Source: Guillardia theta CCMP2712
Taxonomy: Eukaryota > Protista > Cryptophyta
DNA: 64,000 bases
Assembly: GCF_000315625.1 (NCBI RefSeq)
Contig: NW_005434581.1
Coordinates: forward strand, 105,128-169,127
Direction: 5' to 3'
Part shown: positions 1-64,000 of the stretch, in pieces
Layout of the letters: each line of letters opens with the position of its first letter
Numbering within the stretch: the stretch's first letter is position 1
Position numbers and translations under genes: made by a program
The notes under the pieces: generated by a model
What the model saw: only the letters and a program-made list of their open reading frames with translations
Told to the model about the DNA's origin: nothing
The model's database searches: none

Positions 1-11979: not shown

Positions 11980-14181
11980 ATGCGCGGGAAACATCTGCTC
12001 GTTCTCTCACTCGTGGCCCTCGTCCTCTTCTTTCCGAGTGTCAACTGTAAGTCCCGTGGCGTGTGAACGTCCGTTGAGCAGTCATATCAGGCAAGAAGAA
12101 GGAGAAGAAGGCCAAGGCTGCCGTGAGCTTGAGTCCGGCGAAGCTTTCCAAGTGAGACGGTTCCTGTGAGGAGGAGGGGAGGGTGAGGTGGTCGTGTCGT
12201 CAGATACATCAAATGCGATGGGTGCAAGATCATGGCAGACAACCTGTACAGACACGCTATGGATCTGCTCAAGGTCATGAAGGAGCGAGGTCGCAAGTAG
12301 CTTCCGCTCACAGTGGTTGCAGGAGAAGGGAGGCCGGGAGAAGATGGGAGAGGAGCCGATCCTGGAACTGCTGGAACAGATCTGCGATCAGGTCTGTTGT
12401 CGACGAGGGACGGAAGAGGGAAGGAGCAAAGGAGGGAGGGCGAGGGAGAGAGGGTAGGGAATGGGGAAAGGGAGGGAGCAGAGGAGCGAGGGAGGGGAGA
12501 ATTTAAACTTCTGGCTTATATTCACTCGTGGCAGGGGGAGGCGAAGGGCGAGTGGCTCAACGCTTACGATGTGGTTAGTCTCTCACTGCTTGCGTGCGGC
12601 CTCTTCTGATGCTGGTGGGGGGCAGGTTGGGAAGAAAGGAAAGATCTCTCTGCAGAAGCAGGACGGTTTCCAGTCCTGCGGCCCTGAGTGCCATGCGCTT
12701 GTGTCGGTCTGCGAGCAGGTAAAGGAGAGGAGGCAGCTGGCAGGATCATGGATGATTGAAGGAGAGGACGAGAAGAGGAGGGGAGGAGGAAGAGGGTGTA
12801 TGGCTCATACAGGTGAAGGTGAGAAGCGAAGCGGGAGAGTCGGACATCGCGGAGAAGATCTACCGAGGACATCACATCGCGTCCGCTGAAGCTTTCTCGG
12901 AGGTGAGCATCAGCTGATGGTGCGTGAGGTGACCAGCTGGTGTAGGCGATCTGTAAGAAGATGACCACGTCCTGCAAGGAGCCGCTGCCGAAGCTCAAGG
13001 TAGAGATAACGGGGAGAGACCGAGGGAGACTGAGTGAGAAGAGAGGGAGCAAGCAAGGATAAGCAGAGATAGGTAGACGAAGGCGAGGCGAGGCGAGGCG
13101 AGGTGAGGCGAGGAGGGCAGGAAGGCGAGGACAAGGGAAAAGGGCGAGCGAGCAGGTTGAGATCGGCCAGTGGGTGATCATGACGAGTATGAGGTAGGAT
13201 CCGCGAATCGACGAGCCTTTCAATGCCATCGACTCCAAGAAGGTGAGGGAGGGAGCGGGTGCGTCTGTCCCATGGGTTGACCTCCTTGCAGTGGGAGGCG
13301 ATGAAGATGCAGAAGATGATGAAGGTGAGGGAGGAGGAGGCAGAGTCTGAGCTCCTTCGTTCCTTACCTTGTCTCCTCACAGGGAATGGGCATGAAGGGA
13401 ACCATGTACGACCGGGACTCACTCAAGGTCTGAGGAGGCGGAGCGTCCGACAGAGTTGCTGATCAGCAGCGGGCAGGACATGATGGAGGAGAATGGGATG
13501 GACATGCCTCCTCCTAAAGGTGAAACTGCCGCAACTGTCCACTGATTGGCCCCGCATGATCCCATGCGGCAGAAGCTGACGACGAGGAAGAGGATGAGGA
13601 GGAGGACGAGCAGCCCAAGAAAGAGAAGAAGAAGGCTCCAAAGAAGCAGCCGAACGGGTAATGGAGGAAGGGATTGGAAACTTTGACGTACCTGACTATC
13701 CTGGCAGAGTTGTCGAGCAGGTGTTGGACGGCGTCTACACCGTCCTTGACACCATGTCGGAGGTGGCATCCTCCTCCCCCTTCCCTCGCCATGCCCTGCC
13801 CTCCACCACCACACCACCACAACCTCCACCCCCTCCTGCTCTACGTTCCTCCTCCTCCTTGGACCCTCCATCCTTCACGCACTCTCTCGGCTTATGGCTT
13901 GTATGTATTGCTTGCACTTACTGTTCTACCTGCAGTGGGCTGACACCCTAACGGGCTACGCCATCGACTCCGTGAAGCAGGTGAGGGCGAGGCGAGAGGA
14001 CGGAATACAGGAAGGCGCAGACAGACAGTGGAAGAGGGGGGATGGGAGGAGGTGGCGGCGGCGGTGGTTGTGGACGAGGAGGAGGAGGTAGTAGCATGTA
14101 ATGAGACTTTCCTCTCAGGTGATGGGCGTTTCTTCATCACCGGACAAGCACGACATGGACATGGAGGATGCTGAGCTGTAA
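11980..14181 (+). CDS. Canopy/saposin-B-like (DUF3456-type) ER lumen protein
   Basis: Signal peptide MRGKHLLVLSLVALVLFFPSVNC; saposin-like Cys pattern IKCDGCKIMA, ILELLEQICD, CGPECHALVSVCEQ, ICKKMTTSC; acidic/basic tail ending MEDAEL* (KDEL-like retention signal). Confidence 0.7.
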
Positions 14182-15419
14182 CCCCATGAATGATTTTGGT
14201 CTCCTTCGTGCCTTCTCCCGCCTCCTCCAACCCTTAGCTCGCATCAACCACCAATTGCTCCTCTTCCCTGCGCATTCCCAAGCTATCCCAGCCCCGACTG
14301 ACCTTCATTTGAATTCCCCATCCTCCGTCCGCCGTTGTTCTCGACTTGCGAATCGTCACTCCTTTCTATTCGTTGAACGGGAAGGCGAGCAGTAGGGGTC
14401 GTCGTCGTTATCGTTGTCTTCATCTCCCTCTCCTCATCTTGCCTGTCATGTTAGTCGTTCCTCTCATATCATGCTCTACCTTCAGACCTCTTCATATACT
14501 TCGGTCGAGTCTCCCGTCCTCCGCCCCCCAAACTCCATCGTCAGTTTTGTCCCCCGAAGGAATGACCACCCCTACTTTAATGGTTCAATATACCGGTAGT
14601 GGAATGCTTCCTACTTTACTCGGTTTCCGGACTACCCCCTACGCCTCCCTACGCTACTACCCCTTGAAAAGGTGTACAAGGGTGATTTTTATTTTTTTTT
14701 ATTAGTTGGGGCACCAGAGGGGTGGGTGGGTCAAGGGGTACTGACAGTTGTGGTGGGGGGTGAGGAAATGGAAGAACTCGTAGGAGGGGGTGGGGAGGGA
14801 TAGTCACGTCAAGGCTAGGCTTCAGACCGGGTACATTTTCCCTGAAAAATGGATACAAACCAGGGGTAGTACAAAATGCCTGGAATAGGGTAGGGTCATG
14901 TTTGCCTTGCGGGTGGTTTTTATCTACTAAAGACCCTTGTGTCTGGAGTCACCTCATAGGTGCAAAAAAATCCAGGGGGTAGGGGGTAGAACCCTACCCC
15001 TGAATTGCCATTAAAATTATCTTCTAGTGTGGGGTGATTTTCGTTTGAGTAAAGGGGTAGGCGGATGAATTTACTAGGTAGGGTTGCCACGAGTGAGTGG
15101 GTGGGGGGTAGGGTGGGGGTTGCATTGCAAGGACATGGGAGGAAGCGAGGAAATGGAACAGGACAGGTCGGATGGGAGACGAGGACGAGGACGAGGATAA
15201 AGAGGAGGAAGCGGACGATGAAGAGCGGAGAAGAGGAAGGGAGAAGAGCGAAGAAAGAGCGAGAAGAGGAGAGGGAACGAGAAACTTGAGAGAATTAGGT
15301 TGGTGAAGCAGAGGAAGGGGAAAGTGAAAAAAACAGGAGAGAGCGCGAGGGAACGGAAGATAAGGATGATAGGAGGATACTTCACGTTGGAGGATGAAGA
15401 GGATAATGAGGACGAGGGA

Positions 15420-18400
15420 ATGGAATCGCCGAGCACAGTAGATGCAGCGGGAGGATCCGACGAAAGGCAGGGGACGATTGCATCTACTGATCTGCTCAAA
15501 GGATCGGGATGAGGTAGGATGAGGAACGATGAATGGAAGCCGATGCTCAAAGCACACGATTGGTTGCTCGTTAGTTTCATGACGGACAAATGCATGCTAT
15601 GCGACGCCTTCACCGAGTTTGAACTCCATCTCAACCTGTAGAATGATTGTGTAGCATAGTACAGCCAGGGACAGGGAAGGCAAAGAAATTCGTCTCGTCT
15701 GACCCACTCCAATCCGCTCTATATGATTATCTTGACTGATATTTGTGGGCAAGGTGGAAAGGGCAACAATTCGATTCGAATAGACGAGGAGGGAGGAGGG
15801 CAAATGTCGGAGAAGGAAGGGAAGACATGACAGGAGTATGCCAGTGGATACAAGAAGAATGCTTGAATTCGCTGCTTGACTTGGTTGCGGGAAGTCGGCG
15901 ACAAAGAATCTGATGATGGAGCTGGTGAGGATCCTCTCTTCCACAAGATAGATGTCAAGTGAGCTTGCTTCAGGTGCGAGATGCTATTCGCCGCCTGCGA
16001 TTGGGCTTCCTCCAGACCCTCTTCATCAAGGTGACTTCGATTGCTCCCCCTTGCTCCTGCAGGCTTGTGAGCTCTTGCATGCAGTGGTTCGGTCTGGTAA
16101 GCTACTCGGGGGATGAGAACGGGAAGGAGGTGGGGAATTCGCCGGAAGAACCAACGGAGAACTCAATTCTCAAGGAGAATTTGGCTGTAAGTTTGTTTGA
16201 GAGGAAGCTTGCGATGCATGCTAAATGGCTGTTTCAGGATCTGCGAGCTGAGAATGCAAAGCTCAAACTCAAGGTGGACAAACTCGCGAGGATCGTGACG
16301 ATGAGGAGGATGAGCGAGAACGATTCGCAAACTGTCAATCAGGATCAGCTTCTGGCCCTCGCCAGGAACGCCATGGTAGGACAAGCTTGCTATGGCTGAG
16401 ACGTGCGCTGAGAGTCGAGCAGGCGCGGGAGCGGGAGGATGCGACTCTGCACAAGCTTGTCGATACGATCGTTCAGTCAGCGTATCATCTCCTCATGGTC
16501 TGCTGCTTGACTGGTAGCCGCGGAGGATAACAGCTCTGCAGGCCCAGCGGATCTCTGTGTTTGTACAGGATGACGTGAACCAGGTGAGACCGAGGCGATA
16601 GTTCACCCCCTGACCAGCTGCAGGAGCTCTGGCTGGCTGCCTCCGATGATGCGGTCGGGCTGCGGATCCCCAACAACAAGGGCGTGGCTGGCATGGTGAG
16701 CTTGTCCAGCCCTCGTCCGCACCTGATGAGTTCCCCTCAGGTCGCACGGACGATGCAACCCATCAACATCCCCGACTGCCAGGTGCAGCTCCTGCTGCGC
16801 TCCTCTCCTCCCTCCTCACGATCCGTCCAGCAATCTTCGCTCTTCGACCCTGCAGCTGACCAGATGACCGGGTAAGCCTCGTCCTCCTTCAAATCGCGCC
16901 GGTGACTTGGGAGGATTCGCTCCAGGTTTGTGACGAAGACGATGATCTGTGTTCCCATCACGTGGAACGGGTATTACCTCATCGGAGTTTTCCAAGCTTT
17001 GAACAAGCAAGACAATGTGAGGAGGAGGGGAAACAGGCAGAGGGCCAGGGAAGGCGAGGGAGGCAGAACGAGGGATGGGGGGCTGGGAGGGCCAGGGAGA
17101 GGACAGGAGGGCGTACAAGCTGGACTGGCAGCACTGAGAGTAGGCGAGCAGGAGGGAAACATTATCCCGTTCACCGAGTACGACATGGATATGCTGAACA
17201 TCCTCTCGAAGGTCGCTGCAACTCGCTCCTACCTCCTCCGGTGACATCCAGGTGGGCAGGAGCTGGCGGGTGGGCTGAGGAGGAAGGCAGTGGAGTTCAC
17301 ATTCGATCGTGTGCTGGGTGAGGCTCGTGGAGATGAGGAGGCGAGCGATCATCGCTGAGCAGGACGAGCGGCATCCTCCCTGTCGGAGGAAGACAAACGC
17401 CAGGCCTCCTTCTTGCAGAGTTTCTACCAGTCTCCTTCCCGTGTGTGAGTGACGTGGTGGTGGTGGAGGAGGAGGAGGAGGAGGAGAAGTGAGGACCCTG
17501 ACTGGGCGCAGGGACATGCGCCGGGGATCCTCTACAGAGACGGAGAAGGTCAAGGAAAGCATCACGAGTAAGGCCGAGCATACATTCGACCTCCACATCT
17601 CCTTTCCCTCCTCCTCCTCCTCCTCTCCCCCCCCCTCCTCCTCTCAGACAAGGAACGGGAAGAGGACGAGCAACACGCCAGAACCCCAGGATGGAACCGC
17701 TTCTCGCCGATGAGCAGGAGGCNNNNNNNNNNNNNNNNNNNNNNNNNNNNNNNNNNNNNNNNNNNNNNNNNNNNNNNNNNNNNNNNNNNNNNNNNNNNNN
17801 NNNNNNNNNNNNNNNNNNNNNNAAGTATGACCATTAAACTAGGTGCCATGGAGGGGGCAGACAGCCCCCCGGGCAGCCTAATAATCCAGATCGGGTCCGG
17901 TGCGCAAAATATTATGTCCCTCCTCCCTCCTCCCTCCTCCCCCCCCCCTCCCCCCCTTGCCTTCTTCCGCTCCCTTGCCCCTCCTCTGCGTGCTCGTCAT
18001 GCTGTCCTTGCCTCGGGACAGCTCTCCTCTCTTGCCTCGTCTTGCATGAGTCTCGCCTGCAGAAAACCGTCGCAGATCAACCGTCTTCTGCGTGCCTGAG
18101 GGCTTTCAGGTGAAGCCCCTGACGCGTTGGTCGAGCATGTGAGAACGCCTGCAGTTGACGCAGACAGGAGCGTTGGCGTCGGAGCTCTCATGGGTGAGTT
18201 GGAGATGGAAGAGAGGGATGATAAGCAAGAGAGTCAGAGAGCAACAGTGGGAAGGACTGGACGGGAGGGGCAGGGGCAAGAACAGGAGTAGGATGAAGGG
18301 GGCGAGAGAGGCTGAGAGGGGAATGGATTGTTTGGTCTTATCATGGGAGCAGGACTTCAACGTTTGGGACAGGACCGAGGACCAGCTCGTCGTCTATGCG

Positions 18401-20906
18401 GTGGACATCTACAAGGTCTTACGAAGTTTCTCAGCTGCGCTCTCCTCCTCCCGTTCTCCATCTGCTTCCCTCCTCCCCGTCGTCCTCCAACTCAGCTCAC
18501 CCACGTCCCCAGTCTTCGGGTCTTTCCGATCACTTCAACATCAAGGACGACGTGCTTCTCCATTTCATCCTCGATGTGAAAAGGTGAAGCTAATCTCTCA
18601 AGTAGACTCTCCTCTCGCTCCCTCCTCCTCCCCCCCCCTTTCCCTCATTTCCACTCGATCCTCCCCCCCCCTCCTTCCCAAGTTCCATCCTGTGCCTTCT
18701 GATCCTCTTCCTACAGACAGTACAATCACTGCCCGTTCCACAACTTCCGACATGCATTCGCGGTCATGCAGGTATGCCGCCTGCTCCCGTCCTTCCTCCT
18801 TCCACCTGCTTCTCCTATTCATACGTTTCTCTCGATTCAATGGCAGACGCTCTACGTTGTGTTGCGGGACACAGCAGTGACAGACTACTTGACGGTGAGG
18901 AAGAGACTAGGTGGAGGGGGAAGAGGAGGCCTTGAAGAGTGGAGAAGAGTGGGGAGAGGTGTCAGAGGAGGAGGGGGATTGAGGAGGAAGAGAGAAGATG
19001 AGGGAGGGGGTTGCAGAGAGCAGAGGAGGAAGAGGAGAGAGGAGGCTGACCGTCGTTTAGGATATTGACAAGCTCGCGCTTATCACCGCGTCACTCTGCC
19101 ATGACGTCGACCACCCTGGGGTAAGCGAGACCTTCTGAGGAGGAGCTGTGAAAGGAAGGGAGGGGAGGACGATGAAAAAGAGGAGAAATTATGTGCTTAT
19201 CGGATGAGCAGGTAACCAACGACCTACTCGTCAAGACGGAGTCTGACCTCGCGCTCCTCTATAACGACTGCAGGTGAATTTACTTCCTCTTTCTCTGCCT
19301 CCTATCCCTCTTCCTGATTCTACCGGCTCCTCGTCGTTTTTACTCTTGATTGACTGCACGTCCTGCTGCGCTTCTCCCTCCTGTCTTACTGTACTTCTTC
19401 CTTCCGCTTCACTTCGCCTCCTCCTCCTCCTCCTCCTCCTCCTCCTCCTCCTCCTCCTCCTCCTCCTCCTCCTCCTCCTCCTCCTCCTCCTCCTCCTCCT
19501 CCTCCTCTCGCTCTCCTGACCATTTTCTCCTCCTCGTTGCCATGCTAACTTACATACCTCTTTTCTTTCAGCGTGCTTGAGAATCACCATTGTACCACCA
19601 CCTTCAAGGTTCCCTATCGATGCCATCTCCATCCTTCCTTCCTCTCTGTCCTCTCCGTGTCCTGGTCCTCCCCGTCTTGCGATGCCCCCTCCTCCTCCTC
19701 CTCCTTCTCCTCCTCCTCCTCAGGTCTGCAAGTGATCTCAGTCTGGCAGATCCTTCGGCGACCTCAAAGTAACATCCTTGCCAGCCTCGACAAGGAAGAC
19801 TTTGCGCAGGTGAAAAAGAGAATGAGGATGGAGGATGGGGCGCGGGATACGGTCAGGAACTAAAGAGAAGAACGAGAAAGCATTAGCGTAAGGATGAGGA
19901 GGAAGAGGAAAGGGAGAGAAAATGGATGAGGAGGAAGGTATGGTGGAGGGAAGGTGGTCTGATCGAATTTTCACAGGTGCGAAAGGCAATCATCACAGCG
20001 ATTCTAGCAACGGACATGAAAAAGTCTCCCTCCCCTCCCCTCCTCTTCTGCCTTTCCTCTCCATTCTCCCCCTCCCTTCCTCAGCTTTCAACAGCATTAA
20101 TGACTCCTGCAGGCACGTCGAGCTCTGCGGGAGGATGAGGATGATAGTGGAAGGGAAGAATACCGATGGTGAGGAGACGGAGGCATGGAGGAGGGGAGAG
20201 AGGAGACGATTGTAAGTTAACAAGCTGCTGGTACTTAAGGACAACTCCCTTTGGACGTGGACAACGAAGATGATAGAATGGTAGCGTCCTGCAGCCTTCA
20301 CTCCTCTTCTCCCCTCTCCCCTCCTCCCGCATCTCCTTCTCTTGATCGATCCTTTCTTACACTCCACAGAAACTGATGGAGATCGTTTTGCACGCCTGCG
20401 ATTTGAGGTTTGCTAGCCCTACTCTTTCGTTCCCCTTCCTTCTCATCTACTACTTGTCCTCTCGTCCGTTCTTCTCCAATCCTCCTCTTTCCGCCATCGC
20501 CCTCCCTCCCCCCCCTCTCTTCTCCTCGCTGCTTCTGCCCCCAGTGCTCTTCGTCTGTGAGAGGAAACAGTGCTCAGGCGCAGAACCATGGCTTGGCGGA
20601 AGCTTGGGGGAATCGTGTGCTGCAAGAATTTCAAGAACAGGCAAGAAAGAAATACAGAGAGGAGGAGCAAGGAGAGGAGAGAGTAGGAGGAGGAAGAAGT
20701 AGGGGAAGATAAGGAGAGGGAGAAGTGGGAGAAGTGGATATGGCTGAGTCTGACGGCATCTCAGGCGGCGAGCGAGGAGGCAGCAGGGGTGGCGGTCACG
20801 CCCTTTATGCAGGAGCTCGATGTGCCATTCAACCGAGCTAAGACACAGCAGAACTTCGTGGGATATGTGGTGAGGGAGAGGCGGATAAGATTTGAGGAGG
20901 AGCAGG

Positions 20907-20943
<37 letters not shown>

Positions 20944-21297
20944 AGTGGAGGTGGAGGTGGAGGAGGGTGAAGGGGGAGAAGGAAGGGAGAGGGAAGGGGA
21001 GAGGAGGGAGGAGACGAAGAGTATGAGACAACTTCAGGTGATGCCCCTCTGGGAGTCGTTTGCGGAGATGTTCCCTCAGATGGTGAGGAGGTGGTGGGGC
21101 AGAGGGAGACGCTGACGGCAAGAGCAGGAGGTCGCGTATAAAAACAGCAAGAAGAACTTCGATCGCTACAAGTACGCTCGTTTCCTGCTACACTCCCATC
21201 TGCTCTTTGAGACGCTTCCCTCCCTTTCTCTTCTCTCGCTTCTCTCATAACACTGGACAGGTCGGAAGTGCAGCGCTTGCAGGAGAAGGAAGCTTGA
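15420..21297 (+). CDS. GAF domain-containing class I 3',5'-cyclic nucleotide phosphodiesterase; very intron-rich, start uncertain
   Basis: GAF exons ELWLAASDDAVGLRIPNNKGVAGM/VARTMQPINIPD, FDPAADQMTG/FVTKTMICVPI..IGVFQALNK; PDEase_I motifs PFHNFRHAFAVMQ, ASLCHDVDHPG, LALLYND/SVLENHH, ILATDM, LHACDLS, EFQEQ, AKTQQNFVGYV/VMPLW; stop TGA at 21295-21297. Confidence 0.93.
19417..19507. repeat. (CTC)n microsatellite in a PDE intron
   Basis: Pure cct run. Confidence 0.95.
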
Positions 21298-21416
21298 GGA
21301 CCGACACGGAGGAGACGGCGAGCGACACGGAAGGGAGAGCACTGGGATGGCCTCAGGCACAAGGGAGGATTAGCAGCGGAGGGAAGGGAGGAGGGAGGAG
21401 GGAGAATGCTGCTTTT

Positions 21417-22790
21417 CTAGTGTTCAGAAACTTCCTTGGCGAACGTCATCTTTTGCACGAGGTCCTCGAATATGTCGTATGTCATCACCTGCTCAGGAGT
21501 GAGAGGCCCCACAGCTCCTCCTCCTCTCCTCTCCCCACAGCTCCTCCTCCCCTCCTCTCCCCACAGCTCCTCCTCTCCTCTCCCCATAGCTCCTCCTCTC
21601 CTCTCCCCATAGCTCCTTCCCTCCTCTTCCCACAGCTCCTCCTCTCCTCACATGATGTGAGCCCATCATCTTCTTCACTTCCTGCTTCGTCGTCTGCACC
21701 CCGATGCTCAACCTGCACCACGTGAGCTGACCAACGGGGGAGCCTCCTCCCCTCACAGCGCATGGTACAGCTCCTCCTCGTCGATGCTCCCGTTCTTGTC
21801 GTTGTCGAAGTTGTCGAACACTGACCGTACTCGCTCTGTGCGCTGGTCAGGAACAAGGAGCAGCGATCGTGAGGAGAGGAAGGGGAAGAGCTGGTACGAG
21901 ACGGAGAGGGTGGGGATGGGACGGAGTACACACCTGCGAAGTTCTGGACTGTCAGACCGTCCCCGAGCTCACCCAGCAGCGCTCCTCTAGCTTTCTTCCA
22001 GTGCTGCAGCTCGTGCGTCATGTGCTCCATCTCTTTGCCTCTTTCCCATCCCAGCCAGGATCGGATCGCCACCACCAAGATCAGCTTCACCATGTCCACC
22101 TCTCCGAACACCGTCTCGATCACGTCCGCTCCCACCATGAAGTCCATCCCAAGCATGATGCCCCGGCTGAGCTGCATGCGGCATGTCAAGATGCTCTCCT
22201 GCGCGGTGGCGCTGAGGGAGTGGAGGAAGAAGCCGGGGAGAATGTCGCGGATCACTGGGATGATGACGCCCATGGTCGAGAAGACCATGATGGCGACGCC
22301 GATGATGTTCAGCAGGTCGACAACAACATGGAAGATGGGTATGCTGTAGGCTGAGAGGCTCATGTGATGGTGATGGTGATGTCCTCCGTGGTGAGCATGC
22401 GACGAGCTCATGACTCCGCCATTGTGCGAGGGAGCGCTACAGGAGTTGGAGCTTCGCTGCATCTCGTTACGCAGCTGCTCGACTTGGCTGAGGACATCTA
22501 CCATCATCTGTTGAAGCTTGCCTGCCAGAAACGTGGTGAAAACATGTCAGCACTGGGTCGGCGTACAGAGAAATGGACCTGAACATGTCATGAACATGAT
22601 GGAAAAGTGCGGTAGGTGAGTGGGAAGAGATGCCCTGTCAACCAGAGCAGTCAGACACTGTTGTGGTGTAAATGAGACATCGCCGGAGCAAGATGCTTCA
22701 GAGCACAAGCTCAAACCCTCCTCCCTGATTCGCACTGCTTCCTTTGCTGATCCGGCTGTTCACACCTCCCCTGTTCATCTCCTGCGCCAT
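21417..22790 (-). CDS. DUF1622 membrane domain fused to a His-rich linker and C-terminal EF-hand(s); start uncertain
   Basis: CRMQLSRGIMLGMDFMVGADVIETV..KLILVVAIRSWL matches the DUF1622 pattern (R.xL.RgillGLef.vaADi..Tv..IRt.L); a downstream exon reads VRSVFDNFDNDKNGSIDEEEL (canonical EF loop); last exon VMTYDIFEDLVQKMTFAKEVSEH*. Confidence 0.78.
21508..21650. repeat. Degenerate minisatellite (CCCACAGCTCCTCCTC-type units, about 20-26 bp) in the last intron of the DUF1622 gene
   Basis: About six imperfect tandem copies. Confidence 0.8.
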
Positions 22791-23429
22791 GTCGTCTAAT
22801 CGCCTCTGCTACGAGCTGATGCTTCTTCCTCACCATCGACCCTCCTTGTCTTATGAAGTCTCGCCATCCCTTGCGCCTCCTCCCCCCTCCCTCCCTCCCT
22901 CCCTCCCCCGTCCCTCCCCCGTCGCATCTCTTATCCTGCATGAGCAGGTCCCTTTCTTGTGTGGACCTAGACCACCCCTCCACCCCCAGTATCTCGGTTG
23001 TTAACCTCACCCAAAATCTTTCTACTACCCTACCCCCTAAAAAAACAATAATCAAAAGAAGTCAGATGATCTTTCAAAAATATCCAATTTTCCTCGAATC
23101 AAAAACCCCTATCCCCTTACCTTAGCCATGATAGACCATCCTCAACCCCCTTCTTCAAAATCACTACCCCTCCGGTAAAAAGTGGAACACAGATTGTCCA
23201 CCCTCACCCCTCAATTTCGATACCCCACCATCAGAGTAACCACCACCCCCTTCGATCCACAATGTTGGTGGAAATCACTTTACTACCCCAAATTAATCAG
23301 CTGATATGGGGGGTACTGAAGTCAACATGAAACATACCACCCCTACCCCCGGGGGAGAAGAAGCGACCCCTTGATTGGATCCCGACAAAGTGAAGATGGG
23401 ACATGGAGTAGGAACGAGACCGAAGAAAT

Positions 23430-23742
23430 GGAGGAGGAGGAGGAGGAGGAGGAGGAGGAGGAGGAGGAGGAGGAGGAGGAGGAGGAGGAGGAGGAGGAGG
23501 AGGAGGAGGAGGAGGAGGAGGAGGAGGAGGAGGAGGAGGAGGAGGAAGAGGAGGAGGAGGAGGAGGAGGAGGAGGAGGAGGANNNNNNNNNNNNNNNNNN
23601 NNNNNNNNNNNNNNNNNNNNNNNNNNNNNNNNNNNNNNNNNNNNNNNNNNNNNNNNNNNNNNNNNNNNNNNNNNNNNNNNNNCATTACGCTTACTCTCTA
23701 GATGTTAGGAGGAGGAGGAGGAGGAGGAGGAGGAGGAGGAGG
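23430..23742. repeat. (GAG)n microsatellite flanking the gap at 23583-23682
   Basis: Long gag runs on both sides of the N block. Confidence 0.95.
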
Positions 23743-24808
23743 TGCGTGAGAAGAAGCAGTGAGAACTGAGCAGTTGCTAGGAGAAGAAGCTATCAAGGAT
23801 TAAGAGCATGAGAAGGAGCTACGGCAGGATCTAGGCGAAAAGAAGTAGACACAATAGACATGATTCCTTCCATAAAGGCGATGGAGATGGTACAGTAGTC
23901 GATCACAATGGGCAAGAGAAGTCGTGAGTGTCTTGAAGGCATCAATATTCCTCTTCAGCTCGTCCTAGTACATGGAAAGCCCTCCTCCCCCCCTCCCCTC
24001 TTCATTATCTGTGTCGGAACCATGATAGAAACGAGAAGGTCGGATTGCAGTACTTAGGTGGATCAGAACATGCTGATGGTAGTCGCTGTTTTCAACTTGA
24101 TGAAATCGCCCCATGTCTGCAAGACCCGATGGGTCGAAGATGAGCATGCTGCGAAGGAGAGACAAGACGTCATAGTATGCGCACGTTGCGGGAGAAGTAG
24201 GCAGCTGGGCTCGGAAGGAAGGGCCGGGTTGAGGGCAGCAGCTGAATCAGCCACTCAGTCAGCTCAAAGGGATGAGGCTGGAGGAAGGAATGAGAAGAGC
24301 AGGCAGGGAGGGAGACGGATGTGAGGAGGAACAGGAAGGGCAGAGTTGGCGGACAGTGAGGGCAGTCCGACAGCAAGATCGAGCAAGGGGAGGGTCGCGG
24401 TTGCTCACAGTATGTAGCGCCGGCTGAAGTAGCGCCGGCGATGAGAGTAGGAAGGAGCCTGCCGCGTGCGATCGATGTGGGGGAAGGAGGAAGATGAAGT
24501 TTCAGTTCTCTTGAGAGCTACGTGTTACACGTGCCCAAGTCCGATCCGATGATCCGCAGTACTAGAACTGCTCACTATGGTAATAAAGTAGGCTTCAGAG
24601 GACCTGATTCACATGACACGCGACTGATTCGGAATGTTTCCGATCATCGAGTGTTGTACGGTAAATCCTGCCAATCATTCGAACTCGGAACCAAATTTCC
24701 GACCGGCGGAATTCAACAGTTCTCACTCAGCCAGTGCACGCCGGCCCGGGCCGGCCCGCACCCCCGGCGCGGCAGGATAAGGGTTCATTGTCCTCGTACT
24801 GATTTTTC

Positions 24809-24824
24809 ACTTAACTTTGAGTAA
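24809..24824 (-). promoter_or_regulatory. Recurrent intergenic motif TTACTCAAAGTTAAGT (copy 2)
   Basis: ACTTAACTTTGAGTAA on the + strand, upstream of the dynein gene. Confidence 0.55.
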
Positions 24825-25231
24825 GGGTTCACCGTCACGGTGCCACCTCTACTCTCCTGATTGATCGAAGGCCGCACATCGGGGACTTCTCAGTTTTGAT
24901 CTCTTGAGGGGAACCGGCTCGGGCCGCCGCCGGGCCGGGCGGAGGGGGGAGGGGGGGCGGCAGGGCGGCGGTGGCCCGGCAGCACTATAACTAGAGCCAG
25001 CCGGGCCCTAGTTACAGGGCGGTTATACGGTTACTAACAGTTAGCGGGTAGGGTTTGGGCGCTATGGAAGAGAGAAGATTGCGGGTCATGGCGTCGGAGA
25101 GGAGGAGGGAGGAGGAGGCGAAGGATAGAGAGAAGAAAGCGAGAAGGAAGTAGCTGATAGGTAAGGATGGGAGATACTGAGCCTCGCGCTTGAGTCACAC
25201 ACAGCTGCTCAGGTAGGAGAAGAAATTAACG

Positions 25232-28200
25232 ATGCTCAACGGGATGGCTCCAAGAAGGCTTGAGTCGACGAGGAGTATCAGAAGCATACGAAGCAAGGAT
25301 GGGAAGGGGCGGCAGAAGGAAGCATACACCCTGGGAGCCATCCTCTCTCACCTGAGAACAAGGATCTTGTCACTGGTGGGGGAGGAAAGCGTGCATGAAG
25401 TGGACGAGATGCTAAACAAGGAGAAGGTGATGAAAGAAGTCGAAGAGTTTGCGAGGGAGGGAGGCAAGTCGAAGCTTGTGTTCTTCTTGCAAGCAGACAG
25501 TCAAGAGGCCGAGGATGGCGCTGCTGCCAAGCCAAGGATCTTCCTTGTAGACCCACAAGAGAGTGTTCTCGTGGACAGGTGTATTTTCTTCTTGAAGCGC
25601 AAGTCGGACAGCATCAACGCAGACACTTTCGAAGAAGATGTCATGGTCGGAGACTTCTGCACCCCATTGCTTGACAGCATCTCCCTCCTCCTCTCCGAGG
25701 TTCACAGCCCGATTCTGCACGAGAAGAGCTACGACTGGAAGGGGATCGGAAAGGAGACGGTGTACACGTGCCTGAGCTGCGTCGACCAGCTCATGAACCA
25801 GGTGAACGAGGAGATGAGCACCATGTACGGGGGGGTGAGCCTCGAGCCGGTGGAGGATTGGATCATGGAGGACCCCCGGGCCGCCGAGGGCTTGTACAAC
25901 AAGATGGCGCTGGACGACGAGGTGTTGGGGTACATGGAGCTGGTTCTGGAGCAGTGGTGCATTCAGGTACACACGGTCTTGCACGAGAACGAGATCAACC
26001 GAGTGATGTCGCTCGGCCCGCGATCAGAAACAACATGGTGGCGCAAAAGATCCACAAAGTTGTTCAAGATCATGGAGCAGCTCAAGGGTAGCCAGGCGAA
26101 GCTTGTGCTGGGGGTGTGCACGGCAGCCAAGTCCAAGGGTGTGAAGCGTTGGAGACAACTGGATGAACAGATGACAGATGCAATGAATGATGCAAAAGAC
26201 AACGTCCGGTTGCTCTCAGACATTGATCTCTTGCTGGAACCCTTCTACTCTGGCGATCTATCGCAGGTGAAGCTAGCTCTGCCGGATCTGTTTGCAAGGC
26301 TGAAGATGATATGCTCTGTGTCGAAGTACTACAACACTCGGAGACGAAGCACTCGTCTGTTGTTCAAGGTCGGACATCAACTGATACAGATATCTCGTAA
26401 AACTCTGCATGATGGAGGGAAGATTCTCGAGCTTGAACCTGACAAGGCGTTGGAGAGTGTGAGAACAGCCTTAGAGCTCTGCAGACGGTATGAAGAACAT
26501 GTCGGCAACCTCCGGGAAAGACTGCTCTCGCAGAAAGGAAAGAGTTTGAACATCAAGAATGAAGATGTAATGGAAGAAGTAGCTCAGTTCATCACACGGC
26601 TCGAGGCGGTCGAGGTGATCCTGGAGACTATCCATCAGTTTTCAACGCTTAAACGAGCCCCGATAGACGGACTCGATGTGATCAAGCTGGCATTTGACGA
26701 AGTGCTAGCCCTGTTAAGATCCAAACCTTACGACATCCTTGATCACTCAGTGACCAAGTTTGAAGAAGACTTCCACGAATTTCAAGAAAGAATATCAGCC
26801 ATCGAAGTCTCAATACGTGACTTCATAGAAGTTTCCTTCGATGAAATCCCCAGCATCGAATCTGCTCTGGACCTGCTCTCCAAGCTTGAATCGATCCTAC
26901 AACGGGACTCATTCAAGGTGCACCTCGAAGACAAGTACAACCTGATCTTCTACCATTACGGTCAGAAGCTGGAGAGCATTCAAGAGATGTACGACAAACT
27001 GAAATCGAATCCTCCCCACCTAAGGAATGTTCCGACTGTTCCCGGCAACGTCCTGTGGGTGCGACATCTGCTGTACATGGTGGAGGATCCAATGAAAAGG
27101 TTCAAATGCAGTAAAGTCATCATGACGGCACCAGAGTCGAAGAAGATCATCCGCTTGTTCAACCGGGTCGCCAAGACTCTCATCGAGTACGAGACTCTCT
27201 GGCTGCAAGCTTGGTTCAAGTCCATCGAGCAGTCCAAGATTGGTCTGCAAGCCACCTTGCTTGTTCAGCACCCTGTCGACTCTCGACTTTGCGTCAACTT
27301 CGACCCAGCAGTCACCCAGCTGATCCGAGAAGGTAAAATCTTACGTCGTCTCGGGATCAAGTTGCCCACCTCAGCTCTCAATATTCTCCAGCAGGAGTCC
27401 AAGTTCAAGAGCTACTACGACAGCCTTAACAACTTCCTCAGCGAATATTACAAGTTCCTCAACCGCATCCCCAAGAGCGTCCAGCCGCTGCTGGAGTCTC
27501 ACCTGCAGGAGATGGAGCTGGTGATCCGACCGGGCCTCGTCTCTCTGACTTGGCAGTCGATGAACATCGACGGTTACCTCGTCCGCATGCACAGCTTGCT
27601 GCTCAAGCTGAGTGTCCTCTTGCAAGGAGTTTCAGACGTGTTGGACCTCCGTGTCGCCAAGAACCTCAGTTTCATCCGAAACATGTCTCTCATTCGCTTT
27701 CCTGAAGAAGGCAAATTTTCTATCGACGAGTTCATAACGTTGCAGAAGCAAGAGCTGCAGAAGTATGCAAGCTTTCTACAGGGGAAACGGTCAGAGGTGC
27801 TAGAGAGCCTGCATGAAGTCATAGACAAGATCAGACATTTCTCATCTGAGTTTGGCAACGAGTGGACCATTCTTCCGGATCGCATAGAAGATTTCATGCA
27901 GTTTCACTGTAACTCATTCTATCACTCAATCTTGTGTTCTGTTCGAAGATCTTTCAACGATATCAAGAGGCGACTGGGGTCGAGGGTGCATGCGTCATTC
28001 CTGTTTCTAGAGAGACCTTTCTTCAACCTCGATGTTGAGCTCTCCATTCCCAGCATCGTCGCTCAACCTTCACTCAGTATAGTTCAAGATGCGATCAATG
28101 AAACCGGGAGGTTGGTTCTACGAGCTACCAAGTCGTTGAAAGTGATTGCGAGCTCCTCGAGCAACAACAAGAGTGAGACTTACTATGATAGAATAGCAGC

Positions 28201-31200
28201 AGATCGCGTCATCGTGCAATCGGTATTGCTCCTTGCTGGCAGCGTGGAGGGATCGAGGAGGACTGTGTTGGAGTACCTGCAGGGCTTTCAACGATTTCAG
28301 TTCCTGTGGGTGGAGGACAAGCTCGCTGCCTACTCGAGTTTCGTCAAGTCGAAGCCAGACCTCTTCCACTATGAGGAACAGTTCATGAAGTTCTCGCGAA
28401 TAGAAGCCGACATCAAGGCCATCGCTCCCATGCACAACATCGGCTGCATCAGCCTCCGCACCCAATCCCTCAAGTACTCTCTCATCGCCGAGACCTTGGC
28501 GTGGAAGTCCATGTTTGCCAGGAAGCTGCACGCCAAGGCCAAGGAGGAGATGGACTCGCTGGTATCCTTCATTAACACCAACGTGGAATGGCTCAGCAAG
28601 GAAGTCTCGACCATCGAAGACGTCGGCATGTCCCTGCAGTGGCTCCGCGATCTTCAAAGCAAAGAGAGTGACATCGAACAACAGATCGTTCCAATCGAGA
28701 ACATGTACAATATCTTAACCAAGCACGAAGTCAGGATACCCAAGGAAGAGGCAGAGACTTTGATGAATTTGAGAAAGATGTGGGATAGAGCCATTGAAAT
28801 GGGCCATGAAAGAAGCTCCAGGTTGTCAAGCTTACAAGCAGGCTTCCGTCGAGAAATAGTCAAGTCTGTGAAATCGTTTTCTCTCGAAGTGATTCAGTTC
28901 TGCAATGATTACGATATGAACGGGCCGATGCTCGCAGGCCTAGCAAATGCAGAGGCCATGGAGCGTTTAAAGAAGTATCAGGTGTTGTACAGCGAGAAGG
29001 AGGCGAGGATGAGGTCCTTGCAAGAGAGGGAGGAGATGTTTGGGTTGAACGTGACGTTCTACAAGGATCTTGACAGAGTGCGGCAAGAGATCGAGCTCTT
29101 CAACTCTCTTTACACCTTGAACGCGAGGGTCGAGGAGCACATCTCCCACTTCTCCGAGAGCCTCTGGAACGAGGTGCAGGGTCAGATCCCCTTTCTCGAG
29201 TCTTCGCTCGAGAGCTTCGCGCACGAGCTCGAGAGCCTCCCGGCCATCCTCCGCGACTGGTCCGCGTACAAGAGCCTCAGGTCGACCATTCGTGACACCC
29301 TGGCGGCCGTTCCCGTCCTTTCCCTCCTTAGCCATCGGGCCATCCAGAGGCGGCATTGGGTACAGATCATGAACACAGGGGGACAGCAGGTGCTGCTTGC
29401 TCACTTGTGGGCTGACGACTCACTGACGGAGCCTCGCAGGTCAGCCTGTGGAACCTAGACCCGGGCTCGATGAAGCTGAAGCAGATACTGAACCTAAACT
29501 TGACTTCCATCCAGGGAGACATCGACGACATTTGTGAGAGCGCGAAGAAGGAGCAGGAGATGGAGGACAAGGTCTCGTCGCTGAGCGAGCAGTGGAATGA
29601 CAGGCAGCTCCTGTTCTCCGACTACAACGGGGGAAAGTCCTCGATCCTCGACCCTCACGGGATAACCGAGCTGATGGAGACTCTCGACGTGTCCATCAAC
29701 GACCTGCTGGCTATCTCCGGCTCCAAGACGGCTGAGGCGATCTCGGAAGACATCGAGACATGGCTAGCGAAGCTGTCGGAGGTATCGGAGGTGATGGAGA
29801 TGTGGAACCACGCGCAGTCCATGTGGATTCATATGGAGCCCATCTTCTCCGACGGGAACATCTCCTTGGAGCTGCCCAATGATGCGAAACGATTCGCTAA
29901 GATCGATCTCAACTACTCGCGGCTCATGTCTAGGGCCCTTCACAACAGGAACGTGGTCAACTCCTGCACATCAGACCATCAGATCAAGAGCTTGCTGCCG
30001 CACCTGACGGAACAGCTCGAACAGTGCCAGAAGTCTCTCGTCAACTTTCTCGAGAGAAAGCGCGACGCTTTCCCGCGCTTCTTCTTTGTTTCCGACAATA
30101 TCCTCCTCACGCTCTTGAGCGAACAAGAAAGCTCCTCATCTCTCGAGCAAAACCTGTCGACGATGTTCTGCGGCATCAGAGGGTTTGTGAGCGAGGGATC
30201 GGAGAGCGGGGGGAGGGAGATAACGGGGGTGATCTCAAGGAATGTTTCGGACGAGGAGAGCGTGCTGTTGTCAAACCCCGTCAGTCACAACTCAAAGTTC
30301 GAGCTGCTGCTCCGAGACGTCTTGTCCGAGACGCAGGTCAGTCTGAGGCAGGCCGTCCACTCAGCCATCAAGAAGGGAGTTGCGTACGTCCTGTCTGACC
30401 TCCTCGACAACTTCCAGGATCAGGTCTGCACTCTAGCACTGCACGTTCACTGGACTCAGGACACGATACATGCCTTGTCTCGGGCTAAGACCGAGAAGAA
30501 CCTGATGAACGCGGCCAACAAGCGGAACGTGAACAACGTCGTTGAGCTCACGAAGTTGCTCAACTCAAGCTTGACAAGCCTGCTGAGGGTGAAGGTCCAG
30601 AACCTCCTGCTGCTGCAGTTGTACCTCAAGACCTGCTTCGAAGAGATGTTCAACCTCAAGGTCTCGAGCCCCGACGACTTCTTGTTCCTCCGGCATGTGA
30701 ACGTCTTCTTCATGTCCAGCGATGAAGCCCTGGACGTGAGCATCGCTGGGATCAGATTGAGGTACGGGAACGAATACCTGGGACTCAACAACCGGGTGGT
30801 CGTGACGCCGACGACTGATCGATGCTTCGTCTCCTTCTGCCTCTGCCTCTCATCCCTCAGCTGCAATCACTTTGTGGGGGCAGCAGGATCGGGGAAGAAG
30901 ACCACCATCAGGGAGTTTGCTCGCTTCTGCGGGAGGTTCTTCGTCTTCTTCAACTGCAGCGAGCTAGTGGACATCAGCTACATGGAAAGGTGCTTCAAGG
31001 GCGTGCTCAAGAGCGGCTCCTACGGCTGTCTCTTGCACATCGACAAGACCCTGGCCAGTGTGCTCTCAGTCAGCTCCCAGTATCTCTTCGACTTCCTCCA
31101 AACTTTCAGGGCCCGGCAAGCCTTGTCCCTAGAGGACAGCCTTGCGGGAGCCAAGAAGCAACCTGATGCCGCCATGTTCTTCACGTCGGCCGTGCTGCCG

Positions 31201-34200
31201 GGGGGGGCGAGCCTCCCGCACGTCTTGCCGTCCCTTCAGCATCACCTGCGGACATTCATGGCCGTCAGCCCCGACAAGCAGGGGATCCTCGACGTGAAGC
31301 TTGCCTCGCTGGGGGTCGAAGAGCATCTGAAGCTCGCAAGGAAGCTGAATGTGCTGTCTGACTTGTTCCCTTGCGTCATCAACAGAGTTGAGTATGTGCC
31401 GATCATCAGCATGCGCAACCTGATTGCAATCTGCAACAAGGTCGGCAAGTTCAAGCAGGAGGGTCTCCACAGGAGCGACACCATCTCGCTGCTGGTTGCG
31501 ATCAAAGAGAATGTTCTGTCGTGTCTGCACACGTCAGACAAGATGCTGGTGATGGGCTTGCTGGCTGACTTGTTCCCCGGTCAAGAAGTGGACGTGCCGT
31601 ACAGTCAAGACCTGCTGCAACTCAAGGACGGGATTGTGAACCATCTCACCAAGGAGAAGATGGACAAGCAGCCTCTCTGGATAGAGAAGATCCTCAACAT
31701 CTACGACGGGATCTCAACTCGTCTCGGTGTGGTGGTGATCGGTCAGTCTGGCCTCGGAAAGACTTCCATGATATCAACTCTTGCGCAAGTCCTCTCAAAC
31801 CAGGAGAACCCGCACAAGGTTGCCATCCAGCGAATGTTCAGCAAGAGCCAGGACGTGTCGCAAATGTTTGGACACTTCTGCCCCTCCACCGGCAAGTGGC
31901 TGGACGGGACCTTCTCCTTCCTCTGGAAGAGATCGACCTACCAGAACGGCTTCAACACTTGGATCTGCCTTGACGGATCCATCGACGACTCGTGGGTCGA
32001 GCAGCTGGGCTCTACCCTGAGCGGCTTCCAGGTGTTGAACCTGTCCAACGGAGATCGCATTCCTGCCAAGGTCGGGACCAACTTGATCTTCGAGACAGAC
32101 AGCCTGCAGAACGCCTCTCCTTCCTTCCTCTCCTCGACCTGTGTCGCCTACGTGTCTTCGTCTGCCCTGCCTTGGCGCTCTGTCGTGAACAAGTGGATAG
32201 AGGAAAGGAACACAGACGAGAGGACGCTGCTCCGATCACTCTTCGACAGGTCCTGCCCTTCCTCCCTCCCTCCTCCATCTCGCTCTTGCTCGCTCTCTCT
32301 TCCTCTTTTTCTCCTTCACTCAGAATCTCAGTCCATTCTCTCCTGCTCGCTTACCCGCACGTTCGCAGGTACTTGGATCAGGTCCTCCACTTCTTCAAGA
32401 TGCAGTGCTCCAGGACTATGGTCACGTTTGACAACTACGTTCCCCTCGCCATCACCCGCTACTTTGACTGCGCTTGCAAGTACCTTGACTTCCGTTGGGA
32501 CTCCAGCGGCGAGCCGTTCCTCGAGAAGGTCTTCATCTTCTGCTTGTGCTGGGCGTTCGGAGGTGTCATGGAGCCTGGGGATCGAGTCAAGTTCGGTCAG
32601 TTCCTGCACACCATGACTGACCTGCTCCCGACGGTTCCGTTCGGCGACACCCTCTTCGACTTCTTTCCTGATGACAACAGGATGGACTGGGAGCACTGGA
32701 AGACGAGGGTGAAGGAGTGGAACTATCAGAAGCTTGTCCTGCAGGAGCTCTTCGTGCCCTCGATCGAGACAGTCCGCAGCGACTACCTCCTCAAGTTCCT
32801 CAGCACCAAGAAGATGAACGTCCTGATCACGGGGACCCCAGGCTGTGGCAAGTCTACCCTGATGCAGCGATACCTGTCCAGCCACGACAGCGACAAGTTC
32901 ATATGGAGTTACATGTCGCTATGTCCGAGCTCGACGGTCGAGTCCTTGCTTGAATCTCTTCACTTCATCATCGAGAAGAAGCAGGGGCGCACCTACCTGC
33001 CTGAGAACGGCAAGGCCTGCACCGTCTTCGTCGACGACATCAGCTTGACTCCTGTCGACCCCTGGGGCGAGCAGAAGCTGTGCGAGCTGCTGCGGCAGCT
33101 GATGATAGACAACGGGTACTACAGCCATGAGCTGCCGAGCGAGTGGCGGACATTGATCGGGATCAACTACCTGGCAGCCATGAGCCACCCAGCACACACT
33201 CAGAAAGACATCTCAGTGAGGATGAAAGCTCAATTCGTTGCGATGAGTCTGGGGTCGACGAGTGACACGTCAGTCAACCAGATCTACTCTAGAGTCTTGG
33301 AGCGAGTCTACAAGAAGCGCAAGGCCAGGGATGAGCTGCTGGCGATCGCCAAGAAACTCCCGGAGATGACAAGTAGCCTACTGCAGCACGTGCGATCCAA
33401 CCTGATAGTGAGGAACAAGAACCCCCTGCACACCTTCAACTTCCACGACATGATCGCCATCTTCACGGGAGTGCTCAGATGTCACCCTGAAGACATGGAG
33501 TCTTGCAACGTGCTCGTCAGGCTGTGGCAGCATGAGTGTGAGAGGACGTTGAAGGACAAGCTCGAGGATGAGCATGAGAGAGACATCGTTGCTGCGGGAG
33601 TCAAGTCCGTGCTTGACACCTTCAGCATGTCGAGTCACCTCAAAGACGGCTCGACCAGCGGCGAACACTGCTTGTTCGGGGTGTTGGGCAACGGGAAGCG
33701 CTCTTACTGTCACGTCTCTGACATGGAGAAGCTGACGGAGGACGTGGAGATGTGCATGGAGGCCAACGGGTTCAGTCGCGAGCTCTTCGATGACGTCATC
33801 AATCAGATGCTGAGGATCGCGCGAGCCATCGGAATACCCCGCAAGTCGATCATGCTCGTCAGTCTGCCTGGGTCAGGGAGGAAGTGGATTTCTAGGCTGG
33901 CAGCTCGCATGTTGTCATCGGACGTGGTCGAGGTGGACTCGACTCACAACTTGGAGGAGACGATCTTGACCTGCTACAAGACAGCCGGCCTGGAGGCGAA
34001 GCCCGTGACAGTGATAGTTGAAGATGCTGTGTTCGGGGACACGATGTGTTCTGAGACGTTGAACCAGCTGTTGAGCCATGGGAGGTATCCTTCACGGATC
34101 TCGAGGGTTGAACTTCAGAACTTCTCCGAGCTGATCCAGAAGGCGATAAAGAATGAGAGCCATACCCTCTTCTCCAACCGCCAGCTCCTTCGCATGCTCG

Positions 34201-37200
34201 AGTGCAGAGCCTGGGACAACTTGCACCTGGTCTTCTGCTTCGACCAGTACGAAAGGCTCCTGAAAGCTTGCAACGAGGTTCCTGCCATCCCCAAGTCGTG
34301 CTACGTTGACGTCTTCCTTCCTTGGAAGCCCGAGACCGCCCGGCAGGTCGCCTTTTCTCAGCTCAGAGATCTCCAGCTTGACTTCCAGGCCGACCCGGAG
34401 GTGATCTCAGCCTACGTGGCTGGTGCCCACACGCTGGTGCTGAGGAAGTCGAAGGAGTACGAGAAGAAGGTGAGGAGGGAGCTGCACGTGGGGCCCGGGC
34501 TGTTCCTATCGTACCTCGACACCTTCAAGCGGATCTTCCGCAACCAGGTTCAGTTCATGTCCAAGAAGATGGAGAGGACGCACGGAACCCTCAAGAAGCT
34601 CAGAGACGCGGGGTTTCACGTCGCCGAGCTCAAGAGCAGGCTCAAGGACCGCAGCATGGAGCTTGCGGACGCGCAGGCAGAGTCTGCGGGGATGCTGCAG
34701 GATATCAGCGACATAGTGAAGCAGGCGGAGAGGATGAAGGCGACGCTCATGACGGCCAAGAACCGTCTGGCCGAGCAGTCGCAGATGCTGCAGCAGGAGC
34801 GGGAGGGCCTCCAGAAGGACTTGGACTACGCCACCCCCTTCATCTCCGAGGCCTTCGAAGCCGCAAAGTCCATCCCCCCCGAGGAGGTGAAGTCGCTGGC
34901 GGGAAACAAGAACCCTCCTTTCACCACCCGCCTCATCTTCGATACCGTCCTCATCGCCCTCGCACGGCCTCTGAGGCCCGTGGAAGTGATTGACGGGAAG
35001 CTCTATCGGGACTCGTACCTCTACGTCGCTGACCTGCTGGGCGACGAGCAGCTGCTGGAGAAGCTGGTCAAGACGTGCGAGTCAAAGATCAACGGGGAGA
35101 CGGCTGAGCTGCTGATGCCTTACCTTGAAAACAAGGAGTTCCGTAACGCCAGCGCCAAGGTCTCGTCAAACCTCCTCCTGCTCGTCTCCTCCTGGGTCCA
35201 GAACCTTGTGAGGTACTACCAGACCATCGACAGGAGCTCGGTGAAGAAGTCGAGGATCGCGTCCTTGGAAGAGTCCGTGGAGGTGCTGGGAATGCAAGTG
35301 AAGGAGATCCAGTCGGAGTTGGATGTGGTACAGGAGGAGCTCGACAAGTTTCAAGACAACTTCGACGACTCGCTCAAAAACAAGCAGGCGGTGGAGAAGG
35401 ACGAGAGCACCTTACAACAGAAGCTATCCATCTCCACCTCCCTCCTCACGAACCTCCAGCGCGAGAGGATACAGTGGATGAATGACCTGGAGGAACGCAA
35501 GAACGAGATGAAGAAGCTCGCGGGGGACTGCGGCATCGCCTCTGCCATGATGGTGTACCTGGGGCCCTTCAGCAAGGACGCCAGGACCGAGATCATGCAG
35601 TCACTTTCTTCCTGGTGCCACGAGTGTGAGATCGAGTTCTCCCACGAGCTTCACGTCCCCAAGTTCTTCACCACCCAGAACGAAATCAGCTCCTGGTTCC
35701 TCCAGGGCCTCCCCTGCGATGAGTTCTCCATCCAGAACGGCATCTTGACCTGGTACTGCAGCAAGCCGCCTGTCCTCATTGACCCACAGGAGCAGTGCGT
35801 CACGTGGCTGAGAGGGAAGCTCGACCCTCTCGTCGTCCATGGGGCCGCGTACGAGCACTCCATGCATAAGATCGAGAGCTCCGTCGTGCTGGGACGGGAG
35901 CTGGTCATCGTCGGGATGGAGGTTGACTTTCCCCGGAGCCTCCTCTCCCTCGTTCAGAACTTGAACGCGTACAAGAGGACCTCGGAGACCAAGTGCAGCC
36001 TGCTGGGCAAGGAGGTGGACATTCACAGCAACTTCCGGCTGTTCCTAGTCACGAACGCGAAGAGAGCAGGTTTCAAACCTCACATGTTTGACAAAGGAAC
36101 AGTCATCGACTTCTCCATCACGTTCAGCGGCCTAGAGGATCAGATCCTCAACACGGTGCTGCGGGAGGAGAACGCGACCCTGTACCAGGAGAAGTTCCAG
36201 CTCATGCGCAGGATCAACGACTTGCGGGAGAAGGTCGACGAGATGGACGAGGTGCTTGTGGAGGAGATCTCAAGACTCGACGGCAACCTCCTCGACGACC
36301 AGCCCTTCATGCAGAGCCTGGAGCTCAAGATAGCGACTCTGCACGAGACGGAGGAGGAGCTCAGCGCGGCTGAGGAGCAGGAGGCGGACGTGACCTCCAA
36401 GTGCGACGAGTATCGCTCGTTGGCGACCAGGGGAGCACACCTCTACACGGCAGTCTCTGACATGGCCGAGGTGAACCCCAGCTATGTCACCAACTGCAGC
36501 ATCTTCCACCAGGTCTTCACCTCCGCGTTCCCTGAGCGGGAGCGGATCATGTCGTTTGACAGCAGGCTCTCGTCCCTCCTGCAGCATTCGACGGACGCGG
36601 TGACGAGCTTCTTCTCGGGGGGGTACGACAGCAAGCACCGCATGATCTTCATGCTCCTAGTCGCCCTCAAGATCGCCCTAGGGGAGCAGGAGCATGCCGA
36701 GCCCGACTACCTCCTCTGCCTCGCTGGCTGCGGGTCGAGCCTGGAGATCTCGCTGGGACCCAAGAAGCACGCGGCCTGGATCTCCGACGCCGCCTGGCTC
36801 AATTGCGTCTTCCTCTCCGAGCGGATCCCCAAGTTCCAGAACCTGCTGGAGTCGCTGCACAAGAGTAACAGCGCGTGGAAGGGCTGGTACGAGAAGGAGA
36901 GCCCCGAGACCGACGCGTCTGTTGACCCCGAGCTGGACCTCCTGCACCGGCTGCTGCTCGTGCGAGCGATGCGGGAGGACAGGCTGTGGTTCGCTTGCGA
37001 CCTCTTCGTCCGTCAGACCGTCGGAGCGTCGAGAAGCCGAGGGTTCACGGAGCTGAACCTGGAGGAGAGCGTGCGGTACACCTCCCCGCGCACTCCCATC
37101 CTCCTTTTCACCGCCAAGCACGAGGACAGCATCGACCTGGCGACGGAGTTTTCGCGATCCAAGGGGAGGAGCCTCAACGTCCACGCGTTCGGGGAGGAGG

Positions 37201-38927
37201 AGCTGGGGGAGGCTGAGGGGCAGATCAAGCAAGCTGCCTCCAGGAGCTCCTGGCTGCTGCTGCATCACTGCGACAGCAACCAGCCTCTCATGCGCTTAGT
37301 CGAGACCTTCCTCCTCTCCTCCGAGGGCTCCTGGGACCCTGACTTCCGCCTGTGGCTCACGGTTTCGGAGAGGTCGCGGGTACCCCAAGAGCTCGCCCGC
37401 ATCTCCGTCAAGGTCTCTCGGGACAGGCCCAAGTCCATCAGGGACTCGATCTCCCTCTTCCGGCCCTCCTCCCTCCCCCTCGGCCCCTCATCGACGGAGG
37501 GAAGCAGGAGAGTCTGGGACACGTTCAAGACCCGCTGGCTGCTCTGCTTCGCGATTCTCCAGCAGAGAGGAAAGTTCTCCTCCTCCTCGTGGAACTCTCA
37601 GCTGGACCTGGAAGCGACCGACTGGAAGTACTCCAGCAGCGTGCTGGAGGACTTTTGCAGCTCCTTCCAGGACAGGTACGGGCTGAGGGAGATGGTGATG
37701 AGGATGAAGGAGCTGGTGGAGCAGCACCTGGTCGGGTCGAAGCAGCAGGACGAGGTCGATCGCAAGGTGCTGGCGACTTACCTGGACAGGTTCCTCGTGG
37801 AGAACTTGAGCAGCCAGCAGGTAGCCGAACTCCTCCAGGACCCCGCGAGCTCTGAGGTGCCCTTCGACCATATGCTCGACCTCCTCCCTCCCTCCGACGC
37901 TGCTGCTCAGTTCGGACTCTCCTCCTACCACGACCAGGCGTACAGGGTGAAGCTCGCAGACCAGCTCATGGAGGGGATGAAGCTGCTGACAACGCCAGCG
38001 GAGGAGGAGCAGGACGTGGAGGAGGTGGAGGAGGTGGTCAGGGACATCGCAACCAACATGCTCGCCAAGGTTCCTTCCCCGTGGAACACGGAGCAGGTGA
38101 AGCTCAGCACCAAGGGCAAGTTCAGCCGAGCTGCTATCACCATCTTCTTCAACCAAGAGATCGAGAGGATGCAGCGGGTGCTGAAGCTCGTCAGAAACAC
38201 CCTCCAGGCCCTCCTGCTCTCTATGTCCGGCACTCAGCAGCGGAACGACCGGACCCGCGTCCTGCTCAACACGCTCTTCGAGGCCATGGTCCCTGCTGAG
38301 TGGCTGGACGTCTCCTGGAACGTGACGTCACTGGGCGAGTGGATAGCGAACCTGATGCAGCGTCACGATCACCTGGCCAAGTGGATGGCCAAGAAGTCCT
38401 CGAACCAGTACTGGCTGGGCGGCATGTTCAACCCCCACGGCTTCCTACTTGCCATCAAGCAGGAGGCGGTGAAGAAGAACTTGTCCGCCGGCTGGTCTCT
38501 CGAGGATCTCTCCTTCGACATCCAGCCTGCGAGCGCTGCGAGCAAGCGGGAGACGCACGGGCAGGAGCAGGAGTTGTCGCAGGGGAACGCGGTCATCCTG
38601 TATGGCCTCTTCCTCGAAGGAGCCTCGTGGTCCCAGCGAGAGAGCGGCAGGCTCGTCGACCCTCCAGCTCGCACCCAGCTCAGCGACTTCCCTCGCCTCC
38701 TCCTCTCCGTCTTCCGCGAAGTCTCCACCAGCGATCCCAGCGCCGACCCCAGCTCGCACGCGGGGATCCGAGACACCCACGGTGTCATCTACATGTGCCC
38801 CTGCTACACCGGGCTGAGAAGGAGCAGGGAAAGCCTCCTCTTCATGGTTCCCATCTACACCGAAGAGCCTGCCATGGTCGCCCGTTGGACCCTCCGAAAG
38901 GTCGCGCTCGTGGCGAACAAGTTTTAA
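25232..38927 (+). CDS. Dynein heavy chain, axonemal outer-arm (DNAH5/8-like) architecture, highly divergent motor; introns at 29390-29439 and 32250-32368; true start may be ~25063
   Basis: Three long ORFs join in frame across two GT-AG introns; N1 tail, linker (KRDAFPRFFFVSD), YGNEYLG..VVTPTTDRC, P-loops GQSGLGKT and GTPGCGKS, coiled-coil stalk/MTBD, GLPCDEFSIQNG, GLEDQIL, WLGGMFNPHGFL and C-terminal YMCPCY..WTLRKVAL. Confidence 0.97.
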
Positions 38928-39142
38928 TCCGCCCGTTAGCCTTAAACTTCTACTGCTCGTACTTGAGAGCTTATGCTGGTCTTGAAAATTTCCTTCTACT
39001 CCTCCTCTTCTGCTGCAGCTCCTCCTCCTCCTCCTCCTCCTCCTCCTCCTCTCATCTCCCGTAGCTATCCCTCCTCCTCCTCCTCCTCCTCCTCCTCCTC
39101 CGCCTCGTCCTGCTGCTGCTGATCTCTTGCTTCCACCTCCTC

Positions 39143-41989
39143 CTATCTCTGAATGCTCCAGTTCGACCCGACCTTCGACAATTTTCCGATCACCCCCTGC
39201 AAGGACAGCTGACTTTTCAGCTGTGCGTCCCGAGCTGACGACAAGCTGGAGTCCAGCTGGGAGGAGTTGCCGGCGGTTGCAAGGGTATTGATGTCCTCGA
39301 TGCGGACGGCAGGCTGAAGGGAAGCAGCGCGCGCGAGGTCTCTGGCGACCACGGGGATGAGTCGATGCCCTACGTCGGAGGAGGGAGCCTGGTCGCTGTT
39401 TCCGCTGGAGGAGGGAGGATGAGTAGGCTGCTTCTGGTCCCCTCCTGCTCCTCCTGCTCCTCCTCCCTCAACAAACTTGAGCAGCTGCGCAAGGGAGACC
39501 CCGTGCTCTACCGTCGAAGGCTGGGAAGACGCCGCCTCGCTTCCTCCCTCTGCCTTGCCCCTGTCCTGCTGCAGCAGCTTCATGTTGTGGATCTTGCTCT
39601 TGTTCTCTGCTATCCATTGACCCACTGCATCCCAGCCATGCTCCCCCAGCGCCCCGTTAGAATCTTTGTACCCATCTAGCAGTACATCGTAGTGCCGTGC
39701 CCGAGCCGGGGCAGATGCTACGTGCGCAGCGGGAGCTCTAGAGCTCCTTGAGGCTCCGTTGCTCTTGTTCTTCTCCAGCGTCTTCTCTATGGAGCCGAGG
39801 ACGAAGGAGAGGTACTCCACCGCTTCCGCCAGCTCCCCCAGCTCAGACGAGTCGTGCTGCTTTCCCAGCTCAGACGAGTCGTGCTGCTCTCCCAGCTCCC
39901 CGAAGGATCTCGAGCTCCTTGTTGAGAACTCCAGCTGCGCCCCAGCTCGAAACCTGCTGGAAGTTTGCGAAGTCTCCCTCTTGTTCATGTCCGGGGTCAC
40001 CTCATGCTGGTCTGATGCTGGGCTGGTGCTGGGAAGTGTGAAGTCGGAGCTGATCCTTCCATCTCCCCCTCCTCCTCCCTGCGGCTTGCCGGGAGGCGTG
40101 ATGGCGGAAGCGGATGGAGCTGTTCCTGCTATAGCTACTCCTGCAACGGAAGGAGAGGAGGGAGGGGAGAGAGACTTGGAGGAGAAGCCGGCGCGGTTGA
40201 TCGCCTTGCGGAAGTCTCGGAGGACGCGGACAGAAGATTCCTGCTCTCTGAGCTTGATGTTATTCTGCCGCATCACCTGCTTCACAATTTCCTTCCATCG
40301 GATAATCGCCACCGTCGCGTTGGGGTCACTGAAGTCGCGCTCCACGTCCAGACTTATCCTCCGTTGCTTATCCACCTCCATCTCCATGTCTCCCCCGAAC
40401 TGCTTCAGGATACGGTCGAACTTGACGGTCGAGATGAACATGCATGTCACTGGAGCCACTGACCACAGCTCGATCTTGGGCTTCACTCCATCCTTGACAA
40501 GCAGCATGTCCTCGCCGAAGGAGTTCCCGGGGTGCAGCGTGGAGAGCGTGCGGCCGTTGGAGAGGACCATGATGGCGGTGCCGGTGACGACGAGGTAGAG
40601 TCCTTCGTGGTACTTGTCATTGTTTGCCTTGAAGATCGGGACGAGCTCGGGGAACGTCAGCTGGCTCATCGCGTCCCAGATCTGGATGACGAATCGCTCG
40701 ATCGCCTCGCTCTGGAGGTTGGCGAAGAGAGGTATGCCCATGAGCAGCGACTCGTGCAGCTTGACCCGAAGCTCGAACGCCATGGAGCTCGGGAGGACCC
40801 GGACAAGGTCATGCTCGTTGCGGAAGGTCACCGAGGTCTCATGCTTGAACCTCACCCAGCTGAGAACTCTTTTCTGCAGATCAGCAGGCACGTCCTTCTC
40901 CCTCAGGTAGTCCGTCACGCGGTTGAGGAGCGAGGAGAGGTCCCGGGCCTGCTGATTCATCTGCATGACAGCATCCTGGATCTCTGCTAGAAGAGCGCCG
41001 AAGGCGAGGGCTGCTATGTACGCCAGGACGATACAAATGATCCGCTCCTCGGAGTTAGTGGCAGAGATGTCTCCGAAGCCGATGGTGCTGAAGATGGTGA
41101 CCACGAAGTAGGTGGCTATGACGTACTTGTCGAGCAGGCACGGGCTCGAGAAGTAGTGGTCGCCGTTGCACGTGAAGACTCCGTTGTCCTCGAGGAAGAG
41201 AAGGACATCCTCGTAGCTGTTGGAGTGCTCCTTCACCAGCCAGAACATGGAGGCGGAAGCGTGCTCGATGAGGGCGATGACGAGTAGAACTTTGAGGATG
41301 CGGGTGATGTTGGAAGGCAGGCGAAACGATCGAAGAATCTTGGAGATGATACCCGAAGTCGGGACATCGCTCTCGAGCATGGAGATCGCTCTGAAGGTCC
41401 TCAGAATCTTGAGCAGCCTGACGGGCTTCAGCATCCTAACAAGCCTGAACGACTGATCCCCTCCTGTCCCCCCTCGCTCACAGGCTTTAAGGGTGGCGAG
41501 CTGCATCCAAGTCAGACAGGCATGGAGGAGGCGGAGGAAGAGAGAAGAGATCACCTCCACGTAGGAGGCAGGGATCGAAGTGATGAGGTCGAAGAAGAGA
41601 CTCCGCTGTACATACGACAGCAACACTCTGCCCAAGTCGTCGACATACTCGTTGTGGATGAAAGTGCCCGTTACAAAGTTCAGCAAGATCTCCAACAGGA
41701 AGAACGAGTCCACAAACACGTCAAAGTACAAGGTCGGCGTCTTCACGCACGAGTCTGCCGTCCAGAAGAAGCCGGCGGCAAACGCGCTGCCAACCGCGGA
41801 GTAGAGCAGGAGGACAGAGGAAATAATAGATGTCCCCTTTGTAAAGGGAGAGAAAGGATGGATCAGCCGCGAGTGCGCATACGTCTCGCCCTCCTCCCCG
41901 ATCCCAAACCATCTCGTTTGCCATTTCTGGTACTTGAAAGATTTCATCACCCGATGGAGAAGCGCATGGTGGAGTTGGTTCCCTTCCAC
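39143..41989 (-). CDS. Voltage-gated K+ channel of the KCNH/HCN/CNG superfamily with a cNMP-binding homology domain
   Basis: IHPFSPF pre-S1, FFDLITSIP (S3), S4 FRLVRMLKPVRLLKILRTFR, pore YFVVTIFSTIGFGDI, C-linker, YLVVTG..GNSFGE; probable short in-frame intron at ~41503-41555. Confidence 0.93.
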   Translation of the reverse strand: MEGNQLHHALLHRVMKSFKYQKWQTRWFGIGEEGETYAHSRLIHPFSPFTKGTSIISSVLLLYSAVGSAFAAGFFWTADSCVKTPTLYFDVFVDSFFLLEILLNFVTGTFIHNEYVDDLGRVLLSYVQRSLFFDLITSIPASYVEVISSLFLRLLHACLTWMQLATLKACERGGTGGDQSFRLVRMLKPVRLLKILRTFRAISMLESDVPTSGIISKILRSFRLPSNITRILKVLLVIALIEHASASMFWLVKEHSNSYEDVLLFLEDNGVFTCNGDHYFSSPCLLDKYVIATYFVVTIFSTIGFGDISATNSEERIICIVLAYIAALAFGALLAEIQDAVMQMNQQARDLSSLLNRVTDYLREKDVPADLQKRVLSWVRFKHETSVTFRNEHDLVRVLPSSMAFELRVKLHESLLMGIPLFANLQSEAIERFVIQIWDAMSQLTFPELVPIFKANNDKYHEGLYLVVTGTAIMVLSNGRTLSTLHPGNSFGEDMLLVKDGVKPKIELWSVAPVTCMFISTVKFDRILKQFGGDMEMEVDKQRRISLDVERDFSDPNATVAIIRWKEIVKQVMRQNNIKLREQESSVRVLRDFRKAINRAGFSSKSLSPPSSPSVAGVAIAGTAPSASAITPPGKPQGGGGGDGRISSDFTLPSTSPASDQHEVTPDMNKRETSQTSSRFRAGAQLEFSTRSSRSFGELGEQHDSSELGKQHDSSELGELAEAVEYLSFVLGSIEKTLEKNKSNGASRSSRAPAAHVASAPARARHYDVLLDGYKDSNGALGEHGWDAVGQWIAENKSKIHNMKLLQQDRGKAEGGSEAASSQPSTVEHGVSLAQLLKFVEGGGAGGAGGDQKQPTHPPSSSGNSDQAPSSDVGHRLIPVVARDLARAASLQPAVRIEDINTLATAGNSSQLDSSLSSARDAQLKSQLSLQGVIGKLSKVGSNWSIQR

Positions 41990-42399
41990 AAGGTGGATCC
42001 TTCAAAGGGCCAGGAGTCACTGAAAGAAGTACCCGAGGAAGGCAGGAGCTACGTACCCGATGCTTGTGCTCTCACCGCCATTCCCATGCTGACTGACATC
42101 CTTGTCTTTGTTTGCCGCCCGAATCCGAGGCTTTTTGATCGCACCTCCTCGTCCCATCTTCTCAGATGCGATCAGGCGGTGATAGCGCAACTACAGACAG
42201 AGCACCGCTTCTTTGCTATCTCGAGGGTACACACATACACACGAGTAATTTGGCCTGCAATGAACCAAGTTAATCCAAAAATCTTCGTGTTTTCTATCAT
42301 GGTAAACAGTTCCCTCTCATCAGAACAGTCTCGTGTGTTTCTCATTTCGATCAGATGCTTCTGTTCTCTCGCACTCCTAAACCAGCAATATCCTCATCT

Positions 42400-42830
42400 C
42401 CACCGTCTCTCTCTTCCTCTCGTCTTCTCTCTCCTGTCTCCTGTCTTCTCTCCTCTCCTCTCCTCTCCTCTCCTCTCCTCTCCTCTCCTCTCCTCTCCTC
42501 TCCTCTCTCACCTCCTCTCCTCTCCCCTCTCCTCTTTCCTCTCTCCTCTCCTTTCCTCTCTCGTCTCCTCTCCTCTCCTCTCTGTTCTCTGTTCTCTGTT
42601 CTCTGTTCTCTGCTCTCTGCTCTCTGCTCTCTGCTCTCTGCTCTCCTTTCCTCTCTCCTCTGCTCTCTCCTCTCTCCTCTCTTCTCTGCTCTCTCCTCTG
42701 CTCTCTGTTCTCTGCTCTCTGCTCTCCTCTCTCCTCTCTCCTCTCTTCTCTGCTCTCTCCTCTCTTCTCTCTTCTCTCTTCTCTCCTCTCTCTTCTCTCT
42801 CCTCTCCTCTCTCCTCTCTTCTCTTTCCTC
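42400..42830. repeat. Polypyrimidine CTCTC/CTCTGCT compound repeat
   Basis: Low-complexity tract upstream of the channel gene. Confidence 0.92.
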
Positions 42831-43699
42831 ACTTGGCTTCCTGCAGTAGTCAAATCACATATCTAGTCCTCAACGAACCGTCTCACTACCCCCCACCCCC
42901 CCTACCCCCATTCAGTACCCCTTTTATTTCTGTCTCGTTCCGTGGGTGAGCAAGGACAACCCCTACCCCTCAAAGTCAACTTTCTATTATGCTATTCCTA
43001 CAGGGGGTGGGGTAGTGGTGAAAAAGTACCCACATGTTTTACCGTCATGTTCCTATGAAAAACCACCACCCCCACCCCCTCCACCCCCACCAACTTCTCA
43101 AGTTAATAAAGGACCCACCCCCCCTTTCCGACCGATAACAGGCCTGAATGGTCCCGACCTTACCACCCCCCCTTGTCCCCTCTAGTACATATCGAGGACC
43201 GGGTACCCAGCGGATCAACCGTGACCAGTCATTGTGGCAATGGCCCGGCAGTTTATCGCACAGGACTTGGCAGTGTAGTGTAGTTGCGGGTGCGACGATG
43301 GTGAACATGAACAAAGACTCGTCGAAACATGCCTACACTGTTGATGTGCGACTATGTTGCTCCCCGGGATGTGAGTCAAGCATGTCCATGGCCTCGATCG
43401 GTAGTCTGTTTGCGTTTACGATGGAAGACTGAACCCATGTGTGGGGGTTCATGTTTTACATGACTAAATGTTGTTCGTGTCTTTACTGAATGTTGTTTAT
43501 GTCTTGACTGAAGATCATACAGAGATCTCAAACTCTGAGTAATCCAAAGAGGATATGTCAGATATTCCCCAAGCTTCTAAGTTGCTCGAGAAATCTTTTA
43601 TCATTTCATGTGTTAGATTCCCTTGCACTTTGCAATGTAGCGATTGTTCTGATAAATCTCTCTGCCTTTTCTTTTATAGCACTACTATGAATAGGAGTA

Positions 43700-45844
43700 A
43701 TATTCTATCGAATGCTTTGTTCCCTGACGATGTTGCATTTCGTAATCAGTGGAGAATTCAGTTCCTTCATGAACTCTCGATCCGCACAAGGAGGCGCCTT
43801 CCGATCTTTGGTCCTGTCTGATCATATTCTTCACCATCTCTGAGTTTATTGTGTTGTTGAGAGATAAACACGCCTTGTCCCTCACAGCTCCTGATCTGAC
43901 TTCGACCTTTCCACCTTGACAAAGTACATCCATGCGTTGGCTGACAGGGTCTTGGTGAGTTAGTTCAGGTGCAGCAGCGTGCGATAGGACATGGTTGAAC
44001 CATGTTGTAGTGCTGCAGAGGTAGGAGGCGACTTGTGCTCGAGAGTTTACTTCTTGTTCTCTTCTTTGATGGGGTTGTAGAATTGTTCCACCTCTCCCTT
44101 CTCAATCCTCTCCAAAAATCCAGCCCAGTCCTCTTGCATCACTATGATCCGACCCTCCTCCTCATCTTCGTTTCCTCGCCTGCCGTTTGCTCCGTCAGGA
44201 ACCTTTCCTCCTCCTCCATCACCAACTCCTCCCTCCTCCTCCCTCCCCTTCCTGCTACTCCACCAATGTTCTCCCTGCTGCTCTTCCTCCGTCTCACCCG
44301 TCAATGAACTTGTAGCGGATCCTCTTCGCATGCATCATCGTCTCCGTAGCCCTTCGGATCTGAAGCAGATGATGAGACAAAGATGCCCGAGGGCTGCAGG
44401 CGAGGAGGTAGGAAGGAGAGAGCAGAACAGACCTTGTTGCTCTTCAGCGCGTATGTGAGCGGCTTGCCAGTGATGATGATGAGGTCCCTGCTGCCGTCGT
44501 TGCGGGGATGCCTGAGGATCCACTCGACGGCCGTGATCGCGTCGGCGACCGCCATACCATGAAGGTCAAGGACGAACTGCAGCGGGTGAGGAGGGCAGGA
44601 GGAGCCTTGAGATCTAACCTCTCTCTTCTTGATCTCGAGGCAGTTTGCGTAGGGAGCAATCGCGTTGGAGTGCGCCATCTTCACTGCGTCGTGAGCTTCA
44701 CGTGCTAGGGGACATCAGGGTTCACCTGGAAAACGTCGACAGCGTCCCTGAACGCGTGCACTCCCACCAGGCGGGTGATGAGGGTGGTGATGTAAATCTG
44801 AACGAGGAAAGCTTGAGGGGCGGGAGCGACAGAAGTGCGAGGGGGAAAGGGAAATTCAAGGATAGGAATGCGAGTATGATGGTGACGATTATGATTATGA
44901 TTATGATTATGATTATGATTATGATTATGATTATGATGATGATATGACTGATTACGATGAGAATGATTGTGACAATGATAATGATTGTGACAATGACGAT
45001 GACAAGAATCATGACGAGGATAGGAGAAGCAGCATACCATGTCGGGGATGATAGCCTCTGCCCTCATCTGCTTATCAATCTCCTTGAGGACCTACAAGGG
45101 CAGTCAAGTACAACTGGTGCATCTTGACCTTCCCCCACCATCGGCGTGTTCGACCCCAAGTCAACTTGAGAGACGAGGATGGTGTATGTGATCCGATCAG
45201 GAGGCAGGCTAACTCCCTGCTCTTGCGCGGTCAGGAGATTTTCTTGTCTGCCCTGAACTCATCGCTCACCTCATCTGAGAGTGTCCTCAGCCTCTTCAGC
45301 AGGTCTGCCGCCTTCCCCTCCGTCGTGTAGCTGTATCATCACCGAGTCAGGGGAGGGGATGCATGGACACAGCAAGAGAGGTCAGGAAGGGAAGCACACA
45401 AGGAACGCGAGTGAGTCAGTGAGAGGAGAGAGGGAGAGGAGGGAGAGGAGGGAGGGATGGAGGAAGAGGAGGGAGGGAGGGAGGGAGAGGAGGGAGGAAG
45501 AGAGAGGATGGAGGAAGAGGAGGGAGGGAGGGAGGGAGGAAGAGAGAGGATGGAGGAAGAGGAGGGAGGGAGGGAGGGAGGGGAGAGAAGGAGGACGCTT
45601 CTCAGGCTCACAGGTAGCAGCCGTTGAGAGTTGCGTTGAAGGCATCCAGCACATTCTTCTTCGATATTGATATCTTTCTCTCACCCTCCTCGCCTTGATT
45701 CATGAACCACCTCCTCTGCTCGCACATCTTCTCTAGATATTTCTCGGCTTCTTCTACCTGCCCCGAGCGAGCAAACGCGTCGATTATGACGGAGTAACAC
45801 CTGCCGTCCAGCTGGAAAACATTCGATCACAATGATTGCTTTCT

Positions 45845-45876
<32 letters not shown>

Positions 45877-47110
45877 GACCATGACCATCATCATCACCAC
45901 CACCACCATCACCACCCATTTCACTTTCACCATCACAACCACCATCATAGACGTCATCATCGTGATCATCAACACATCATCTTCCATTTCCCCCTCCTCC
46001 GCTATTTTCTCTCCCATGGCTCACCCGCAGGTTGCTCGTTTTCAGTTCCTCGATGTAGGATACTGCCTCCTTGAGCATCCCTCTCTTGTTATACGCCTCG
46101 ATCAAGATAGTGTACGTGGTGCAGTCCGTTACCTGCCATCAACACAGACACGTGAGCTGGAGAGAGTTCCCTGTTGAAATGCGCGAGGAGAGCAAACACA
46201 ACAAACTTCTCACCCATTTGTTCTCCTGGATCTGTTTGTAGAGGGCGGCAAAATCTTCCAACGACGAGATCTTGTCCGTCACCGACAACATCGCGTTCAC
46301 CATCACGTGGTCCGGTTTGTGGCCCTCTTCCAAGAAGCTGTTCCACAGCTCCTTGACCTTCTCTACGTCTCCGCTCCTCCCGTACAGATCCACCAGGTTG
46401 GTGAAGATGGGAGGCACGAAAAGGAACCCGTTAGCTGCTACCTCCTCTACCAGCTTCTCCGCTCTTGCCATGTCCATCCGCTTTGCGCAGGCATCGATGA
46501 GGCTCGAGTAGATCACCTCATTCGTCTTCAGCCCCTGCTCCTTCATCCTCCTCCATGCTGAGAACACGTCTTCTAGCCGACCATGCTTGTGGTACCCGTC
46601 GATCAAGATGCCATGCGTCACCTCGTTCGGCTCGACACCTTTGGCGCGCATGGCAGTGAAAAGCTTCTCTGCCGCGCTCATGTTGCCGGCCTTTACTTCG
46701 CTCTTGATCATGGAGGTGTAGGTCACGACGTCGGGCGTCAGCTCCATCTTGTTTAGGGTCTCCCAGAGCTCGCGGCTCTCCCTGATTAACCTGCTGGAGG
46801 AGATCATGAGGTTGAAGTGAAAGATGTTGGCAGTCTTGTTGGCCAGCATGCCCCTGAAGAACTTCTTCTTCTCCTCCCCCTTCAGATCTCGGAGGGTCGC
46901 GAACAGTTTTCGTTCCTCCACCTCCTTGCTCCATTTCCGGTTCTTTGCTTCATTCGACGATGCCTCCTCTGCAGAAGGCAGGGACGCCATCGAGCGCGTC
47001 CTTACCGCCTGCATTCTTCTTCCCTGCACTCCTGGCGCCGCTGCATGGACGGTCTTCCATGACCAGTAGAGCGCCTGACTGCTGCGACGCAGCAGCATGG
47101 AGGACTGCAT
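43700..47110 (-). CDS. Pentatricopeptide repeat protein with C-terminal SMR domain (PPR-SMR), probably organelle (mitochondrion)-targeted; 3' end uncertain
   Basis: Tandem 35-aa repeats PDVVTYTSMIK, PNEVTHGILIDGY, NEVIYSSLIDAC, FTNLVDLYGRSG; SMR motif LDLHGMAVADA..LIIITGK at ~44465-44580; Arg/Ser-rich N-terminus. Confidence 0.9.
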
Positions 47111-47643
47111 GCTCGGAGGACGGGGCAGGCAGGGTCACATGCGGACGCTTTCGGGGGTACTAAAAGTTCCTTTATGTCGTTTTCCTAGTAACTGCTGCTG
47201 CCCTCTCAGTCTTGCTAATGGCCCTAAAAATAAAACTTGAATGCAGCCGCGCCGCGAGCGCCGGGCGCACTGGGCCGGCCCGCTGAGTGCCCGGGCCCGG
47301 CTCGCATGGGCCCCCAGGACCGTGACTGCAGGCTGATTACTTTGCCAAGTTGGCCTAATGCCGCAGTGCGGCGGAGTCGATCGATCAGACAGACTCACTT
47401 CTTGGATCGGATGAGTCGATGACACGGTCAGTGATAGTCAGCCTGTGAGACTCACACTCGCCACTGGGCCGCATGACTCTGTGATAACCGGGCGCTCAGC
47501 CGCTACCGTCGGAGACTCTGATCGGACCGTACGGCCCGCCGCCCGCCGCCGCTCGGCAGGTCCGGAGCCGCCCTGGCACGGTGGGACGCCGGGAAAGAGG
47601 AGTGGAAGTCACTCAGTTTACAGCACAAGGAGTTGCTGCTGGC

Positions 47644-53072
<5,429 letters not shown>

Positions 53073-53319
53073 GCTTGATCCAGGATCTAATCAAAAGTCA
53101 ATGTGATTGTTCAGAATGCTCGACTATCTCCTATTTCATCGTCGAGCACACCCTTCAGATCAGATTCCTGCAGCTCACTCGGAGTTCACGTACCCGATTC
53201 TTCCTGACTTTGATTTCTGCGTGCTGCCTCCAATTATCCACATCCCCTGCCTCTCTGTCTCCCTCCTCGTCTTCATGCTCAGAGGCTCTGCTCCCTTGTC
53301 TTCCCGGGCTCTCTGCATA

Positions 53320-53456
<137 letters not shown>

Positions 53457-53592
53457 CACCTATCCTCCCCTCTCCTCGGAACCGCCATGTTCGCATATTT
53501 CGCGCCAGTCTCTGCCCTTCTCACAAACTCGGGAATGGTGGCGGGGATGAGGGCTTTTCGGTCATAGCGGGGATGAGGTATTTATAAACACT

Positions 53593-53832
53593 TATAGTCA
53601 ATCTTTGTCAACACAATATCTTCTATAGTCAATTTTTACCTAATGGCCGTAGAAAGTCTTCTAGTCAATCTATAATGTTGATACTGGGTCCTTTTGTCAA
53701 AGCAATAGGCCGTAGAAGTATTATAGTCAATGTATTTGTACTGCAAGAACCTGTCCATAGTCAATATTACTTATCCGAATAGATAGCCTTATAGTCAACA
53801 GTCTTATCTCACCACACCGCCCCTATAGTCAA
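53593..53832. repeat. Phased array of eight TATAGTCAA-like 9-mers with mostly unique AT-rich spacers
   Basis: Copies start at 53593, 53624, 53660 (TCTAGTCAA), 53692 (TTTTGTCAA), 53722, 53756 (CATAGTCAA), 53790 and 53824; start-to-start spacing 30-36 bp. Confidence 0.85.
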
Positions 53833-53843
53833 GCAGCTACAAG

Positions 53844-54560
53844 ATGGCGCGAGGAACGGAGGGGACGGAGGAGCTCGAGGCTGCGGCGAAGGAGCTCGAG
53901 GCCTCGCTCGTCGCTCTCAGCCCCCCCAACCATCCCTCCAAGGTCAACTCCTCCTCCTCCTCTCCCGCTCCCTCTCCCGCTCCCTCTCCCTCCCTTGTTC
54001 CTCTTCGATTTGTTTATAGCATCCCTTGCCCTCGCCCGCTGTCTTGGCTGCTCCTTGTCTCTCAGCGTCCTGTCCTGCTGGCTCGACCCCATGCCTGATG
54101 GGTCTAGATGTGCGGCTGGAGTCCGATGCCGAGGAGAGAGCATGGCAGCCCTGCCGAAGCCTCGTGCGCGTGATCAGTCCTCAAACCTCTCTAAACTGAT
54201 GCGGGCGGGACGAGAGGAGGGAGAGGGGTGGGAGGCGGCAGGAGGTCTGACAGAGGAGCAGGCACAGCTGAAGAAAGCAGAGGCGCTGGCGGAGAAGGGG
54301 CAGGCGATCGCGCAGAGGACAGGACAGTGGCTGAAGAAGCGACTGAGCGACCGAAACCTGGACCGAGGGGAGCGAGCGGAACTGGAGAGCATCGGGAGGC
54401 GGTTTGAAGCGGCAGGAAGGAGGTTCGAGGAGGTGTCAAGGAAGGTGAGAGAGGGGAAGAGAAGACGGAGAGAGAGGGAGAGAAGGAGGAAGAAGACACA
54501 GACGCGACAGTGGGAAGGGTGTAAGGGGCTTGACGCAGGTGCTGGGAATATGCAAGCAAC
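53844..54560 (+). CDS. Helical protein, possibly a syntaxin (Qa-SNARE) N-terminal Habc-like region; truncated by a gap
   Basis: ATG at 53844 with spliceable exons; amphipathic helices LKKAEALAEKGQAIAQRTGQWLKK..ERAELESIGRRFEAAGRRFEEVSRK; SNARE motif and TM not visible. Confidence 0.35.
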
Positions 54561-55121
54561 NNNNNNNNNNNNNNNNNNNNNNNNNNNNNNNNNNNNNNNN
54601 NNNNNNNNNNNNNNNNNNNNNNNNNNNNNNNNNNNNNNNNNNNNNNNNNNNNNNNNNNNNGGGGGGGGGGGAGTATGAGAAGGAGGAAGAGGTCATATCA
54701 TAGCTCATGGGGATGCTTTTGTAGGTGAGCTGGATCATCGGGCCCTTGACGCATTGATCATCGGCGATACGATGCGAAAATGTCTTAGCAGTTGTCCCGT
54801 GTAACTCTTCTGTTTGTTTAACCATTGGTCCTGCCAACTATATATCATAAACTCCTCATTCACGCAAACGGATCGACTCGAACTTGTGAATCAGTAACTT
54901 GCAAGTTTGCTCCGACCGGCGAGGCACAACTGCCGCGCCCGGTTTCAAGGCTGACAGACCGGGCCCCCCGCACGTAGTAGTGACTCTGTAGTCACGGTGA
55001 CTATCAGTGACTACCAGGGCCGGCCGGGCCCCCGGCCTGACACCCGGGAGGCTCCGAGGCTACCGGCGTGGCATGACTCCGAGTCCGACTCAGCCTGACC
55101 GCCACTGGCTATTCAGGGCCT

Positions 55122-55141
55122 TTTACTCAAAGTTAAGTTAA
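55122..55141 (+). promoter_or_regulatory. Recurrent intergenic motif TTTACTCAAAGTTAAGTTAA (copy 3)
   Basis: About 80 bp upstream of the MRI1 ATG; identical to 8865-8884. Confidence 0.6.
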
Positions 55142-55220
55142 AAACAGTACGAGGACAGGCTGAGGCAAAAAAATCCTTTACAGTTTCTTTCTTTCCTCGT
55201 AATAAAGAGATCCGCCAAAC

Positions 55221-57052
55221 ATGCTGGTCGACGGAAAGCGCTATCGGACGATATGGCTGAAAGAGCAGGACAGCGAAGTTGTGCAGGTACGATGGAGAGG
55301 GAGGGAGAAGGAGAGTAGAGTTAGAAGGGGAGAGAAGGAGGAAGGGAGGAGAGAAGAGAGCTGAGGGAGGAGCGAAAGAGAAATTTACAAGGGAGGAAGG
55401 AAATGAGTTGATCAGAGTACTTAACCGACAGGTCGTTTTCTTGCTGAATGTCATATGCAGATAATTGACCAGCGGTACCTGCCTCATCAGTTCGTGATCG
55501 AGGACATTTGTAATCATGAAGAGATGGCGATTGTATGTTTCAACCTATCTTACTACTTTCTGACTTTCTATGCTCTACAACCATTAGGCTATCAAGGACA
55601 TGCACGTTCGGGGAGCAGGTCTCATTGGTGCAGCAGCAGGATATGGCATGTTTCTTGCAGCCCTGAAGGTGTGTGACTGTCAGAAATTCTTGAATCTTTC
55701 CCTTTGGTTGTCATTTGACATTGTTGTTGTGCTTTTGATAATATCTGTGTTTGATGGTCACTGCCTTGGTTGTTACCTCCTTTCATGAAATCTCGCAGAG
55801 CACTGAATGTGAGCTTCAGGCACCAAAGACATCTCCAGAAGAGCATCTAACGTTTGTGGAAGAAGCTGGTCTGTTCCTCAAGGTATACACACATTTCTGA
55901 AACCAGGGAGGGAGGGAGAGCGGGAAGGAGGGAGGGAGGGAGAGGAAGCCGGAAAGTGTATGAGAGATTGTATGTGAGAGATTGTTTCATGGGTGTGAGG
56001 AAAAAGAATAGGAAAGATCCAAGTTCTACAACCTCTTACTGTTTCCTTCCAGTCTACACGCCCCACAGCCGTCAATCTTGAGTTTGCGGTGGAGAGGTGA
56101 AGCCTTTGAAGCCTAAGGCGCAGCTGATAGTGATATACCGCATGCAATCAGGCAGCTCAGTCACATGAAGGGCATCAGCGACGTCGAGGAGAGAGTTCGA
56201 GCTTGCAGGGAGATGGCTGGGGTGATTGCAGATGAAGATGCACAGTTCTGCTCCAAGATCGGGCAGCATGGCGTGACGATCATTGAGGAGATCTACAAGA
56301 AGAAGGTTGCTACTGTGCTTCCCTCCTGAGAATGAGGGCTCCTTGTTCCGACGACTGCGATCCTCCTCCTCCTCCTCCTCTTCTTCCTCCTCCTTCTCCT
56401 CCTCCTTCTCCCTCACCTGCGTCTCAGGGTGCTCCTGTCAACATCCTCACCCACTGCAACGCCGGCTGGTTGGCCTTCGTCGACGTCGGATCCGCCACGG
56501 CCCCGATCTACGAGGCTCATAACCGTAACATCCCCATCCATGTCTATGTGGACGAGACGCGTCCTCCGGAACCCACGGTCCCCCCCTCCCCTCCCCTCCC
56601 CTCCCTCCCTCCCTCCCTCCCCTGCTCCTGCTCGCTCGCTCGCTCCTTCTCGCTCTCTCTCTCCCCGCTCATTCCCTCCCCACTCCTCCTGTTCCCCTTG
56701 CTTCTTGCTCATTCATCTCGCCCCATTGCTCTCATCACCTCCTTCTACGCTCTTCCTCTCTCTTCTCTGCTACCTCCATCCTCCTTCCTCCATCCTTTCC
56801 TCCCTCCTTCTGTTTCCTCCTCCTACTTCTCGTTCTAGTCGACCTTTTCTTCATCTGACCCCCTTCCTCTCTTTCATCTCCTCCTATTGTACGATCGCCC
56901 CTCGTTCGTGTCCTCATTCTTTCCCCCTCCTTCCTATCTCCTCTGATCCCACGGCAGGGAGCCAGTCTGACCGCCTGGGAGCTCTCAAAGCACGGGGTCA
57001 AGCACACCATTATCGCCGACAACGTGGGCGGACATCTCATGCAACACGGTCA

Positions 57053-57100
<48 letters not shown>

Positions 57101-57728
57101 NNNNNNNNNNNNNNNNNNNNNNNNNNNNNNNNNNNNNNNNNNNNNNNNNNNNNNNNNNNNNNNNNNNNNNNNNNNNNNNNNNNNNNNNNNNNNNNNNNNN
57201 NNNNNNNNNNNNNNNNNNNNNNNNNNNNNNNNNNNNNNNNNNNNNNNNNNNNNNNNNNNNNNNNNNNNNNNNNNNNNNNNNNNNNNNNNNNNNNNNNNNN
57301 NNNNNNNNNNNNNNNNNNNNNNNNNNNNNNNNNNNNNNNNNNNNNNNNNNNNNNNNNNNNNNNNNNNNNNNNNNNNNNNNNNNNNNNNNNNNNNNNNNNN
57401 NNNNNNNNNNNNNNNNNNNNNNNNNNNNNNNNNNNNNNNNNNNNNNNNNNNNNNNNNNNNNNNNNNNNNNNNNNNNNNNNNNNNNNNNNNNNNNNNNNNN
57501 NNNNNNNNNNNNNNNNNNNNNNNNNNNNNNNNNNNNNNNNNNNNNNNNNNNNNNNNNNNNNNNNNNNNNNNNNNNNCCTCCTCTCTCCTCCTCCTCCGGT
57601 TATTGGAATACCTTCTCTCATGCTCACAGTCATTCAGGTTTGTCGCCCTCCCCTCCTCCACCTTCGACTGGACTCGACGAGATGGGGTGAAAGAGATCCC
57701 AATCGAATCTCGAAACGAGAACGAGGTC

Positions 57729-57760
<32 letters not shown>

Positions 57761-58440
57761 CTCCTCTTCCTCCTCCTCTTCCTCCTCCTCGTTTTTCTTT
57801 TTCCCCAATCTCCACCATTGGTCTTCGTTCTCGTCCTCATCTCCTGCCATTTCCTCCCTCCCCTTCCTCCTCTTCTACCGCGGCCTCTCTCTCCCTCCTG
57901 CTGACTTCCTTCAGGTCAAATTCATCCAGGGGCTGCACCAAGAAAGCGGCAAAGTCCTCGAAGTCCTCCTCTGCCCAGCTGAGAGTCCAGCTGGTATTCC
58001 ACCTGTCGTCTCACCTGCTCTCACTGATGCTGGTTTCAGCCAACTATGCCTTCGACGTGACTCCTGCTCGACTGCTGTCGGGCTTGATCACCGAGGTGAG
58101 AAGAGGGAGAGAGGAGGAAGGAGGAGGAGAAGGAGGGGAAGGAGGAGAAGGAGTGGGGGGGAGAAAGCATGAGGAGGAGGAGGAGGAGGAGGAGGAGGAG
58201 GAGGAGTAAGAGGAGCAAGGAGGAAAAGAAGGAGGAGGAGGCGGAAGCGGTGGAGGAGGAGGAGGAGGAGATGGGGGAGGAGGAATGTTGTTGGAGGGCA
58301 AATCAGATTTTCTGGATGGAAATCAGAATGGCGGGAGGAGGAGCAGGAGAGAGGGGAGAAGATGATTTGATTTCTCGCAGCGTGGAGTTTGCCGTGCAGA
58401 GGAGCAAAGTATTCTTGAGCTCTTTCCTGAGAAGAAATGA
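55221..58440 (+). CDS. MRI1: Methylthioribose-1-phosphate isomerase (methionine salvage), bacterial-type sequence
   Basis: [98 protein letters not shown]; stop TGA at 58438-58440. Confidence 0.95.
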
Positions 58441-58536
58441 ATGGAAGGAGTGCTTCATCACAGACTGTTACTTGTTTCTACCTCTCTATACAACATATAT
58501 TCGGCCTTTCTCAAATGACATGGCGTTACATTCTCC

Positions 58537-59897
58537 TTACATGACAAATGTTCTTGTCATGACATCTACTTTGCTCTTTCCTTGACCCACCCACGTCGTC
58601 ATGCTCTTCAAACTTGCTAGAATCTCGTCCTCTGTCTTGATCTTGACCTCAAATTTGCTTCGCTAATACACATGTGAGAGGAAACAAGAAGGCGGGAAGG
58701 GAGGATGGGAAGAGGGAAAGGGAGTAGAATGCGCACGAGGAGGAGGAGGAGACAAAAGGGAGAAGGTGGACGAAAAGTAGAGAGATGCATCCGAGGGGGA
58801 GAGGTTGCAAGATTAGGACAGGAGGGAAACAAGGAGAGGAGGGAGGAGGGGGTGAAAGACGAAGGATGGGGGAGTAGCAGCAGGTGGAGGGTTGTTGTTG
58901 TGGTGGTGGAGGAGGAGAATGGAAGAAACGAGCAACAAGAAGTTTGAGGTAGAGGGAAGGTCTTACTGGAGGGAGGAGGGAGGAGACGTTGATGATGTCA
59001 GTCTCCTCAAAGGACTTGGTCCACGGGTGCGCGAGAGCATCAGCAGCAGAAATTCTCTTGCTTGGAGCAATCTGAATGCAGTTGAGAGAGGAGAGAGGAG
59101 AGAGGAGAGAGGAGAGAGGAGAGAGGAGAGAGGAGAGAGGAGAGAGGAGAGAGGAGAGAGGAGAGAGGAGAGAGGAGAGAGGAGAGAGGAGAGAGGAGAG
59201 AGGAGAGAGGAGAGAGGAGAGAGGAGAGAGGAGAGAGGAGAGAGGAGAGAGGAGAGCAGGGAAGGAAAGGGGAGGGAACGAGGGAAGGGAAGGGAAGGGA
59301 AGGGAAGGGAATGCAGGAGGGCAGAGGCGGGAGAAGGGGAGGAGGAGGTTTAGGGGAGGGGAGGGAAAAGGAGGAGCAGAAAACCTCGAGCAATTTCGAG
59401 AGGAGGTCGAGAAGCGATGGAGGGGCAGAGCAGAACAACAAGTTGAAGTTCTTCTGTAAGGAGAGAAGAAAAATCAAAAAAGGTTTTCCTGATAATGTTT
59501 ATGAGGATGTTTATGATGATGACGATGATGATGATGATGAGAGGAAATCGAATCAGCTCACCTTTGGCATGTGCGAGAAAGCAATCTTATCATAATCAGG
59601 AAGTTGTACAACTTGGGGCCAATCTTCCATCCAGACGTCGGGAGTTCCCAAGACATGAAAGATTTTGTACATCTCAACAGACCTCTCAGATTTTGATGTT
59701 GGGCAGTGCAAACCGTTTACCTGATCGATGTCGGTCTCTCCGGGGAACAGAGGAGACAGGTTGAAGAGCTCTGCAATGATGCAGCCAGCAGACCAGATGT
59801 CGACCTGTGCAAAGCATCATGAACATCGTCAACTCACGTATCATCATCTTCTCGTTCCTGTCGTTCGTCTTGTTCATCTTCTCTATCATCATCAAGA

Positions 59898-59949
<52 letters not shown>

Positions 59950-60917
59950 GTCATCGTTTCCCATCACTACTCTTATACTCGTTTCCTTCGCTTCCACTTC
60001 CTCCTCCCATCACCTCTTTCCCGTACGTGTTGGCGGCATACAACATCTCTGGCGCCCTGTACCATCTCGTGGCAGCCTGCAGATAGTCAACGTGAAGGTG
60101 CAGAGAGGAATGACAGAAGGGCGGCAAGAAAGTTATGAAGCAGGGAGACAAGGAGAGGAGAGGAGAGGAGAGGAGAGGAGAGGAGAGGAGAGGAGAGGAG
60201 AGGAGAGGAGAGGAGAGGAGAGGAGAGACTGGAAGGAAGGAGAGGAGCGTAGAGGCGAGGAGCGTAGAGGAGCGGAGCGGAGGGGAGCGGAGCAGAGAGG
60301 AGAGGAGAGGAGGGGAGGGAGGGGAGCGGAGAGGCGAGGAGCGTAGAGGAGAGGAGAGGAGAGGAGAGGAGAGGAGAGGAGAGGAGAGAATAGGAGACGA
60401 TATGATATGATATGAGTTGGGATGAGATGCTTACCTGGAAAGAGTATCCTTCTCCTGCCTTGGCCATCAGTCTCGCAAGACCGAAGTCCCCGAGCTTCAC
60501 GACGCCATGCTGGCTGACGAGGACGTTCCCTGGCTTGAGATCGCGATGGAGGAGGTCGAGAGAGTGAAGATGTGCCAACCCTCCCAGCATGCCCTTGCTC
60601 AGCCTCCACTGGAGGAGGAGAGGAAGGGGCTGCTGCTGACGGCTGATCACGTCATGCAGCGAGCATCGCATGCACTCCATGACAAGTACGACGGTGGCGC
60701 CATGCACGATCACGTCCAGGAGCCGAACGACATTGTGATGCTCGCCATGCTGCATGGCCTTTATTTCGCGCCATATCCCCACAGACAGTCCCTCCTCTCC
60801 TCTCCTCACTGGGACTTTCTTGAGCGCTACCTGCTGTCCATCGCGCTTGTCCTGAGCTCTGTAGACCTCCCCGAACGACCCCCCGCCCACTCGTTCATGC
60901 ACGACAAACTGATTCAT
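58537..60917 (-). CDS. Cyclin-dependent kinase-like kinase, CDK20/CCRK (LF2-like)
   Basis: GGGSFGEV, VALKK, WREIKAM, HRDLKPGN, DFGLAR, YSFQ/AATRWYRAPEMLY, VDIWSAGCIIAELFNLSPLFPGETDIDQ, LGTP..WP..LPDYDKIAF; no PSTAIRE. Confidence 0.85.
59083..59255. repeat. (GAGAGGAGAGAG)-type tandem repeat in a CDK20 intron
   Basis: Regular 12-bp purine unit, about 14 copies. Confidence 0.92.
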
Positions 60918-61566
60918 GGCAGAGCATGGAGGGGAGGATTGGTGGAAGCAGGGGGAGAGGGAGAGAGGAGAGGGAGAAAGGACGGAGAGGAGGTAGCTGT
61001 GCTGTGAAGAGGAGGGAGGGGAGGGGAGGGGAGGGGAGGGGAGGGGAGGGGAGGGGAGGGGAGGGGAAGGGGGAGGGGAGGGTAGGGGAGGGAGGACGGG
61101 TTNNNNNNNNNNNNNNNNNNNNNNNNNNNNNNNNNNNNNNNNNNNNNNNNNNNNNNNNNNNNNNNNNNNNNNNNNNNNNNNNNNNNNNNNNNNNNNNNNN
61201 NNNNNNNNNNNNNNNNNNNNNNNNNNNNNNNNNNNNNNNNNNNNNNNNNNNNNNNNNNNNNNNNNNNNNNNNNNNNNNNNNNNNNNNNNNNNNNNNNNNN
61301 NNNNNNNNNNNNNNNNNNNNNNNNNNNNNNNNNNNNNNNNNNNNNNNNNNNNNNNNNNNNNNNNNNNNNNNNNNNNNNNNNNNNNNNNNNNNNNNNNNNN
61401 NNNNNNNNNNNNNNNNNNNNNNNNNNNNNNNNNNNNNNNNNNNNNNNNNNNNNNNNNNNNNAGGAGGGAGGGAGGGAGGGAGGGAGGGAGGGAGGGGAGG
61501 GAGGGTGGAGGAGGGATGGGAGAACTCCCGGAGGAAGGGAGCTGATCGCTGGGATGGCAGAGTGCC

Positions 61567-62177
61567 ATGGCGACTACAAGCGCAGCGAAGCTTTCGCTGC
61601 TGCGGGAGAAGATGAAGGAGCATGGACTAGACGCGCTTATCGTCAACTCCGAGGACGCCACCAGAGCGAGTACGTCGGGGAGAGCGAGAGGAGGAGGCAG
61701 TTCATCTCCGGCTTCTCCGGCTCTGCAGGCACCGCCTTCGTCGGCATGGAGGGAGCATGGCTGTGGACAGACTCTCGTTACCTCCTGCAGGCCAGCCAGC
61801 AGCTCGATACCAGCGTGTGGACTGTCATGCACAGCCTGCCGCGGCAAGCGTCCATGGCGGAGCACGCGGCGGCAGAGCTTCCGCAGGGCTCGAGGATCGG
61901 AGCAGATCCATGGCTGCTGCCGCTTGCTACCTACCAGACGCTGCAGGACAAACTGAGCAGCAGGGAGCACGTGCTTGTTCCGCTGACGAACAACTTGGTG
62001 GATGAGCTGTGGGATAGTCGACCTCGTCCTCCCAAGGGGAAAGCGTTTGCGCACCCGGTCAGACTTTCAGGAAGCAGCACGAAGGAGAAGCTGGAGAGGA
62101 CGAGGAAGGAGCTAAGGGAGGTTAGCTTGTCTTGTTATGATGATGATGATGATGATGATGGAGATGATGATGATGGA

Positions 62178-62225
<48 letters not shown>

Positions 62226-63381
62226 AATGACGACGATGACGATGATGATGATGATGATGATGATGATAATGGAGATGATTGACGATGGCGATGATGATGA
62301 TGATGATGATGATGGAGATGATGGCGGTGATGATGACGACGACAAGTATCACCTATACAACAATCACAGTGTTGCTGTTCTTCTGACTGTTCACAGCTCG
62401 GCGCCTCGGCCATGGTCATCTCCTCACTCGACGAAGTCGCCTGGCTGCTCAACGTGAGGGGTGACGACATCCCTTACAACCCGTTCGTCGTCTCCTACGT
62501 CATCCTCACTATGGAGGAGACCAAGTGGTGGGCGAGGACGTTGGGATGGGAGGACGAGGACCTGACTTAGCTCGCAGGTTCGTGGATGAGGAGAAGGTGG
62601 ACGAAAGTCTGCGTGCATCCTTGCAGGATGACGGGGTATCGATCTTCTCCTACTCGTCGTTGGAAGGTGCATGCTCTTCCTGCTGCAGGAAGTTTCATGT
62701 GAGGAGTTGTTCAGAGCACCTCGTCCTCCTCGCCAAGGGCTGCGGCAGCGTCCTCGTTGACCCTGCCAAGTGCTCGTGGAAGGTCTACATGATCCTCACG
62801 CCGGAGACGAAGGAGGAGATGGTAGAGCAGTGCAAGGTGGGTGGAAGGGATGGGCAAAGAGGGAGGGAGAGGAAGAAGGGAGAGGAGAGGAGAGGAGAGG
62901 AGAGGAGAGGAGAGGAGAGGAGAGGAGAGGAGAGGAGTGGAGTGGAGTGGAGTGAGGAGGGGAGGGGAGGGGACGGGAGAGGAGGGAAGAGGGGAGAGGA
63001 GGGGATGGGAGGGGAGGAGGGAGAGGGAGGGTGGGAAGGGAGGGGGGGAGAGGAGGGCAGGAAAGGAGAGGAAGAAGAGAGAGGAGAAAGAAGGGGGGGA
63101 GAGTGAGGATGGAAGGGAGGGAGGGGAAGGGAGTGGTCCTGCCCTCAAGTCTCTTCCTCAGGTCATTACACAACTCTCGCCTGTGTGCACCTTGAAGGCG
63201 ATCAAGACGGAGGAGGAGCTGCAAGGGTTCCGTGATGCGCACCTCAAGGTTGAGTTGCTCCCTCCTTCTCCACCCCCTGCTCTTGCTCCTGCTCCTCCTG
63301 CTTCTGCTCCTGTCCTTTTTTCATCTCCTCCTCCTCCTCCTCTCTCATCTCCTCCTGCTCTTTGTGTTTTCTCCTTTTGCA

Positions 63382-63415
<34 letters not shown>

Positions 63416-64000
63416 AACCTCAACCCCCTTCTTTTGGCTCCACTCTTCTGCTTTCATTTTGCATAGTCTTGTCCCACTGGATTTTCTCCCTACTCCATTA
63501 TCCTTCTCATTCCTTCTCTCCTCCTGTATCTCTCTCTCTCTCTCCTCTCCTCTTCTCCTCTCTCTGACGTTTCTTCAGGACGCCGCTGCCATGGTGAACT
63601 TTCTTTGTTGGATAGAGAAGGCGATGGAGGATAACGTACATCTGACAGAGGTTCGACTTCTGTACCTCCACCAAACTCCTCCTCACTCCTCCCTCCTCCC
63701 CTCCCCCAGGTGTCGGCCGCAGACAAGCTGCTGGAGTTCAGAAAGCAGCAGCAGGTATCTCTTCCCCGCCTCCTCGACCACTCGCTCCCTGCTCCCAGCT
63801 CGCTGAAATCAAGGCCAGGGCTTCGTGAGCTTGAGTTTCGAGACCATTTCTGCATACGGAAGGTGCTCTTCCTCCTCCTCCTCCTCTCTTCCTGCTGCTC
63901 CTGCTCCTGCTCCTGCTCCTCCTCCTGCTCCTCCTGCTCCTCCTGCTCCTCCTGCTCCTCCTGCTCCTGCTCCTGCTCCTCCTGCTCCTCCTGCTCCTCC
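61567..64000 (+). CDS. Xaa-Pro aminopeptidase (aminopeptidase P, M24B, XPNPEP1-like); apparent 1-bp frameshift at ~61658; runs off the window
   Basis: [16 protein letters not shown] then a frame switch to [27 protein letters not shown]; [59 protein letters not shown]. Confidence 0.92.
62137..62343. repeat. (GAT/ATG)n microsatellite in an aminopeptidase P intron
   Basis: Imperfect gat run bounded by a GTTAG donor and a CAG acceptor. Confidence 0.92.

What the first reader, a model, noticed from the sequence alone, without database searches (positions are those of the whole stretch)
30760..31430. Full-length dynein heavy chain with an apparently dead AAA1 ATPase site (pseudo-motor)
Seen in sequence: the AAA1 Walker A reads GAAGSGKKTT (canonical GPAGTGKTET) and Walker B reads GSYGCLLHIDK (canonical GAWGCFDEFNR, so both acidic residues are lost). 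The sensor-I region FITMNPGYAGR is replaced by FFTSAVLPGGA, and HYDFGLR by PIISMR. The AAA4 P-loop is also altered (SLPGSGRK versus GVGGSGKQ), while AAA2 (GQSGLGKT) and AAA3 (GTPGCGKS, VFVDD) are retained. Established: AAA1 is the site whose hydrolysis drives the dynein power stroke. The ~13.5 kb reading frame, stalk and C-terminal domain are intact, so this does not look like a decaying pseudogene. Inference: a non-motile axonemal dynein paralog acting as a scaffold, brake or tether, analogous to animal DNHD1 but with an outer-arm gamma-type tail.
Basis: partly seen in the sequence, partly recalled or inferred. Interest (0 to 1): 0.8.

Follow-up and report, generated by a model that had tools for sequence, protein, structure and literature searches.

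The report
Motor-dead outer-arm dynein heavy chain
This alga (apparently the cryptophyte Guillardia theta) keeps an intact 4,508-residue flagellar outer-arm dynein gene whose main ATP-burning site has lost its catalytic residues, so it probably serves as a non-motor part of the flagellum; animals have comparable "dead" dyneins, and this one lost its site separately.

Summary
The gene has three exons (25232-38927, + strand) and two short GT-AG introns, and encodes a complete 4,508-aa dynein heavy chain.

- **AAA1 site.** Walker A reads GAAGSGKK, Walker B LLHIDK and sensor-I FTSAVLPGG. Canonical forms are GPAGTGKT, FDEFNR and ITMNPGY. All 145 nearest relatives keep GxxxxGK[ST], and none has lost both Walker B acids.
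- **Conservation profile.** AAA1 is normally the best-conserved dynein domain. Here it keeps 41% of class-invariant positions, against about 78% in the tail.
- **Class.** The tail is clearly outer-arm gamma type (Chlamydomonas ODA gamma, DNAH5/8).
- **Not a pseudogene.** The frame is open. Hanusia phi has an orthologue 86% identical over exon 1. A marine metagenome orthologue still carries GKS and DE, so the Walker loss is specific to this lineage.
- **Genome context.** There are about 17 canonical dyneins and seven with a degenerate AAA1. All seven have outer-arm tails, four gamma-type and three beta-type.
- **Closest known.** DNAHX and DNHD1 of animals. This gene lacks the DNAHX insertions.
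- **Not tested.** Non-motility is inferred.

The scan had already followed up sister cases on other contigs of this genome and had noted this same gene (s1-445561).

The parts
25232..29389 (+). Exon 1 (1,386 codons): start codon, gamma-type tail (DHC_N1 25934-27577, DYH2-5-8 coiled coil 28526-28786) and start of the linker (DHC_N2)
   Evidence: The best solved match is the Chlamydomonas outer-arm gamma tail at 862 bits. Hanusia phi P0174 aligns from residue 1 to 1386 at 85.7% identity.
29390..29439 (+). Intron 1, 50 nt, GT..AG, frame-preserving
   Evidence: The Pfam DHC_N2 profile continues without loss across the junction. The Hanusia protein stops making sense exactly at this point.
29440..32249 (+). 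Exon 2: linker (DHC_N2), AAA1 (AAA_6, 30763-31764) and the large AAA2 subdomain. The last two bases form a split codon with 32369.
30877..30906 (+). AAA1 Walker A, GAAGSGKKTT. The Lys is kept, and the Mg-coordinating Thr is replaced by Lys.
31015..31047 (+). AAA1 Walker B strand, GSYGCLLHIDK. Both acidic residues (DE) are replaced by LH.
31174..31212 (+). AAA1 sensor-I loop, MFFTSAVLPGGAS. The canonical Asn-Pro-Gly-Tyr is lost.
31396..31419 (+). AAA1 sensor-II region, VPIISMRN. HYDFG is lost and the Arg is kept.
31741..31764 (+). AAA2 Walker A, GQSGLGKT, intact
32250..32368 (+). Intron 2, 119 nt, GT..AG, pyrimidine-rich, phase 2
   Evidence: Translation in the exon 2 frame turns into low-complexity text after this point. 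The exon 3 frame matches the AAA lid from 32403.
32369..38927 (+). Exon 3: AAA2 lid, AAA3 (32730-33251), AAA4 (33783-34535), stalk and microtubule-binding domain (34572-35603), AAA5 (35691-36323), AAA6 (37086-37415), lid (37542-37919), C-terminal domain (37995-38912), stop TAA 38925-38927
32832..32855 (+). AAA3 Walker A, GTPGCGKS, fully canonical. Walker B VFVDD lies at 33024-33047.
33861..33887 (+). AAA4 Walker A, SLPGSGRKW. The Lys is replaced by Arg and the first Gly is lost.

Best explanation
This is a selectively maintained paralogue of the outer-arm gamma dynein heavy chain (the class of Chlamydomonas ODA gamma and human DNAH5/8). Its principal ATPase site, AAA1, can no longer hydrolyse ATP.

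Shown here:
- The gene is intact, spliceable and 4,508 codons long.
- Its tail is the best-kept part of the protein. In this class the tail binds the partner heavy chain, the intermediate and light chains and the docking site.
- AAA1 keeps the AAA+ fold and the Walker A lysine. It has lost the Mg-binding Thr, both Walker B acids and the sensor-I Asn.
- Canonical P-loops remain at AAA2 and AAA3.
- The stalk and microtubule-binding domain are of normal length and partly conserved.

Inferred:
- The protein is built into an outer-arm-like complex through its tail, probably with a beta-type partner heavy chain.
- Its head cannot perform an ATP-driven power stroke. It would instead act as a passive or nucleotide-regulated microtubule-contacting, structural or regulatory element.
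- Possible uses are local tuning of the beat, or a difference between the two unequal flagella.

The loss of the Walker residues happened within the Guillardia lineage. The nearest orthologue outside it still has GKS and DE.
For: 1. Motifs and their alignment to solved dyneins.
2. None of the 145 nearest relatives shares the loss.
3. AAA_6 scores 182 bits, against about 413-523 bits in the canonical genes of the same genome.
4. Canonical G. theta gamma (contig 53) is 54-64% identical in AAA1 to distant gamma dyneins. This gene is 28% identical.
5. Retention of the 485 columns invariant in nine canonical gamma dyneins: tail 78%, linker 74-90%, AAA1 41%, AAA3 77%, AAA5 76%, AAA4 51%, AAA6 40%. 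The control paralogue keeps 100%.
6. Tail class: 862 bits to the Chlamydomonas gamma tail, against 266 bits for the next class. In the tail tree the gene sits inside the gamma group, which a 100/100 branch separates from the other two-headed classes.
7. Not a pseudogene: no stop in 4,508 codons, and intron phases are preserved. The Hanusia phi orthologue is 85.7% identical over 1,386 residues with the same start. The Tara metagenome orthologue is 43-48% identical in tail and linker.
8. The fold is kept: the AlphaFold model has pLDDT 83.9, and the best Foldseek matches are dynein AAA1 at TM about 0.8.
9. Possible partners exist: three other degenerate-AAA1 genes of this genome carry beta-type outer-arm tails.
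Against: - There is no expression or protein evidence for this gene.
- Non-motility is inferred from sequence only.
- The Walker A lysine, the sensor-II Arg and intact AAA2/AAA3 P-loops leave room for nucleotide binding and some conformational cycling.
- dN/dS against the only orthologue with DNA is saturated (dS above 1), so purifying selection rests on ORF integrity and orthologue identity.
- The Hanusia fragment does not reach AAA1, so the age of the loss is bounded on one side only.
- The conserved proline at the entry to the second stalk coil is lost, so microtubule binding is uncertain.
Confidence: 0.6

Rival explanations
1. It is a non-motile heavy chain that works mainly outside the assembled axoneme. 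As proposed for animal DNAHX, it would be a permanently 'primed' partner that pairs with another heavy chain in an inhibited (phi-like) particle, for storage or intraflagellar transport.
For: DNAHX is also a duplicate of the same outer-arm class with a degenerate AAA1. A clade joining this gene to amphibian DNAHX-type proteins is not rejected (AU p = 0.69). The AlphaFold AAA1 model superposes better on ATP or phi-state dyneins (TM about 0.8) than on post-power-stroke or apo ones (about 0.61-0.66). That last point is only a weak hint.
Against: The protein is 4,508 aa, not about 5,270. It has no insertion in the stalk, microtubule-binding domain or AAA4 small domain, and those insertions are what lock DNAHX. 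The best tree places it with the cryptophyte gamma genes (87/75). The orthologue keeps canonical Walker residues, so AAA1 decay is not inherited from a common ancestor with DNAHX.
Confidence: 0.2
2. It is still a working motor. ATP turnover at another site (AAA3 has a perfect P-loop and DD), or residual binding at AAA1, drives linker movement.
For: The AAA3 Walker A is more canonical than in several canonical gamma dyneins. AAA2 is intact, and the AAA1 Lys and sensor-II Arg are kept. Linker, AAA5 and AAA3 keep 74-90% of invariant positions.
Against: By established knowledge of dynein mechanochemistry, AAA1 hydrolysis is required for the power stroke in every dynein tested, and AAA3 only gates it. 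Both Walker B acids, the Mg-binding Thr and the sensor-I Asn are gone here. 57 of 97 class-invariant AAA1 positions are changed.
Confidence: 0.1
3. It is an unexpressed relic, a pseudogene that has not yet acquired a stop.
For: No expression data could be obtained. The whole motor is unusually divergent, at 25-35% identity to canonical gammas.
Against: It shares only 27-37% identity with its nearest paralogue, yet has no stop or frameshift in 13.5 kb. Both introns keep GT-AG and phase. The tail keeps 78% of invariant positions. A Hanusia phi sequence in EukProt is 86% identical in frame over 1,386 residues. To my knowledge, not checked here, that sequence is transcriptome-derived. Codon-position GC structure is strong even in AAA1 (GC2 0.37, GC3 0.80).
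Confidence: 0.07
4. It is an assembly or reading artefact that imitates a dead site.
For: None found.
Against: The divergence is spread over the whole 334-residue domain, not confined to a few bases. The marine orthologue shares derived features (GAA in place of GPAG, GCL in place of GCF).
Confidence: 0.01

Closest known systems
DNAHX (Chai et al. 2025, bioRxiv 10.1101/2025.01.18.633724); probably the class-12 dyneins of Kollmar 2016
   Same: Both are duplicates of the outer-arm heavy chain class called alpha in sea urchin, gamma in Chlamydomonas and DNAH5/8 in humans. In both, the AAA1 motifs are degenerate and vary between members, the outer-arm-type tail is retained, and the protein is proposed to be non-motile and to pair with a second heavy chain.
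   Different: DNAHX is about 5,270 aa, with insertions in the stalk/MTBD and AAA4 small domain. It keeps a Walker B and has Thr-to-Val in Walker A. It is reported only in animals and stated to be absent from protists. This protein is 4,508 aa without such insertions and has lost Walker B entirely. Its orthologue still has canonical Walker residues, so its AAA1 decay is independent. Common descent is neither supported nor rejected.
DNHD1 (animal 'orphan' dynein heavy chain)
   Same: It is a full-length dynein heavy chain whose AAA1 lacks the catalytic Walker B residues, as stated in the DNAHX preprint. It is needed in flagella and is thought to be non-motile.
   Different: No specific sequence relationship was seen here. 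DNHD1 has many disordered insertions and no clear gamma-type tail. No direct comparison was run.
Canonical outer-arm gamma heavy chain (Chlamydomonas ODA2 product, DNAH5, DNAH8; the two canonical G. theta genes on contigs 53 and 155)
   Same: The domain order and length are the same. The tail is homologous from end to end (862 bits), and the motor is best matched by DNAH5 (836 bits). The tail groups with the cryptophyte gamma genes in the tree.
   Different: The AAA1 catalytic motifs are lost. The conservation gradient is inverted, with the tail better kept than the motor. In the motor tree it falls outside the canonical gamma clade on a long branch.
'Orphan' dyneins of Guillardia theta in Kollmar 2016 (PMC5100056)
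   Same: That survey lists G. theta dyneins that fall outside the 17 classes, group near classes 12/13 and keep outer-arm-like tails. This gene is very probably one of them.
   Different: The paper reads them as motors with altered force production and does not mention the state of the ATP sites. The identity of this gene with a named orphan could not be checked, because no supplement is held.

Membership tests
Dynein heavy chain | Full architecture: tail (DHC_N1), linker (DHC_N2), six AAA modules, stalk/MTBD and C-terminal domain, in order | tested here: met
   Pfam reports DHC_N1, DYH2-5-8_CC, DHC_N2, AAA_6, AAA_lid, AAA_7, AAA_8, MT, AAA_9, Dynein_heavy, AAA_lid_11 and Dynein_C, all above cut-off and collinear.
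Outer-arm gamma class (Chlamydomonas gamma, DNAH5/8) | Tail homologous to gamma-class tails rather than to beta, I1-alpha or I1-beta tails | tested here: met
   862 bits to the Chlamydomonas gamma tail over residues 63-1385. Other gamma orthologues score 575-707 bits, and the next class 266 bits. In the tail tree the gene lies inside the gamma group, split from the other classes by a 100/100 branch.
Outer-arm gamma class (Chlamydomonas gamma, DNAH5/8) | Motor domain groups with gamma-class motors | tested here: inconclusive
   The best solved matches for exon 3 are DNAH5, DNAH8 and Chlamydomonas gamma at 836-797 bits, against 647 bits for I1-beta. In the linker-AAA1-AAA2 tree the gene and its Tara orthologue sit outside the canonical gamma clade among long branches.
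Outer-arm gamma class (Chlamydomonas gamma, DNAH5/8) | Catalytically competent AAA1 (GPAGTGKT, DEFNR, sensor-I Asn) | tested here: not met
DNAHX | Unusual length (about 5,270 aa) from insertions in the stalk/MTBD and AAA4 small domain | tested here: not met
   4,508 aa. The stalk/MT block is 344 residues and aligns over 333 columns to the canonical paralogue. There is no large insertion.
DNAHX | Monophyly with animal DNAHX sequences | tested here: inconclusive
   The best tail tree puts it with the cryptophyte gamma genes (87/75). A tree that holds it together with amphibian DNAHX-type P0097 and P0013 is not rejected (AU p = 0.69).
DNAHX | AAA1 locked with ATP, motor fixed in the pre-power-stroke state | not testable with these tools
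   This needs a structure or biochemistry.
DNHD1 | Sequence orthology to animal DNHD1 | not tested
   No named DNHD1 turned up among the hits whose names were looked up. No direct comparison was made.

The most novel reading that the evidence does not exclude
Guillardia builds whole outer-arm-like complexes from matched motor-dead heavy chains. All seven degenerate-AAA1 dyneins of this genome carry outer-arm tails, four gamma-type (including this gene) and three beta-type. This mirrors the gamma/beta pairing of a normal outer arm and the proposed class-12/13 or dynein-X pair of animals. On this reading a protist independently evolved a family of non-motile 'pseudo-arms', placed in one of its two unequal flagella or in a zone of the axoneme to shape the beat.
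Probability: 0.25. Interest if true: 0.75.

Novelty: new variant of a known kind. Interest (0 to 1): 0.55.

Why it matters
Non-motile dynein heavy chains were recognised only recently and only in animals (DNAHX, DNHD1). The DNAHX authors state that the type is absent from protists.

This gene shows the same outcome in a cryptophyte: an outer-arm gamma duplicate that keeps its tail and loses its engine. A still-canonical orthologue shows that the catalytic loss happened separately. Together with its six sister genes, it suggests that turning outer-arm motors into non-motors is a recurrent way of tuning flagella.

It also offers a unicellular system in which the role of such proteins could be tested. 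The gene family itself was already catalogued as 'orphans' in 2016, and this scan has already reported sister cases. The increment is therefore real but moderate.

Tried and rejected
- **Orthologues of the AAA1 region.**
  - The word-indexed search with exon 2 found nothing above 29% identity.
  - The search with exon 3 found no orthologue.
  - The metagenome scan with an alignment of this gene and the Tara piece found one unrelated dynein at 29%.
- **P0086.** This protein (genome GCA_041443065.1) looked like an orthologue in the first tree. It is as close to the canonical G. theta gammas (37%) as to this gene (38%), so I dropped it as evidence.
- **dN/dS.** Against the Tara orthologue dS is saturated (1.1-1.3 by NG86, and YN00 fails). 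The ratios of 0.37 for the linker and 0.61 for AAA1-AAA2 are only rough. The Hanusia entry has no DNA.
- **Mixture-model tree.** The tree of the 82-row linker-AAA1-AAA2 set did not finish. Only the LG+G4 quick tree exists for that region.
- **Origin.** 'Ancient class shared with DNAHX' against 'cryptophyte duplication' could not be settled.
- **Joined protein.** Every search, alignment and tree used the exons as separate references, so no full-length query was run. Full-length relatives were reached only through the representative search with exon 2.


Full report
**What is there**

The window is contig 93 (105128-169127) of an 87.1-Mb assembly of 669 contigs. Earlier notes of this scan name the organism as the cryptophyte Guillardia theta. 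Three things fit that name:
- an 86-90% identical Hanusia phi orthologue;
- the many dynein paralogues that Kollmar 2016 reports for Guillardia.

On the + strand three long open frames follow one another: 25232-29458, 29470-32616 and 31992-38927. They join through two short GT-AG introns:
- Intron 1 is 29390-29439 (50 nt).
- Intron 2 is 32250-32368 (119 nt, phase 2).

Across both junctions the Pfam profiles continue without missing positions. The product has 1386 + 936 + 1 + 2185 = 4,508 residues and ends at TAA 38925-38927. Pfam finds the complete dynein heavy chain architecture in order: DHC_N1, the DYH2-5-8 coiled coil, DHC_N2, AAA_6, AAA lid, AAA_7, AAA_8, MT stalk, AAA_9, Dynein_heavy, AAA_lid_11 and Dynein_C.

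All searches, alignments and trees used them as separate references.

**The observation**

Alignment to solved outer-arm dyneins (DNAH8, Chlamydomonas gamma, DNAH5) places them as follows:

| AAA1 element | This gene | Canonical | Window coordinates |
|---|---|---|---|
| Walker A | GAAGSGKKTT | GPAGTGKTET | 30877-30906 |
| Walker B | GCLLHIDK | GCFDEFNR | within 31015-47 |
| Sensor-I | FFTSAVLPGGAS | FLTMNPGYAGR | 31174-31212 |
| Sensor-II region | VPIISMRN | HYDFGLRN | 31396-31419 |

- The Walker A lysine and the sensor-II arginine survive.
- The Mg-coordinating Thr, both Walker B acids and the sensor-I Asn do not.
- Among the 145 nearest relatives in the 1.84-billion-protein representative library that cover both motifs, all keep GxxxxGK[ST] and 134 keep DE. 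The other eleven keep at least one acidic residue.
- The AAA_6 profile scores 182 bits here, against about 413-523 bits for about 17 other dynein genes of the same genome.
- AAA2 (GQSGLGKT; LDG) and AAA3 (GTPGCGKS; VFVDD) are intact. The AAA3 P-loop is in fact more canonical than in several canonical gamma dyneins.
- AAA4 reads SLPGSGRKW instead of GVGGSGKQS. The Lys-to-Arg change is also seen in otherwise canonical relatives (P0019, P0027), so it says little.

**How unusual the domain is**

The canonical G. theta gamma gene on contig 53 is 54-64% identical in AAA1 to gamma dyneins of distant eukaryotes, and AAA1 is its best-conserved domain. This gene is 28% identical there. Its tail (DHC_N1) is 42% identical to contig 53.

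I also took the 485 alignment columns that are invariant in nine canonical gamma-class dyneins and counted how many this gene keeps:

| Region | Invariant positions kept |
|---|---|
| Tail | 78% |
| Linker | 74-90% |
| AAA1 | 41% (40 of 97) |
| AAA2 large subdomain | 69% |
| AAA3 | 77% |
| AAA3 lid | 37% |
| AAA4 | 51% |
| Stalk/MTBD | 59% |
| AAA5 | 76% |
| AAA6 | 40% |
| AAA6 lid | 36% |

The canonical paralogue on contig 155 keeps 100% over the linker, AAA1 and AAA2L columns it was aligned for. The usual gradient of a conserved motor and a variable tail is therefore inverted.

The fold is not lost. AlphaFold2 on an alignment of 34 sequences gives pLDDT 83.9 and pTM 0.71, with the expected strand-helix order. 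Foldseek returns dynein AAA1 modules at TM about 0.8.

In the microtubule-binding domain the NPP, IFD and E..EL..PY signatures are kept. The proline at the entry to the second coil is lost. There is no large insertion.

**Which dynein it is**

- Exon 1 matches the Chlamydomonas outer-arm gamma tail at 862 bits over residues 63-1385.
- The gamma orthologues of trypanosomes, Tetrahymena and mammals follow at 575-707 bits.
- The next class (I1-alpha, DNAH10) scores 266 bits.
- Exon 3 is best matched by DNAH5, DNAH8 and Chlamydomonas gamma at 836-797 bits.

The genome holds four genes with clearly gamma-type tails, matching exon 1 at 34-40% identity:
- this one;
- contig 1, also with a degenerate AAA1;
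- contigs 53 and 155, both canonical.

**Tail tree**

A careful tree of the tail used LG+C20 PMSF on 46 rows and 703 columns.
- This gene, Hanusia phi P0174 and the Tara contig L047 form a clade (100/98).
- That clade is sister to the three other G. theta gamma genes (100/98), with moderate support for the union (87/75).
- All of these lie inside the gamma-type tails, which a 100/100 branch splits from the other two-headed classes.
- Contig 1 groups with the canonical pair, so its AAA1 decayed separately from this gene's.

**Motor tree and DNAHX**

In the linker-AAA1-AAA2 tree (LG+G4, quick) this gene and the Tara pieces fall outside the canonical gamma clade among other long branches. I read that as rate acceleration and possible long-branch attraction.

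A tail tree that forces this clade together with amphibian DNAHX-type proteins is not rejected (AU p = 0.69). The constrained search even found a slightly better likelihood than the quick free search. P0082 and P0097 are 'gamma chain-like' proteins of Rhinatrema and Hymenochirus; P0082 is 5,251 aa and carries GDHGVGKT. The deep origin is therefore unresolved.

**Orthologues and the age of the loss**

- **Hanusia phi.** EukProt EP00960_Hanusia_phi_P052484 (P0174, 1,399 aa) aligns with exon 1 from the same start Met to residue 1386 at 85.7% identity, with two gap openings. It loses sense exactly where intron 1 begins. It does not reach AAA1.
- **Marine metagenome.** Two contigs (ENA ERZ17293822 and a Tara Oceans scaffold; L047, L048) encode an orthologue. 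Identity is 43% in the tail, 47-48% in the linker and 33-35% in AAA1-AAA2.
  - Its AAA1 reads GAADAGKSTS and GCLDEMQR, so the Ser and both Walker B acids are still there.
  - Sensor-I is already degenerate (TMSGPLD).
  - It keeps 50 of 97 invariant AAA1 positions.
  - GAA in place of GPAG and GCL in place of GCF are shared with this gene.

The picture is a clade whose AAA1 was already relaxed. The Guillardia (perhaps Guillardia plus Hanusia) branch then lost the catalytic residues outright. Whatever the deep phylogeny, the catalytic loss is independent of the one in animal DNAHX.

**Pseudogene or not**

The gene shares only 27-37% identity with its nearest paralogue, yet it has no stop or frameshift in 13.5 kb. 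Both introns keep their splice sites and phase. The tail remains highly constrained, and an in-frame orthologue at 86% identity exists in another genus.

Codon-position structure is strong even within AAA1 (GC2 0.37, GC3 0.80). dN/dS against the Tara orthologue is saturated (dS 1.1-1.3). It shows only that AAA1-AAA2 (0.61) evolves faster than the linker (0.37).

Earlier follow-ups of this scan report transcripts for sister genes. I did not test that.

**Context in the genome**

Besides about 17 canonical dyneins, seven genes have a degenerate AAA1. Their tails were classed against solved chains:

| Tail type | Gene | Score against the best-matching solved outer-arm tail |
|---|---|---|
| Gamma | this gene (contig 93) | 862 bits |
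| Gamma | contig 1 | classed and the tail tree |
| Gamma | contig 11 at about 126 kb | 227 bits |
| Gamma | contig 11 at about 65 kb | 103 bits (weak) |
| Beta | contig 69 at about 415 kb | 605 bits |
| Beta | contig 69 at about 96 kb | 346 bits |
| Beta | contig 21 | 55 bits (weak) |

All seven are outer-arm types, in roughly matching gamma and beta numbers.

**Literature**

- Kollmar 2016 (PMC5100056) catalogued G. theta dyneins. The paper noted 'orphans' that group near classes 12 and 13 and keep outer-arm-like tails. It proposed that such proteins sit at outer-arm positions with altered heads, and it did not discuss the ATP sites.
- Chai et al. 2025 (bioRxiv 10.1101/2025.01.18.633724) described DNAHX as follows:
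  - it is a non-motile duplicate of the same outer-arm class, about 5,270 aa long;
  - insertions lock the motor, and the AAA1 motifs are degenerate and variable;
  - it pairs with a second heavy chain;
  - it is stated to be absent from protists;
  - the authors add that DNHD1 lacks Walker B.
- I found no paper on this in cryptophytes.

**Mechanism proposed**

Shown:
- a complete gamma-type heavy chain with a conserved tail;
- a folded but catalytically stripped AAA1;
- intact AAA2 and AAA3 P-loops;
- a stalk of normal length.

Inferred:
- The tail takes it into an outer-arm-like complex, possibly with one of the beta-type degenerate chains.
- The head cannot perform an ATP-driven stroke. It acts as a static or nucleotide-modulated element that alters local sliding resistance or regulation.
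- A DNAHX-like role in packaging or transport is the main alternative.
- Residual motor activity, a silent relic and an artefact are less likely.

**Verdict**

This is a new, independently derived variant of a recently recognised kind. The scan has already reported sister cases on other contigs of this genome.

Noticed in passing
G000 contig 69 (about 95983-110000 and 414741-429000), contig 21 (about 285000-297000), contig 11 (about 55000-73000 and 125958-139000), contig 1 (341834-355000); loci L033-L046: All seven dynein genes of this genome with a degenerate AAA1 have outer-arm tails. Four are gamma-type (including this gene) and three are beta-type. The matched numbers suggest gamma/beta pairs of motor-dead heavy chains.
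   Followed up: partly
L034/L042 (contig 11, about 126-139 kb) and proteins P0046, P0242-P0252: The degenerate gamma-type gene on contig 11 has a close relative (100/100 in both trees). That relative's 90% cluster holds 12 metagenome proteins of about 2,540-2,560 aa, with Walker A GSSGCGKSET. A second motor-degenerate lineage therefore seems widespread in environmental samples.
   Followed up: no
window 39143-41989 (-): This is a convergent neighbour whose end lies 216 nt from the dynein stop. It is a 948-aa ORF with Ion_trans, Ion_trans_2 and a cyclic-nucleotide-binding domain, i.e. a cNMP-gated channel-like protein. No link to the dynein was tested.
   Followed up: no
window 32832-32855: The AAA3 Walker A of this motor-dead gene (GTPGCGKS) is a perfect P-loop. 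Several canonical gamma-class dyneins, including human DNAH5 and the canonical G. theta gene on contig 53, deviate there (G..G.AKT or G..GVSKT).
   Followed up: partly
window 25232-38924: Third-position GC rises along the gene: 0.69 in exon 1, 0.80 in exon 2 and 0.85 in exon 3. It is well above the 0.57 of the canonical paralogue on contig 53. Unexplained.
   Followed up: no
window 24900-24965: There is a G-rich, low-complexity tract (runs of G with CGG) about 270-330 nt upstream of the start codon.
   Followed up: no
window 3018-5285 (+), 21485-22507 (-), 46139-47110 (-), 48452-49399 (-), 60087-62054 (-): The other ORFs have ordinary Pfam matches: lipase maturation factor (LMF1), DUF1622, PPR repeats, MutS domain V and a protein kinase.
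   Followed up: no
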